In this document: piece after piece, positions 1-32,000 of the stretch
Layout: each line of letters opens with the position of its first letter
Numbering within the stretch: the first letter of the stretch is position 1
NCBI GenBank assembly: GCA_002421785.1
Contig: DIRZ01000003.1
Coordinates: 90,001 to 122,000, forward strand
Direction: 5' to 3'
Length of the DNA stretch: 32,000 nucleotides
Source of the DNA: Candidatus Saccharimonadota bacterium
GTDB lineage: Bacteria > Patescibacteriota > Saccharimonadia > Saccharimonadales > Saccharimonadaceae
Notes under the pieces: model-generated
What the model was told of the DNA's origin: nothing
The model's input: only the letters and a program-made list of their open reading frames with translations
The model's database searches: none
Made by a program: the position numbers and the translations under genes

Positions 1-1
1 C

Positions 2-517
2 GCTACTGCATTTTTGCAGACAGTAGGCGTTACCATTCATCAAGCTAGTGTGTCTGTCGATGAAATACAGGCAGGCACCGGCATAGAGGTAGCCATACGA
101 AAAGCACACGACGCTTATAATCAGCTTCAGGAGCCGTTGTTTATCAATGATGCTGAGTGGGCAATTCCTGCGCTTGGCGGCTTCCCGGGGCCATACATGA
201 AATATATAGTCGGCTGGTTGACGCAGCAGGATCTACTGAAACTCATGGAGGAGAAGTCGGACCGTAGCCTAATACTTCGCGATACCGTCGTATATTACGA
301 TGGCTCCGTAGAAAAGGTCTTTACCCACGAAGTTCATGGTAAAATTCTTACATCACCTCAGGGCGAGCCCCGTGGACCATTTGTCACGCAGATATTTAGT
401 CTACGCCAGGATGGTAAGAGTATTGCAGAGGACACAACTATAGGGTTTAGTGAGGATGAGGCAATACTCTGGGCGGAGTTCGCAACATGGCTAAAAACGC
501 ATATCCCCCAGGCCTGA
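2..517 (+). CDS. Non-canonical purine NTP pyrophosphatase (HAM1/ITPase family), 5' partial
   Basis: Translation contains VDEIQ...NDAEWAIPALGGFPGPYMKYI, which resembles the HAM1/ITPase core (ELQ ... ED.. L...AL.G.PGPY.K). The frame is open back to the window edge, and about 25 N-terminal residues typical of the family are missing. The gene therefore probably starts upstream of the window; the tracked TTG at 14 is probably internal. Confidence 0.75.
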   Translation, partial: ATAFLQTVGVTIHQASVSVDEIQAGTGIEVAIRKAHDAYNQLQEPLFINDAEWAIPALGGFPGPYMKYIVGWLTQQDLLKLMEEKSDRSLILRDTVVYYDGSVEKVFTHEVHGKILTSPQGEPRGPFVTQIFSLRQDGKSIAEDTTIGFSEDEAILWAEFATWLKTHIPQA

Positions 518-541
518 GACCCTAACTTCTAAGTATGTAGT

Positions 542-2029
542 GTGGCCGACAATTTTGTGTCGACTAGCTATTTCGGTTATGATATAATCATGCGCCTACC
601 TAACAACCCGACCATCTATGAAATACACACTGCCGCGTACCTAAACGAACTCGCCGTCCGCGACAAAACGAACATTTATCTGGACACAATCCCCGATGAT
701 GAGCTGAATCGACTCATGACTCTCGGCATTGATGCCGTTTGGTTGATGGGCGTTTGGCAACGGAGTGCTGCGGCTGTGGCTGTGGATATGGCAAATGAGG
801 GGCTGCAGGCAGAGTTTCGCGCAGTCCTGCCAGATTTTACTCCAGAAGATGTCATCGGTTCTGCCTATGCCGTGCAGGATTATACTGTTGATGCTCGGTT
901 TGGGGGCGACGATGCATTAGCGCGACTACGTGAGCGACTTTCTCATCGCGGAATTGGCCTGATTCTCGATTTTGTACCCAACCATACCGCCCCAGATCAT
1001 GTGTGGACACGTGAACATGTAGACTACTACATTCATAGCGACAGCAATGCCGCTCTGCGTGAGCCGGATGCCTATGCTGCTGTTGGTGATCACAGTATTG
1101 CCATGGGGCGCGATCCTAACTCAGCCCCCTGGCCAGACGTGTTACAGATGAATGCGTTTTCACCAGGCTACCGCAAAGCAACGGTAGATACTTTAGGGCG
1201 TATTGCATCGATGAGCGACGGCGTTCGCTGCGACATGGCCATGTTGATGCTAGATGATGTCGTACAGCGCACGTGGGGACAGCTCGCAGGTGAGCCGCTC
1301 GCAACCACCTATTGGCAGGACGCCACGCATGCTGTGCGCGAGCAGCACCCTGACTTTACCTTCATCGCCGAATGTTACTGGGACACTGAGCGTACGCTGA
1401 TTGAGCAGGGCTTCGACTACTGTTACGACAAGACACTCTACGACTACCTTGTTGCGAATGATCCGGCCGGTGCGTGCGACTACCTCGCGCGAACGGCTGA
1501 CATCCAGTCGCACATGCTTCATTTCGTCGAAAATCACGATGAGCCTCGAGCAGCAGCTAGGCTCCCCCTTGACCAATCGATGGCGGCTGGCGCAATAACA
1601 GCAACATTGCCTGGGGCAAGCTTGCTCCATCATGGGCAAGTAGAGGGTAAACAGATAAAAATACCCGTACAGCTGGGGCGTGGGGCCCATGAACTGCCCT
1701 GTTCGGCTACTCGGGATTTCTACGGTAAGTTATATGCTTGGCTCAAGGAGTCAAATATTCGAGATGGAACCTGGTCACCACGCGCAACCCAAGATTCGGC
1801 AATCATTACCTACGAGCTGCAGCACGAGCATACCGTCGCCATGCTGCTGGTTAATTATTCGGAGACGCGCACCACCATTGATCTTCCCATTCCCATAGCT
1901 AACTATAGTGATGTGCTAGCGGACAACGACGGCGCGCCCATCATAGTTCAAGCGGCCGCCGACAAGCAGCTTCAGCTCGGGCCATGGCAAACGCGGCTGC
2001 TCGTCTATGATCAGTCGGCTGTCTCGTAG
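542..2029 (+). CDS. GH13 alpha-amylase-family glycoside hydrolase (cytoplasmic, no signal peptide)
   Basis: All four GH13 catalytic regions are recognisable: LILDFVPNH (I), GVRCDMAM (II, nucleophile Asp), FIAECYW (III, acid/base Glu), FVENHDEPR (IV). The start is ambiguous: GTG at 542 or in-frame ATG at 590 (MRLPNNPTIYEIH). Confidence 0.85.
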   Translation: MADNFVSTSYFGYDIIMRLPNNPTIYEIHTAAYLNELAVRDKTNIYLDTIPDDELNRLMTLGIDAVWLMGVWQRSAAAVAVDMANEGLQAEFRAVLPDFTPEDVIGSAYAVQDYTVDARFGGDDALARLRERLSHRGIGLILDFVPNHTAPDHVWTREHVDYYIHSDSNAALREPDAYAAVGDHSIAMGRDPNSAPWPDVLQMNAFSPGYRKATVDTLGRIASMSDGVRCDMAMLMLDDVVQRTWGQLAGEPLATTYWQDATHAVREQHPDFTFIAECYWDTERTLIEQGFDYCYDKTLYDYLVANDPAGACDYLARTADIQSHMLHFVENHDEPRAAARLPLDQSMAAGAITATLPGASLLHHGQVEGKQIKIPVQLGRGAHELPCSATRDFYGKLYAWLKESNIRDGTWSPRATQDSAIITYELQHEHTVAMLLVNYSETRTTIDLPIPIANYSDVLADNDGAPIIVQAAADKQLQLGPWQTRLLVYDQSAVS

Positions 2030-2069
2030 CGACTTAGTGGGTTTCGACCATCTATAGACGTGTCGAATG

Positions 2070-2098
2070 TTGACTTGTTTAAACTAAAGTGATATAAT
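2070..2098 (+). promoter_or_regulatory. Near-consensus sigma70-type promoter: TTGACT, 17 nt spacer, TGaTATAAT (extended -10)
   Basis: TTGACT at 2070-2075, a 17 nt spacer, and TATAAT at 2093-2098 preceded by TG at 2090-2091. It lies in the intergenic gap upstream of the CYTH gene. The predicted TSS near 2105 leaves only about 9 nt before the ATG at 2114. Confidence 0.65.
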
Positions 2099-2113
2099 AT
2101 ATAGAATCATTCA

Positions 2114-2653
2114 ATGAGCAGTGCGCCTATGTACGCGGCATCAAGGGCCAGATCAATCAATAGTACTACACGGAACCCTATGGAAATAGAAAGAAAATAT
2201 CTCATTGCAACCTTACCCCCTCTCGCGGGAGTGCTTTCAAATAACATACTCCAAGGCTATCTGGCTATCGATGATACTCACGAAGTCCGCCTCAGGCAAA
2301 TAGGACCTGACTATATACTGACAGTGAAAGTAGGCACCGGTTTAGTCAGGCAGGAGCATGAAACGGTAATATCCAAACAGCAGTTTAGCTTGTTGTGGCC
2401 TGCAGTAAACGATAGGTCAGTGAGTAAGGTACGCTACTACTTACCGGATGATATATCTGTTGATATATACGAAGGCCCACTAGCTGGGCTTACCGTTGCC
2501 GAAATTGAGTTTGATACTGTGCGTGCAAGCGATAGTTACATACCTCCTCACTGGTTTGGCCCGGAAGTCACTTCTGACCTCAGGTTCAAGAACCGGTCAT
2601 TGGCCTCAGCAGGCACAATCCCTAGCATCGATCAAGATATATCAAAAGAATAG
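2114..2653 (+). CDS. CYTH-domain protein (triphosphate tunnel metalloenzyme / class IV adenylate cyclase-like)
   Basis: MEIERKYLI matches the N-terminal ExExK signature of CYTH domains, and a later LTVAEIEF strand is also present. The domain begins at Met23 (nt 2180), so the true start could be 2114 or 2180. Neither start has a Shine-Dalgarno. Confidence 0.8.
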   Translation: MSSAPMYAASRARSINSTTRNPMEIERKYLIATLPPLAGVLSNNILQGYLAIDDTHEVRLRQIGPDYILTVKVGTGLVRQEHETVISKQQFSLLWPAVNDRSVSKVRYYLPDDISVDIYEGPLAGLTVAEIEFDTVRASDSYIPPHWFGPEVTSDLRFKNRSLASAGTIPSIDQDISKE

Positions 2654-3861
2654 TGCACTTTGCTGAATTTTTCTATCATCATCACGACACTCGCCCGTAC
2701 ATCCTCGCCATGGATCGCACGAGATAGTATATCGGCTAGCTTATCCATGTCTTCCTGCTGCGCTCCCCGGCGCGTGATTTCTTGTACGCCTAGGCGAATA
2801 AAGGCCCCTTGGTCATACATTTCGTCGAAGGCAACGGCAATATGATTTGAAAAAAAGTACTTTGCTATGTCTTCGGTCGACCCATGAGCGGACGTCATGA
2901 GGTGGACTTGGTGGGTATACGTCCATTCTTTGTCATCGGAACGCCGACATACGAGGCCGCGCTTGGTTAGGCCATCAGCTAAGGTGCGGGCATTCTCTAT
3001 AATCTGGTGTGCGTACTGCTCACCAAAAGACAACATTTCTTGGACAGAAATACATAGACCGATTGTATGGTCGAGGTGTGTTGACGAGTAATAACCATGC
3101 GCTTGGTTGTCTACATGGCTAAATATACCCTGGCTTTTACAGAGTATAATACCCTTATGAGTCCCCGGGAGTGTTTTATGCGTGTTTGCACTAATGACAT
3201 CAGCACCACAATCAAGTGGATTGGGGAAAGTGCCGCCGAGTATTAAACCAAAAACATGACTAGCGTCAAAAACGATTCGATTGTTTGGCCCGACCGCTTG
3301 GCGAAGACGCGCGATGTCAAACGGGATGAGGCTGTATGACATATCGATATATAGACAGATCGGGCGGTCAATACGGGAAATTTGGGTCGCAAATGCGTCA
3401 TAGTCGATGTCGAGTGTTCTAGTGTCCATCGGTAAAAGCCTAGATTCTCTCCCGGCATTCTTAATTATTCCAATCGTAGCGAAGTGACCGCCGTAACTGG
3501 GGTCGAGGCTGTATACAACGTCACCTATCTGCGTTAACGAAAACACCGATATCATCATGGCATGGAGCCCAGAAAGTGGCGCGAAGATTGCGCCGTACGC
3601 GTGTAGCCGTTCGCTTAGCTGGCGCTGGGTGGTGTCAACGACGTGATTGATTCCATTTTTTGCAAGCGATGTGAACCCATGAAACAAGGTGAAATCATTG
3701 TTCTCATGTGCCGGGCCAAAGTTATAGCGAGATGCGATATCGCTCATATTAAAGCGTTTAGCAGACTCAGAAACAACATTTTCGTTTGGGGTTAAGTGAA
3801 GATACTTATCGTTAGCTTCAATATCTGCAGTAATTTCGTGAACAATAGTGTCATAGTTCAT
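2632..3861 (-). CDS. Serine hydroxymethyltransferase-fold PLP-dependent enzyme (divergent SHMT-like)
   Basis: HLTPNENVVSESAKRF resembles the SHMT N-terminal L.LI.SEN..S motif. FAPLSGLHAMM resembles VQPHSGSQAN. ISANTHKTLPGTHKG resembles TTTTHKTLRGPRGG and retains the PLP lysine. The protein is too divergent to call a housekeeping glyA. Confidence 0.7.
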   Translation of the reverse strand: MNYDTIVHEITADIEANDKYLHLTPNENVVSESAKRFNMSDIASRYNFGPAHENNDFTLFHGFTSLAKNGINHVVDTTQRQLSERLHAYGAIFAPLSGLHAMMISVFSLTQIGDVVYSLDPSYGGHFATIGIIKNAGRESRLLPMDTRTLDIDYDAFATQISRIDRPICLYIDMSYSLIPFDIARLRQAVGPNNRIVFDASHVFGLILGGTFPNPLDCGADVISANTHKTLPGTHKGIILCKSQGIFSHVDNQAHGYYSSTHLDHTIGLCISVQEMLSFGEQYAHQIIENARTLADGLTKRGLVCRRSDDKEWTYTHQVHLMTSAHGSTEDIAKYFFSNHIAVAFDEMYDQGAFIRLGVQEITRRGAQQEDMDKLADILSRAIHGEDVRASVVMMIEKFSKVHYSFDIS

Positions 3862-3875
3862 ATACAGGCCTATCG

Positions 3876-4451
3876 CTATTGAGCGTATGCGATTTTAATA
3901 TAGTGCTCAATAAGGGCGTTGTCGCGGCGCTGCATGAATGACTTATCATAGGTATCTGCTTTGTAAGAGTTTATCAGCTTTAGCGCATGAGCCGGCGTAT
4001 CTGCCCATACCAGGTGGGAACCATCTTCCAGCGGCTTACCGAGGTGCGTATCATCAATGTCGCCAGTATAGCAGTACGATATTTGGATCAGCTTCCAGTC
4101 AGAGCGGTATTCAAGTGTGAGGCCAAGGGGCTTCAGCTTAATACTCGTTGCGTCTACGCCGACTTCTTCTGCAATCTCACGGACAACACCAGTCATGAAG
4201 CTCTCGCCATCTGACTCTGTTAGTGTGTACTGCAGCCCACCGCCAGGTATTTTATTGACACCTTCTGAATCTAAACTCTGGAGCGCAATCCGACCAGATG
4301 ATGGATCGACAAGGATACAGCGCGCAGCCAAGCGTATTGTCCAGTCAGACAAATTCATTTTATATGGAGCGTCATTACTGACCACAAGCGACTCACTTGT
4401 TAGGTCGTGTATTGTTGCAATGTGGGGTAGTATTTGTTCAATTTCTGTCAT
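3876..4451 (-). CDS. Nudix hydrolase
   Basis: The Nudix box is recognisable with an insertion: GGGLQYTLTESDGESFMTGVVREIAEEVGV (G..E..REhxEExGh). I place the start at ATG 4451: AGGAG lies 8 nt upstream and the upstream gene's stop is 1 nt away. The tracked start at 4556 would overlap that gene by about 100 nt. Confidence 0.75.
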   Translation of the reverse strand: MTEIEQILPHIATIHDLTSESLVVSNDAPYKMNLSDWTIRLAARCILVDPSSGRIALQSLDSEGVNKIPGGGLQYTLTESDGESFMTGVVREIAEEVGVDATSIKLKPLGLTLEYRSDWKLIQISYCYTGDIDDTHLGKPLEDGSHLVWADTPAHALKLINSYKADTYDKSFMQRRDNALIEHYIKIAYAQ

Positions 4452-4452
4452 G

Positions 4453-5565
4453 TTAGTTACTCCTAATTCTATTATAGTTTTCGGGAAGTGTCCATAAATC
4501 GCCACCATACGTGTTCCACGGACTACTGGATAGTCGCCTACCCTGTGCGCCGGCAAGTTGCTCTACGATCCCGCGCAGTGTCGCGTTTGATTTTTCACGA
4601 CCACCAAACGAAAGGAATGATTCTCGCGGGGAATACCGCTGCCTATGGTCCATAATGTCGTGATACGCTTCGGCAATGCCCTCTGGTGTGCGCTCGCAAA
4701 ACTTAGACGTAAGCCCGTCCTGCATGAATCGTTCCATACCTCCATGAGTAGGTAAAGCAACAATCATAGGCTTGTCGCATGCAAGCATTTCTGTCGCAAA
4801 CCGATTAACCGCTTCTGTTTCCTCGGATAAATAGATACCGGTGTTGCTTTTGTGCATAAACCGATCGCGAATTTGAACTTTGGTTAACGGCCCCAGAACA
4901 GTACTACCATCAGGGTTTACATGATCCCCAGTGGTGCTAAAGTCATCGGCATCGTATATAGTGACGTTGCCAAGCAAAGCAGCTGCACCCATTACCATTT
5001 TCCGGTATTGCACACTATCCGCATGTTTACGTTCAGAGGCCATCAGCCATCCGTAAATCATGATACTGATTTCTGGGTGCGCCTCAGCGACTTCAAGTAG
5101 CAGCTCCGTCTTTTTGGTCGGGAACCACTTAGCTATGTAAAGAATGTCCGACTCAGGTTGCTGAGGCTCAGAGCTGGGCGAAAATATATCTGGATCGACG
5201 AATAGTCCATCAGCCAACGCAAGCGAGTGGGGGACATTACGAGCGGCACCGTTTAAGTACTCATGTTCACCGGATTTATTAGAAAATATATTGCAATCGG
5301 TACGCGTAACATCGACTGGCACCGTGTCGCTTTGCGTTGTTGATACCACTAACCAGCGCTCCCGGAACGAAGGGTCGACATGCTCCATGTAGTCGACAAA
5401 ATCATTTGCCACGTAGTCGCCTACCAGTACAGCGCCCATACCGCCATCCGTATCTGGCTCGAGCAGAGTAAACACGGGTAGTGCACCTCCCTTTTCGAAG
5501 TTGGTTGCAAAGCGCGAAAAGGGCATACGCTCCTCGCTACTTACTGTTGCTTCATGCGTTTTCAT
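4453..5565 (-). CDS. GT-B fold glycosyltransferase-like protein (GT4/GT1-like C-terminal domain)
   Basis: ILYIAKWFPTKKTELLLEVAEAHPEISIMIYGW and EAVNRFATEMLACDKPMIVALPTHGGMERFMQDGLTSKF resemble the GT4 patterns (i.fvGR..p.KG...ll.a; E.fg...lEAmA.G.PVia...gG..E.v.dg.tG). GAGGA lies 7-8 nt upstream of the ATG. The N-terminal half is not recognisable. Confidence 0.5.
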   Translation of the reverse strand: MKTHEATVSSEERMPFSRFATNFEKGGALPVFTLLEPDTDGGMGAVLVGDYVANDFVDYMEHVDPSFRERWLVVSTTQSDTVPVDVTRTDCNIFSNKSGEHEYLNGAARNVPHSLALADGLFVDPDIFSPSSEPQQPESDILYIAKWFPTKKTELLLEVAEAHPEISIMIYGWLMASERKHADSVQYRKMVMGAAALLGNVTIYDADDFSTTGDHVNPDGSTVLGPLTKVQIRDRFMHKSNTGIYLSEETEAVNRFATEMLACDKPMIVALPTHGGMERFMQDGLTSKFCERTPEGIAEAYHDIMDHRQRYSPRESFLSFGGREKSNATLRGIVEQLAGAQGRRLSSSPWNTYGGDLWTLPENYNRIRSN

Positions 5566-6283
5566 GGTTTCGTCCTCTGTTTTCTATCAACACCTTCACG
5601 GCCTGTTCGATCTTGCGTCGTTTTGTTGCTGGTAATAGTAGATTTATTTCGTCGTTATTCTGAGATTCTGTGGCATCCGCCCCAAGCAATGCCTTGAGCT
5701 CTGTAGCGTTTAACCAGTCTGGCATTACCGTATCCTGCAGTTCGCCATCAATAACCATCAACGAATCCTTAGGGAGTAATTTTTTGTACTGTGCTTCGTA
5801 ATGCATCGTGGCGTCCCAATTCATCAATTCTTGATTTCGTGTTCCGCGCGCAAGCCTTTGCATAAGAACGCGGGGCGATGATAGGCTAAATCGCACGAAC
5901 CCATAGTGCGCATCGGGCAACTGCAAAAAATCATTAAATATTTGGCGACTAATTCGCAGACCTTTTTCATATTCGCTGGTTTCAATCATGCCATTGGCAT
6001 ACCTGAGCGAGTAAAAAATAAGCGATGATAACGGCGTGAACCGATCGGCGTAGACACGACCGTTTGGCGGGGCTATCGACTGCAAGCGCGCATTTTCCAT
6101 AACTGTAAAAAAGTAACTACAATACGCCATACTTACCGCATCGACTGGAGCGTCCGGAAAATTCATATCTCCACCTAAAAACTCACTCGATTCGGCAATG
6201 CATAAGGAATGCTCGCGCTGCTGATTCAAGTAGGTTGTTTTACCGGAGAATGCAGGTCCTTCGAGAAAAAGTATCTGTTTCAT
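5552..6283 (-). CDS. P-loop kinase-like protein (deoxynucleoside/nucleotide kinase fold)
   Basis: Walker A LEGPAFSGKTT is at the N-terminus, followed by YADRFTPLSSLIF, which is like the (D/E)R(S/F)...F motif of dNK/TMK-fold kinases. Its ATG overlaps the upstream stop (ATGA). Confidence 0.55.
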   Translation of the reverse strand: MKQILFLEGPAFSGKTTYLNQQREHSLCIAESSEFLGGDMNFPDAPVDAVSMAYCSYFFTVMENARLQSIAPPNGRVYADRFTPLSSLIFYSLRYANGMIETSEYEKGLRISRQIFNDFLQLPDAHYGFVRFSLSSPRVLMQRLARGTRNQELMNWDATMHYEAQYKKLLPKDSLMVIDGELQDTVMPDWLNATELKALLGADATESQNNDEINLLLPATKRRKIEQAVKVLIENRGRNHENA

Positions 6284-7611
6284 CTCTTAATCCTATAAAG
6301 CGTAATGCCGGCCAAGATACCACTTGCACTGATCTTTTTGGGTGGCTGCGTGTACGCGTACTCATGCAGCGTGTTGATATGTGACGCCACATCGCCAGTA
6401 TCGATCGACGTTAGGGCATCTTGCCCTCCCGTTGAAGATGCTTTTCCGTCATCCAAAAGCACGATATCGAGAAGCGCATGCCGGGCTGCAGCTTCCACGA
6501 TGGATGCATAGCCATTAAACTGGTACGCAAAATCGCCAATGATTGCCATAGCGCGAGAACCGGCATAGAGCGATGCGCCCGCGGCAATTGATAGACTACT
6601 GCCCATACAAAGGCAACTATCAATGAGCCCAAATGAATCACTCGTATACTTCCCTTCATCGCCGATCACAATTGCGTAGTCTTTTTTATTAATCGCTCGT
6701 AATACATCATCCCAGTCATGCATTACCGGAGCTATGCCCTCATGTATGAATGAGGAGTCGATTGCTGGCTCGAGGTTAGACCGAAGGGTTCTTTCGGCAT
6801 AGTTCGATCCACGTTCGCGTATCGTCAAGTGGGGCTTCTCAGAAAAAAGCGTGCAAACGGCCGCAGGGATTGGATAGTGCTGAATGGTTAAAGCATGCTG
6901 AGTTGGTTGTGCTGCACCAAATACAATGCCGTCAACGTCCTGAACTGAAGACGCTGTATACTGTTGTGCCACATACGCACGAATTACTATTTGCTTTTTT
7001 TCAAATCGTTCAACACGGTCCGACCATGCACCGATTGATTTTTGACGTAGCTCAAGGCGAGGCATCACCGCAGGCGGCGTAGCATATACTGTTCCTAGGT
7101 CGTCAGTATCAACGGGAGAGCTACTTTGTAGTAGATCGTAGGTTATGCGAAGAATAATCGGAACGTCAAGTTGCTCAGAGAGTTCAAACACATGAGCAGT
7201 CATGTTGACGGCGGACTGTATTGTTGCAGGTTCAAGAACTAGTGTGTGGATATAATCATTAAGTACTCGTGAATCAATGATTTCCGGCGATGAGTGTGCG
7301 ACAGTATCTTCAAGTACGACGATGACCATTCCGCCCCCAACCCCATTGATTACCGCATGGTGAATAGAGTCGAGTGTTGCTGCCAGTCCAACACCTTTAA
7401 AAATTGTCACGCTCCGACCACCTACTAAGGATGCGCCGTATGCAAACTCAAATGCATTACGCTCATTGAATGATGGCTTGACGTTCTTTACTATCGTGTG
7501 AGCAAGTAGGTCGCCTCTCATTCCAGGGTAATAGTACACAACCTCTGCGCCTGCGGATGCGAGGCTAGTGCCGATATGCCGAAGATTCATGGCGACCGTG
7601 TCAAGTTTCAT
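6280..7611 (-). CDS. ThDP-dependent enzyme related to indolepyruvate:ferredoxin oxidoreductase alpha subunit (IorA-like), lacking the ferredoxin domain
   Basis: The N-terminal half aligns by eye with the IorA/PFOR pyrimidine-binding domain (YYPGM...NERNAFEFAYGASLVGGRSV..FKGVGLAATLDS...GGGMVIVVLEDTVAHSSPEIIDSR). The C-terminal half has a ThDP-binding motif (IIGDFAYQFNG...LLDDGKASSTGGQ). There is no CxxCxxCxxxCP cluster. Confidence 0.7.
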   Translation of the reverse strand: MKLDTVAMNLRHIGTSLASAGAEVVYYYPGMRGDLLAHTIVKNVKPSFNERNAFEFAYGASLVGGRSVTIFKGVGLAATLDSIHHAVINGVGGGMVIVVLEDTVAHSSPEIIDSRVLNDYIHTLVLEPATIQSAVNMTAHVFELSEQLDVPIILRITYDLLQSSSPVDTDDLGTVYATPPAVMPRLELRQKSIGAWSDRVERFEKKQIVIRAYVAQQYTASSVQDVDGIVFGAAQPTQHALTIQHYPIPAAVCTLFSEKPHLTIRERGSNYAERTLRSNLEPAIDSSFIHEGIAPVMHDWDDVLRAINKKDYAIVIGDEGKYTSDSFGLIDSCLCMGSSLSIAAGASLYAGSRAMAIIGDFAYQFNGYASIVEAAARHALLDIVLLDDGKASSTGGQDALTSIDTGDVASHINTLHEYAYTQPPKKISASGILAGITLYRIKR

Positions 7612-7612
7612 T

Positions 7613-9112
7613 TTAGATGCTCCGTTCTATAGTAGGAGTTAAGTGCAATCTCTCAGATACTAACGACTCGTAGAGCGCAGCCATCATTTTGACAGGGACA
7701 TCGTAGGTAGTGATGCTGTTGCGAACGATGACGGTATCGCGGGTGTGCTTGCCTCCGCGTATATCATGGCACCCTTCCAGGAACTCGTTTATCATCACAT
7801 GCTTCGCTAGCTCATTTGATAGTTTCGAGGATTGGCTTGCGTACATGTCGTCGATGTCAACCGAACTGTACACCTGGAGGGCTGGCTCATTTTCACCAAA
7901 CATTTCACTGTTTCGAAAGACATAGATATCAAAATGATTCTTGCCACCAACAGAGTAGCTCTCGTCCCCGGTATCAGTATCGTGCTCGTCAACTGCCTGG
8001 TAATTATGGATCTGTATACACTGGAATGGGCCTTGTTCGATGACGTAGGACTGGTGTTTGACGCGACCGTTTCCTTTATATAGATCTGTCGCTGGTACTC
8101 GCCAGCTCCGCTTGCTAAAGCTACTGTGCAACAGGTTGACGCCAATCAATGCCGTAGCAAATCCCTCTCGCTTCATAGTTATATTTGCCATGATATCTAT
8201 TTCGCCAAAATTTTTCATTGACTTTTGATAGTGCTCTAGGTTGTGCAGCGTGGTGTATTTTCCGAAATAGTCACGGTAATCATCGGGCGTTATGGAAGAA
8301 ACATAGCCATTCGGATAGATTGCGCTGGCATAGGCTACTAATGTATCGGGCATCTTCACTTTAGGGGTGCCGTGCTCGAGGAACTGCCACGCGATGTCGA
8401 GCACGTGGAAACCGCTATGGGAAAGTTTGCCGTAGCCAGTATTGTAGGGGTGCATTGTCTGATGCATTATTTCATCTGGAAAGATCCATACACCGTCACT
8501 ATGAAATGCTTGTATCGATGTGACCGGCATATTAAACGTGTTGGCCACCTCGCTCAACTTTTCAAATACAAAGTTGTACCCTGACTCGTATCGTCGTTGG
8601 GTGCTGAGGCAAAAAAGCGATCGACTTTCGTGATATACGTCCATGAGATCTCTGTAGTCTTGCTCTATAAGCTGAAAGGCTCTGGAATTGCTGACGGCAC
8701 CATCTCGAGTTGACACCGGTTTGTCCATGAGAATATGAAGATCATGAGCTAATGCCCACTTTGCATAATCGACATGGTGGGTGGGGTCTGTGGAGATAAT
8801 GACTGCAGTAAAGTCATATGCCTTAAGTAGCTTGCGAGAAAGCGCAATATCGTTAAATGGCTGCTTGCACTCTGTTGGGTTAAGATAATAAGTGTCGACC
8901 CGCTCTGTATAGTCGCGTTCAAGCAAATATTGTGCAATGCTTTGCGCGCTTTGAAAAACGTCCAGGATAACAACCTTGCAGTGCGCAATTTGCGAATTAT
9001 TTATTAGCTCAGGTATATAGATGCGTCGTGCATGGTGACCGGCACCGATGACAAGGACAGCCGGCTGCCTAGTCTTGTCTTGCTTTTTCGATAGATGATT
9101 CGCTATACTCAT
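7613..9112 (-). CDS. Gfo/Idh/MocA-family NAD(P)-dependent oxidoreductase
   Basis: N-terminal Rossmann motif VLVIGAGHHARRIYIPEL, plus the family signature IISTDPTHHVDYAKWALAHDLHILMDKPV (I.TP...H......AL.AGKHVL.EKP). It has a long, non-canonical C-terminal domain. Confidence 0.75.
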   Translation of the reverse strand: MSIANHLSKKQDKTRQPAVLVIGAGHHARRIYIPELINNSQIAHCKVVILDVFQSAQSIAQYLLERDYTERVDTYYLNPTECKQPFNDIALSRKLLKAYDFTAVIISTDPTHHVDYAKWALAHDLHILMDKPVSTRDGAVSNSRAFQLIEQDYRDLMDVYHESRSLFCLSTQRRYESGYNFVFEKLSEVANTFNMPVTSIQAFHSDGVWIFPDEIMHQTMHPYNTGYGKLSHSGFHVLDIAWQFLEHGTPKVKMPDTLVAYASAIYPNGYVSSITPDDYRDYFGKYTTLHNLEHYQKSMKNFGEIDIMANITMKREGFATALIGVNLLHSSFSKRSWRVPATDLYKGNGRVKHQSYVIEQGPFQCIQIHNYQAVDEHDTDTGDESYSVGGKNHFDIYVFRNSEMFGENEPALQVYSSVDIDDMYASQSSKLSNELAKHVMINEFLEGCHDIRGGKHTRDTVIVRNSITTYDVPVKMMAALYESLVSERLHLTPTIERSI

Positions 9113-9132
9113 AAAGATAAAGATACACTCTA

Positions 9133-9161
9133 TTGATTCATTATCGTTTTTATGTTACTAT
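9133..9161 (+). promoter_or_regulatory. Candidate promoter TTGATT, 17 nt spacer, TACTAT in the AT-rich divergent control region of the island
   Basis: TTGATT at 9133-9138, a 17 nt spacer, and TACTAT at 9156-9161. It lies inside the 93 nt AT-rich gap between divergent genes starting at 9112 (-) and 9206 (+). Confidence 0.45.
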
Positions 9162-9205
9162 TCTTTTATGATATCACATAACTTAATTTATGTCAATGTC
9201 GTTAT

Positions 9206-9913
9206 ATGATTGAGTACCCCCGTCATTCGCTCTATCTTGAGGGTACCGATGCGAGCGGTAAGGATTCTGTCGCACGGGAACTTCAGCTACTACTGCCAGA
9301 TGTAGGCGTAGCAGCGGGATATTTTTATCCAGACTATCGCGCAAGAGCGCAGGAGTGGCAGCGTCGGTGTCCAGAAGCTGGTAGGGATGTCATCTTTCTT
9401 GCAAGCGTTGTTGGTGACTTGTTGGCACTCAAGGAGAGTGATCCTCGTTTGAGCCCCCATATTCAAGTGTCGCATGGCGTGATAAGGGGCGCCGCCTATC
9501 AAGATGCCTTTGATCTGCCGACGGCAAACCTTTTTAATAAGGTGTCCGGCCTTCTTCCGCACAATATTCAACCCATCGCGCTCTCGGCTCAACTAAAGAC
9601 GATCCAGCAGCGTGTACTGAACAATCCCGAGTCCACAGAGTTCGATTTTCTTGTTTTCAATGAACCGGCACGGGTTCAACGAATTATCGACGGAATTGCC
9701 CAGCGTAGTGTTGCTCTCGGTGGTCGTGTGATTGATACAAGCAACCTGACGCCTAACGAAGTTGCGCATACGATACTCGAAGAGCCTGACACATATATAC
9801 CACGCCGAAGTGCCATCGATGCCCAGGAGATTCTCGACGAAATCGCCGGCAGGTACCCAATGAGCATGCCGATTATTCAGGAAATAAGGGAAGGAATGGT
9901 TTACGATGTCTAA
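9206..9913 (+). CDS. Thymidylate-kinase-like P-loop kinase
   Basis: The P-loop YLEGTDASGKDSV resembles the TMK motif EG.DG.GK.T, and VIRGAAYQD resembles TMK DR...S..AYQ. The Walker A is also similar to PPK2 (EG.DAAGKG), so the substrate is uncertain. Confidence 0.55.
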   Translation: MIEYPRHSLYLEGTDASGKDSVARELQLLLPDVGVAAGYFYPDYRARAQEWQRRCPEAGRDVIFLASVVGDLLALKESDPRLSPHIQVSHGVIRGAAYQDAFDLPTANLFNKVSGLLPHNIQPIALSAQLKTIQQRVLNNPESTEFDFLVFNEPARVQRIIDGIAQRSVALGGRVIDTSNLTPNEVAHTILEEPDTYIPRRSAIDAQEILDEIAGRYPMSMPIIQEIREGMVYDV

Positions 9914-10625
9914 TAGATCTTTATACATTGTTTGGGGAGTCACCGGAGGGCTTGGCGAAGGAGTATCACTCGCACTCGCCAACGCTGGTCATGATGTGAT
10001 TGGGTACGCGCGGGACGTCAACAAAGTGAATAGTAGTATTCTTGATGCCGAGCATATCGAAATACGCAGTATGGTTATTTCTGAATCGTTTTATCGTCAA
10101 GAATGTGCTTATCTTGAGGGCCGCGGCCTAACAATAGCTGGAATCGTGGACTGCGTAGGGTCGACGCAAACGCCTAGCGATGCGACACTGACCCAGCGCT
10201 TTAAGGATATCATGACACCAAATCTATTCCATCCCTACGCAAGCACCCTAATATTCGCGCCAGTCATGGCGGAAAATGCCAGTATCGTGCTCGTAAGCTC
10301 TATTCGCGCCCTCACTGGCACGGACAATCAGAATATCGAATATGCATTTGCAAAGGCCGCGGTAGAGAATCTTGCGAGATCACTCGTTCATCATCTCAAA
10401 GCCACAAAGGTTCGGTGTAATGTCGTGCGTCCCACGCCAATTCTTGGCACCCAGATGAGCCGAGCCTGGAGTCCTCAGATTATCGAAGAGCTCGAATCAA
10501 AAGCGCTCTACGGCACGCTCCTGCGCGTTGATGATATCGTTCCTGTTGTCGTGTTTCTTCTATCCCCTAGCTCCCTTGCTATCAATGGCACTGTCATTGA
10601 TACTAGCGGTAGCTTCGGCTTATAG
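9906..10625 (+). CDS. Short-chain dehydrogenase/reductase (SDR)
   Basis: Cofactor motif VWGVTGGLGEGV (TGxxxGxG) and catalytic YAFAKAAVENL (YxxxK). It overlaps the upstream gene by 8 nt. Confidence 0.85.
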   Translation: MSNRSLYIVWGVTGGLGEGVSLALANAGHDVIGYARDVNKVNSSILDAEHIEIRSMVISESFYRQECAYLEGRGLTIAGIVDCVGSTQTPSDATLTQRFKDIMTPNLFHPYASTLIFAPVMAENASIVLVSSIRALTGTDNQNIEYAFAKAAVENLARSLVHHLKATKVRCNVVRPTPILGTQMSRAWSPQIIEELESKALYGTLLRVDDIVPVVVFLLSPSSLAINGTVIDTSGSFGL

Positions 10626-10710
10626 CACCATACGGTCCATGGCTTATCGACTCGCTCAGTAAGTGCGGCGCCCGGTATGCTACGTATCGCATACTGATGA
10701 TTGCGAAAAA

Positions 10711-10744
10711 TAAACTAGGGTCCGCGTTAGCGGACCCTAGTTTA
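10711..10744. terminator. Bidirectional intrinsic terminator: perfect 15 bp stem, 4 nt loop
   Basis: TAAACTAGGGTCCGC-gtta-GCGGACCCTAGTTTA lies between the convergent SDR gene (ends 10625) and fusA (ends 10754). On the minus strand the stem is followed by TTTTTCG, which serves fusA. On the plus strand the T run is shorter. Confidence 0.85.
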
Positions 10745-10753
10745 TCGTTAGTA

Positions 10754-12844
10754 CTACTTCGAGCGCTTTTCGATGATTTCCTGTGCCACGTTTGGTGGTA
10801 CTTCTTCGTAATGCGCAAGCTCCATCGTGCTTGCAGCGCGGCCTTGGCTCATACTGCGGATATCGCCGGTATAACCAAACATGTTTGCGAGTGGGACAAT
10901 CGCTTTCACAAGCTTCGCGCCACCCATCAGGTCTTCCATGGCATCGATACGTCCACGGCGGCTGTTAAGGTCACCGATGATGTCGCCCATGAACTCTTCT
11001 GGCGTAGTTACTTCAACATGCATAACAGGTTCGAGGATAATTGGCGTTGCACGCTTCACACCTTCACGCGCCGCAATACTACCAGCCAGTTTAAAGGCCA
11101 GTTCGCTTGAGTCAACATCGTGATAGCTACCGTCGTACAGTGTCGCTTTGACGTCGACTACTGGATAACCGGCAATCACACCGCCATACAATGTTTCAAC
11201 GATACCCTGCTCGACAGGCTTGCGGTATTCTTGTGGCACCACACCACCCTTAATCATGTCGACGAATTCAAAGCCCTTGCCCACTTCGTTCGGCTCGAAG
11301 CGTACCCATACGTCACCGTACTGGCCACGACCGCCGGATTGCTTGGCGTGTTTACCCTGAACTTCAGACGTGCCCTTAATGGTTTCACGGAAGGCAACCT
11401 GTGGCTCACCGACGTTCGCTTCGACGTTAAATTCACGCTTCATGCGGTCAATGAGGATTTCGAGGTGAAGCTCGCCCATACCAGACATAATCGTCTGACC
11501 GGTTTCGTCATCGGTGTGAACGCGGAAGGTTGGGTCTTCTTCGGCAAGTCGTTGCAGGGCGATACCCATTTTTTCCTGGTCAGCCTTCGTTTTAGGCTCA
11601 ACGGCGATAGAAACTGGAGGATCTGGGAATGTGATCGCTTCAAGCGCCATTGGGTGCGCAGGGTCTGTTAGTGTGTGCCCCGTGAATGTGCCCTTTAGCC
11701 CCACGACAGCAGCAATGTCGCCCGCACCAACTGAGTCGATATCTTCACGCTTGTCGGCGTGCATACGCACGATACGGCCAACGCGCTCTTTTTCGCCCGT
11801 TGTTGTGTTCAAAACATAGCTACCGGCGGTGAGTTTACCTGAGTACACACGCACAAAGATAAGCTTACCGACAAATGGGTCGGTCGCAAGCTTAAAGGCA
11901 AGCGCGGCCATTGGTTCTTTGTCATCTGGCTTGCGACTTACTTCATCGCCAGTTTTAGGGTTTTTGCCCCAAATGGCGTCGATGTCTAGTGGGCTTGGCA
12001 GGTAGTCAGCCATAAGGTCGAGAACCTTTTCGACAATCACGCCGCGGCCATCGCCACCAGTTACAAGGTAAAAGTCACCAGCAAGAACTCGCTTGCGAAG
12101 CGCAGCCTTTAGTTCGTCAATTGTGATCGAATCTTCGCCCTCATCGAAGAACTTCATCATCAGTTCTTCATCAGCTTCCACTGCGTTTTCAACCAGCAGG
12201 CTGCGTGCGTTTTTAGCTTTTTCGAGCATGTCTGCAGGAATTTCGCCAACGACAAGTTCGTGATCGGTGTAGTCAGTGTAGGTGTAGGCCTTCATATCAA
12301 TTAGGTCAACGACACCATTGATATCCTTTTCGAAGCCAATTGGCAGGTGAATTGGGAACGCCTGTTTGCTGAGGCGAGTACGGATACTTTCGAGGCTCTT
12401 GTAGAAGTCACCCCCGGTCTGGTTGATCTTGTTAACAAAACAAATACGTGGAACGCCGTACTTGTTGGCTTGGCGCCATACGGTTTCAGACTGAGCTTCA
12501 ACGCCCATCTTGCCGTCAAACACAGTGACAGCACCGTCAAGCACGCGAAGACTTCGCTCAACTTCGGCCGTGAAGTCAATGTGCCCCGGGGTGTCGATGA
12601 TGTTGATTTTGCAGCCCTTCCAGAAACAGGTTACGGCAGCGGAAGTAATGGTGATACCACGTTCTTTTTCTTGTGCCATCCAGTCAGTTGTTGCGCCGTC
12701 ACCGTCACCTCGAACTTCGCCGATCTTGTGATTGATACCAGTACGGTAGAGGATTCCTTCTGTCGTTGTTGTTTTACCGGCGTCGATGTGTGCGATAATA
12801 CCGACGTTACGGAAGTCCTTTAGCGGGACATTTGTTACTGCCAT
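10754..12844 (-). CDS. fusA: Translation elongation factor G
   Basis: 696 aa with [29 protein letters not shown]-type G motifs and full EF-G domain architecture. AGGAG lies 4 nt upstream of the ATG. Confidence 0.98.
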
Positions 12845-12890
12845 ATGGCTCCTGCTCTCTTTCGTTTTATAGATAATTATTATTTGCCAG

Positions 12891-12911
12891 GTTTTCTAGG
12901 CATTAGAAAAC
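12891..12911 (-). promoter_or_regulatory. Perfect 8 bp inverted repeat in the fusA 5' untranslated region
   Basis: GTTTTCTA-ggcat-TAGAAAAC lies between the candidate fusA promoter (12926-12934) and the fusA SD/ATG. Its function is unknown; it could be an RNA hairpin or an operator. Confidence 0.5.
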
Positions 12912-12925
12912 AGCACTTAGGTCGA

Positions 12926-12934
12926 AGTATAGCA
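12926..12934 (-). promoter_or_regulatory. Extended -10 promoter element TGcTATACT upstream of fusA
   Basis: The minus strand reads TGCTATACT about 80 nt upstream of the fusA ATG, in the 125 nt gap after cassette gene D. The -35 is weak (TAGTAA at 17 nt). Confidence 0.5.
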
Positions 12935-12969
12935 CATTTCGTAGCTATTTACTAGGAATAGACTGCAGG

Positions 12970-13548
12970 CTATTCGCCTGGCTGGAGCCGTTTCGATATC
13001 TCAACGGTTGGGTCGGATATGGAAACGACAATATATGGTGAGCTGATGTCATGTGGGTCGAACCCATCAATCTCAAGTCGCGGATCGGTCAAGATAAGCG
13101 CTATATCGTACTCATCGTCGTTGATGCCTCTTCCCCCAACCATCGCATCAAAAGACGGCATCGGTGCGATAGCAACGTGGTTGAATGTGCCGACGACCCA
13201 CTCACCTTCGACAACGTTCTCGCAGGCGATTCCTGACTCAGTAACATAGAAGGTAAATGCACCCTCGCCGACAACAACAGTATCACCTGAAGTCAACTCA
13301 GAAAGCCTCGGTACATCCGCTCGGTTGAGCATCACCTCGATGAATTGGTAGTCCTCGGGCCGAAGAGGAACTCCTGGCTCTGCCTCAAGAGAAGCCTTCA
13401 CGTGGTCATTAAACGCGCCACGAAGTAGCTTCATGTCATCGCCCAGCGACACGGCAATATGTTCACCCCGGGTATCAATCCCAAGTTCTTCTGAAAGACC
13501 GCCGACTATTTCAAAAAACGAATTGTCATCTGGTATGTGCTCACGCAT
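12970..13548 (-). CDS. Hypothetical acidic protein D (192 aa) of the rpsG-fusA cassette
   Basis: Long ORF on the same strand as its neighbours. ATG 13548 lies 1 nt after the stop of gene C (TAAtATG). The tracked TTG start at 13569 would overlap C. It shares an N-terminal peptide and module motifs with B and C. No known family was recognised. Confidence 0.75.
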   Translation of the reverse strand: MREHIPDDNSFFEIVGGLSEELGIDTRGEHIAVSLGDDMKLLRGAFNDHVKASLEAEPGVPLRPEDYQFIEVMLNRADVPRLSELTSGDTVVVGEGAFTFYVTESGIACENVVEGEWVVGTFNHVAIAPMPSFDAMVGGRGINDDEYDIALILTDPRLEIDGFDPHDISSPYIVVSISDPTVEISKRLQPGE

Positions 13549-13549
13549 A

Positions 13550-15781
13550 TTAAAACGCCATCTCCTCAAGCGTGCTTAGTGGTACGACATATCGTGCAAC
13601 GACATCGTTTCGCTCCGGTGTAGGCACACGCATGACAAGGGCAATCTCGCTGGTCTTTAGGAACGGGTGCTCAGTGACGACGCCATCGAGAGTCGCAAGG
13701 ATCTCCTGGCCGAGGATGTGCTTAGCGGAATCATCAATAAATGGCCCCGCGATTCGGAGTGTGCGTCCTGCGCCCAAAATCGCCTCGAGCGCATCAGCTG
13801 CCACGTCCATAGCACTGGGATTATCGTGAAATGCAAGGGCGATATCACGAAGCCCCTCGACACCATCAAACTCAGTCATCTCTGTCTGAGGCTCGCTGTC
13901 GATTGCTCCCGCAAGATACTCGAGATTCTTTTGTAGCATTTGTCGCGAAGACTGCGCGATATCAAGTTTCGCGGTTCGGGCGAGCGCTTCGCTACGACGG
14001 GCGTCATAATCAAGACTCGGGAGAGAGTATCCCGCAGGAAGTCCGAGGTCAACAACGAACCGTCGCGCCGCGTTTATCGTCACCATAGATGCGTTAGTGT
14101 CAGGATCTGTAATCGTAATCGTATTATTCCCATGCCCGAGATCGATAAACTCAAGATACGCACGGATCACGTGTTGTTCATCATCCTCACCATAAGAGCG
14201 TGTTTGAACATTAGCCTCAGCGAGGATTCCCTTTGCACTGCTAAATACATCTGGGGAGCTTACGCCAAATCCCTTTACTTGTATATCAAGCGTCTGTGAC
14301 TCTTGATCGATCACACGACTAAAGGTAGCCTCGGGAATCCTTAGCGCTGGGCCAATGACCTCGATAACAGGGTTCATGTCCGTTTGCCACCGTTGAAAGA
14401 ACGCTGAAATTCGATAATTGATCATCTCGTAGTCGTCTGCAATCGCCGCCTTGCTCGGATACGGTCGCTCGGCCTCACTTGAGGCATATTGGCGAACTAT
14501 TTCATGTAGTCCATGCAACTCAGCGAGGAACTGTCGCTGCCTCTCTTTTTCATCCTCGGGTATATCCTGTTCACCATCTCTGTCACTCGCCTCATCTGCG
14601 TGCTCGACGCTGGTCATTGAAGCTGCGTCTATCACTGCCTCACCTAGCCGTTGTTCAAGTGGTCGCACTCCAAAATTGCTGTCGAACTGCTCATTTGGCT
14701 GAATAATCGTATCTTCATCAAATGGATACGCACTCGTCTCCGGACGGTTAGCCGTCAGCCGTGTGAGGCTATCGATAGGGATATATATTGGGGTACGTCC
14801 ACCTTGCGCCTCTGGTACGAGGTACCACGTCTCGAGCGTGGGACGGTAAGTGATGAGCGTTTGACCTTCTGCTGTATCAGGCGTCGGAAAAAGACGTACA
14901 TTGCTAATGAGCAGCTCACGGAGCGTTCCATCATATTCTTTGGGCACTTTCGCATATGTCATCGTACGTCCATAGATGACACCTCGAACGACTGCGTCGT
15001 AAGTTGCATTGTCAAATGCGAGTCGATCGGTGATATACGTTTCAATCAGGTCGAGCACTTCATCGTCACCCATTGTCGTGTCAGCTTTTGACACATCAAA
15101 TGTCACGCTAAAGTCATCGAGAAGTTGACGGATAAGCTCAGGATCACGGCAGCCATCTGGCAACGCCTGAACTGCAGCGAATACTTCGGGGAAATTGGCG
15201 CGCACAAACTCCTCAGCACCTTCACGAGAGGGTTGGTGTGGCTCCATATACTCGATGTCGTCGGGGCGACTCGTGAACCACACTTGTCCATCCTCGTAGT
15301 CTTCGTCGAGACCATATTGCATCACGACGCGGTACATTGATCCATACTCACCCATTGGAACTCTCTCGACGTCAAAGCCTTTGACGATCGCCCGGAACCC
15401 TGCCGCATCAAAATATTCTCCGAGAAGATCTTCTTTGCGCTCGCCGATTCCAGGAAATGCGCCTTCATGGGCGTCGTCAACAACATTCTCATCGAGCGCG
15501 TATTCAGTTGGTCGGAGTCGTCCGGTTACCTTGATTGCTTCGTCGCGAAATCCAAGCATATCCCAATCACCGTTGAGATTGAGGAGTACTTCTTGGATGG
15601 TGTCTTCTGACGGGTTAGTCGCAAAATTCAGTGCGTCTTCGGCGCTTTTTGCATCGTGTATAAGACGGAGGATGCCCGGGTCAATCGTGTCACGAAGACT
15701 CGGTTCGGTCTCCCATGTGTTTTTGATGAGCGCATCAAATGCATCGTCATCGTTAGAGTGTGGCTGTGACTCTCGTATCAT
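13550..15781 (-). CDS. Hypothetical acidic multi-module protein C (743 aa) of the rpsG-fusA cassette
   Basis: An uninterrupted 2.2 kb ORF; the only competing ORFs are short antisense ones. It has no TM or signal sequence, is rich in D/E, and shows repeated sequence patterns shared with B and D. No known family was recognised. Confidence 0.8.
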   Translation of the reverse strand: MIRESQPHSNDDDAFDALIKNTWETEPSLRDTIDPGILRLIHDAKSAEDALNFATNPSEDTIQEVLLNLNGDWDMLGFRDEAIKVTGRLRPTEYALDENVVDDAHEGAFPGIGERKEDLLGEYFDAAGFRAIVKGFDVERVPMGEYGSMYRVVMQYGLDEDYEDGQVWFTSRPDDIEYMEPHQPSREGAEEFVRANFPEVFAAVQALPDGCRDPELIRQLLDDFSVTFDVSKADTTMGDDEVLDLIETYITDRLAFDNATYDAVVRGVIYGRTMTYAKVPKEYDGTLRELLISNVRLFPTPDTAEGQTLITYRPTLETWYLVPEAQGGRTPIYIPIDSLTRLTANRPETSAYPFDEDTIIQPNEQFDSNFGVRPLEQRLGEAVIDAASMTSVEHADEASDRDGEQDIPEDEKERQRQFLAELHGLHEIVRQYASSEAERPYPSKAAIADDYEMINYRISAFFQRWQTDMNPVIEVIGPALRIPEATFSRVIDQESQTLDIQVKGFGVSSPDVFSSAKGILAEANVQTRSYGEDDEQHVIRAYLEFIDLGHGNNTITITDPDTNASMVTINAARRFVVDLGLPAGYSLPSLDYDARRSEALARTAKLDIAQSSRQMLQKNLEYLAGAIDSEPQTEMTEFDGVEGLRDIALAFHDNPSAMDVAADALEAILGAGRTLRIAGPFIDDSAKHILGQEILATLDGVVTEHPFLKTSEIALVMRVPTPERNDVVARYVVPLSTLEEMAF

Positions 15782-15787
15782 GAACTA

Positions 15788-15821
15788 ATTAAATAGAGAT
15801 GCGCCCCTGTTTGCAAGCATA
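15788..15821 (-). promoter_or_regulatory. Promoter-like element with conserved 11-mer upstream of gene C (TATGCTTGCAA; TTGCAA, 17 nt, TTTAAT, 6 nt, ATG)
   Basis: The minus strand reads TAG-cgctTATGCTTGCAAacaggggcgcatctctaTTTAATtagttcATG. There is no Shine-Dalgarno. The same 11-mer occurs upstream of gene B. Confidence 0.5.
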
Positions 15822-15825
15822 AGCG

Positions 15826-16815
15826 CTAGAATTGTGGTGGCGTCGGTGTATCATATCGCGCTGAACTCATCCAGGCGATTGATGTACAGGGAATGATAAG
15901 TTCTCGCTCAGAGCCATTTGGTTCATACGCAGTCGCTTCGATAAACGGTACACAGCGGTGCGTGCCCTTCAGTTCCTGCGCGCGAATATCAGACGGACGC
16001 AATTCGACGTCTTTGACCCTCATCGTCCGTGTGTACGGATAGCGCAAAACCACAGGAATACCATCGCCGTTATCTTTGACGGAGATACACTCGCCCGCAA
16101 CTGAGATATGGTAATTGACATGCGGATCGATTTCCGCGCGTGAACGAAGATATTGTGCCGCATCGCGGACGTGCTCAAGTTGTTCTTCGTCACTCAAGTT
16201 TGCTTCAAAGACAAACTCACCGAAATCTTTGATAATCTGATCGTCGCGACGGCTGGTAAATGCAAGTTCATCAATAGTATTTGCATCCTCCGGGTAATAA
16301 TACGCGAATCGACGCTCTCGTAGCTCGGGGGACGGAAATGGTAGCTCGATACCTGCGAGTTCCTCAAGGGGGAGAACAATAGGCATCCGAGTGCCATCAC
16401 CTTTTCCGGCGTCTATTTCCACAAGATGCGATATTTTCGGGAAATGATCATTTGATTGCTCGGTCGAATCAGTGAAAAATATGAAACCGCGAGAAATTGC
16501 TTCTTGATCAACGTACGTCGAGGACTGCATTTCGGGTAATCCTGGGACTACCGCCCAACCACGGCCGCTGACTGTCACGGGCATATTCATATATCGCCAC
16601 CTCGCATCGAGCTGCTGTACATGAGCCTGTCGGATCGAAAGAGGGTCGATCTCGGTGTCGGTGAGCATCGATGTTGCTACTATCTCTTGACGAGAGAGTG
16701 CTTCACTGTGTATTTCTTCTAGATATGGATCACCAAGCTGTGGCTCTAGTCCATCGGTCATCTCGCGAAATATATCGTCAAAGTCTGGATGCTTACTGCT
16801 TGGTATCTCGCTCAT
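15826..16815 (-). CDS. Hypothetical acidic two-module protein B (329 aa) of the rpsG-fusA cassette
   Basis: Long ORF on the same strand. Two internally similar halves are visible: NMPVTVSG...GDGTRMPIVLPLEEL and NYHISVAG...NGSERELIIPCTSI. The N-terminal peptide is similar to that of D. No known family was recognised. Confidence 0.8.
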   Translation of the reverse strand: MSEIPSSKHPDFDDIFREMTDGLEPQLGDPYLEEIHSEALSRQEIVATSMLTDTEIDPLSIRQAHVQQLDARWRYMNMPVTVSGRGWAVVPGLPEMQSSTYVDQEAISRGFIFFTDSTEQSNDHFPKISHLVEIDAGKGDGTRMPIVLPLEELAGIELPFPSPELRERRFAYYYPEDANTIDELAFTSRRDDQIIKDFGEFVFEANLSDEEQLEHVRDAAQYLRSRAEIDPHVNYHISVAGECISVKDNGDGIPVVLRYPYTRTMRVKDVELRPSDIRAQELKGTHRCVPFIEATAYEPNGSERELIIPCTSIAWMSSARYDTPTPPQF

Positions 16816-16823
16816 AGATTACT

Positions 16824-16858
16824 ATTTAACCCCACCGTGGCTTCTCGTTGCAAGCATA
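16824..16858 (-). promoter_or_regulatory. Promoter-like element with conserved 11-mer upstream of gene B (TATGCTTGCAA; TTGCAA, 18 nt, TTAAAT, 8 nt, ATG)
   Basis: The minus strand reads TGA-tactaccTATGCTTGCAAcgagaagccacggtggggTTAAATagtaatctATG. There is no Shine-Dalgarno. Confidence 0.5.
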
Positions 16859-16865
16859 GGTAGTA

Positions 16866-17603
16866 TCAGGCGGCTGTTCTGCTATCTATCTCACGTGTCG
16901 GAAAATGCGTCGTTAAATCCGTCATCTGATAGTGCATGATCGGCTGGAGCCACCTGGCAACATCGGTGGCACTATCAAGATCACCCGTATACTCAAGCCT
17001 TAGTGCCTCAAGCGCATGCATCCCAACAACTGCTCTTGTCGACTTTCGGTACGCTCGTCTTAATCGCGCTTCGTCATGCCGATCGGTTATCTCCACAAGT
17101 CGCTCTGCATCGCGTGCAAGTCGCGTCAGCGCTCGATACCCTCTCACGTAACGCTCCATTGGCTCAATACGAGGTACAGTTGTTTCATGGGTGACTTCGT
17201 GGTGTAGGTGGTGAAGCTGTGGTGGTAATATCACCATCTGTGTCCTGAGCTCACGAAATACGAGGGGGATATGAGCGAGCGCCCCCGCATGTTCAAAGTG
17301 GGCGGGATCGTACGCATCCCGTGGCCAATGGACATGATGTCGGTTTGGTGTCGCAGGGTGATTTGATCGTGTCGTCACCACTGGCCATTCGTAGGAATCA
17401 TCGATGAAGCGTTCGACTACCTTTTCCGCAGTCTGACGCGCGAGAACAAACCCCCGGTCATCCGTCACAGGGGCAATACGTCGAAGATGACGTGGATTTA
17501 TTTTCCATACATCAAGTGGAGGCAGATGACCCTCCGGTCCAAACTGACGACTATGCATGTATGTATCGTAACGGATTGTCATCGAATTCGCTACAAAAAA
17601 CAT
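16866..17603 (-). CDS. Hypothetical His-rich protein A (245 aa, or 238 aa from Met8) of the rpsG-fusA cassette
   Basis: ORF on the same strand, 47 nt downstream of rpsG. It contains NRHHVHWPRDAY...FEH...AHIP...PPQLHHLHHEVTHE, which includes an HExxH string. The protein is basic and Arg-rich, unlike B, C and D. The start is ambiguous (ATG 17603 or ATG 17582). Confidence 0.7.
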   Translation of the reverse strand: MFFVANSMTIRYDTYMHSRQFGPEGHLPPLDVWKINPRHLRRIAPVTDDRGFVLARQTAEKVVERFIDDSYEWPVVTTRSNHPATPNRHHVHWPRDAYDPAHFEHAGALAHIPLVFRELRTQMVILPPQLHHLHHEVTHETTVPRIEPMERYVRGYRALTRLARDAERLVEITDRHDEARLRRAYRKSTRAVVGMHALEALRLEYTGDLDSATDVARWLQPIMHYQMTDLTTHFPTREIDSRTAA

Positions 17604-17650
17604 ATCGCCTGCAATTATGCGGGCGATATGTCATGGACGCGGATAGAGAA

Positions 17651-18130
17651 TTAGCCGCGGGCGAAGTGAGCAAACGCGCGGTTGGCTTCTGCCATTTTGT
17701 GGGTATCTTCTTTCTTTTTGAAAGCAGCCCCGGTTTCGTTGTAGGCGTCAACAATTTCAAGCGCAAGGCGTTTTTCATAAGGAATTCCGCTACGGTTTCG
17801 TGCGCTCTGAACGAGCCAGCTAAATGCGTAGTGAAGTTGGCGATGACCGGCAACTGGGAACGGAATCTGGTAGTTTGCGCCACCAACACGACGAGACTTA
17901 ACCTCGAAGTTTGGCGATACATTCCTGAGTGCTTTTTCGAAGACTTCGAGAGGCTCTTCGCTCTTGAGCGTTTTTGCTGCCTGCTCAAGTGCGCTATAGA
18001 CGGCACGCTCTGCAACAAGTTTCTTACCATCAAGCATGCTCTTGTTGATCAAACGCTGCACAAGAACGCTCTGGTACTTGCGATCGGGCTTAATGTTTCG
18101 TTGTAATTTCTTGGTAACTTTCCTAGGCAT
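17651..18130 (-). CDS. rpsG: 30S ribosomal protein S7
   Basis: 159 aa, MPRK...DRKYQSVLVQRLINKSMLDGKK...ANYQIP, typical of uS7. It starts 2 nt after the rpsL stop. Confidence 0.98.
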   Translation of the reverse strand: MPRKVTKKLQRNIKPDRKYQSVLVQRLINKSMLDGKKLVAERAVYSALEQAAKTLKSEEPLEVFEKALRNVSPNFEVKSRRVGGANYQIPFPVAGHRQLHYAFSWLVQSARNRSGIPYEKRLALEIVDAYNETGAAFKKKEDTHKMAEANRAFAHFARG

Positions 18131-18132
18131 GA

Positions 18133-18546
18133 TTATTTATCCGCTTTCTTGGCGCCGTACTTCGAGCGGCCCTGCTGACGTTTTGCAACACCCTGGAGGT
18201 CAAGTGCACCACGAACAATGTGGTAGCGTACACCTGGAAGGTCTGGAACACGACCACCACGAACAAGCACAACTGCGTGCTCCTGGAGGTTATGGCCTTC
18301 GCCACCGATGTATGCCCAGACTTCGTGACCATTGGTCAAACGAACTCGAGCAACCTTGCGGAGAGCTGAGTTAGGTTTCTTTGGGGTCTTGGTCGTTACT
18401 TTTACACAGACACCGCGCTTTAGGGGCGCATCCTGATCGTAGTAACGAACCTTCAGTGCGTTGTGAATACGGCCAAGCGCTGGAGACTTGCTCTTCTTGT
18501 TCGCAGTCTGGCGTGGCTTACGCACTAATTGGTTGATTGTTGGCAT
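18133..18546 (-). CDS. rpsL: 30S ribosomal protein S12
   Basis: 137 aa, [12 protein letters not shown]...[71 protein letters not shown] upstream. Confidence 0.98.
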
Positions 18547-18793
18547 CTAACATCCTTAGATTACATTGATAATGGTAACTCGCTTGTGGAGTTACGTTTA
18601 CGACGCTGGTCTCAGCATGACCACTGTCGTCTCTATGTTTTGGTTCTGTATGTAGCGTGTACACGTTCACTTCCGCCATATACGTCCAAAATAGGAAACT
18701 CATCGACTATAGTAACAAATTTTACACCTTTTGTCTAGAGCGCTTGCTCTTTATAGCATGAGCGACATACAATAGGGTTAATAAGGAGAATCT

Positions 18794-19813
18794 ATGGACA
18801 ACCAACCAACTACTACAGACTCTGGTAATCATACCTCAAATAACCCGAATACTGGCTCGCCAACAGTGATCACAGCCAGTCCAGGCGGTGATGAGTCACG
18901 CACGTCGGCCGCCCTCGTCGCCGAAAAGAAAAAGCGGCGTTCGCGACCACTGCTCGTAGTACTCCTTGCGCTGCTCATCGCGGTGCTTGGGGGGGTTGCT
19001 ACAATGGCAGTATATACGTTGTATTTTGATACTTCTCATGTAAAGCAGACGTCTCAACCCTCTCAGGTAATAGCCGAGCGAGGACTCTCCGCTTCGGACG
19101 TAATTAGTAGCCTACAGCAAAACATGACTGGCACCACTGTGCCCGAAAGAGCACCTAATCCACCCGCTGTGAAAATTGCGGGGAAGGCATTCTATACACA
19201 ACTTCAGGCAGCGAACAACCTCGTTGCCAGTCGATCCGAAACAGTTACCAGTGCGCAAGCAGATGTCGAGCGCGTGAATCTACTTAAGCTGCTAAAGGAC
19301 CAGGGCTTTGAGGAGAAGAAGATTGCCCCGGACGATACAGAGGTTATCTACCTAGGCGAACTGACCCACAAAGACGTCGTATGCACTTTACAGCAGACTC
19401 GAACGTTAAACAATTCTGCCGCAGATCACCTTATTAGTGTGGCTTGCGCCAATATGATTGACTATACAAAACTCGCAGGTGTGCAGCAGCCTTTCATGAC
19501 CGCTTTTGGAACCGGTGGCTCGGTCTCTATACAGCAAATCACTGCGATAGGAGCACCGACAATTGTCGCATCGTCGACGAAGGGGTATCAAACAGCTGAG
19601 TTACCGCTGATGGGCTATGCTGACGATGGAATGCCCGCCTCGAACGGCTCTATGGCGTTATTTTATCAAACACCCGACCAAACGTGGCACTTCTTCAAGG
19701 CCGCACAAAGTATCGTGCCATGCAGCGAGTACAACTCGGTAGACCTCAAAAAGGCGTACTCGGGCGGTCGCTGTATGGCGCCGAATAATCAAGAGCTTAA
19801 GGTGTCGTTATAA
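18794..19813 (+). CDS. Membrane-anchored protein, paralog 1 (disordered N-terminus, one TM helix, about 260 aa Cys-containing ectodomain)
   Basis: AAGGAG lies 5 nt upstream of the ATG. A KKKRRSR stretch is followed by the hydrophobic segment PLLVVLLALLIAVLGGVATMAVYTLYF. It is clearly similar to the downstream gene, with 4 conserved Cys. No known family was recognised. Confidence 0.85.
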   Translation: MDNQPTTTDSGNHTSNNPNTGSPTVITASPGGDESRTSAALVAEKKKRRSRPLLVVLLALLIAVLGGVATMAVYTLYFDTSHVKQTSQPSQVIAERGLSASDVISSLQQNMTGTTVPERAPNPPAVKIAGKAFYTQLQAANNLVASRSETVTSAQADVERVNLLKLLKDQGFEEKKIAPDDTEVIYLGELTHKDVVCTLQQTRTLNNSAADHLISVACANMIDYTKLAGVQQPFMTAFGTGGSVSIQQITAIGAPTIVASSTKGYQTAELPLMGYADDGMPASNGSMALFYQTPDQTWHFFKAAQSIVPCSEYNSVDLKKAYSGGRCMAPNNQELKVSL

Positions 19814-19815
19814 TT

Positions 19816-20832
19816 ATGCAGCCACAAAATAGCACTCCGCAGCCACCGCTGGGCGAACCCGGCGCCCAGCCCGCCCCCGTCGTGCCAGCAAGCGAAGTTC
19901 ACGACTACCTTCACCCGATTATTGATCAACCAAAACGGACGTATCATCCAAAGGCCTTTCGCACGATACTTATTGTCTTAGTAGTACTTTCGCTTCTTGG
20001 AGTGGGGCTAGCGTTGCTAGCCGCTTACTTGCCTACTGTTTCTGGGCGCACCGCCAAAGAGACGAGTAATAAACCGACCACAACGCTCACAAAAGCGCTC
20101 TCTGCTTCTGAGGCTGTTGCGCGAATGAAAGAGGTATTCCCTGGGACCCTTCCCATCTCGCATAACATTTCGACGCCTGTTAAATTGGAAGGTAACGACT
20201 TCTACACCGTTGTAGCTGACGTCGCACCAGTCGCTGGCCTTGCCGATAATATAGAGTCGTCAAAGGTAATGCCGCTCATTACTAAGCTCGACACGTCGCT
20301 GACGAGCTACGGCATGACCGCCAACGTTATTTCGGACGGAACAGGTGCGGCGAGCTACCAGGCTGATTATTCCCACCCAGACGTACTGTGCCAGATCACT
20401 ACCACAAGAAGCGCTGACTCAAATGCCCCACAGCTGCTTGAGGCGAAATGTCTTGATATTGAAGCCTACCTAGAGGTTGCTTCGACGCAACGACCATTCT
20501 ACAACGTCTATAGCCCCGCCCAAGCGACCAGTAGTGAAGTTGCATTCACCGGAAAGCCCGAAGTGAAAGCAAGTGCTACACCGGGCTATCAGCTCGCTGA
20601 GCTGCCCGTCAGTAGCATTGCTAATGGCCAGATCGTCTCTGCGAGCGTCCGGGCGATGTTCTACCAACCGCCCAGTGGAATCTGGTACTACTTCAAGGAT
20701 CGTGCTCAAAAACTTATCGAATGCGAGCAGTATAATACAGATGTCCTCAAAAACGCGTATGTTGGCCAGCCATGCCGTAGCCTCTCGAAAGACATCGATA
20801 CGACTGTTCCAGCAGTAAAAAAGAAGTCTTAG
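19816..20832 (+). CDS. Membrane-anchored protein, paralog 2
   Basis: It starts 2 nt after the paralog 1 stop. TM segment ILIVLVVLSLLGVGLALLAAYL. Blocks alignable with paralog 1: LSAS.., H.DV.C....TR, GYQ.AELP, FYQ.P...W..FK, .CE.YN...LK.AY.G..C. Confidence 0.85.
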   Translation: MQPQNSTPQPPLGEPGAQPAPVVPASEVHDYLHPIIDQPKRTYHPKAFRTILIVLVVLSLLGVGLALLAAYLPTVSGRTAKETSNKPTTTLTKALSASEAVARMKEVFPGTLPISHNISTPVKLEGNDFYTVVADVAPVAGLADNIESSKVMPLITKLDTSLTSYGMTANVISDGTGAASYQADYSHPDVLCQITTTRSADSNAPQLLEAKCLDIEAYLEVASTQRPFYNVYSPAQATSSEVAFTGKPEVKASATPGYQLAELPVSSIANGQIVSASVRAMFYQPPSGIWYYFKDRAQKLIECEQYNTDVLKNAYVGQPCRSLSKDIDTTVPAVKKKS

Positions 20833-20847
20833 CGAATAAAATTAAAT

Positions 20848-20875
20848 AAAATACCCCGCGCTCGCGGGGTATTTT
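20848..20875. terminator. Bidirectional intrinsic terminator: 28 nt perfect palindrome
   Basis: AAAATACCCCGCG-ct-CGCGGGGTATTTT lies between the convergent paralog 2 (ends 20832) and rpoC (ends 20889). A GC-rich stem is flanked by A and T runs on both sides. Confidence 0.9.
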
Positions 20876-20888
20876 ATTAGCCAGTTTC

Positions 20889-23800
20889 TTACGACTCTAG
20901 ATCGACGTCCGCAGAGATACTCTCTACTTCGTCAACGATTTCTTCGTAGTCATCGTCGACAAGTTGCGCACCACGAGCACCTGTTCCAACAGGAATCTTG
21001 CGCCCAATGATAACGTTCTCTTTTAGCCCATGCAGGCGATCGGCGCGACCACTAGTAGCCGCATTGATTAGTACGCGGGTTGTGTCCTGGAATGATGCAG
21101 CGGATAGCCAACTATCACTCCAGATTGATACCTTTGTAATACCGAGAAGTAGCTGAGTATACTGCGCCGGGGTCTTGCCTTCGAGCGCAAGTGCCTTGTT
21201 GGCATCAACGACACTTGCCTTGCTGACAATATCACCCATCACAAATGCGCTGTCGCCTGGGTCTTCGACCTGAACGCGACTAAACATTTGGCGGACGATG
21301 ATCTCAAGGTGCTTATCTGCTACATCTTGACCCTGTGCCGCGTAGATACGCAGTACTTCGTTCACGATGTAGCGCTGAGTTGCCTCAGTGCCCTTCAGGC
21401 GCATCAAGTCGTGCAGGTTGAGTGAACCGGCGGTCAAGCGGTCACCCGCCTCGACGACATCACCTTTCTTCACGACAAGTTGCATGTTGCCAGGTACCTC
21501 GTAACGTACTGGTGCGCTCGCATTCGCAGCGATAACAATCGTATCTTCCGCAATCTCGACTATTCCATCAAATGGAGCGACGAGTGGATGAGCCTCGCCG
21601 TCAGCTGTCGCGAGGACATCACCGACTTTTACGTTTGAGCCAGCCTTGATGGTGACTGTTCGGCCTTCAAGCGGCATTCGCTCAACGTGTCCTGCCTCAG
21701 GAGTCACTTGAACGATGTACTTTTTGCCGTCTTCCCATAGGTCAACAAGTCCAGTTGCTTCGGTCATATATGCTTGACCCTTAGGGTTGCGCGCTTCGAA
21801 GAGCTCTTCAACGCGAGGCAGACCCTGGGTAATGTCAGAACCACCGACGCCAGAACTGTGGAAGGTGTTCAGCGTTAGCTGCGTACCAGGCTCACCAACA
21901 GACTGCGCTGCGATAACACCAACCGGCTGCGCAACGTCGATCAGTTCGTTCGTCGCCATGTCGAGACCATAACTCTTCTGAGGAATACCGTTGAGGTTGT
22001 TCGTTGAAAGAACTGACTGGATTTTTACTTCTGCAATCGCTGCATCCGCTTCGATTGCATTAGCAATCTCACGAGTAATGAGCTGGTCTTTCTCGGCGTG
22101 CCCTGGGACTGCTTCTGCAGTATATCGACCGTACAGTCGGTTCCCGAAGTCAATCATGGTCAGTTCAGATTCGCTACGGTAAATCGTGAATCCTTCGTCG
22201 TCACCTTCTGCGTCTTCAACGGTAAACACGTCCTGGCTCACGTCAACAAGTCGCCTCGTCAGGTATCCAGAGTCGGCGGTCTTGAGTGCGGTGTCAATCA
22301 GACCCTTGCGCGCACCACGAGTCGCCACGAAGGCCTCGAGGCTCGAAAGACCCTTCTTGAAGTTGCTTCGCACAGGCAGCTCGATTTCGCGGTTTGTGGC
22401 GTCCACCTGGATACCGATCATCGCGCTCGCAAGCTTCACGTTGGTAATGTTACCACGTGCGCCGGAGTTAACCATAGTAGAGATACTGGTGTCCATCTTG
22501 GCAAGCTCGCCACGCAGGAAGTCTTCAATCTTACGGTCAACACCACGCCAGTTGGCAACGGTAAGGTTATAGCGTTCATCGTCAGTGATGAGACCTTGGT
22601 CGTACTGCTCCGAAATTGTCGCAGTTTTGTCGTCACCTTCAGCGATGAATTCACCGATCTCATCGAATGTCAGGTAATCTTGCATACCTGTTGATACTGC
22701 AGATACGGTCGCAAAGCGGAACGCGAGTCCCTTCATGCGGTCAGCTGTCTTCGCAGTTTCTTCTGCACCATACTGGTCAAAAATTTGAGCCAAGACTTTT
22801 TTCAGTTCTTTTTTATTCTGAATATTGTCGTTGTATGGGAAATCCTCAGGAAGAATCTCGTTGAAGAAGACGCGACCAAGCGTTGTGGTACGGATAGCAC
22901 CCTTTGCACGAATACGAATTGGGCTTTGGAGCTGCAATTGCTGCATGTCGTAGGCTAGCTCAGCGTCGCGACTGTTAGCGAACACTGCAACCTTCTCGGT
23001 CTGTGCGCTTGGCTTGTTGTATGTCAGGTAGTAGTTACCGAGCACAATGTCCTGGTTGATGTTGAGCACTGGGCTACCATCAGCAGGTTTCAGCAAGTTG
23101 TTGACTGCGCTCATCAGATCACGAGCTTCAGCCTGTGCTTCCTTGCTGAGGGGCAAGTGAACAGCCATCTGGTCACCGTCGTAGTCGGCGTTGAATCCGG
23201 AAGCGACGAGTGGATGTAGTTGAATTGCCTTACCTTCAACAAGCTTTGGCATGAAGGCTTGGATGCTGAGGCGGTGAAGTGACGGCGCGCGGTTGAGCAG
23301 CACATACTTTCCCTCGATTACGGCATCAAGTGCATCCCATACTACCGCGTCTCCAGCTTCAATAAGTCGAGTCGCTGAACGGATATTGTGGGCGTGTTCG
23401 CCGCGGATGAGCCAGCTAATAACAAACGGTTTAAACAATTCGAGCGCCATTTGCTTAGGCAGACCGCACTGATTAATCTTCAGCTTAGGGCCAACCACAA
23501 TGACTGAACGTCCAGAATAGTCCACGCGCTTACCAAGCAAGTTCTGGCGGAATCGCCCCTGCTTACCCTTCAGCATATCGCTGATAGATTTCAGGCGTCG
23601 ACGGCCACCAGTTGCGTTGACGGCACGGCCACCGCGGGCAGCAGAGTTGTCAATAAGGCTGTCGACAGCTTCCTGAAGCATGCGCATTTCGTTGCGGCGG
23701 ATAACTTCAGGAGCATTAAGGTCAATAAGCTTTTTCAGACGGTTATTGCGGTTAATGACGCGTCGGTAAAGGTCGTTCAAGTCGCTGGTTGCGAATCGGC

Positions 23801-24740
23801 CACCAGTGAGCTGCACCATTGGACGAAGGTCCGGTGGGATCACAGGCAGAACGGTAAGCGTCAAGCTTCCTGGCTTGATACCAGCTGCTTGCATACCTTC
23901 GAGTACTTTCAGGCGCTTCAGGAGTTTCTTCTCGCGCTGGCCCTTGGCGCCTTCGACTTCAACTTGAAGTTCGGCAATAAGGGTAGGTAGATCAACTTCG
24001 TCAAGCAGCGCTTTTAGTGCGGTGCCACCCATACCAACGTTCACCAGCTCTTCGTACTCTTCAGGAAGGTTACGGAAATCGGTTTCGTTAATGAGCGCAC
24101 CCTTCACGAGGCTCTGCAGCTGAGTTTTCTTCAAGGTGTATGAGCTGTCGAGTTCTTCGATTTCTCGTGACTGCTCTTCAGCGAGCTTTTTAACATCAGC
24201 ATTTTCTACGCTAGCTTCACGCTCAAATCGCATTTTGATTGCGATGCGTCCTGCATCAGTTTCAGCTTCGAGGTCCGCGAGCATTTGATCGCGCTTCTCA
24301 GCCTCAACATCAAGGATGACATACGTTGCAAAGTAAGCAATGCGCTCAAGATTACGAACCGTAATGCCGAGCAACAAGCTCATTGCGCTTGGCGTACCGC
24401 GCATAAACCAAATGTGCGCGACTGGAGCTGCCAGGGTAATGTGAGCCATGCGCTCGCGACGAACGATAGCTTTTGTAACGAGCTCACCGTTTTTGTCGAC
24501 AGCAGCTTCGCGGCTACGAACACCCTTCAGTTTGTTATCGTGTGGGTTAATGTCTTTGACTGGACCGAAAATTCGCTCACAGAACAACCCATCACGTTCA
24601 GGTTTTTGGGTACGATAGTTAATCGTCTCTGGTTTTGTAACTTCACCGTAGCTCCACTTCAGAATATCTTCGGGGCTAGCAACAGCGAGGCGTACCGCGT
24701 CGAAATCAGCGATACCACTATTGGCGATAACTCGTGACAT
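20889..24740 (-). CDS. rpoC: DNA-directed RNA polymerase subunit beta'
   Basis: 1283 aa with NADYDGDQMAVH (the catalytic NADFDGD motif) and conserved beta' blocks throughout. It starts 1 nt after the rpoB stop. Confidence 0.99.
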   Translation of the reverse strand: MSRVIANSGIADFDAVRLAVASPEDILKWSYGEVTKPETINYRTQKPERDGLFCERIFGPVKDINPHDNKLKGVRSREAAVDKNGELVTKAIVRRERMAHITLAAPVAHIWFMRGTPSAMSLLLGITVRNLERIAYFATYVILDVEAEKRDQMLADLEAETDAGRIAIKMRFEREASVENADVKKLAEEQSREIEELDSSYTLKKTQLQSLVKGALINETDFRNLPEEYEELVNVGMGGTALKALLDEVDLPTLIAELQVEVEGAKGQREKKLLKRLKVLEGMQAAGIKPGSLTLTVLPVIPPDLRPMVQLTGGRFATSDLNDLYRRVINRNNRLKKLIDLNAPEVIRRNEMRMLQEAVDSLIDNSAARGGRAVNATGGRRRLKSISDMLKGKQGRFRQNLLGKRVDYSGRSVIVVGPKLKINQCGLPKQMALELFKPFVISWLIRGEHAHNIRSATRLIEAGDAVVWDALDAVIEGKYVLLNRAPSLHRLSIQAFMPKLVEGKAIQLHPLVASGFNADYDGDQMAVHLPLSKEAQAEARDLMSAVNNLLKPADGSPVLNINQDIVLGNYYLTYNKPSAQTEKVAVFANSRDAELAYDMQQLQLQSPIRIRAKGAIRTTTLGRVFFNEILPEDFPYNDNIQNKKELKKVLAQIFDQYGAEETAKTADRMKGLAFRFATVSAVSTGMQDYLTFDEIGEFIAEGDDKTATISEQYDQGLITDDERYNLTVANWRGVDRKIEDFLRGELAKMDTSISTMVNSGARGNITNVKLASAMIGIQVDATNREIELPVRSNFKKGLSSLEAFVATRGARKGLIDTALKTADSGYLTRRLVDVSQDVFTVEDAEGDDEGFTIYRSESELTMIDFGNRLYGRYTAEAVPGHAEKDQLITREIANAIEADAAIAEVKIQSVLSTNNLNGIPQKSYGLDMATNELIDVAQPVGVIAAQSVGEPGTQLTLNTFHSSGVGGSDITQGLPRVEELFEARNPKGQAYMTEATGLVDLWEDGKKYIVQVTPEAGHVERMPLEGRTVTIKAGSNVKVGDVLATADGEAHPLVAPFDGIVEIAEDTIVIAANASAPVRYEVPGNMQLVVKKGDVVEAGDRLTAGSLNLHDLMRLKGTEATQRYIVNEVLRIYAAQGQDVADKHLEIIVRQMFSRVQVEDPGDSAFVMGDIVSKASVVDANKALALEGKTPAQYTQLLLGITKVSIWSDSWLSAASFQDTTRVLINAATSGRADRLHGLKENVIIGRKIPVGTGARGAQLVDDDYEEIVDEVESISADVDLES

Positions 24741-24741
24741 A

Positions 24742-27700
24742 TTACGCCTCCTCCTTAATTTCTTCTACTTCATCAATATCCTGGATGGTCATGCCGTCAT
24801 CTTCGTCGATTTCTCCGAATTCGTCAGCTTCGTCCAAAATTTCTTCATGATCAAGACCGTCATCAATCACTGGCACACTCTTGTCCTCGGGACCGCTTTG
24901 CTCAATGATGCTTTCGGCGTCAATCGTTTCACTTTCATCCATCAGGTCAACACGGAGGCCGAGTCCCTGAAGTTCTTTTACGAGGACGTTAAAGCTTTCA
25001 GGTAGTTTTGGACCGGTGATGATGTCGTCCTTGATGATACTTTCGTACGCTTTTGCACGACCATATACGTCGTCAGACTTGATTGTCAGCATTTCCTGAA
25101 GGGTTGCGGCTGCACCATAAGCTTCAAGTGCCCAAACCTCCATCTCACCAAAGCGCTGACCACCATTCTGGGCTTTACCACCCAGCGGCTGTTGCGTCAC
25201 CATTGTGTATGGACCAGTCGAGCGGGCGTGAATCTTGTCGCTCACCATGTGGTGAAGCTTAATCATGTGCATTACGCCAACGGTTGTACGCTCTTCGAAC
25301 GCATCACCTGAACGACCGTCAAACAGCTGGCTCTTACCATCCTCAGCAAGGCCGGCTTTTTTCAGTTCACTTTCGATAACAGTGTTCGGCACACCATTGA
25401 ATGGAGGCGTCGCAACCTTGTACCCAAGTGCACGTGCGGCCATGCCAAGGTGCGTTTCAAACAGCTGACCAAGGTTCATGCGGCTTGGGACACCAAGCGG
25501 GTTGAGCACGATGTCGACAGGCGTACCGTCTGCCATGTACGGCATGTCTTCCACAGGGAGAATACGAGCAACGACGCCCTTGTTACCGTGACGACCAGCC
25601 AACTTGTCGCCCACGCTAATTTTGCGTAGTTGCGCAACAAAGATTTGAATCTGCATTAACACGCCAGCCTTCAGTTCGTGGCCATTCTCGCGGCTAAAAA
25701 TCTTCACGCCAACAACCTTACCACCACCCGCGTTATTCATGCGCTGGCTTGTGTCGCGTACGTCTTTGGCTTTTTCACCGAAGATTGCACGAAGAAGTCG
25801 CTCTTCAGAGCTGAGCTCCTGTTCACCCTTTGGTGTAATCTTACCAACCAGTACGTCACCGGCTGTCACTTCGCTACCAAGCTGAACGATACCATTCTCG
25901 TCAAGGTGACGAAGGCTATCTTCGGAGACATTTGGAATGTCACGGGTCACGATTTCTGGACCAAGCTTCGTTTCGCGGACTTCAACGTTGTAGTCCTTGA
26001 TGTTAATGCTTGTCAGGTCGTCATTTTCAATCAAGCGGCGGCTAATAACGACAGCGTCGTCCATGTTGTAGCCAGCCCATGGCATAAAGGCAACCAATAA
26101 GTCCTTACCGAGTGCGATTTCACCTTGTGCGATGCTTGCACCTTCAATCAGGATATCGCCCTTCTGGACTTTATCGCCACGTGTCACGCGAACTTTTTGG
26201 TTAATCGAGCGGTCGTCGTTGCTTTTTGCAAAGTGAATGAGCTCGTACGATTTTTTGCCATCTTTGTATTGCACTTCAACGACAGTACCGTCGGCGCGAG
26301 TTACCTCACCCGCAGCTTCTGCGACGATCAACTGGCTTGAGTCACGAGCAACTTGTGCTTCGATACCCGTACCAACGGTTGGAGCTTCTGGGCGCAGGAG
26401 CGGCACAGCCTGGCGTTGCATGTTTGAACCGGTCAAAGATCGGTCAATACGGTTTTTTTCAATAAACGGAATCAGCGCAGCAGTACTACCAAGAATCTGC
26501 TTATGAGCAGCATCCATGTAAGTGACTTCAGCAGCATCTACTTGACCTGGTTTCAAGAACTTGCGGGCACTCACGCGCTCGCTGATAAACTTGCCAGACT
26601 TGTCGACTTCTGCACCGGCATCAGCAATCACTTCAGTAACTTCCTGGCTGGCGTCGAGGTATACAATCTCTTCGGTAACTTTACCGTTCTTTACTTTGCG
26701 ATATGGCGTTTCAATAAAGCCGTACTCATTGACCCGAGCATAGCTTGCAAGGTTGAGCACCAGGCCGATGTTGGCGCCTTCTGGTGTCTCAACAGAACAA
26801 ATACGTCCATAGTGTGTTGGGTGAGCGTCACGAACGTCAAATCCTGCGCGCTCGCGGCTAAGACCACCAGGGCCCATAGAGCTGAGGCGGCGTTTGTGGC
26901 TAAGTTCAGACAGCGGGTTAACTTCGTCGAGCAACTGGCTCAGCTGGCTACTCGCAAAGAACTCACGAACAGCAGCGACGACAGGTCGAGCATTAATCAG
27001 CTGGCTTGGGGTAACAGTCGTGATGTCGCTCATGCTCATGCGGTCCATGGCGTTACGCTGCATACGGAGCATACCAACACGGAATTGGCGCGCAACAAGC
27101 TCGCCAACGAGCTTAATACGACGATTTGACAATGCGTCGATATCGTCACCAGCTTCCTGAGTATTATTGAGGCGAATCAATTCGCGAATAATCGCAACGA
27201 GGTCGCTCAGCTGGAACACGCGGTATTCAGACGTGTTTGGAAGGTCGAGGCCAAGTCGCTGGTTCATCTTATAACGACCAACGCGGCTGTAGTCGAAACG
27301 CTTGAAGTCATAGAACATACGTTCAATCATTTGGCGTGCGTTGTCGACAGTGGCAAGGTCACCCGGGCGGAGTCGGCGATATACTTCGATTAGCGCTTCA
27401 TTCACACCATGAGCTGGGTCTTTTTCAAGCGTAGCATCAATGTACTTGGTCTCACCGGTGTCGATATCTTTAAAGAGTTCTTTGATTTCGCTCACCTTGC
27501 TGTAGCCAAGTGCGCGAAGCAGAGTAGTGACGGCGATTTTACGTCGTCGGTCGATTTTGACATACAAAGCACCATTTGCAGCGGTTTCAAATTCCAACCA
27601 TGCACCACGGCCTGGAATCAACTTTGCGCTGTATAGGCTTTTGCTGACGCCTTTTTCGGCGGTAAAGAACACGCCAGCGCTACGAATCAGCTGACTGACG

Positions 27701-28104
27701 ACAACGCGCTCAGTACCATTGATAACAAATGTACCGCGGTCAGTCATCCATGGGTAATCGCCAAGATAAATTTCCTGCTCTTTTACTTCGCCGGTTACCT
27801 TATTAGTCAGCTCAACATTTACGTGCAATGGCGCGTCAAACGTCAAGTTGTTTTCTTTAGCAAAGTGTTCAGGGTTTTTTGGATCCTGGAACGCGTAGTC
27901 CTTGAAACGAAGTTCAAGTTTTTGTCCCGTGTAGTCTTCGACTGGGTTTAGTTCTGCGAAAATCTCACTCAAACCAGTCTCGACGAAATCTTTCCAAGAC
28001 TCCTTCTGGTGAGTAATGAGGTTCGGAACCTCCAGTGCGGTGTCGTCTGTGGTAAAGAAAACACGCTTCACTGGAGCAACGTTGCTAGGCTTAGCTTTTG
28101 CCAT
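24742..28104 (-). CDS. rpoB: DNA-directed RNA polymerase subunit beta
   Basis: 1120 aa with conserved beta blocks (GRHGNKGVV, RFGEMEVWALEAYGAA, etc.). GAGGAG lies 6 nt upstream of the ATG. Acidic C-terminal tail. Confidence 0.99.
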   Translation of the reverse strand: MAKAKPSNVAPVKRVFFTTDDTALEVPNLITHQKESWKDFVETGLSEIFAELNPVEDYTGQKLELRFKDYAFQDPKNPEHFAKENNLTFDAPLHVNVELTNKVTGEVKEQEIYLGDYPWMTDRGTFVINGTERVVVSQLIRSAGVFFTAEKGVSKSLYSAKLIPGRGAWLEFETAANGALYVKIDRRRKIAVTTLLRALGYSKVSEIKELFKDIDTGETKYIDATLEKDPAHGVNEALIEVYRRLRPGDLATVDNARQMIERMFYDFKRFDYSRVGRYKMNQRLGLDLPNTSEYRVFQLSDLVAIIRELIRLNNTQEAGDDIDALSNRRIKLVGELVARQFRVGMLRMQRNAMDRMSMSDITTVTPSQLINARPVVAAVREFFASSQLSQLLDEVNPLSELSHKRRLSSMGPGGLSRERAGFDVRDAHPTHYGRICSVETPEGANIGLVLNLASYARVNEYGFIETPYRKVKNGKVTEEIVYLDASQEVTEVIADAGAEVDKSGKFISERVSARKFLKPGQVDAAEVTYMDAAHKQILGSTAALIPFIEKNRIDRSLTGSNMQRQAVPLLRPEAPTVGTGIEAQVARDSSQLIVAEAAGEVTRADGTVVEVQYKDGKKSYELIHFAKSNDDRSINQKVRVTRGDKVQKGDILIEGASIAQGEIALGKDLLVAFMPWAGYNMDDAVVISRRLIENDDLTSINIKDYNVEVRETKLGPEIVTRDIPNVSEDSLRHLDENGIVQLGSEVTAGDVLVGKITPKGEQELSSEERLLRAIFGEKAKDVRDTSQRMNNAGGGKVVGVKIFSRENGHELKAGVLMQIQIFVAQLRKISVGDKLAGRHGNKGVVARILPVEDMPYMADGTPVDIVLNPLGVPSRMNLGQLFETHLGMAARALGYKVATPPFNGVPNTVIESELKKAGLAEDGKSQLFDGRSGDAFEERTTVGVMHMIKLHHMVSDKIHARSTGPYTMVTQQPLGGKAQNGGQRFGEMEVWALEAYGAAATLQEMLTIKSDDVYGRAKAYESIIKDDIITGPKLPESFNVLVKELQGLGLRVDLMDESETIDAESIIEQSGPEDKSVPVIDDGLDHEEILDEADEFGEIDEDDGMTIQDIDEVEEIKEEA

Positions 28105-28219
28105 GTATGCTCCTCTGTATAGAGTTAGTTTAGTAAGGTTGGTCGCAGATAACAGGGGTGGGTCATACCCATATTGTCCGCAGATGCTTGGCGCCGAAGC
28201 TTTACCGAACGTGTGTGCC

Positions 28220-28254
28220 GCATACTAAAACGCCACGCCATAGGCGTAGTATGC
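28220..28254 (-). promoter_or_regulatory. Structured element in the rpoB leader (8 bp + 4 bp stem with 3 nt bulge, 8 nt loop)
   Basis: The minus strand reads GCATACTA-CGCC-tatggcgt-GGCG-ttt-TAGTATGC. It lies downstream of the candidate rpoB promoter and about 115 nt upstream of the rpoB ATG. No U-run follows it, so it is not a canonical intrinsic terminator. Confidence 0.5.
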
Positions 28255-28289
28255 TGTTGACCCACGTTACACAATCTTCATTACTTATA

Positions 28290-28319
28290 ACTATAGCGAA
28301 GTTTGTGCAATTTTGTCAA
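28290..28319 (-). promoter_or_regulatory. Candidate rpoBC promoter: TTGACA, 18 nt spacer, TATAGT
   Basis: The minus strand reads TTGACAaaattgcacaaacttcgcTATAGT, beginning 7 nt after the clpP stop. This implies an rpoB leader of about 180 nt. Confidence 0.6.
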
Positions 28320-28326
28320 CGTTTTT

Positions 28327-28917
28327 CTATGCTTTTGCAATTACATTATCGACGATGCCGTACTCTTTGGCCTGCTCGGCGCTCATCCAAAAATCACGCT
28401 CCATGTCTGCTTTCACTTTTGCGAGCTTCTGACCAGTGTTTTTTGCCATGATTGCAGCGAGTCGCTCCTTTAGTTCCAGGGCCTCACGAAGGCTAATCTC
28501 CTGGTCAGTCACCTTACCCTGCGTTCCGCTACTTGGCTGGTGAATCATCACACGGGAATTTGGCAACACACCGCGCTTACCCTTGGTGCCACTACTCAGC
28601 AGAAACGCCCCCATGCTTGCCTGCAAGCCAATCCCAATCGTTTGTACGTCTGGCTTGATGTACTGAATGGTATCGTAAATCGCAAGCCCATCATACACAC
28701 TCCCGCCTGGACTGTTGATGTACAGCTGGATATCTTTTTCGGGGTCTTCGTTGGCAAGATGGAGCAACTGCGCTACCACAACGTTGGCTGTGTGCTCATT
28801 TACCTCCTCGCCTAAAAAGATAATTCGGTCCTCAAGCAGCCGTGAGTAAATATCATACCCGCGCTCACCGTCACGAGTTTTTACTATCACATTGGGGACT
28901 AAATAGTTCTTCGTCAT
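28327..28917 (-). CDS. clpP: ATP-dependent Clp protease proteolytic subunit
   Basis: 196 aa with [11 protein letters not shown], catalytic Ser in [11 protein letters not shown], His in MIHQP, and Asp in ERDFWMSA. Confidence 0.97.
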
Positions 28918-28923
28918 ATTTCC

Positions 28924-28951
28924 AGTATACTACCAAATTGGCACTCGTCAA
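28924..28951 (-). promoter_or_regulatory. Candidate clpP promoter: TTGACG, 16 nt, TATACT, 6 nt, ATG (leaderless-type geometry)
   Basis: The minus strand reads TTGACGagtgccaatttggtagTATACTggaaatATG. The -35 and spacer lie inside the CIRCE-like palindrome. There is no convincing Shine-Dalgarno. Confidence 0.5.
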
Positions 28952-28964
28952 GTGCGAGTGCCAA
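28938..28964. promoter_or_regulatory. CIRCE-like inverted repeat (putative HrcA operator)
   Basis: TTGGCACTC-N9-GAGTGCCAA compared with the CIRCE consensus TTAGCACTC-N9-GAGTGCTAA gives 8 of 9 matches per arm with symmetric substitutions. Pairing extends to 12 bp (28936-28947 with 28955-28966). It lies between tig and clpP. Confidence 0.7.
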
Positions 28965-28984
28965 TTACCTTCACAGGGGTAGTA

Positions 28985-30274
28985 TTATTTTTTGGTGTTA
29001 AGGGCTACTAGTTGGTCAACCGTCTTTTCGGTGATCAGTCGATTTGCTACTTCTCGCTGCACTTCTGGTTCATCGAAGCGCTTTGCCATGTCGGGGTTGT
29101 TCGCGTACTGCGTACGGTAGGTGTTCAGGTGTTCTGCAAGCTCATCCGCCGTTGCCTCTACCTTGAGTACCTTGCTGAGCTCTGCAAGTACCAGACCGGC
29201 TTTGATGCGGTTTTCGGCTGCTTCGTTAGCCTCGGCCTTAACCCAGGCGTCCCTGTCTGCCAATCCCTTGCTTTCCAGATACTGATCAAACGTCATGCCC
29301 TGGTACATAAGATTCTGTGTGAGGTCTTGTTCAATCGATCGAACTTGATCGTCGCGAAGTACCTCAGGAACGCTCACTTTACTTTTAGCGACAAGTTGTT
29401 GCACCAAATCATCCTTCAGCGCATCACTTGCTTCGCGCTCTTGCTGGGCGGTGATTTCTGAGGTGATATCGGCCTTCAATTCGTCGATAGCAGTAAATGG
29501 CCCAACCTTAGCGGCAAACTCGTCGGTCAGCTCAGGAAGGACAACTTGATTGACCTTCTTCACCGTTACTTCGAAGACAACCTTTTTACCCGCCAAATCT
29601 TTGGCTTGATACTGCTTTGGGAACGTCAAAGGAACGTCAAAAGCGTCTCCTGCTTTGTGCCCAACAATCGCTTCTTCAAACCCAGGGATAAACTGGCCAG
29701 CGCCGAGCGATAGCGGATAATCTTCGCCCTTCCCACCGTCGAACGCAACGCCGTCTTTCTTGCCCAAGAAGTCGATAACCGCTTCGTCACCAAGCTTCGC
29801 TGCTTCTTTGGTTTCCTTCTTCTCAGCAAACCCTTTACGAATACGGTCGAGTACTTCGGTCACATCGGCATCAGTTACGTTCACTGGCTTTTTGGTAACT
29901 TTCAGTTTAGTGTGGTCGCCAAGCTTCACTGCTGGCAGAATATCCGCTTCGGCAGTGAACTCTAGTTCCTGGCCGGGAACAAACTTCTTAACTTCGACAG
30001 CTGGGCGCTCAAGAACTTGTAGTTTATTTTCGATAAAGCTGGTTGCGACCGCCTTACTGAGGGCGTTTTCTAGCGTTTCCTGGGCTAATACATTCGGGTC
30101 GACGTTCTTCGCCACCATTTCTAGCGGCACATGACCTTTACGAAAGCCTGGGACTTTCGTGTCTTTAGATAATTTTTTTAGGGCAACTTGCTCAGCGTCG
30201 GCAAGCTCATCCTTGGTGACAGAAATCGTCACGAGGACGCGGGTGTCGGATACATGTTTAACAGAACTCTTCAT
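28985..30274 (-). CDS. tig: Trigger factor
   Basis: 429 aa with the N-terminal ribosome-binding region (GFRKGHVP matches the trigger factor GFRxGxxP signature), a central FKBP-like region (GQFIPGFEEAIVGHKAGD), and a C-terminal helical domain. Confidence 0.95.
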   Translation of the reverse strand: MKSSVKHVSDTRVLVTISVTKDELADAEQVALKKLSKDTKVPGFRKGHVPLEMVAKNVDPNVLAQETLENALSKAVATSFIENKLQVLERPAVEVKKFVPGQELEFTAEADILPAVKLGDHTKLKVTKKPVNVTDADVTEVLDRIRKGFAEKKETKEAAKLGDEAVIDFLGKKDGVAFDGGKGEDYPLSLGAGQFIPGFEEAIVGHKAGDAFDVPLTFPKQYQAKDLAGKKVVFEVTVKKVNQVVLPELTDEFAAKVGPFTAIDELKADITSEITAQQEREASDALKDDLVQQLVAKSKVSVPEVLRDDQVRSIEQDLTQNLMYQGMTFDQYLESKGLADRDAWVKAEANEAAENRIKAGLVLAELSKVLKVEATADELAEHLNTYRTQYANNPDMAKRFDEPEVQREVANRLITEKTVDQLVALNTKK

Positions 30275-30282
30275 AATAACGC

Positions 30283-30311
30283 ATTATAACAGATAAGCGC
30301 CCGGCTGTCGC
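30283..30311 (-). promoter_or_regulatory. Candidate tig promoter: GCGACA, 17 nt, TATAAT, 8 nt, ATG
   Basis: The minus strand reads GCGACAgccgggcgcttatctgtTATAATgcgttattATG. The -10 is perfect, there is no Shine-Dalgarno, and the -35 overlaps the pilin gene stop. Confidence 0.55.
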
Positions 30312-30886
30312 TATTTGTACTGGAAGCAGATTCCGCCACGCATACCATACGTATCACGCTGCACAATCGTTCCAGCTGGGTTTAAGCCACATCGCGTCAT
30401 CTCGGCGTTGAAGGAACTAGTATCTGCCGCGGTAGGGCTCTGCTGGCTATAAAAGACCATCGCCTTATCAGTGCCCATAGAATAGAGCATTAACGACTGG
30501 TTATAGGTCGCCGTAGGATAGGTGGGGTTCTGTGGCAACTTAGCCATAAACCCTGCAGGCAAGTAGCCACTCGCCACCAGTGTATCCTCGACTGTACAGG
30601 TATATGTGCCGATTGCCGCCCAGCCTTCCGCGCCGTTCGCACATTCCGTTGCGGCCCCGATGGCAGTAGAAGAGCCAGAGCCGCCGCGCGGCAATCGTCC
30701 GGCCTTGCTGGCAAATAGCTGGATCGCATCAGCAACTTTATCGGCGGCATCACGCACGCGGACATCCTGAGCCTGCGTCTGTGCGTTCATATACATCACC
30801 GCGGTAAGAGTCGCCAAAATCGCCACAACGACGATAACAATGAGAATCTCAACGATAGTAAACCCTTGCTTGGCGCGAACGTTCAT
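30311..30886 (-). CDS. Type IV pilin / pseudopilin-like protein (prepilin N-terminal cleavage-methylation motif)
   Basis: MNVRAKQG|FTIVEILIVIVVVAILATL is a class III signal (G-1, F+1, E+5) followed by a hydrophobic helix. The globular domain has 4 Cys. I place the start at ATG 30886; the tracked TTG at 30904 falls inside the promoter element. Confidence 0.85.
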   Translation of the reverse strand: MNVRAKQGFTIVEILIVIVVVAILATLTAVMYMNAQTQAQDVRVRDAADKVADAIQLFASKAGRLPRGGSGSSTAIGAATECANGAEGWAAIGTYTCTVEDTLVASGYLPAGFMAKLPQNPTYPTATYNQSLMLYSMGTDKAMVFYSQQSPTAADTSSFNAEMTRCGLNPAGTIVQRDTYGMRGGICFQYK

Positions 30887-30892
30887 GAATCT

Positions 30893-30901
30893 ACTATAGC
30901 A
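30893..30901 (-). promoter_or_regulatory. Extended -10 element TGcTATAGT, 6 nt upstream of the pilin ATG
   Basis: The minus strand reads gTGCTATAGTagattcATG in the 21 nt gap after the hisS stop. There is no Shine-Dalgarno. Confidence 0.5.
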
Positions 30902-30907
30902 CAAGCA

Positions 30908-32000
30908 CTATGCAGCGATATCTAGGTCGAATTCTTCGTCTTCGCTACTTCGCTTGATTCGATGATCTTTCACAGCGCTCACAACACGCTCGAGGCTGAA
31001 TTTTTGCTCGGTGCCCGTGATAATATTCTTTATCGTAAAGACTTCACTTTTTAGTTCTGTTTCACCCACAAACATAACATAGGGAATGCCTTTTTTATCC
31101 GCGGTTTTTAGCTGCTTATCAATCTTGCGATCAGTAAAGTCGAGCTCAACGTTCACGCCTTCCGCGCGCAGCTCCTTGGCAACGAGCATGGCACCGCGTA
31201 GTGATTCACCAATCACTATCATGTACACGTCTGTCGATGAATATAGCCTTGGTAAAAGATTATGGGTTTCAAGGAACAATTGCATCATCGTCAGCCCCGG
31301 AGCAAACCCAACCGCCGTTACCGGCTCGGCGCCAAACAGTCCCACCAGGCCGCTATATCGCCCACCGCCAAAAAGTGAACGGTTGTTTTCGGGGTGCGTG
31401 TCAAAGAATTCAAATACCGTGCCCGTATAGTAATCAAGTCCGCGCATCAGGGTAATATCAAATGTTGCGTTGCGCACACCGGCACGCTCAAGGTAGGTGA
31501 ACAACTCTTGGATTTCACGAACAGGCTCGCTGTCACGAATACTTTCAGGCAGGTCGGCCATTGTCTTAGCGGCGAGCAACTGCGCAATGCGCTGTAGACC
31601 GGTGGCGGCCGCTTCCGGTCCATAGATATCAATCGCCTGGTCGCGGAAGGATTCTGGTGCAATTTTGTTCTTTCGATCAAAAAGCTTCATCATCAGCTGA
31701 GCCTGAACAGCGTCAAGCCCCAGGTAGTGTGCCATCATGTAGTCGATAATCTTACGGTTGTTGATACGCACCACAAACATATCGTCAGTCGCGCCGAATG
31801 CGCGCATGATATCGACGCCCATCGTAATAACCTCGGCCTCAGCAAGAGCACCGTCAAGTCCGAATACATCGCAGTTAAGCTGCCAAAACTCACGCTCCCG
31901 ACCACGCTGCGGTCGCTCGTAGCGCATAAATTGAGCAATACTATACCAACGCGCCGGAAAAGGGATTTCCTGTACTCGATTTGCGATCATGCGACTCACG
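30908..32000 (-). CDS. hisS: Histidine--tRNA ligase, N-terminus outside the window
   Basis: FMRYERPQRGREREFWQLNCDVFG (class II motif 2 of HisRS), GGGRYSGLV (motif 3 region), and a C-terminal anticodon-binding domain. The ORF runs off the right edge of the window. Confidence 0.95.
   Translation of the reverse strand, partial: VSRMIANRVQEIPFPARWYSIAQFMRYERPQRGREREFWQLNCDVFGLDGALAEAEVITMGVDIMRAFGATDDMFVVRINNRKIIDYMMAHYLGLDAVQAQLMMKLFDRKNKIAPESFRDQAIDIYGPEAAATGLQRIAQLLAAKTMADLPESIRDSEPVREIQELFTYLERAGVRNATFDITLMRGLDYYTGTVFEFFDTHPENNRSLFGGGRYSGLVGLFGAEPVTAVGFAPGLTMMQLFLETHNLLPRLYSSTDVYMIVIGESLRGAMLVAKELRAEGVNVELDFTDRKIDKQLKTADKKGIPYVMFVGETELKSEVFTIKNIITGTEQKFSLERVVSAVKDHRIKRSSEDEEFDLDIAA

Follow-up and report, generated by a model that had tools for sequence, protein, structure and literature searches.

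A conserved eight-gene enzyme cassette in a Saccharibacteria genome, tentatively linked to modified nucleoside or nucleotide metabolism

An eight-gene enzyme set outside described pathways

The tiny genome of a member of Candidatus Saccharibacteria (TM7) carries, within the 32,000-nt stretch of DNA analysed here (the window), a conserved set of eight enzyme genes which lies outside any described pathway. The gene set itself, its motifs, conservation and modularity, and natural fusions involving its families are shown below. Our preferred reading, that the cassette represents a conserved uncharacterised specialised-metabolism pathway leading to a modified nucleoside or nucleotide, is offered tentatively and falls a little short of probable, its substrates, order of steps and product all being inferred. 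The proposed product, likewise an inference, would be a sugar-decorated modified nucleoside or nucleotide; exactly which has not been identified.

The databases and literature searched yielded no described cluster, no defence system and no paper with a matching gene set, in agreement with an earlier note, made without such searches, which knew of no textbook pathway with this combination. That note would have been refuted by a match to an already described cluster, of which there was none, or by the genes proving to be unrelated housekeeping genes without conserved co-localisation, which also failed: the set stays together across differing flanks and three gene orders.

Gene layout and control region

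The eight ORFs and their junctions, like the intervening AT-rich control region, were recovered in full as previously described, and all eight family assignments held (Pfam, NCBIfam and PHROG profiles, AF2 models with Foldseek, family profiles and motifs). These assignments are all remote homologies (11–35% identity to characterised proteins), with activities inferred from sequence and predicted structure. Six genes form a minus-strand operon whose junctions, in operon order, are a 1-nt gap, a 4-nt overlap, a 14-nt overlap, a 1-nt gap and a 14-nt gap, while the plus-strand pair (9206–9913 and 9906–10625) overlaps by 8 nt.

The two units are separated by a 93-nt divergent intergenic region (9113–9205, 22.6% GC). 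Inside it, on the minus strand, lies a near-consensus promoter-like site (TTGACA-17-TATCAT, 9196–9168), extended by an upstream TG. The count of such sites across the whole region was not above chance and only the position is suggestive; a promoter function is possible, being inferred from sequence alone.

Conservation and modularity of the cassette

The eight families co-occur in at least 10 independent loci of CPR bacteria, in three distinct gene orders. The order seen in the window is kept in three loci (L003, L004 and L009) at 30–63% identity and is shuffled in others (L012/L013, L014, L016 and L017–L020), one of them from a Candidatus Shapirobacteria MAG; the linkage spans Saccharibacteria, Microgenomates and other lineages. 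Genomic flanks differ among these loci and identity is 30–60%. Because the set recurs on many unrelated contigs and in three gene orders, it is far beyond chance co-location. Close type 1 relatives are few: a set of 5.8 billion proteins yielded 10 ThDP clusters and 14 GT clusters, a rarity that suggests an accessory trait.

The earlier description of a single eight-gene island needs refining, the island being modular rather than one indivisible unit. A conserved core of three enzymes (Gfo-type dehydrogenase, IorA-like ThDP enzyme and SHMT-fold PLP enzyme) is joined by a nucleoside-handling accessory module (dNK-like kinase, NMP-kinase-like protein, GT4, Nudix and SDR), and overlapping stop and start codons (translational coupling) link genes of the two. 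The core triad also exists without any nucleoside enzyme in Parcubacteria, where its genes and that of a bona fide alanine racemase form an operon of four, located among tRNA-synthetase and ribosomal genes (L024 and Parcubacteria RAAC4_OD1_1).

Enzymes of the core module

Gene 1 of the six-gene operon (7613–9112, minus strand) encodes a 499-aa Gfo/Idh/MocA-type NAD(P) dehydrogenase (Pfam PF01408, 30.2 bits vs a cut-off of 24) with the motifs GAGHHAR (residues 23–29), DKP (130–132) and SHSGFHVLD (231–239). The closest folds to its AF2 model (pLDDT 89.9) were sugar and cyclitol dehydrogenases, with glucuronide-3-dehydrogenase, GFOR, DgpA, scyllo-inositol dehydrogenase and GenD2 as best Foldseek matches (E ~ 1e-15); such neighbours are too generic to single out a nucleotide substrate. 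Gfo and ThDP genes are adjacent in every locus, and a 1007-aa protein (P0169) is a Gfo-ThDP fusion (E 2e-77 to the window Gfo protein, E 5e-33 to its ThDP enzyme). Other fusions of the Gfo family were found on Bacillus tropicus plasmid pBEMB20-1, to a Nudix domain of the NTP-pyrophosphatase (NTP-diphosphatase) type, with a His-phosphatase, an NRPS-like A-C protein, an MFS transporter and a PPTase as neighbours, and on a plasmid of Streptomyces sp. NBC_01462, to an APH-type phosphotransferase. In Kitasatospora a Nudix gene lies close to a Gfo-family gene.

The adjacent gene (6280–7611, minus strand) encodes a compact IorA-like ThDP enzyme of 443 aa, with an N-terminal PYR domain and a C-terminal PP domain (Pfam PF01855 and PF02775, respectively) and a partial match to TIGR03336 over residues 18–171 (E 3.6e-35). 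The cofactor-activating Glu and the GD…DD Mg-ThDP motif, present here as NERNAFE (49–55) and GDF-x26-DD (359–388), are invariant in the family (alignment A1), which comprises ~ 48 clusters in 1.84 billion representatives. Nearest to the PP domain are the beta subunits of phosphonopyruvate and sulfopyruvate decarboxylases; against PDB, the family profile matched, at E 0.003, the beta subunit of phosphonopyruvate decarboxylase, and also the OFOR alpha subunit. The IorA-like assignment needs one refinement, namely that a ferredoxin oxidoreductase is ruled out: the protein has no ferredoxin domain, only three Cys in total and no capacity to bind Fe-S clusters, and therefore no ferredoxin-linked mechanism.

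The third core protein is an SHMT-fold PLP enzyme of 409 aa (2632–3861, minus strand; Pfam SHMT, 70 bits). Its key residues K229 (in THKT), H126 (in GGH), D199 and R356 correspond to the catalytic K234, H131, D204 and R366 of ObiH (PMC10495429). Among NCBIfam models it scored 232 bits for fluorothreonine transaldolase vs 168 bits for SHMT, both under their own cut-offs, and its top match in a cultured organism was the genuine fluorothreonine transaldolase of S. cattleya (34% identical across 98% of the query). The family profile gave 228 bits for M. jannaschii SHMT, 226 bits for ObiH and at most 140 bits for bacterial SHMTs, which puts the lineage at equal distance from archaeal SHMT and the L-threonine transaldolases. 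As near to archaeal SHMT as to ObiH, the enzyme could be a true SHMT.

This ambiguity supports a rival explanation that remains possible, in which two primary-metabolism modules merely travel together. The core would then make or interconvert a proteinogenic or cell-wall amino acid (hydroxy acid to 2-oxo acid to aldehyde, and with glycine to threonine, serine or a related β-hydroxy amino acid) or, alternatively, supply Gly, Ser or Ala, while the kinases, Nudix hydrolase and ITPase would provide the nucleotide salvage and sanitation needed by auxotrophic CPR cells. Further points in its favour are the alanine racemase operon amid housekeeping genes, the listing of SHMT as one of the few enzymes for amino-acid interconversion in RAAC candidate-phyla genomes, RAAC4 included, and the absence of de novo nucleotide synthesis in CPR bacteria (both PMC3812714). 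Against it stand the linkage of eight families through three gene orders and several lineages with translational coupling between modules, the Gfo-Nudix and Gfo-kinase fusions seen in cultured, unrelated bacteria, and the rarity of close type 1 relatives, which an essential function would not lead one to expect; nor does this reading account for the GT4 and SDR genes.

Kinase-like proteins and nucleotide-related neighbours

Two P-loop proteins strengthen the nucleotide or nucleoside link that the earlier note had proposed. The first, a dNK-like kinase of 243 aa (5552–6283, minus strand), matched the PHROG thymidylate kinase profile (E 7e-5) and has the motifs GPAFSGKT (9–16), DRF (80–82) and lid RLARGTR (143–149). 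Its L014 ortholog (31% identity) passed the Pfam dNK cut-off at 36 bits, and profile A5 matched deoxyguanosine kinase 2jaq (E 0.003). The second, an NMP-kinase/TMK-like protein of 235 aa (9206–9913, plus strand), had no Pfam match; profile A6 matched cytidylate kinase 1q3t (E 7e-5) and also adenylate kinase. Its Walker A motif is GTDASGKD, with Asp replacing Ser/Thr as in most family members; in the L014 ortholog it is the canonical EGVDCSGKTT. The link is strengthened further by the Gfo-Nudix fusion and by genes in relatives: type 2 loci contain a gene with weak resemblance to nucleoside 2-deoxyribosyltransferase (Pfam E 1.7e-4, under the cut-off) and have two or three Nudix genes, plus one for a Ham1p ITPase, on their flanks.

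The same genes could be read as making a modified (deoxy)nucleotide for hypermodification of the cell's own DNA or RNA, or a chain-terminating analogue for anti-phage defence by viperin-like logic. The kinases would convert the analogue into its di- or triphosphate, and Nudix and ITPase would guard host pools. The kinase pair, the several Nudix genes and the Ham1p gene around the cassette speak for this, as do a NifS/IscS/DndA-like cysteine desulfurase embedded in the L012 variant and the fact that GT-B enzymes of phages glycosylate DNA. We consider it unlikely, however: none of the eight proteins matched PADLOC, the cassette was absent from the viral contigs searched, it contains no thymidylate-synthase-like, DNA-transglycosylase, sensor or effector genes, and ThDP and SHMT-fold chemistry is without precedent in known base-modification pathways.

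Glycosyltransferase, Nudix hydrolase and SDR

The glycosyltransferase (370 aa; 4453–5565, minus strand) has no Pfam match of its own, and relatives at 40–46% identity match PF00534. Its AF2 model (pLDDT 88.4) has a GT-B fold and resembles GT4-like retaining enzymes, the Foldseek matches at E ~ 1e-10 being MshA, sucrose-phosphate synthase (SPS), HepE and BshA, several of which use small-molecule acceptors. The EX7E motif is intact (E251-x7-E259, invariant). In all relatives the gene adjoins that of the Nudix hydrolase (191 aa; 3876–4451, minus strand; PF00293, 25.6 bits, cut-off 21.1), whose Nudix box is intact at residues 70–99. The mechanical ORF list extends the latter to a TTG at 4556; the start is the ATG at 4451, backed by gene call and orthologs. 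The last gene (9906–10625, plus strand) encodes a classical SDR oxidoreductase of 239 aa (PF13561, 94 bits; PF00106, 64 bits) with GVTGGLG (11–17, GxxGGxG) and YAFAK (146–150, YxxxK). In type 2 and type 3 loci it adjoins the ThDP gene, Gfo-ThDP-SDR being contiguous there.

A further rival that may be entertained is that the cassette tailors an NDP-sugar destined for a surface glycoconjugate. The kinases would make or recycle a nucleotide carrier (e.g. thymidine to dTMP to dTDP), Gfo, ThDP and SDR would give a keto sugar, a C-branched sugar and then a reduced sugar, the PLP enzyme would decorate it, GT4 would transfer it to a cell-envelope acceptor and Nudix would control the NDP-sugar/NDP pool. 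Yersiniose biosynthesis uses YerE/YerF in this manner (keto to C-branched sugar, then reduction), and the Gmm Nudix adjoins GT4 genes in colanic-acid clusters. In support, GT4 is always present, with EX7E intact and always beside Nudix, the Gfo-ThDP-SDR order is contiguous in types 2 and 3, the closest folds to Gfo are sugar 3-dehydrogenases, and CPR genomes carry many glycosyltransferases (PMC3812714). On the other hand, the cassette has no nucleotidyltransferase, priming or membrane glycosyltransferase, flippase or polymerase, none of its eight proteins has a transmembrane segment, YerE is of another ThDP family, and several of the nearest GT4 folds act on small molecules; sugar activation would not be expected to involve a deoxynucleoside kinase, a nucleoside-deoxyribosyltransferase-like gene or ITPases. 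The choice between surface glycoconjugate and secreted metabolite, both previously suggested, is left undecided.

Proposed nucleoside pathway

Under the preferred nucleoside model, the Gfo-type dehydrogenase would oxidise a sugar hydroxyl of a phosphorylated, nucleotide-type substrate to a carbonyl, much as Pur10 acts on ATP in puromycin biosynthesis. The ThDP enzyme, physically coupled to Gfo, would then perform non-oxidative C-C chemistry at or beside that carbonyl, either decarboxylating a 2-oxo acid to an aldehyde or adding an acyl-anion unit in a YerE-like manner. The PLP enzyme may join a glycyl unit (from L-threonine or glycine) to the aldehyde, giving a β-hydroxy-α-amino-acid side chain, as in ObaG/ObiH, LipK and fluorothreonine transaldolase. 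In the accessory module, the dNK-like and NMP-kinase-like proteins would then phosphorylate the nucleoside scaffold stepwise, a leftover carbonyl would be reduced by the SDR, GT4 would transfer a sugar from an NDP-sugar, and Nudix, like Pur7, would cut a polyphosphate back to the monophosphate. Documented precedents are Pur10, which resembles RifL, together with the Nudix enzyme Pur7 (PMC11641026), and supply of an L-threonine transaldolase by a ThDP decarboxylase is proven for ObaH/ObaG (PMC5490192).

For this model count the conserved co-occurrence of eight families, the Gfo-ThDP adjacency and fusion, the Gfo-Nudix and Gfo-phosphotransferase fusions, the kinase assignments, the NDT-like, Nudix and Ham1p genes, the ThDP cofactor motifs, the ObiH-type PLP residues and the intact EX7E. 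Against it, the pairing of the core triad with alanine racemase is explained equally well or better by a role in amino-acid or primary metabolism, the PLP enzyme could be SHMT, Gfo folds are generic, most NMP-kinase-like proteins have the atypical GKD Walker A, and genes for a transporter, a regulator, resistance or a ligase are all missing from the window cassette.

Outside the core claim, a Ham1p/ITPase-type non-canonical NTP pyrophosphatase gene, truncated by the window start (14–517, plus strand; PF01725, 62 bits), is a possible accessory gene; a Ham1p gene also directly follows the cassette in L014 and L020.

Layout and surroundings of the cassette

The eight genes at window 2632-10625 constitute a real, conserved and uncharacterised pathway, three enzyme families of which have no characterised member; its function is inferred. 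The set of open reading frames proposed for this region by the earlier note held exactly. Reading away from the divergent spacer, the minus strand encodes a Gfo/Idh/MocA-type dehydrogenase (Gfo; 7613-9112, 499 aa), a ThDP enzyme (6280-7611, 443 aa), a dNK-like protein (5552-6283, 243 aa), a GT4 protein (4453-5565, 370 aa), a Nudix protein (3876-4451, 191 aa, with an ATG start backed by a public gene call and by orthologs) and a PLP enzyme of the SHMT fold (2632-3861, 409 aa), and the plus strand encodes an NMPK-like protein (9206-9913, 235 aa) and an SDR (9906-10625, 239 aa). The minus-strand junctions described in that note (1-nt gap, 4-nt overlap, 14-nt overlap, 1-nt gap and 14-nt gap) and the 8-nt overlap of the plus-strand pair held as well, as did its description of the gene set as streamlined. 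The ~8 kb of the cassette corresponds to roughly 1% of a ~0.8-Mb genome.

The spacer (9113-9205; 93 nt, GC 22.6%) contains a TG-extended TTGACA-17-TATCAT element oriented toward the six-gene operon, identified by consensus match only. No convincing transmembrane segment was seen in any of the eight proteins, and no tRNA or Rfam family was found in the window. The cassette is flanked by fusA (10754-12844) on one side and a GH13 amylase-like gene on the other, with rpsG, rpsL, rpoBC, clpP, tig and several ORFs lacking a Pfam match farther out. Six such ORFs (199-743 aa), located at 12970-17603 and 18794-20832 between fusA, rpsG/rpsL and rpoC, had no Pfam match at E up to 0.001. DNA of the window was also present in JGI metagenome 3300001592, and identical copies of its proteins are encoded by a contig of 812,921 bp. 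The S12 ribosomal protein matches that of 'Candidatus Saccharibacteria bacterium 32-49-10' without a difference, and 'Ca. Saccharibacteria bacterium 32-50-10' is represented in the RpoB cluster.

Conservation and gene order

Three further contigs, those of relatives of the window ThDP protein (L003, L004 and L009), have all eight genes in an unchanged order; identities are 30-63% and the flanks are unrelated. Together with the window they represent type 1. More distant relatives of the GT protein led to loci in which these eight families recur but their order is shuffled. In type 2 (L014, L016 and L017-L020, including a Candidatus Shapirobacteria MAG) a divergent, weakly nucleoside-2-deoxyribosyltransferase-like gene precedes TA-Gfo-ThDP-SDR-dNK-NMPK-GT-Nudix, where TA is the PLP gene; one or two more Nudix genes often follow downstream, sometimes with a Ham1p ITPase and, in L014, a methyltransferase too. 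Type 3 (L012 and L013) has the order GT-Nudix-TA-unknown-NifS-like cysteine desulfurase-Gfo-ThDP-SDR-dNK-NMPK. Linkage kept through such rearrangement is strong evidence for one function. Cluster sizes at 90% identity are an unreliable measure of presence and absence and were left out.

About ten relatives of the window ThDP protein above 43% identity were present among 5.8 billion proteins. A first genome-collection scan with the ThDP alignment gave no match, and a metagenome scan added only a fragment (L005), the L003 contig again (L006) and two loci, L007 and L008, which were rejected after annotation as unrelated phosphonopyruvate-decarboxylase-like ThDP genes. In a plasmid collection the ThDP enzyme retrieved IorA N-terminal domains only and the GT protein had no match.

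Several loci showed features of their own. In the type 3 cassette of L012 (13231-15124) two genes separate the PLP gene from Gfo: one for a NifS/IscS/DndA-like cysteine desulfurase (450 bits to TIGR03402), the other for a 243-aa protein of unknown family. This arrangement hints that the product has a variant containing sulfur. What is left of a decayed cassette in a genome of 41% GC (L010 and L011, 8418-12003) is only a Gfo gene, which is split, the ThDP gene and the dNK-like gene, beside ABC-transporter genes. In L004 an ABC transporter lies directly beside the cassette.

A conserved core and an accessory module

A neighbour-joining tree of Gfo proteins, combined with four context look-ups, separated three groups. 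The first is a small type 1 clade including the window protein. The second, a large clade, holds types 2 and 3 together with a minimal operon, Gfo-ThDP-SHMT-like-alanine racemase, located among housekeeping genes of Parcubacteria-type genomes (L024 10001-15257; L025 10001-15336, the latter being the 693,530-bp genome of Parcubacteria RAAC4_OD1_1). In the third, Gfo belongs to a different conserved cluster, with a class IV (BCAT/D-AAT-like) aminotransferase, a WelO5-like 2OG oxygenase, an S51 peptidase and AlaRS-like catalytic domains (L022 8198-13950, with a YqcI/YcgG protein in addition, and L023 8292-13345). This third cluster, the host of which is Candidatus Dormibacteraeota according to one source, looks like a separate specialised pathway of aminoacyl type.

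From these three contexts it follows that Gfo, ThDP and PLP form the conserved core, and that the nucleoside-handling genes are an accessory module. The alanine racemase of the minimal operon passes the NCBIfam alr equivalog cut-off. The operon suggests an amino-acid (alanine or D-amino-acid) connection of the core triad, one that a nucleoside model does not explain. This four-gene version, with its alanine racemase and without the nucleoside genes, is the main point against such a model. A rival explanation, in which two primary-metabolism modules merely travel together, has to be set against the linkage kept through rearrangement and is considered unlikely.

The Gfo dehydrogenase and its natural fusions

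The window protein meets the definition of the Gfo/Idh/MocA family by its Rossmann score (PF01408, 30.2 bits against a cut-off of 24), its EKP-type motif (DKP 130-132, with SHSGFHxLD at 231-239) and a full-length fold match; enzyme activity is inferred. An AF2 model built from 42 homologs (pLDDT 89.9) matched glucuronide-3-dehydrogenase, GFOR, DgpA, scyllo-inositol dehydrogenase and GenD2 (E about 1e-15), and no PDB relative was found by sequence search alone. The family comprises more than 120 full-length clusters at 40-45% identity and is the first of the three without a characterised member: a Gfo-type dehydrogenase of ~490 aa for which fusions to Nudix, kinase or ThDP partners recur. It is experimentally tractable, since it also occurs on plasmids of cultured Streptomyces and Bacillus.

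Three kinds of fusion were identified. P0169 (1007 aa) joins Gfo to a ThDP part bearing the classical GDA...NGG motif. In Bacillus tropicus, a 593-aa protein of plasmid pBEMB20-1 fuses a Gfo-like region with a Nudix domain nearest to the (d)NTP diphosphatases NudG, NudI and MutT. Streptomyces sp. NBC_01462 carries an 851-aa fusion of Gfo with an APH-type phosphotransferase; in NBC_01136 and Kitasatospora each part has its own gene, with a Nudix gene and an ABC transporter close by. Taken together, these natural fusions point to a phosphorylated, nucleotide-type substrate for the family, which remains an inference. The rival explanation that the cassette serves NDP-sugar tailoring is retained, though regarded as unlikely.

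The plasmid loci have further content. On pBEMB20-1 (L026 9995-19491) the Gfo-Nudix gene is followed by an Ldh-like dehydrogenase, a histidine phosphatase, a 986-aa A-C NRPS-like protein, an MFS transporter and a PPTase; by analogy, this apparently uncharacterised cluster would represent puromycin-like logic in a culturable Bacillus. Plasmids of Streptomyces and Kitasatospora (L027, L028 and L029) share a conserved actinomycete cluster around the Gfo-like gene, APH-fused in NBC_01462, comprising a CoA-ester lyase, MaoC dehydratase, GNAT, APH, Ldh_2 and LLM oxidoreductases, an NAGPA-like protein and a PIG-L deacetylase, to which the Kitasatospora version adds the Nudix gene and ABC transporter.

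The ThDP enzyme

The ThDP protein consists of an IorA-like N-terminal PYR domain (TIGR03336, E 3.6e-35) and a C-terminal PP domain nearest to the beta subunits of phosphonopyruvate and sulfopyruvate decarboxylases. It meets the general definition of a ThDP enzyme, having an invariant cofactor-activating Glu (E50 or E55 within NERNAFE) and an invariant Mg-ThDP motif (G359-D360 ... D387-D388, GD-x26-DD); activity is again inferred.

Its PYR and PP domains are homologous to those of IorA. However, it has 443 aa instead of about 600, no ferredoxin domain, three cysteines (only C333 invariant) and no IorB partner, no iorB-like gene having been found in any locus examined. The criterion for IorA was not met (TIGR03336, 121 bits against a cut-off of 651, with the N-terminal domain covered), and in the representative library the family forms a block of its own of about 48 clusters, ahead of classical IorA sequences. 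A ferredoxin-dependent 2-oxoacid oxidoreductase was rejected because of the three cysteines and the missing ferredoxin domain, besides the missing beta subunit; the protein is sensibly read, by inference, as a decarboxylase or carboligase of the non-oxidative kind. This compact, Fe-S-free IorA-like enzyme is the second family without a characterised member.

The PLP enzyme

Residues K229, H126, D199 and R356 of the PLP enzyme, invariant in 11 family members, align with K234, H131, D204 and R366 of ObiH, the catalytic residues listed for that enzyme (PMC10495429). The best NCBIfam match was TIGR04506 (fluorothreonine transaldolase), with 232 bits against an unmet cut-off of 650; this model also spans the C-terminal aldolase-like domain that the window protein lacks, and a true fluorothreonine transaldolase scores 1207 bits. 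Among cultured organisms the best match was the genuine fluorothreonine transaldolase of S. cattleya (34% identity over 98% of the query), followed by an SHMT-like gene on the S. clavuligerus megaplasmid. The N-terminal 103 aa alone had no PDB match.

The enzyme passes the broad Pfam SHMT model (70 bits). It does not reach the cut-off of the curated GlyA model NF000586 (168 bits against 335), and the GlyA folate-binding loop after KYAEG (GxRxYxGC) is replaced by 'RYxFGxG...DFxxFT'. A profile of the 11 members scored 228 bits on the M. jannaschii SHMT, 226 bits on ObiH and 140 bits or less on bacterial SHMTs. Canonical GlyA is thus not supported by curated score, loop or profile, and is not excluded functionally. 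In a study of Patescibacteria, glyA is one of a small number of metabolic genes whose transfer is confined to that group (PMC12455944). Judging by sequence, the family appears to be a separate lineage, equally near archaeal SHMT and ObiH; its glycyl donor (Thr or Gly) and use of an aldehyde acceptor are likewise inferred. Equal similarity to an archaeal SHMT is the second point against the nucleoside model. Lying between archaeal SHMT and threonine transaldolases, this third family without a characterised member is of interest for biocatalysis.

Proteins of the accessory module

An AF2 model of the glycosyltransferase (pLDDT 88.4) showed a GT-B/GT4 fold, nearest to MshA, sucrose-phosphate synthase, HepE and BshA (Foldseek E about 1e-10), and both glutamates of its EX7E motif (E251 and E259) were invariant in 15 sequences. 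Fold and motif together meet the definition of a GT4 retaining glycosyltransferase; activity, donor and acceptor are inferred. With the GT4 enzymes MshA, BshA and sucrose-phosphate synthase it shares the GT-B fold, EX7E and solubility, and several of the closest structures glycosylate small phosphorylated or acidic acceptors. It differs from them in an identity of just 11-15%, a TM-score of about 0.55 and the lack of any Pfam match, its relatives at 40-46% identity matching PF00534.

The Nudix box at residues 70-99 (E83-x7-REIAEEVGV) meets the definition GX5EX7REUXEEXGU, and the Pfam score is 25.6 bits (cut-off 21.1). The L003 and L004 proteins have a canonical loop behind the Gly of the box; the window and L009 proteins have a longer one. 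Both this protein and the SDR are canonical for their families. The 243-aa dNK-like protein has no Pfam match (its L014 ortholog scores 36 bits against a dNK cut-off of 27), and its P-loop, DR(F/S) motif and Arg-rich lid are present and invariant; the family profile reaches deoxyguanosine kinase only weakly (E 0.003). The 235-aa protein is NMP-kinase-like, with a Walker A motif GKD.

Comparison with known systems

Literature searches covering this combination of enzymes, biosynthetic clusters of CPR bacteria and Saccharibacteria bearing such enzymes returned no description. Within the literature and databases searched, no known cluster has this gene set: the superfamilies are known and the combination is new.

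In puromycin biosynthesis, Pur10, an NAD-dependent ATP dehydrogenase similar to RifL, oxidises the nucleotide sugar hydroxyl, and the Nudix enzyme Pur7 converts NTP to NMP (PMC11641026). The cassette shares with the puromycin, A201A, cystocin and 3'-amino-3'-deoxyguanosine pathways the pairing of a dehydrogenase with a Nudix enzyme, mirrored by the Bacillus Gfo-Nudix fusion, whose neighbouring phosphatase, amino-acid-activating enzyme and MFS exporter extend the likeness. However, it lacks a DegT-type aminotransferase (Pur4), a Pur3-type phosphatase, a Pur6-type ligase and methyltransferases, and the pur clusters contain no counterpart of its ThDP, SHMT-fold, GT4 and kinase genes. The test for a pur-type cluster was not met, since only dehydrogenase-type and Nudix components, and no aminotransferase, phosphatase or ligase, were present within 2632-10625. 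The cassette Gfo has about 490 aa, a long C-terminal region and no sequence-detectable PDB relative; its likeness to Pur10 was drawn without direct comparison.

In obafluorin biosynthesis the ThDP decarboxylase ObaH supplies an aldehyde from which ObaG/ObiH makes a beta-hydroxy-alpha-amino acid (PMC5490192). The cassette has the same pair of a ThDP and an SHMT-fold PLP enzyme, with the ObiH catalytic residues kept and the family profile score on ObiH noted earlier; yet ObaH is of phenylpyruvate-decarboxylase type, whereas the cassette enzyme is of truncated IorA/PFOR type, and NRPS and aromatic precursor genes are missing. With LipK-type enzymes, the glycyl unit is added straight to a nucleoside aldehyde (PMC10495429); such chemistry would explain why the cassette needs no ligase; in contrast to the LipK/AbmH pathways, it has no LipL-type dioxygenase.

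A defence system was rejected, as none of the eight proteins matched PADLOC-DB at E up to 0.1. Matches in PHROGs were generic only (TMK, Nudix, SHMT-like and FabG), and viral contigs scanned with the GT alignment yielded nothing. The corresponding rival, a role in nucleic-acid modification or defence, is the least credible of the three.

Five other routes, suggested by the enzyme mix, were dropped because no locus has their key enzymes: pterin glycoside (GTP cyclohydrolase/PTPS), thymidylate cycle (thymidylate synthase), coenzyme-M-like (ComA/B), PLP precursor (PdxA/J) and RNR-independent deoxyribose (DERA).

Proposed pathway and its significance

Ranked above the three rivals is a modified nucleoside or nucleotide pathway, our best model, to which we would nonetheless assign a likelihood slightly short of even. 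It is held with restraint, and the rivals are retained, because of the alanine-racemase operon and the similarity to archaeal SHMT. Gene content, motifs, conservation, modularity and fusions are established; every substrate, the step order and the product are inferred. The pathway would start with oxidation of a nucleotide sugar hydroxyl and continue with ThDP-dependent C-C chemistry, either an ObaH-like decarboxylation to an aldehyde (PMC5490192) or a YerE-like branching. YerE-type ThDP branching provides a precedent for the latter. A PLP-dependent glycyl addition would follow, after which the intermediate may be phosphorylated step by step, reduced by the SDR, glycosylated by the GT4 enzyme and trimmed by the Nudix enzyme.

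A bolder and less likely reading is also possible, namely that this is the first dedicated nucleoside-antibiotic-like small-molecule pathway of Saccharibacteria and other CPR episymbionts, yielding a glycosylated amino-acid nucleoside used on hosts or competitors. Equally conjectural, as part of the same reading, is an undescribed enzyme logic in which a Pur10-like nucleotide dehydrogenase is physically coupled to an IorA-derived ThDP enzyme without its former Fe-S clusters, the third enzyme coming from a separate SHMT-fold aldol/transaldolase lineage.

Saccharibacteria and other CPR bacteria, whose genomes measure about 0.7-0.9 Mb, are thought to make almost nothing themselves. Here ~1% of one such genome is devoted to a tightly coupled eight-enzyme pathway, which several CPR lineages keep with its genes rearranged. 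Should this pathway make a nucleoside analogue, the compound would be a candidate for mediating how the episymbiont interacts with its host or with competitors, and a new scaffold from an untapped phylum. The ~0.8-Mb Saccharibacteria host, together with the tractable Bacillus and Streptomyces homologs, makes the system worth experimental follow-up.

Genes adjoining the cassette

A CYTH-like (triphosphate tunnel) ORF on the plus strand (window 2114-2653; weak Pfam match, E 0.006) is convergent with the PLP gene, the 3' ends of the two overlapping by 22 nt. This ORF probably lies outside the conserved set, since it was seen only in the closest relatives, L001 (the genome of the window itself) and L002.

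Just left of the window start, 0.5-6 kb past the GH13 gene, lies a second small gene group (L001 13345-17999) consisting of a Ham1p ITPase (the first gene, whose end is window 14-517), an AAA-type kinase, a PrnB-like protein (PF08933, 90 bits), a GHMP kinase, a SAM methyltransferase and a Nudix protein. The latter shares 38-40% identity with the additional Nudix proteins found in type 2 loci, and the PrnB-like enzyme is unexpected in a Saccharibacterium.

Follow-up and report, generated by a model that had tools for sequence, protein, structure and literature searches.

Why do four genes without a recognisable fold lie at the normally tight rpsG-fusA junction of a Saccharibacterium (TM7), and what keeps them there? 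Saccharibacteria are tiny epibionts, attached in life to other bacteria. We analyzed a 32,000-nt stretch of one such genome (the window). As in the canonical str operon (rpsL-rpsG-fusA-tufA), rpsL-rpsG and fusA follow each other on one strand, downstream of rpoB-rpoC. Unlike that operon, the window has a predicted terminator after rpsG, 4.8 kb of unrelated genes, a fusA with its own predicted promoter and terminator, and no tuf adjacent to fusA.

Four intact genes separate rpsG from fusA

The interval between the end of rpsG (17651) and the start of fusA (12844) contains four intact minus-strand genes, A to D (Table 1), with gaps of 47 nt (rpsG-A), 50 nt (A-B), 44 nt (B-C), 1 nt (C-D) and 125 nt (D-fusA). 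The coordinates and spacings given in the initial annotation, including the TAAtATG junction of C and D, were all reproduced exactly. The strong acidity that it had ascribed to B, C and D is borne out by their isoelectric points, and a recount of D again gave 37 D/E against 12 K/R. The same annotation had described the cassette as splitting the str operon. The separation of rpsG from fusA stands, but the surprise was overstated, as fusA and tuf are also kept apart by other genes in this lineage; in related genomes, tuf is found 0.7-5.7 kb further on, behind such genes. The highest 19-residue mean Kyte-Doolittle hydropathy is 0.88-1.12 in A-D, compared with 2.8-3.1 in neighbouring TM proteins. 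With no value above 1.12, A-D are therefore predicted to lack a TM helix or signal peptide, as had been proposed, and the scan revealed no hallmark of Sec-type surface proteins (N-terminal signal peptide, membrane anchor).

Table 1 Features of the rpsG-fusA interval in window coordinates
Feature	Coordinates	Strand	Description
Gene A	16866..17603	-	245 aa as annotated
Gene B	15826..16815	-	329 aa, pI 4.6, paralogue of the N-terminal half of C
Gene C	13550..15781	-	743 aa, pI 4.3, core member of the family
Gene D	12970..13548	-	192 aa, pI 4.2
Intrinsic terminator of the rpsL-rpsG unit (predicted)	17595..17630	-	9-bp GC-containing stem, then six U
fusA promoter (predicted)	12926..12955	-	-35-like element, 18-nt spacer with TG, -10 hexamer
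Replaced block (rpsG terminator, A-D, fusA promoter and leader)	12837..17649	.	Delimited by blastn against relatives

Full-length homologues of A, B, C and D exist in other genomes, and dN/dS ranges from 0.04 to 0.34 over the four genes, compared with 0.02 or less for EF-G; they are thus real genes and not chance reading frames. By gene, the values are 0.04-0.12 for A (in the oral clade), 0.04-0.14 for B, 0.13-0.34 for D, and 0.09 for the window C against a 92%-identical allele in locus L032. A-D are therefore under purifying selection, each being kept functional, and in relatives they show no frameshifts and a dN/dS far below 1. The reading frames are intact in all independent assemblies except a JGI draft, a version of the same contig in which indels break A and B. 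The draft and the window are separated by seven gap openings without a single mismatch, a pattern that looks like sequencing error. These indels, together with database homologues that are all called "hypothetical" or unnamed, could be taken to mean that A-D are decaying or unconstrained frames persisting by chance in a tolerant intergenic gap. The substitution pattern, with 88 invariant columns in C among 24 sequences down to 40% identity, refutes this reading, and we consider its chance of being correct negligible.

The cassette is fixed at one locus in Saccharibacteria

The initial annotation had called for a survey of the rpsG-fusA junction in relatives. All C-family members with usable flanks are located at this junction, in more than 20 loci whose C proteins range from 92% down to 23% identity to the window C. 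In Southlakia epibionticum, a cultivated Saccharibacterium, rpsG and fusA are separated by 466 nt that contain no gene, and the cassette is absent. Where present, the cassette varies in content by lineage: C occurs once or twice, A and B may be present or missing, and some lineages carry two C copies or split halves. A is confined to one subclade and missing from deeper-branching loci, and L015, L017, L018, L029 and L031 keep C and D without it. Extra genes occur at L008 (a weak winged-helix protein) and L015 (a protease), and in S. aalborgensis MAGs a trypsin-like membrane protein occupies the slot. From these comparisons the cassette appears to be Saccharibacteria-specific and fixed at one locus. 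We found no earlier description of this rpsG-fusA insertion.

Near-identical backbones carry deeply diverged cassettes

Using blastn against the window, we found that similarity stops at 17650 and restarts at 12836 in every one of L006, L021-L024, L026 and L028. Specifically, it breaks at the rpsG stop codon and is back 8 nt into fusA, with flanks 78-98% identical upstream and 89-95% identical downstream, and no aligned segment of at least 100 nt between these positions in any of these loci. Backbones that are 96-98% DNA-identical upstream carry cassettes whose proteins are only 25-42% identical. In the comparison of the window with L006/L024, identity is 97.4-97.8% for the DNA from rpoC to the rpsG stop, 100% for S12 and S7, 99% for EF-G and 98% for the two neighbouring membrane proteins, whereas proteins A, B, C and D share 25, 29, 42 and 28% identity, respectively. 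Identical S7 proteins are encoded on backbones with three cassette versions; gene content downstream differs among these backbones, which may belong to different species.

Divergence of cassette and flank is discordant, with EF-G 99% and C 39% identical in L022 but 92% and 57% in L007. C itself is mosaic, since differences between L007 and L009 cluster in codons 351-600, with similar numbers of synonymous and non-synonymous changes. Against L007, the window has nearby membrane proteins that are 26-38% identical and B, C and D that are 56-61% identical. Between distant species, the cassette is thus no more diverged than nearby lineage-specific genes, and only its replacement on close backbones is special. 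On the fusA side, identity within the closest pairs reaches only 90-95%. Because near-identical genomes carry such different versions, the comparison implies that the whole cassette block must have been swapped by recombination. A single shared site, deep alleles on near-identical backbones, breakpoints at the flanks and constraint on the genes place the locus in the evolutionary class of cassettes that keep one chromosomal site and are exchanged by recombination, which is not a protein family.

The cassette is flanked by a predicted terminator and a predicted promoter

A GC-rich hairpin followed by a U-run is present after the rpsG stop in eight of nine folded loci. In the window its stem arms are CAUAUCGCC and GGCGAUAUG, its RNAfold energy is -26 kcal/mol, and the hairpin extends over the start codon annotated for A. 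In seven of the eight other loci (L005-L008, L015, L017 and L022), an equivalent terminator has the same place and structure and a different sequence. The consensus terminator scanner missed the rpsG hairpin because its loop exceeds 8 nt. Given this terminator, the rpsL-rpsG unit is predicted to end before the cassette, which would lie outside the rpsL-rpsG transcript; the suggestion that the cassette rides on str-operon transcription is therefore not upheld. No cassette promoter was identified within the window, so some read-through from rpsG may occur.

Upstream of fusA, a -35-like CTAGTA (12950-12955) and a TATACT -10 element (12926-12931) are separated by a spacer containing TG (12933-12934). 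All 12 loci compared, distant ones included, conserve this extended -10 (TG[CG]TA...T / TGnTAnnnT) at a constant distance from fusA. As the initial annotation had proposed, fusA is thus predicted to have its own promoter. A scan of the window found no terminator-like site between D and fusA, and cassette transcripts may therefore read on into the gene.

B, C and D belong to two acidic families

By hhalign, B is collinear with residues 4-353 of C over 294 columns (E = 0.002). The B profile also matches the N-terminal half of a 730-aa C paralogue in L029 (E = 1e-7) and other distant C proteins at 5e-4 to 2.8e-2. B is thus a paralogue of the N-terminal half of C, which is also the best-conserved part of C. 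The AlphaFold2 model of C (pLDDT 69.6, pTM 0.38) has four units in a row, in each of which a helical segment precedes a beta-rich unit; residues 345-407 are modelled as a disordered acidic linker. Foldseek of this model against PDB and BFVD gave no significant match, and a Pfam search of 69 distant C relatives gave none. C is the core member and full-length form of a new protein family, strongly acidic, without signal peptides and built of several units, that comprises 126 clusters (126 cluster representatives).

D represents a second acidic family, distinct from B/C and translationally coupled to C. Its start codon lies 1 nt past the C stop in the window; elsewhere, these two codons overlap as ATGA, and C and D overlap in L007. 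Aligned orthologue N-termini favour the ATG at 13548 over the TTG at 13569. Two deep types occur, D (192-194 aa) and D' (225-227 aa). The direct link between them is weak (window D and L005 D share 32% identity over 76 aa, E = 0.005); a joint profile of both finds proteins of 201-250 aa in L029 and L031, with E values from 3e-7 to 2e-15.

Gene A carries an invariant histidine motif

The initial annotation had described A as His-rich and basic. The window allele has 19 His and a pI of 8.2, but the basic character is confined to this allele, its orthologues having pI values of 6.5-6.9. The annotated ATG (17603) falls within the 3' arm of the predicted rpsG terminator, and the two Phe codons of A are the T-run of that terminator, so that translation probably begins at M8 (17582) or M16 (17558) instead. 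A proteins share the motif SY.[GW]P..HH[LIV].WPR..Y ... FR ... VI[LI]P..LH..[LH]H..T, in which H89, H90, W93, P94, R95, H131 and H135 (window numbering) are invariant. Outside the motif the window allele is highly diverged, with 25-32% global identity to other A proteins, which share 49-62% among themselves.

The core of colicin-DNase/HNH nucleases reads HH...N...H...H, and the A motif resembles it. A shares with His-Me finger nucleases (HNH or colicin-DNase type) a conserved HH, followed some 35-40 residues on by a helix-like L-H-x3-H motif, and a small conserved core in an otherwise variable protein. Unlike HNH families, it has an invariant WPR, which to our knowledge is not a feature of them, and no evident conserved Asn or Cys pairs. 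A did not match Pfam HNH families or solved HNH/colicin-DNase chains, and its sequence therefore does not place it among these nucleases. A Pfam scan of six A proteins returned no family at E ≤ 10, and phmmer and profile searches of PDB with A returned no match at the same threshold. In the AlphaFold2 model of an A orthologue (P0200), pLDDT is below 50 over residues 64-117, which carry the motif, and Foldseek against PDB and BFVD gave no fold match (best E in PDB, 0.24).

Discussion

The profile and structure searches that the initial annotation had recommended thus yielded no characterised homologue and, for the models of C and the A orthologue, no fold match. The absence of an established family signature, claimed for B, C and D, extends to A, as A-D have no Pfam, NCBIfam, PHROGs, PADLOC or PDB-sequence match. 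Our analysis adds the allelic replacement, the paralogy of B and C, and the constant site of the family throughout a deep clade.

The reading we favour, which in our judgement has about an even chance of being right, is a fixed-locus cassette exchanged by recombination and probably engaged in an antagonistic interaction. Deeply diverged alleles would be exchanged whole by homologous recombination, with crossovers in the highly conserved rpsG and fusA serving as homology arms. Such flank-driven exchange is plausible because Saccharibacteria are naturally competent and integrate DNA by double crossover with arms of about 1 kb (PMC10633639). Exchange through these arms would account for the family never being found elsewhere in the genome. 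Judging from the deep alleles on near-identical backbones, an antagonist, either the epibiont's bacterial host or phages, may impose frequency-dependent or diversifying selection. B, C and D might form a polymorphic complex at the antagonist interface, and would be either exported without a signal peptide or act inside the cell. It is the evolutionary pattern by itself that suggests an antagonistic role, with no domain or fold pointing to interaction. Against diversifying selection, dN/dS is well below 1 and thus gives no direct sign of positive selection.

An intracellular conflict system (defence, abortive infection or toxin-antitoxin-like) would instead have A as a nuclease effector of the His-Me finger type and the acidic B, C and D as sensors or inhibitors, with phages driving diversity. 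Replacement between strains is characteristic of defence loci, nuclease inhibitors and DNA mimics are typically strongly acidic, and the HH...WPR...LH...H residues of A are invariant despite otherwise extreme divergence. However, A matches nothing in PADLOC, Pfam or PDB profiles even at E ≤ 10, its model is of low confidence exactly at the motif and finds no fold match, and five loci keep C and D without it. PADLOC-DB gave no match to A-D at E ≤ 1, so that by component match this is not a known anti-phage defence system. Defence systems are also usually patchy in presence and location, whereas the C family is always at one locus, and we regard this reading as possible but rather unlikely. The initial annotation had raised novel ribosome- or translation-associated factors. 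Lineage-specific factors of this kind, binding to the ribosome, S7/S12 or EF-G, would account for the fixed position, but cassettes that are 25-42% identical beside S7, S12 and EF-G at 99-100% are more replaceable than is expected for partners of invariant machinery. The rpsG-fusA linkage is absolute over deep divergence, transcripts may reach fusA as no terminator-like site follows D, and some ribosome-binding proteins are similarly acidic; yet gene number and content vary, S. epibionticum has no cassette, and a predicted terminator parts it from rpsG. Pfam and NCBIfam gave no ribosomal-protein, S1/OB, GTPase, translation-factor or other RNA-binding match for A-D, and a translation role seems decidedly improbable.

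A selfish or mobile insertion at a highly expressed site (a genomic island, degraded prophage or integrative element), the second reading raised in the initial annotation, is very improbable. We found no integrase, transposase or recombinase among the window ORFs and no flanking direct or inverted repeat pairs, tRNAs or Rfam matches at the cassette. GC stays near 0.50 throughout, and the cassette has a GC3 of 0.46-0.52, like the 0.50-0.54 of its flanks. Scans of IMG/VR found no homologues, nor did tblastn against INPHARED GenBank phages (C and A) and PLSDB plasmids (C); no PHROGs match to A-D fell below E = 0.19. Although the block is exchanged horizontally between lineages and its content varies, as the extra genes in L008 and L015 illustrate, it never occurs at another site, and its breakpoints at gene ends are those expected for homologous, not site-specific, recombination. 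With conservation and constraint in relatives, these results agree with the earlier view of a resident module, not a recent mobile insertion.

Loci with a fixed place that are exchanged by recombination include the pneumococcal capsule (dexB-aliA), the enterobacterial O-antigen (galF-gnd) and the Clostridioides difficile S-layer cassette. They share with the locus described here a multi-gene block at one position, deep alleles swapped whole between close genomes, breakpoints in or at conserved flanking genes, and purifying selection on each allele. In contrast, they encode recognisable glycosyltransferases, transporters or signal-peptide surface proteins, whereas A-D lack a known domain or fold as well as a signal peptide or TM helix, and the cassette is flanked by core translation genes. 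Four constrained genes without a recognisable fold lie at this junction in many Saccharibacteria. Under a more specific version of the favoured antagonistic reading, which we consider unlikely, B, C and D would be a polymorphic apparatus or effector set of a new fold family, delivered to actinobacterial hosts or displayed towards them without a signal peptide, for example via the essential, unusual T4SS. If this is true, the swappable alleles at the rpsG-fusA junction would decide the strain-level host range or compatibility of these epibionts.

Gene layout and conservation of the rpsG-fusA junction

We examined the interval between rpsG and fusA using a six-frame ORF list, which exactly reproduced the four ORFs, coordinates and spacings of the initial annotation. 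Genes A to D lie downstream of rpoB, rpoC and rpsL on the same strand, with gaps along rpsG-A-B-C-D of 47, 50, 44 and 1 nt and a further 125 nt between D and fusA. The initial description of B, C and D as acidic and free of membrane helices also holds, as B, C and D have pI values of 4.6, 4.3 and 4.2, D contains 37 D/E and 12 K/R, and no segment of A-D approaches transmembrane-grade hydrophobicity. A has a pI of 8.2 and contains 19 His. The GC and GC3 of A-D are like those of the flanks, and the cassette has no tRNA, no Rfam match and no repeats at its borders.

Features of the window and of two related loci (window positions unless a locus is named)
Feature	Position	Strand	Length	Remarks
Inverted repeat	10710-10745			perfect 16-nt repeat, 4-nt loop, between fusA stop and convergent short-chain dehydrogenase gene
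fusA	10754-12844			brackets A-D with rpsG
fusA leader element	12880-12903	minus		conserved AAG.GCT.TT..., about 8 nt past fusA -10, then ATG
fusA extended -10	12926-12934			TGnTAnnnT
Gene D	12970-13548	minus	192 aa	
Gene C	13550-15781	minus	743 aa	
Gene B	15826-16815	minus	329 aa	
Gene A	16866-17603	minus	245 aa	
Predicted rpsG terminator	17595-17630			GC-rich hairpin and U-run directly after rpsG stop; -26 kcal/mol
rpsG	17651-18130			brackets A-D with fusA
Membrane protein 1	18794-19813	plus	339 aa	single-pass; paralogue of the next
Membrane protein 2	19816-20832	plus	338 aa	single-pass; 31% identical to the preceding
L008 gene X	L008:5568-6200		210 aa	extra gene between rpsG terminator and A; sub-threshold HTH_45 winged-helix match, E = 6e-5
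L015 trypsin-like gene	L015:4408-6702		764 aa	N-terminal TM helix and trypsin-like domain PF13365; in A/B slot
L015 reverse-strand gene	L015:6656-7810	reverse	384 aa	in A/B slot

All C-family members with obtainable flanking DNA are located between rpsG and fusA. The loci placed in this way include close and oral-type ones (L005-L014, L019-L028), MAGs of Ca. Saccharimonas aalborgensis (L015, L016), and distant loci (L017, L018, L029-L031) whose C-profile matches reach only E 1e-5 to 1e-20. Across these loci EF-G is 84-99% identical to that of the window, and C falls as low as 23-27%. The junction holds two to five cassette genes across the clade: the order is A-B-C-D in the window, X-A-B-C-D in L008, B-C-C'-D-D' in L029 and C'-C-D in L031, with a 254-aa protein plus C in L017 and two proteins resembling the C-terminal half of C in L018. 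In the S. aalborgensis MAGs, A and B give way to a trypsin-like protein with a TM anchor and a gene on the reverse strand, and L015 keeps C together with a 221-aa acidic protein. The EF-G and S7 genes of Southlakia epibionticum ML1 (SEML1_0485 and SEML1_0486) are consecutive and 466 nt apart (supplement of PMC10633639); the cassette is absent from Southlakia and is not universal in Saccharibacteria.

The membrane-protein pair is transcribed divergently between rpoC and rpsL, parting rpoBC from rpsL, and is found in close relatives; L015 and L016 have a single 329-aa gene there, matched by position alone. The pair has no Pfam domain on record. Identity to the window's proteins is 98% in L006/L024 and drops to 26-40% in L007/L008.

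Constraint and replacement of the cassette

Broken or unconstrained reading frames, considered in the initial annotation, are not what we observe. Among close oral-type loci, dN/dS is 0.04-0.12 for A, 0.04-0.14 for B, 0.05-0.22 for C and 0.13-0.34 for D, with EF-G at or below 0.02; between the window's C and a 92%-identical allele it is 0.09. The JGI draft of the window's own contig (3300001592 Draft_10000049; L001/L019) can be aligned over 22 kb without a single mismatch, the only differences being seven gap openings. These gaps are likely homopolymer sequencing errors, which would explain why the gene calls of that draft are shortened to 239 aa for A and 254 aa for B.

Comparison with L006, L024 and L026 shows that the cassette is replaced on an otherwise nearly unchanged backbone. 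From rpoC up to the final base of rpsG, their DNA is 96.5-97.8% identical to the window. S12 and S7 are 100% identical, EF-G 99% and the nearby pair of lineage-specific membrane proteins 98%, whereas A, B, C and D are only 25, 29, 42 and 28% identical. In seven independent contigs, nucleotide similarity ends at window position 17650 and restarts at 12836, indicating that the replaced unit comprises the terminator, A-D, and the fusA promoter and leader. At least three versions of the cassette occur on contigs that share an identical S7, and cassette and backbone are discordant elsewhere too (L022, EF-G 99% and C 39%; L007, EF-G 92% and C 57%). C itself is mosaic: differences between the C genes of L007 and L009 are concentrated in codons 351-600, with similar synonymous and non-synonymous counts, a pattern that looks like an imported segment. 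Between distant species, cassette divergence is no greater than that of the neighbouring membrane proteins; the exceptional feature is replacement on near-identical backbones, not evolutionary rate alone.

Transcription signals around the cassette

A predicted terminator directly follows rpsG, and its structure is common to L005-L008, L015, L017 and L022, although the sequences differ. The annotated ATG of A falls within this hairpin. The promoter-like element earlier attributed to fusA is supported by an extended -10 kept in all 12 loci compared. Together, the predicted terminator and fusA's own predicted promoter set the cassette apart as a separate unit wedged between rpsL-rpsG and fusA, which argues against the earlier suggestion of a selfish module riding on str-operon transcription. 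A consensus scanner found no cassette promoter in the window, and no terminator-like site was found 3' of D. Plausible upstream promoters occur in some relatives, such as TGCTACAAT in L008, an extended -10 only 8 nt 5' of the ATG of X. This short distance suggests a leaderless transcript, and X is a possible local regulator.

The ATG preceding fusA opens a mini-ORF of 4-8 codons in nearly every locus (L005-L008, L015, L017, L021-L023, L030, L031). The peptide is MPRKPGK* in the window and MSRKPGK*, MLKIS*, MLKII*, MLKI*, MAKNSKNY*, MAKNN* or MLQNLT* elsewhere. A possible function is the control of EF-G synthesis, as a leader peptide or 5' element. Rfam gave no match for the leader, and a hairpin seen by eye was dropped, as RNAalifold gave no consensus structure from an alignment with partly offset coordinates. 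The inverted repeat 3' of fusA is probably a bidirectional terminator, which would leave fusA monocistronic in the window, with no tuf following.

The cassette encodes new protein families

Orphan genes are frequent in CPR bacteria, and the initial annotation recognised no established family in B, C or D. Our searches agree: A-D had no significant match in Pfam, NCBIfam, PHROGs or PADLOC, and PDB sequence and profile searches with C and A returned nothing meaningful. Pfam gave no match for 69 distant C relatives and six A proteins, and for ten variant neighbours only the sub-threshold winged helix in X. Source records name every homologue 'hypothetical protein', and we found no prior account of this rpsG-fusA cassette locus in the literature. 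A word-index search recovered 24 full-length relatives of C, and an exhaustive profile search 126 clusters at 50% identity, mostly of 700-785 aa, with some proteins of about 330-370 aa matching one half of C only. A pattern scan of genome contigs returned one locus, which is no measure of prevalence because the scan depends on two short peptide patterns.

B aligns collinearly with C residues 4-353 in a profile-profile alignment (E = 0.002), and its profile matches the N-terminal halves of distant C proteins (best E = 1e-7, a 730-aa paralogue in L029), indicating that B is the N-terminal half of C copied as a separate protein. The two halves of C have no significant profile similarity, leaving an internal duplication unsupported, and D has none with C. 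D occurs as two deep types, of 192-194 and 225-227 aa, joined via intermediates. In an AlphaFold2 model of C (24-sequence alignment; pLDDT 69.6, pTM 0.38), the chain runs through four units in a row, in each of which a helical segment precedes a beta-rich part, and residues 345-407 are a disordered acidic linker. Foldseek searches of this model against PDB and BFVD gave nothing at E < 0.05. B/C and D are at least two new protein families, with no fold relatives detectable in the libraries searched.

A retains an invariant core, SY.[GW]P..HH..WPR..Y...FR...VI.P..LH..H..T, despite extreme divergence elsewhere; the window's A is an outlier within the family, and A is missing from deeper-branching loci. 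For the A orthologue P0200, modelled from 34 sequences, only the C-terminal helices are confident, and the model has no PDB match at E < 0.05. Low-probability Foldseek matches of C and A to small barrels (SH3/Tudor-like) and helical bundles were given no meaning, and a match of A to the EF-G-binding protein FusB (E = 3.4) is noise.

Interpretation

The cassette is a resident, clade-wide feature of Saccharibacteria, held at one locus, constrained, exchanged by recombination and encoding new protein families. The initial annotation offered ribosome- or translation-associated factors as one reading. This is unlikely, as the cassette is replaceable while S7, S12 and EF-G stay invariant, its gene content differs between lineages, Southlakia lacks it, and a predicted terminator follows rpsG. 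A classical mobile element is very improbable: there is no recombinase, repeat or compositional shift, and relatives are absent from IMG/VR contigs, GenBank phages and PLSDB plasmids, in keeping with the initial view that this is not a recent mobile insertion. Nuclease-based defence centred on A is a less likely reading, in which the A motif may resemble colicin-DNase/HNH cores. The His-motif region is modelled at low confidence, and the reading is weakened because profile and fold searches gave it no support and A is missing from many loci.

The reading we favour is that homologous recombination within the highly conserved flanking genes would exchange cassettes, which would also explain why the family never appears at other genomic sites. 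In its favour, Saccharibacteria are documented to be naturally competent and to integrate DNA by double crossover, and transformation with ~1 kb homology arms works in cultivated strains (PMC10633639). Deep alleles that persist on near-identical backbones typify loci where an antagonist would impose frequency-dependent or diversifying selection; for an obligate epibiont, candidate antagonists would be the host cell and phages.

Capsule, O-antigen and S-layer loci are well-known analogues in mode of evolution. Unlike these, the cassette proteins match nothing known in the sequence, profile and fold libraries searched, and the site is unusual: the rpsL-rpsG-fusA adjacency is among the most conserved bacterial gene orders. 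Ultra-small, genome-reduced epibionts such as Saccharibacteria lose most dispensable DNA, yet the cassette is kept under purifying selection and divergent versions are traded among close relatives. Such a pattern usually marks front-line interaction molecules, for example those that recognise the host, resist phages or tell self from non-self. To our knowledge, the determinants of the narrow host range of Saccharibacteria are largely unknown, which makes the cassette a concrete candidate. It is also a genetically testable one, because natural transformation with ~1 kb arms works (PMC10633639). More broadly, ultra-conserved housekeeping genes can act as universal homology arms for cassette exchange between species.

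Follow-up and report, generated by a model that had tools for sequence, protein, structure and literature searches.

Genes B and C lie next to each other on the minus strand of a Candidatus Saccharimonadota genome, and the short gaps before their start codons carry the same 11-nt sequence at nearly the same position. The question raised by this locus is whether the two copies mark promoters from which B and C are transcribed apart from the ribosomal genes upstream, and what kind of promoter would abut an ATG so closely. We analyzed a window of 32,000 nt from one contig of this genome (all coordinates refer to this window), together with diverged alleles of the same locus.

The Repeated 11-mer

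A search of the whole window located two exact copies of TATGCTTGCAA, both on the minus strand, at 16848–16858 and 15811–15821, and the same two matches were all that was found when one mismatch was tolerated. The copies lie 32 nt before the ATG of gene B and 29 nt before that of the adjacent gene C, in gaps of 50 and 44 nt, respectively. A preliminary description of this DNA had given the same positions, distances and gap lengths, and had found no other copy in the window; all of this proved correct. Within the 32 kb, 401 distinct 11-mers occur repeatedly. When 24 upstream 50-mers were shuffled 5000 times, some pair had an 11-mer in common in 11.9% of the shuffles, and in 2.1% the shared 11-mer was also in register within 3 nt. 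Within this single genome and window, the repeat is weak, marginal evidence (p ∼0.02–0.12), and what decides against chance is conservation across genomes. Comparison of diverged alleles showed that the exact 11-mer is not the conserved unit, as orthologues have TACGCTTGCAT, CATGCTTGCAA, TATCCTTGCAT and other variants in its place. What is conserved instead is a degenerate 14-mer, gcTTAyGC-TTGCAw, and TATGCTTGCAA corresponds to the −35-like TTGCAA plus the final 5 nt of the conserved 8-nt upstream block gcTTAyGC. The exact identity of the two copies is specific to this genome.

Genes and Signals Between rpsG and fusA

All features below are on the minus strand. The series of conserved genes ends with rpsG (ribosomal protein S7; 17651–18130; Pfam Ribosomal_S7, E = 2e-54), after which the variable block begins. 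The block itself (12845–17650), flanked by the conserved rpsG and fusA, comprises a terminator, genes A, B, C and D, and the promoter and leader of fusA. The terminator after rpsG (GACATATCGCC...GGCGATATGT + TTTTTT; 17595–17632) has the form of an intrinsic terminator, with an 11-bp stem and then TTTTTT; its fold of −29.8 kcal/mol (z = −4.2) was equaled by none of 200 shuffles. A hairpin with a T-run occurs at the same place in all seven orthologous loci, with differing sequences. This conserved signal supports the earlier suggestion that B and C are expressed separately from the upstream ribosomal genes, from which it would isolate the whole A–D block. No terminator was found between A, B and C. 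At the other end of the block, the fusA promoter has an extended −10 element, TGcTATACT (12926–12934), with a leader of ∼80 nt and a Shine-Dalgarno (SD) sequence downstream, which shows that promoters of this genome normally have a canonical −10 (TAnnnT).

Gene A (16866–17558) encodes 230 aa from the ATG at 17558, has His-rich motifs and belongs to a fast-evolving family; a longer open reading frame from 17603 begins inside the terminator. The only homologue of A to emerge from a word-based search was a 99% copy, and no Pfam, PADLOC, PHROG or PDB match was obtained. Gene B (15826–16815; 329 aa) is a paralog of the N-terminal half of C. The two proteins are only ∼18–21% identical, and their relationship, for which BLASTP was negative, is clear with profiles (B against C residues 10–348: hhalign probability 99.4%, E = 7.6e-22, 299 columns). 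The AlphaFold model of B (pLDDT 83.6) gave no meaningful fold match in the PDB or BFVD. Gene C (13550–15781; 743 aa) has M1 and E4 invariant among homologues, 24 of which are close and one of these is from Ca. Saccharibacteria oral taxon 955; the family forms 114 representative clusters at 50% identity. The AlphaFold model of C is mediocre (pLDDT 68) and had no Foldseek match. A scan of genome contigs with the C alignment found one locus, and a scan of viral contigs found no relative. Gene D (12970–13548; 192 aa) is coupled to C, its ATG lying 1 nt after the C stop codon, and occurs as two unrelated-looking types among alleles. Its SD sequence, GAGGAG, lies inside the end of C (13562–13567) and is present as GGAG in orthologues L007 and L009. 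Searches of Pfam (also with E up to 10), PADLOC and PHROGs gave no match from which a function of A–D could be assigned.

Anatomy of the Two Gaps

The gap before B contains, in order, the upstream block ACCTATGC (16854–16861; consensus gcTTAyGC, identity among alleles 0.64), the −35-like hexamer TTGCAA (16848–16853; CTTG invariant in eight alleles, identity 0.73) and the −10-like hexamer TTAAAT (16824–16829; T.AATA invariant in eight alleles). The spacing is TTGCAA-18 nt-TTAAAT-8 nt-ATG, with the ATG at 16813–16815. The gap before C is laid out in the same way, with GCTTATGC (15817–15824; identity 0.71, five lineages), TTGCAA (15811–15816; CTTGC invariant in eight alleles) and TTTAAT (15788–15793; TT.AAT invariant), spaced as TTGCAA-17 nt-TTTAAT-6 nt-ATG (15779–15781). 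Both ATGs are the first codon following an in-frame stop (TAA two codons upstream of the B start, TAG two codons upstream of the C start), and M1 is conserved. No GGAG-like SD sequence is present within 18 nt of either start or elsewhere in either gap, in agreement with the preliminary description, and B and C contrast in this respect with D of the same block.

How well these hexamers resemble promoter elements differs between the two. TTGCAA and its variant TTGCAT resemble TTGACA, which they match at four of six positions, with the TTG invariant, and cTTGnc is also read at other promoters of the lineage. The match at only four positions weighs against the view in the preliminary description that TTGCAA is a good −35. 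In the −10-like hexamer, position 6 is the T expected of TAnnnT, but position 2 is T and never A in any allele (TTWAAT, TTCAAT, CTAAAT), and shifting the register by one base (TWAATW) does not supply the missing A. No base of sigma-70 −10 elements is more strongly conserved than the A at position 2, which is present in every other leaderless-type promoter of this genome. A consensus promoter scan reported neither the B nor the C site.

Conservation Across Diverged Alleles

The comparison set comprised about nine diverged alleles of the same locus in other Saccharibacteria, with C proteins 40–90% identical. Both gaps have a common layout in these alleles: gcTTAyGC, TTGCAw, a spacer of 16–18 nt, TTWAAT, 6–9 nt and a conserved ATG. 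The C spacer is exactly 17 nt in all nine loci listed, which represent six distinct sequence types, and the −10-like hexamer of C ends 6–7 nt before the ATG; for B the corresponding ranges are 16–18 nt and 7–9 nt. Pairwise identity among alleles was 0.73–0.88 for the two hexamers and 0.64–0.71 for the upstream block. The C spacer was 0.35–0.39 identical, and the B spacer 0.23 in its first 8 nt and 0.52 in its last 8 nt. Near-random values (0.23–0.39) characterize the C spacer, the spacers in the B-versus-C comparison and the initial 8 nt of the spacer before B. Comparing B with C gave the same pattern of conserved blocks and free spacer as comparing alleles, and both sites combine a nearly fixed spacer length with free spacer sequence, as is typical of sigma-70-type promoters. 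In L016, where B is 94% identical, the blocks are retained despite a wholly different B spacer. In L013, the motif precedes an upstream in-frame ATG, which we take to be the true start of B. The base directly before the ATG (−1) is a pyrimidine in 13 of 15 alleles.

The promoter reading of the preliminary description is supported in part by this comparison, given that the arrangement of −35-like hexamer, 16–18 nt, −10-like hexamer, 6–9 nt and ATG is kept in both gaps of every diverged allele examined while the spacer is randomized; the −10-like hexamer is non-canonical. A very distant allele on a metagenome contig (L045; B 36% identical) has TATGCTTGCAA-17-TTTAAT-7-ATG after an A homologue, with the caveat that the ATG behind the motif opens an ORF of only 14 codons and the real ORF begins 29 nt further on. 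This allele was recovered in a metagenome scan with the pattern TATGCTTGCA-N17,18-TTWAAT-N6,9-ATG, which gave at least 120 matches. Nearly all of those listed are chance occurrences on unrelated low-GC contigs with short ORFs behind the ATG, and L045 is the only true cassette locus among them; on a regulon the scan is uninformative.

Proposed Leaderless Transcription of B and C

We consider it probable that the two gaps contain sigma-70-type promoters that yield leaderless B(-C-D) and C-D transcripts. The B and C sites would be paralogous promoters of the sigma-70 family, with a spacer of 17 ± 1 nt and a TTWAAT that ends 6–9 nt before the ATG, and because of this short distance RNA polymerase would be expected to start at the A of the ATG or 1–2 nt from it. 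In gene B, this A is the ninth nucleotide past the −10-like hexamer, at the long end of usual start-site distances. From this arrangement we infer the positions of the transcription start sites (TSSs), the leaderless translation and the identity of the sigma factor. The predicted start context of both genes is pyrimidine-A-T, and the pyrimidine at −1 is in line with the Y-R-Y start element and with a TSS preferentially placed 7–8 bp after the −10 (PMC12641261). In the absence of a terminator between A, B and C, the transcripts would be nested, and B and C, which lack SD sequences, should be translated chiefly from leaderless transcripts of their own; D would be translated from its own SD sequence. 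The likeness of the two promoters is probably explained by the paralogy of the genes, which the preliminary description had missed: B and the N-terminal half of C would derive from one tandem duplication that took the promoter along, after which selection kept the three promoter blocks and the surroundings diverged.

Gene A is probably transcribed from its own promoter, whose −10 is canonical and likewise abuts the ATG. Its −10 box TACGAT (17565–17570, minus strand) lies 6 nt before the ATG at 17556–17558, orthologues have TAGTAT-6-ATG and TACAAT-8-ATG, and the 14-mer motif is missing. A −10 box 6–8 nt before the ATG recurs at many other genes of this genome. In a small sample of 46 genes, covering 52 kb of this genome, TAnnnT hexamers are most frequent at a distance of 6 nt from the start codon (six genes, against a background of ∼1.5), and among the SD-less genes with such a hexamer are clpP, tig, a pilin-like gene, A, an HTH gene and a NUDIX gene. 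A GGAG-like SD sequence was found in 26 of the 46 genes, D included, and internal operon genes carry GGAG. These features correspond to the group C pattern of GeneMarkS-2, in which the Pribnow box lies 6–8 nt from the start (PMC6028130): the distances are 6–7 nt for C and 7–9 nt for B, SD sequences are absent from B and C and present at internal or leadered genes, and the −10 peak recurs in the genome.

Alternative Readings of the Conserved Blocks

The preliminary description had also proposed that TATGC is a regulator half-site. TAyGC is indeed part of the conserved 8-nt block, and an extra recognition element is reasonable, which sigma or alpha may read as well as a regulator. Tentatively, then, the block and the −35 could form the site of a dedicated transcription factor co-regulating B and C, for instance a repressor, or an activator of the class-II type that overlaps the −35, with the poor −10 making the promoters factor-dependent; this would be compatible with leaderless promoters of the sigma-70 type. 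It is in keeping with the conservation of the block at both promoters (0.64–0.71, against 0.23–0.39 in most spacer stretches), the consistently sub-optimal −10, and the finding that neither the A promoter nor the other promoters of leaderless type in the genome have the block. Against it, the block shows no dyad and, apart from GCTT..GCTT, no obvious repeat symmetry, and Pfam detected no DNA-binding domain in A–D. Similar 14-mers occur at the −35 of the housekeeping gene hisS (L018 7972) and at that of an unrelated ORF in L009/L010, which argues for a general promoter feature, and a position weight matrix gave three matches of ≥14 bits outside the training set where 1.5 were expected, so that a regulon is not demonstrated. 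The same hisS and L009 sites weigh against reading B and C as promoters of an alternative sigma factor with a consensus of roughly TAyGCTTGCAw-N17-TTWAAT, since there the extended −35 is followed by ordinary −10-like hexamers, TACAGT for instance. We consider an alternative sigma factor unlikely, even though it would account for a −10 that never has the position-2 A found in all other promoters of the genome and for a −35 region longer and better conserved than a normal hexamer; we know of no alternative-sigma consensus that the motif matches. A bolder and distinctly unlikely version is that the 14-nt block and the A-less TTWAAT constitute a dedicated promoter class with its own factor, which might be a cassette-encoded or lineage-specific activator, or a sigma, and would switch on a hypervariable modular cassette. 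In oral Saccharibacteria this cassette would be the four genes that lie between rpsG and fusA, and it might serve in host interaction or immunity. The motif might in that case serve as micro-homology for reassorting modules A, B, C and D between strains, because it is the sole sequence conserved between otherwise unalignable alleles and lies exactly at module borders.

The blocks could instead act on RNA, with A-B-C-D forming one transcript from the A promoter, TTWAAT 6–9 nt before the AUG and GCUUGCA serving as SD-independent ribosome or S1 sites, or the blocks serving as processing sites. Read-through RNA must exist where A, B and C are not separated by a terminator, and TTWAAT is of the A/U-rich type that can enhance translation when placed before start codons. 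A distance fixed at 17 ± 1 nt with free sequence in between is nevertheless the signature of a −35/−10 pair and not of an RNA site, neither gap has a predicted structure (fold z −0.8 and 0.0 against shuffles) or an Rfam match, and a normal GGAG is found at other internal genes of the genome, among them D of this block; we regard action at the RNA level as very unlikely. That the identity of the 11-mers is a coincidence, or a neutral, functionless remnant of a duplication, is hardly credible and is effectively refuted by the comparative data. The 12% of shuffles sharing an 11-mer and the 401 repeated 11-mers of the window would allow a coincidence, and the paralogy of B and C a remnant, but every allele retains the blocks in their fixed geometry, and by our own arithmetic CTTG-N18–20-yTnAAT-N6–9 before an ATG is expected in one random gap with a probability of ∼1e-4. 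A neutral remnant would long be gone between proteins diverged to ∼18–21% identity with randomized spacers. Two sigma-70-type leaderless promoters remain our preferred reading.

Relation to Known Promoters

Among the closest counterparts are the group C leaderless promoters of Actinobacteria and Deinococcus-Thermus (PMC6028130), which resemble B and C in having a −10 6–8 nt before the start, no SD sequence and an ATG. Group C genomes likewise mix leaderless first genes with SD-led internal genes, and as in group C and the TSS maps of M. tuberculosis, start sites inside the cluster coincide with start codons (here predicted). The differences are the TTWAAT of B and C in place of TAnnnT, and the organism, a Saccharibacterium (Patescibacteria/CPR). 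Canonical promoters of group 1 sigma factors (sigma-70) have TTGACA, a 17-bp spacer, TATAAT, a TSS 7–8 bp downstream and a Y-R-Y start (PMC12641261). B and C share with them the hexamers 16–18 bp apart with free spacer sequence, the invariant TTG of the −35, the invariant A-A-T at −10 positions 4–6 and pyrimidine-A-T at the predicted start. They differ from canonical promoters in the T at −10 position 2, in the −35 TTGCAw, and in the extra 8-nt block, which abuts the −35 upstream and is not A/T-rich like an UP element.

In class II activator-dependent promoters, the activator site overlaps the −35 and the core elements are weak. B and C are similar in the conserved sequence directly upstream of, and continuous with, the −35 and in the sub-optimal −10, but their block lacks dyad symmetry and also occurs at housekeeping hisS. 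Sigma-54 promoters, with −24 TGGCAC and −12 TTGCA, resemble B and C only in TTGCA. Reading TTGCA as a −12 element was rejected, as the allele alignments have no conserved GG 10–11 nt upstream, where the −24 element would lie, and both TTWAAT and its distance to the ATG would be left unexplained.

Significance and Genomic Setting

For Saccharibacteria (TM7) and other Patescibacteria, hardly any promoters or translation-initiation signals have been described. Our literature searches found no description of leaderless mRNAs for Saccharibacteria or Patescibacteria, and searches for promoters and TSSs gave nothing specific; the only start-site set found, for strain TM7x, is RNA-seq-inferred and noisy. 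Taken together, the B and C sites and the other genes in the window with a −10 at the ATG point to a use of leaderless transcription in this lineage that is similar to that in Actinobacteria. Gene-start annotation is affected, in that the B start of one orthologue was mis-called and the A start of this genome probably was as well, and a compact promoter of three blocks, one of them unusual, is relevant to expression tools for these newly tractable epibionts. The promoters themselves are an ordinary kind of bacterial signal and are not surprising.

More surprising is their setting in a gene block that is mosaic, differs unusually from strain to strain and is flanked by two ribosomal-operon genes. 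A contig of the same species (L012) is 97.4% identical to the window in DNA sequence up to the rpsG stop codon, where identity ends exactly, and 90.5% identical from fusA codon 3 onward. Between these points, blastn aligned only ∼200 nt at 68%, inside C. Across strains, the A–D stretch flanked by rpsG and fusA is both hypervariable and mosaic.

Probable Paired Promoters Upstream of Genes B and C

The minus-strand gene order in the window is rpoB, rpoC, (two plus-strand genes), rpsL, rpsG, A–D, and fusA, where A (16866–17558), B (15826–16815), C (13550–15781), and D (12970–13548), all on the minus strand, are ORFs without a detectable family or fold relative. A single named homologue was found for C, from Candidatus Saccharibacteria oral taxon 955, and the organism is accordingly taken as an oral-type Saccharibacterium (TM7, Patescibacteria). 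The preliminary description had noted an identical 11-mer, TATGCTTGCAA, in the gaps before B and C; exactly two copies are present (16848–16858 and 15811–15821, minus strand), with no others in the window even at one mismatch. The geometry it gave was also exact: TTGCAA-18-TTAAAT-8-ATG in the 50-nt gap before B and TTGCAA-17-TTTAAT-6-ATG in the 44-nt gap before C, with no Shine-Dalgarno (SD) sequence in either. Statistically, the repeat alone is weak evidence: 401 different 11-mers recur within the window, and when the 24 upstream 50-mers were shuffled 5000 times, an 11-mer was shared by some pair in 11.9% of cases and shared in register (within 3 nt) in 2.1%. A sigma-70 consensus scan called neither site because it demands A at −10 position 2.

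Comparison across alleles is what lends the reading as paired promoters abutting the ATG its good support. We aligned the orthologous gaps (alignments A2 and A3) of rpsG-A-B-C-D-fusA loci from other Saccharibacteria contigs, whose C proteins are 90, 64, 58, 57, 53, 41, and 40% identical to that of the window. Both gaps have the same architecture in every compared locus: an 8-nt block, gcTTAyGC, followed by the hexamer TTGCAw (CTTG(C) invariant); a spacer always 17 nt long for C and 16–18 nt for B; a −10-like TTWAAT (T(T).AAT invariant); and 6–7 nt (C) or 7–9 nt (B) to a conserved ATG. Pairwise identity is 0.87–0.88 in the −10 hexamer, 0.73–0.87 in the −35 hexamer, and 0.64–0.71 in the upstream block, vs. 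0.23–0.39 in the spacer (the B spacer reaches 0.52 in its final 8 nt) and 0.24–0.38 between the −10 and the ATG; comparing B promoters with C promoters gives the same profile as within each set. In one contig (L016, B protein 94% identical) the B spacer is entirely different and the blocks are unchanged. In another contig, L013, the motif precedes an upstream in-frame ATG, which we take to be the true B start. Judged from these alignments, two short blocks at a fixed distance with free sequence between them are a classical promoter footprint, and the 11-nt identity in the window genome is the stretch that two well-conserved degenerate 14-mers (gcTTAyGC plus TTGCAw) have in common there; in other genomes one to three of the 11 nucleotides depart from TATGCTTGCAA. 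The footprint rules out chance or a neutral remnant as the origin of the blocks.

A metagenome scan with the composite pattern returned mostly chance matches; among the matches listed was one very distant allele, on contig L045 (B 36% identical), with TATGCTTGCAA-17-TTTAAT-7-ATG immediately 3′ of an A homologue. The order there (L045 618–1320) is A, the motif promoter, a D-like ORF (24% identical to D of the window, E 3e-5), and then B overlapping the D-like stop. The ATG 7 nt past the −10-like box opens just 14 codons and the D-like ORF begins 29 nt later. The contig has low coverage, and a frameshift could explain this, as could a real short leader. Separately, between the window (15769–15828) and the L007/L008 allele (L008, ∼5950–6010), no other 60-nt stretch of the region is as well conserved as the B–C gap, with identity of 0.92 including the spacer, against 0.6–0.8 in flanking coding DNA; either constraint or a gene-conversion/recombination joint could account for this.

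Probable Leaderless Layout of the Start Sites

The B and C starts are not in doubt, since M1 is conserved and each ATG is the first codon to follow an in-frame stop. The −10-like block ends 6–9 nt upstream of these ATGs, and the preferred transcription start lies 7–8 bp past the −10 at a pyrimidine-purine-pyrimidine triplet (PMC12641261). A pyrimidine precedes the ATG in 13 of 15 alleles, giving Y-A-T, and, counted from the hexamer, the ATG begins at nucleotide 7 for C and at nucleotide 9 for B. The genome uses this layout habitually: in the 52 kb made up of the window and 10 kb of flank at either end, TAnnnT hexamers are most frequent 6 nt upstream of start codons, and SD-less examples include clpP (TTGACG-17-TATACT-6-ATG), tig (TGtTATAAT-8-ATG), a pilin-like gene (TGcTATAGT-6-ATG), A (TACGAT-6-ATG), an HTH (HTH_38) gene, and a NUDIX gene. 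Genes with the −10 at the ATG lie at window positions 28918–28950, 30275–30300, and 30887–30905 and, in the flanking DNA, at L018 7274–7300 and 4930–4958 and L017 5844–5865. A phosphatase gene likewise has a canonical −10 box 6–8 nt before its ATG and no SD, and for the pilin-like gene the mechanical ORF start is an upstream TTG, the contig's gene call being the ATG 6 nt past TATAGT. By contrast, a GGAG stands ahead of 26 of the 46 genes, D among them; most of these are internal to operons.

This layout matches "group C" of GeneMarkS-2, in which a Pribnow box lies 6–8 nt from the gene start, as described for Actinobacteria and Deinococcus-Thermus (PMC6028130). Our literature search found no paper reporting the pattern in Saccharibacteria or Patescibacteria; the only start-site set found, for N. 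lyticus TM7x, was inferred from RNA-seq, and its paper calls the −10-to-start distance noisy (PMC12641261). From layout and conservation together, the pair are most likely leaderless sigma-70-type promoters, a known kind, here with two peculiarities.

In no allele, in either register, does the −10-like hexamer carry A at position 2, which every other recognizable promoter of the window genome has. Possibly this marks a deliberately weak housekeeping promoter for which the −35 side compensates, dependence on an activator, or another sigma factor. A dedicated activator or operator at the B and C promoters seems rather unlikely, and reading by an alternative sigma factor less likely still; both would refine, not contradict, the promoter reading. 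The upstream 8-nt block is not an A/T-rich UP element and is without dyad. When 125 kb of Saccharibacteria DNA was scanned with a position weight matrix of the 14-mer, 14 sites scored 14 bits or more (1.5 in shuffles). The B and C promoters used for training account for 11 of them; among the remaining three, only the one ahead of hisS, just beyond the window, lies in promoter position. Contig L010 has a promoter-positioned site (16.9 bits) before an unrelated 195-aa ORF, with TACAGT-6-ATG. By these counts the 14-mer may belong to a wider regulon or represent a general "extended −35." That the conserved blocks act instead as an RNA-level signal is unlikely given their fixed spacing, the absence of structure, and normal SD use elsewhere. 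A sigma-54 promoter was ruled out by the lack of a conserved GG.

Transcription Units

A strong hairpin with T-run follows rpsG (z = −4.2) and recurs, with differing sequence, in all orthologous loci, and A has its own promoter, without the 14-mer. The conserved terminator and the separate promoters support the earlier proposal that B and C are expressed independently of the ribosomal genes upstream. Since neither the A–B nor the B–C gap contains a terminator or significant RNA structure (nor a match to an Rfam family), transcripts are probably nested, as A-B-C-D, B-C-D, and C-D. Lacking an SD, B and C should be translated mainly from their own leaderless mRNAs. The D start lies 1 nt past the C stop behind GAGGAG, with GGAG also in the two orthologues printed, and fusA is served by an extended −10 promoter of its own, with a leader of ∼80 nt.

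The annotated 245-aa version of A begins at 17603, within the rpsG terminator; A therefore more probably starts from the ATG at 17558, which has TACGAT 6 nt before it. The A protein contains His-rich motifs, RHHVHWP … LHHLHHEVTH (NRHHVHWPRDAY … LPPQLHHLHHEVTHE), and the distant L045 homologue retains HHISWP … VPRQMHDYFH. These may resemble an HNH/His-Me nuclease motif; A has no Pfam or PDB match.

Paralogy of B and C

BLASTP detected no similarity between B and C. Profile-profile comparison aligned B residues 10–320 with C residues 10–348, at 65% probability with small alignments and 99.4% (E 7.6e-22, 299 columns) with broader ones, and this match makes B and the N-terminal half of C ancient paralogs. 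Each promoter stands before one of the paralogous 5′ ends, which points to a tandem duplication taking in the promoter. At 18–21% protein identity between B and C nothing neutral would survive, so the shared blocks are kept by selection. Several ∼335-aa proteins in the representative library align to C over its C-terminal half alone (residues ∼404–744), and C may be a fusion of a B-like module with a second module that is separate elsewhere.

A Hypervariable Cassette Between rpsG and fusA

The A-B-C-D block, with the rpsG terminator and fusA promoter/leader, is a hypervariable island (12845–17650, minus strand; cf. L012 4000–8907). Outside the block, contig L012 is conspecific with the window, protein identity being 99% for rpoC, 98% for both plus-strand genes, and 100% for rpsL, rpsG, and the N-terminal fragment of fusA. 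DNA identity of 97.4% ends exactly at the rpsG stop and resumes (90.5%) at fusA codon 3; between these points blastn found nothing but ∼200 nt at 68% inside C. B and C are 28 and 41% identical, and A and D were undetectable by tblastn. The four genes fall into types reassorted across loci without following the rpsG tree (A, B, C, and D types, respectively: window w, 1, 1, 1; L007 7, 1, 1, 2; L009 x, 1, 1, 1; L014 x, 2, 1, 2; L012 x, 2, 2, 2), and the only non-coding sequence kept across reassorted alleles is the two promoter blocks. Proteins A–D are acidic and cytoplasmic in look, with no signal peptide or hydrophobic segment evident by eye.

The fusA leader (12845–12925, minus strand) holds the inverted repeat GTTTTCTAatgccTAGAAAAC. 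It is nearly identical to that of L009 (about 8880–8966), a different species with D likewise of type 1, and is not similar to that of same-species L012; the leader, which had no Rfam match, may be regulatory and travel with the cassette. In relatives the locus tolerates further insertions: a reversed pilin-like (N_methyl) gene between rpsG and A (L014 3447–3938, L015 2278–2769), an extra 210-aa ORF before A (L011 3568–4200), and, in L013, where A is absent, a 54-aa ORF between rpsL and rpsG (1493–1657).

Other Features of the Region

The two plus-strand genes of unknown function between rpoC and rpsL (18794–19813 and 19816–20832), on the strand opposite to their neighbors, are mutual paralogs (31% identity, E 5e-30) and proved unrelated to B on comparison. 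They are fast-evolving, at 30–52% identity between species, yet 98% in the same-species contig. At 18547–18793 (minus strand), the rpsL promoter (TAGACA-17-TACTAT, preceded by TG) leads into a ∼150-nt 5′ leader that matched no Rfam family and is kept in the closest relatives. The classical str operon is split in this genome, tuf and rpsJ (L017 429–2566) lying ∼18 kb from fusA (window 10754–12844) with unrelated genes between.

Follow-up and report, generated by a model that had tools for sequence, protein, structure and literature searches.

A conserved CIRCE element, probably an HrcA operator fused with the clpP promoter, in Saccharibacteria

CIRCE elements serve as operators of the repressor HrcA at the dnaK and groE operons of Bacillus subtilis, according to the part of PMC3192767 that cites Zuber and Schumann (1994). 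The B. subtilis elements and the element described in this work share the same 9-bp inverted repeat, the 9-bp spacer, and the core GCACTC/GAGTGC; both are linked to repression (predicted, in the present case) of genes for protein quality control, and in both systems the gene for the repressor has an operator of its own, which in the saccharibacterial relatives of the present genome is found at hrcA. A CIRCE operator is reportedly present at clpP of Streptococcus salivarius as well. The clpP gene of this species is described as dually regulated, with co-regulation of CtsR targets by CtsR and HrcA, in the part of PMC3842655 that cites Chastanet and Msadek (2003), a study also cited in PMC6305308. 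In Mycoplasma pneumoniae a CIRCE lies between tig and lon, and HrcA regulates both chaperones and proteases (PMC7737663). Sequence forms of the type TTgGCACTC are given as CIRCE at groESL of Desulfovibrio (PMC545781, Table 8). The control of proteases by HrcA has precedents, and the saccharibacterial site described below is a lineage-wide variant of this known theme.

The present site is located in a 32-kb stretch of saccharibacterial DNA (the whole stretch that was analysed, 32,000 nucleotides, is referred to as the window) with a G+C content of 50%, whose minus strand carries hisS, a pilin-like gene, tig, and clpP, followed by rpoB and rpoC, in this order. Homologues of its trigger factor with about 76% identity are found, for example, in "Candidatus Saccharibacteria bacterium oral taxon 955", for which complete genomes are 0.84–1.01 Mb in size. 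A trigger factor identical to that of the window is encoded on a 194-kb contig of JGI metagenome 3300001592 and in several Logan assemblies. The features of the locus are as follows.

28985–30274, minus strand: tig, the upstream gene, encoding trigger factor of 429 aa (Pfam Trigger_N, FKBP_C, and Trigger_C)
28918–28984, no strand assigned: the tig-clpP intergenic region of 67 nt, which holds the whole putative regulatory module
28936–28966, no strand assigned: extended perfect palindrome with 12-bp arms and a 7-nt loop, read directly from the sequence
28938–28964, no strand assigned: CIRCE core TTGGCACTC-N9-GAGTGCCAA, the predicted HrcA operator
28946–28951, minus strand: predicted −35 hexamer TTGACG (promoter scan), lying in the CIRCE spacer and overlapping the first base of the promoter-proximal arm
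28924–28929, minus strand: predicted −10 hexamer TATACT (promoter scan), separated by 16 nt from the −35 and by 6 nt from the clpP ATG
28915–28917, minus strand: ATG of clpP, with the predicted transcription start at or adjoining its A (28917)
28327–28917, minus strand: clpP, the putatively regulated gene, encoding 196 aa (Pfam CLP_protease, E = 1.4e-78)

On the plus strand, positions 28936–28966 read AATTGGCACTCG-TCAAGTG-CGAGTGCCAATT, and pairing stops beyond 12 bp, where A faces A one position further out. The 9-N9-9 core matches the consensus TTAGCACTC-N9-GAGTGCTAA at 16 of 18 positions, with perfectly symmetric arms and a spacing of 9; its two deviations are mirrored (A>G in one arm and T>C in the other), such that arm position 3 is G/C here whereas it is A/T in B. 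subtilis. An earlier note on this DNA had claimed a match to the CIRCE consensus at 8 of 9 positions per arm, symmetric deviations that keep the palindrome intact, pairing that extends to 12 bp, and a location inside a 67-nt gap between tig and clpP, all of which agrees with our direct reading of the sequence. Read 5′ to 3′ on the coding strand, the gap and the start codon are TAC TACCCCTGTGAAGGTAA TTGGCACTC GCACTTGAC GAGTGCCAA TTTGGTAG TATACT GGAAAT ATG, and the distance from CIRCE to the clpP ATG is 20 nt. A scan of the 32 kb yields this site as the single CIRCE-like match, even when 3 mismatches are allowed, and the chance expectation per window is 0.04 matches to the variant pattern and 0.01 to the canonical one.

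The distribution of this exact variant in other bacteria was examined by scanning one genome per species for the 18 specified bases, which provided a sample of at least 120 loci rather than a complete count; the reference proteins on which the sorting of downstream genes was based were verified against Pfam. Among the 120 loci listed, the gene downstream of the variant is groES in 58, a stand-alone groEL in 14, hrcA in 25, dnaK in 3, clpP in 2, and a clpC-type ATPase gene in 1, with about 17 other or unclear cases. In about 100 of these 120 listed loci, groES, groEL, hrcA, or dnaK lies directly downstream. The G/C form is therefore a CIRCE variant in common use among Actinomycetota, Alphaproteobacteria, and further groups, and this bears out the identification of the palindrome as CIRCE that had been made from the window alone. 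The three clpP or clpC cases among the loci listed all belong to Saccharibacteria, for which the other matches listed are at hrcA (L038) and dnaK (L103, L115). The site at clpP shares the G/C at arm position 3 with the TTgGCACTC-type variants known at groESL of Desulfovibrio and seen in other taxa (Actinomycetota and Alphaproteobacteria among them), which are located ahead of groES, groEL, or hrcA, whereas the saccharibacterial site precedes clpP.

The conservation of the element at clpP was assessed in 80 loci obtained from a metagenome scan with the ClpP of the window as the query, a CIRCE in these relatives being defined as TTRGCACTC-N9-GAGTGCYAA with at most 2 mismatches. Of the 20 ClpP relatives with at least 64% identity and upstream sequence present, 18 have a CIRCE located 9–37 nt before the clpP ATG, while in the remaining 2 (L150 and L152) a clpC-type gene immediately precedes clpP, and L150, the one of these two with enough sequence, has a CIRCE ahead of that clpC. 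No CIRCE was detected for ClpPs with 63% identity or less, where the best site has at least 6 mismatches. Related loci totalling 519 kb have CIRCE sites solely at clpP, clpC, and hrcA. The element accompanies clpP in four upstream contexts, viz. tig, an inserted gene, a divergent M50 peptidase gene, and a clpC-clpP arrangement. Two complete genomes show the element: the layout tig-CIRCE-clpP of the window recurs in CP047916.1, while CP064995.1 has a gene of 329 aa inserted between tig and clpP, with CIRCE remaining immediately before clpP. Two further loci (L026 and L108) have tig in convergent orientation to clpP and the divergent M50 peptidase gene as the upstream neighbour, and CIRCE still lies upstream of clpP. 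CIRCE is linked to clpP and not to tig, and the association with clpP proposed in the earlier note is thereby extended from a single locus to a group of close relatives.

In the two loci in which clpC and clpP are adjacent (L150, positions 449–3591; L152, positions 12–1127), both genes are on one strand with gaps of 3–4 nt, and in L150 one CIRCE with a promoter-like sequence stands ahead of clpC of the pair. A stand-alone clpC (L031) also has a CIRCE ahead of it and is preceded by nusA and not by ctsR-mcsA-mcsB. All 26 saccharibacterial sites agree at arm positions 2, 4–6, 8–9, 19–20, 22–24, and 26. At arm positions 1 and 3, a deviation in one arm often has its mirror image in the other (CTA...TAG, ATA...TAT, and TTG...CAA, in L142, L146, L148, and L149), and six lineages have a deviation in one arm only (L144, L151, L153, L155, L156, and L222); five saccharibacterial loci from the exact-variant scan, which are biased to the symmetric G/C form, were left out of this assessment of symmetry. 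The mirrored changes may reflect lineage-specific preferences of HrcA or selection for symmetry.

The promoter scan independently selects TTGACG-16 nt-TATACT on the minus strand, with a score of 10/12. The same geometry is seen in the relatives: of the 26 saccharibacterial CIRCE sites, 24 have a TTG (in the form of TTGAC, TTGCA, or TTGTA) within the spacer, which is otherwise variable, and when the relatives are aligned on CIRCE, a hexamer TATACT, TACAAT, or TATAAT follows 16–18 nt past the spacer TTG. Among 18 lineages, 12 have exactly 6 nt between the end of the −10 and the clpP ATG, and another has 7 nt. A −35 inside the spacer is likewise found at hrcA (L038, L127), dnaK (L103), and clpC (L031, L150). 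The earlier note had the element covering the −35 (TTGACG) and the promoter spacer, a geometry that it regarded as consistent with repression by promoter occlusion; the promoter scan gives the same hexamers, with the upstream half of the spacer covered, and the recurrence of the spacer TTG among relatives is consistent with occlusion. The hrcA and dnaK promoter regions of Saccharibacteria have two tandem CIRCEs (L103, 5801–5900; L115, minus strand, approximately 3069–3160; L038, 3777–3850; L127, 9928–10001), of which the first encloses the −35 and the second, more degenerate, lies past the −10 and reaches the start codon in hrcA. The clpP promoter regions have the first CIRCE only and lack a second one.

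Because the −10 ends 6 nt before the ATG and a Shine-Dalgarno sequence is absent at clpP, the clpP mRNA is predicted to be leaderless, starting at the A of the ATG (28917), and this would be a conserved trait in Saccharibacteria. With a start at 28917, the operator would therefore extend from about −47 to −21. An in-frame TAG is located 15 nt upstream of the clpP ATG, and therefore no longer clpP ORF exists. Other genes of the window do have Shine-Dalgarno sequences (GAGGAG and AAGGAGG at rpoB and rpoC, and a clear one also at fusA), and the genome seems to mix leaderless and Shine-Dalgarno modes of initiation. Upstream of tig (30283–30311, minus strand), a promoter-like sequence, GCGACA-17-TATAAT with an extended TG, stops 8 nt short of the tig ATG, where no Shine-Dalgarno sequence is seen; the tig mRNA may also be leaderless or near-leaderless. 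The CIRCE of B. subtilis is located between the promoter and the start codon. Unlike this arrangement, the operator at clpP encloses the predicted −35 and the clpP mRNA is predicted to be leaderless, and CIRCE would therefore not be transcribed from its own promoter. The targets also differ, being chaperone operons in B. subtilis and clpP here.

In about 47 kb of the 194-kb source contig, to which the loci L001 and L219 contribute about 8 kb and 7 kb outside the window, we found no hrcA, groES, or dnaK and no second CIRCE, clpP being the only heat-shock gene in this region. HrcA is widespread and highly conserved among Saccharibacteria. A search with the saccharibacterial HrcA of L038 returned more than 8000 homologues, all 8000 scored ones at E ≤ 1e-10, and the best 120 of these more than 8000 matches are 81–100% identical to the L038 protein and 231–241 aa long. 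The N-terminal winged helix of the protein aligns well to HrcA of Thermotoga maritima (1STZ, residues 16–91). The saccharibacterial HrcA (P0001, L038, positions 3795–4559, and the best 120 matches) is about 235 aa in length versus 338 aa for T. maritima HrcA, and it matches only positions 106–215 of 215 of the Pfam model for the C-terminal part of HrcA. Some 100 residues in the middle of canonical HrcA seem to be absent from it, which could affect dimerization or chaperone sensing. In the relatives, the hrcA locus has the order lepA-gmk-gmk-hrcA-grpE-dnaK-dnaJ, and L103 and L115 have hrcA and a CIRCE-preceded dnaK on one contig. The saccharibacterial genes preceded by CIRCE comprise hrcA (L038, L127), dnaK (L103, L115), clpC, and clpP, and a tblastn search for groES in the related saccharibacterial loci examined gave no match. 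The earlier note had suggested a heat-shock regulon rewired onto HrcA. The occurrence of CIRCE at hrcA, dnaK, clpC, and clpP within the lineage speaks for this suggestion, whereas the rarity that it attributed to such control of clpP was overstated in view of the precedents of S. salivarius clpP and M. pneumoniae lon.

On the combined evidence of sequence, promoter geometry, and conservation, we consider it highly probable that the palindrome is an HrcA CIRCE operator fused with a sigma-70-type promoter of clpP in a saccharibacterium, with repression by occlusion of the −35. Its sequence is that of an ordinary CIRCE, and the same most likely holds for its function. In the proposed mechanism, the −35 TTGACG would lie within the operator's 9-nt spacer, which is non-specific, and the promoter-proximal arm would occupy the first half of the promoter spacer, with the −10 TATACT next and the clpP ATG 6 nt further on. 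We infer that an HrcA dimer bound to both arms would block RNA polymerase by masking the −35 together with the upstream half of the promoter spacer. Heat or unfolded-protein stress would inactivate HrcA, as it does in other bacteria via titration of GroEL, and clpP would then be derepressed along with hrcA-grpE-dnaK and clpC.

A different reading of the palindrome, viz. that its main role is as a hairpin in the tig transcript at the 3′ end (an intrinsic terminator, or an mRNA-stabilizing or processing structure), its likeness to CIRCE being secondary, draws on the fact that the hairpin begins 20 nt past the tig stop codon and is followed by TTTGG, and that the folding of tig read-through RNA gives −28.9 kcal/mol (z = −6.3). 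We nevertheless regard it as quite unlikely: the arms are kept as sequence, with GCACTC/GAGTGC invariant and without compensatory change; tig of CP064995.1 is followed by its own GC-rich inverted repeat (recognized by eye) and is separated by another gene from clpP, beside which CIRCE remains; CIRCE stays upstream of clpP in the two loci where tig is convergent; and the same element stands ahead of hrcA, dnaK, and clpC. A Rho-independent terminator of tig as the main role was rejected, since the terminator scan did not flag the hairpin, the T tract being too poor, and the element stays at clpP where tig is not upstream. Because any tig read-through RNA would fold into a strong hairpin through the perfectly paired arms of 12 bp, an added RNA-level role on such transcripts, secondary to that of the operator, may exist. 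An outer helix, TACTACC/GGTAGTA (28929–28935 and 28975–28981), would enclose the CIRCE hairpin on such RNA by pairing the region just past the tig stop with the −10 region; no such helix was seen in the relatives looked at, and it may be incidental. An Rfam search of the whole window matched no known RNA family.

If the palindrome is accepted as an operator, it could in principle belong to a palindrome-binding regulator other than HrcA, and the lack of hrcA in the 47 kb of the contig examined, together with the unusually short saccharibacterial HrcA of about 235 aa, could be taken to favor this. Such an assignment is very improbable given the 16 of 18 consensus match, the presence of the identical variant ahead of hrcA in 25 of the 120 loci listed, one saccharibacterium (L038) included, the good conservation of the HrcA winged helix relative to 1STZ, and the lack of a CtsR box nearby. 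With respect to the last point, the CtsR box RGTCAAA-NAN-RGTCAAA has 3 matches in the window at 3 mismatches (2.4 expected), none of them less than 6 kb from clpP, and a CtsR operator at clpP was therefore rejected. The sole point in favor of a chance palindrome devoid of function is that the window holds a single site; against this stand the chance expectation of 0.01–0.04 per window and the presence of CIRCE in close relatives at clpP (18 of 20) or ahead of clpC-clpP (L150). The occurrence of the element is non-random, and because it is conserved in relatives, a chance origin is effectively refuted and retains a negligible probability.

The predicted HrcA operator at clpP can also be compared with the two protease systems introduced above. 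In S. salivarius clpP is reported to be under HrcA control, and HrcA acts there alongside CtsR, whereas no CtsR box is found near clpP in the window, and the clpC of saccharibacterial relatives is preceded by CIRCE and nusA and not by ctsR-mcsA-mcsB. The resemblance to M. pneumoniae lies in a reduced genome, in a CIRCE between the gene for trigger factor and that for an ATP-dependent protease, and in the regulation (predicted, in the present case) of both chaperones and proteases by HrcA. However, the protease of M. pneumoniae is Lon and its transcription is said to proceed from the tig promoter (PMC7737663), whereas clpP here has its own predicted promoter inside the operator.

The saccharibacterial CIRCE represents a new example of a known regulatory system and no new mechanism. 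Its interest lies in the fact that almost nothing is known of gene regulation in Saccharibacteria or other CPR bacteria, and our search of the literature found no paper linking HrcA to either. The sites described here provide a first well-supported saccharibacterial regulon (viz. hrcA, dnaK, clpC, and clpP), which is open to testing, and they define a promoter design, consisting of a −35 within the operator and a predicted leaderless start, that could be used for promoter annotation or for heat- or stress-inducible expression tools in Saccharibacteria, which are now genetically manipulable (PMC10633639). For the heat-shock field, they present a lineage-wide case of a Clp protease under predicted HrcA control, parallel to that of Lon in mycoplasmas, and this case lends support to the view that genome reduction concentrates stress control on one repressor. 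A more far-reaching proposal, which we advance tentatively and hold to have somewhat less than an even chance of being correct, is that one repressor alone, the shortened HrcA (about 235 aa), has master control over the entire proteostasis network of Saccharibacteria and perhaps of CPR bacteria more widely. It would then govern hrcA-grpE-dnaK-dnaJ together with ClpC and ClpP, in the roles of CtsR, ClgR, or sigma-32, and would do so by means of ultra-compact promoters with the −35 in the operator spacer and, for clpP, a leaderless mRNA.

Two other regions of the window have unusual features. Just past the clpP stop, in the clpP-rpoB gap (28230–28319, minus strand), there is a strong promoter-like sequence TTGACA-18-TATAGT (11/12) and, past it, a hairpin resembling a terminator, with a T tract (28249–28233), about 130 nt before the rpoB ATG; this arrangement between clpP and rpoB could be an attenuator in the rpoB leader. 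At 12970–17603 (minus strand), four ORFs of 199, 743, 329, and 245 aa without Pfam matches are located between rpsG and fusA, separating two genes that are normally adjacent in the str operon, and two of these four ORFs have a common upstream motif, TATGCTTGCAA.
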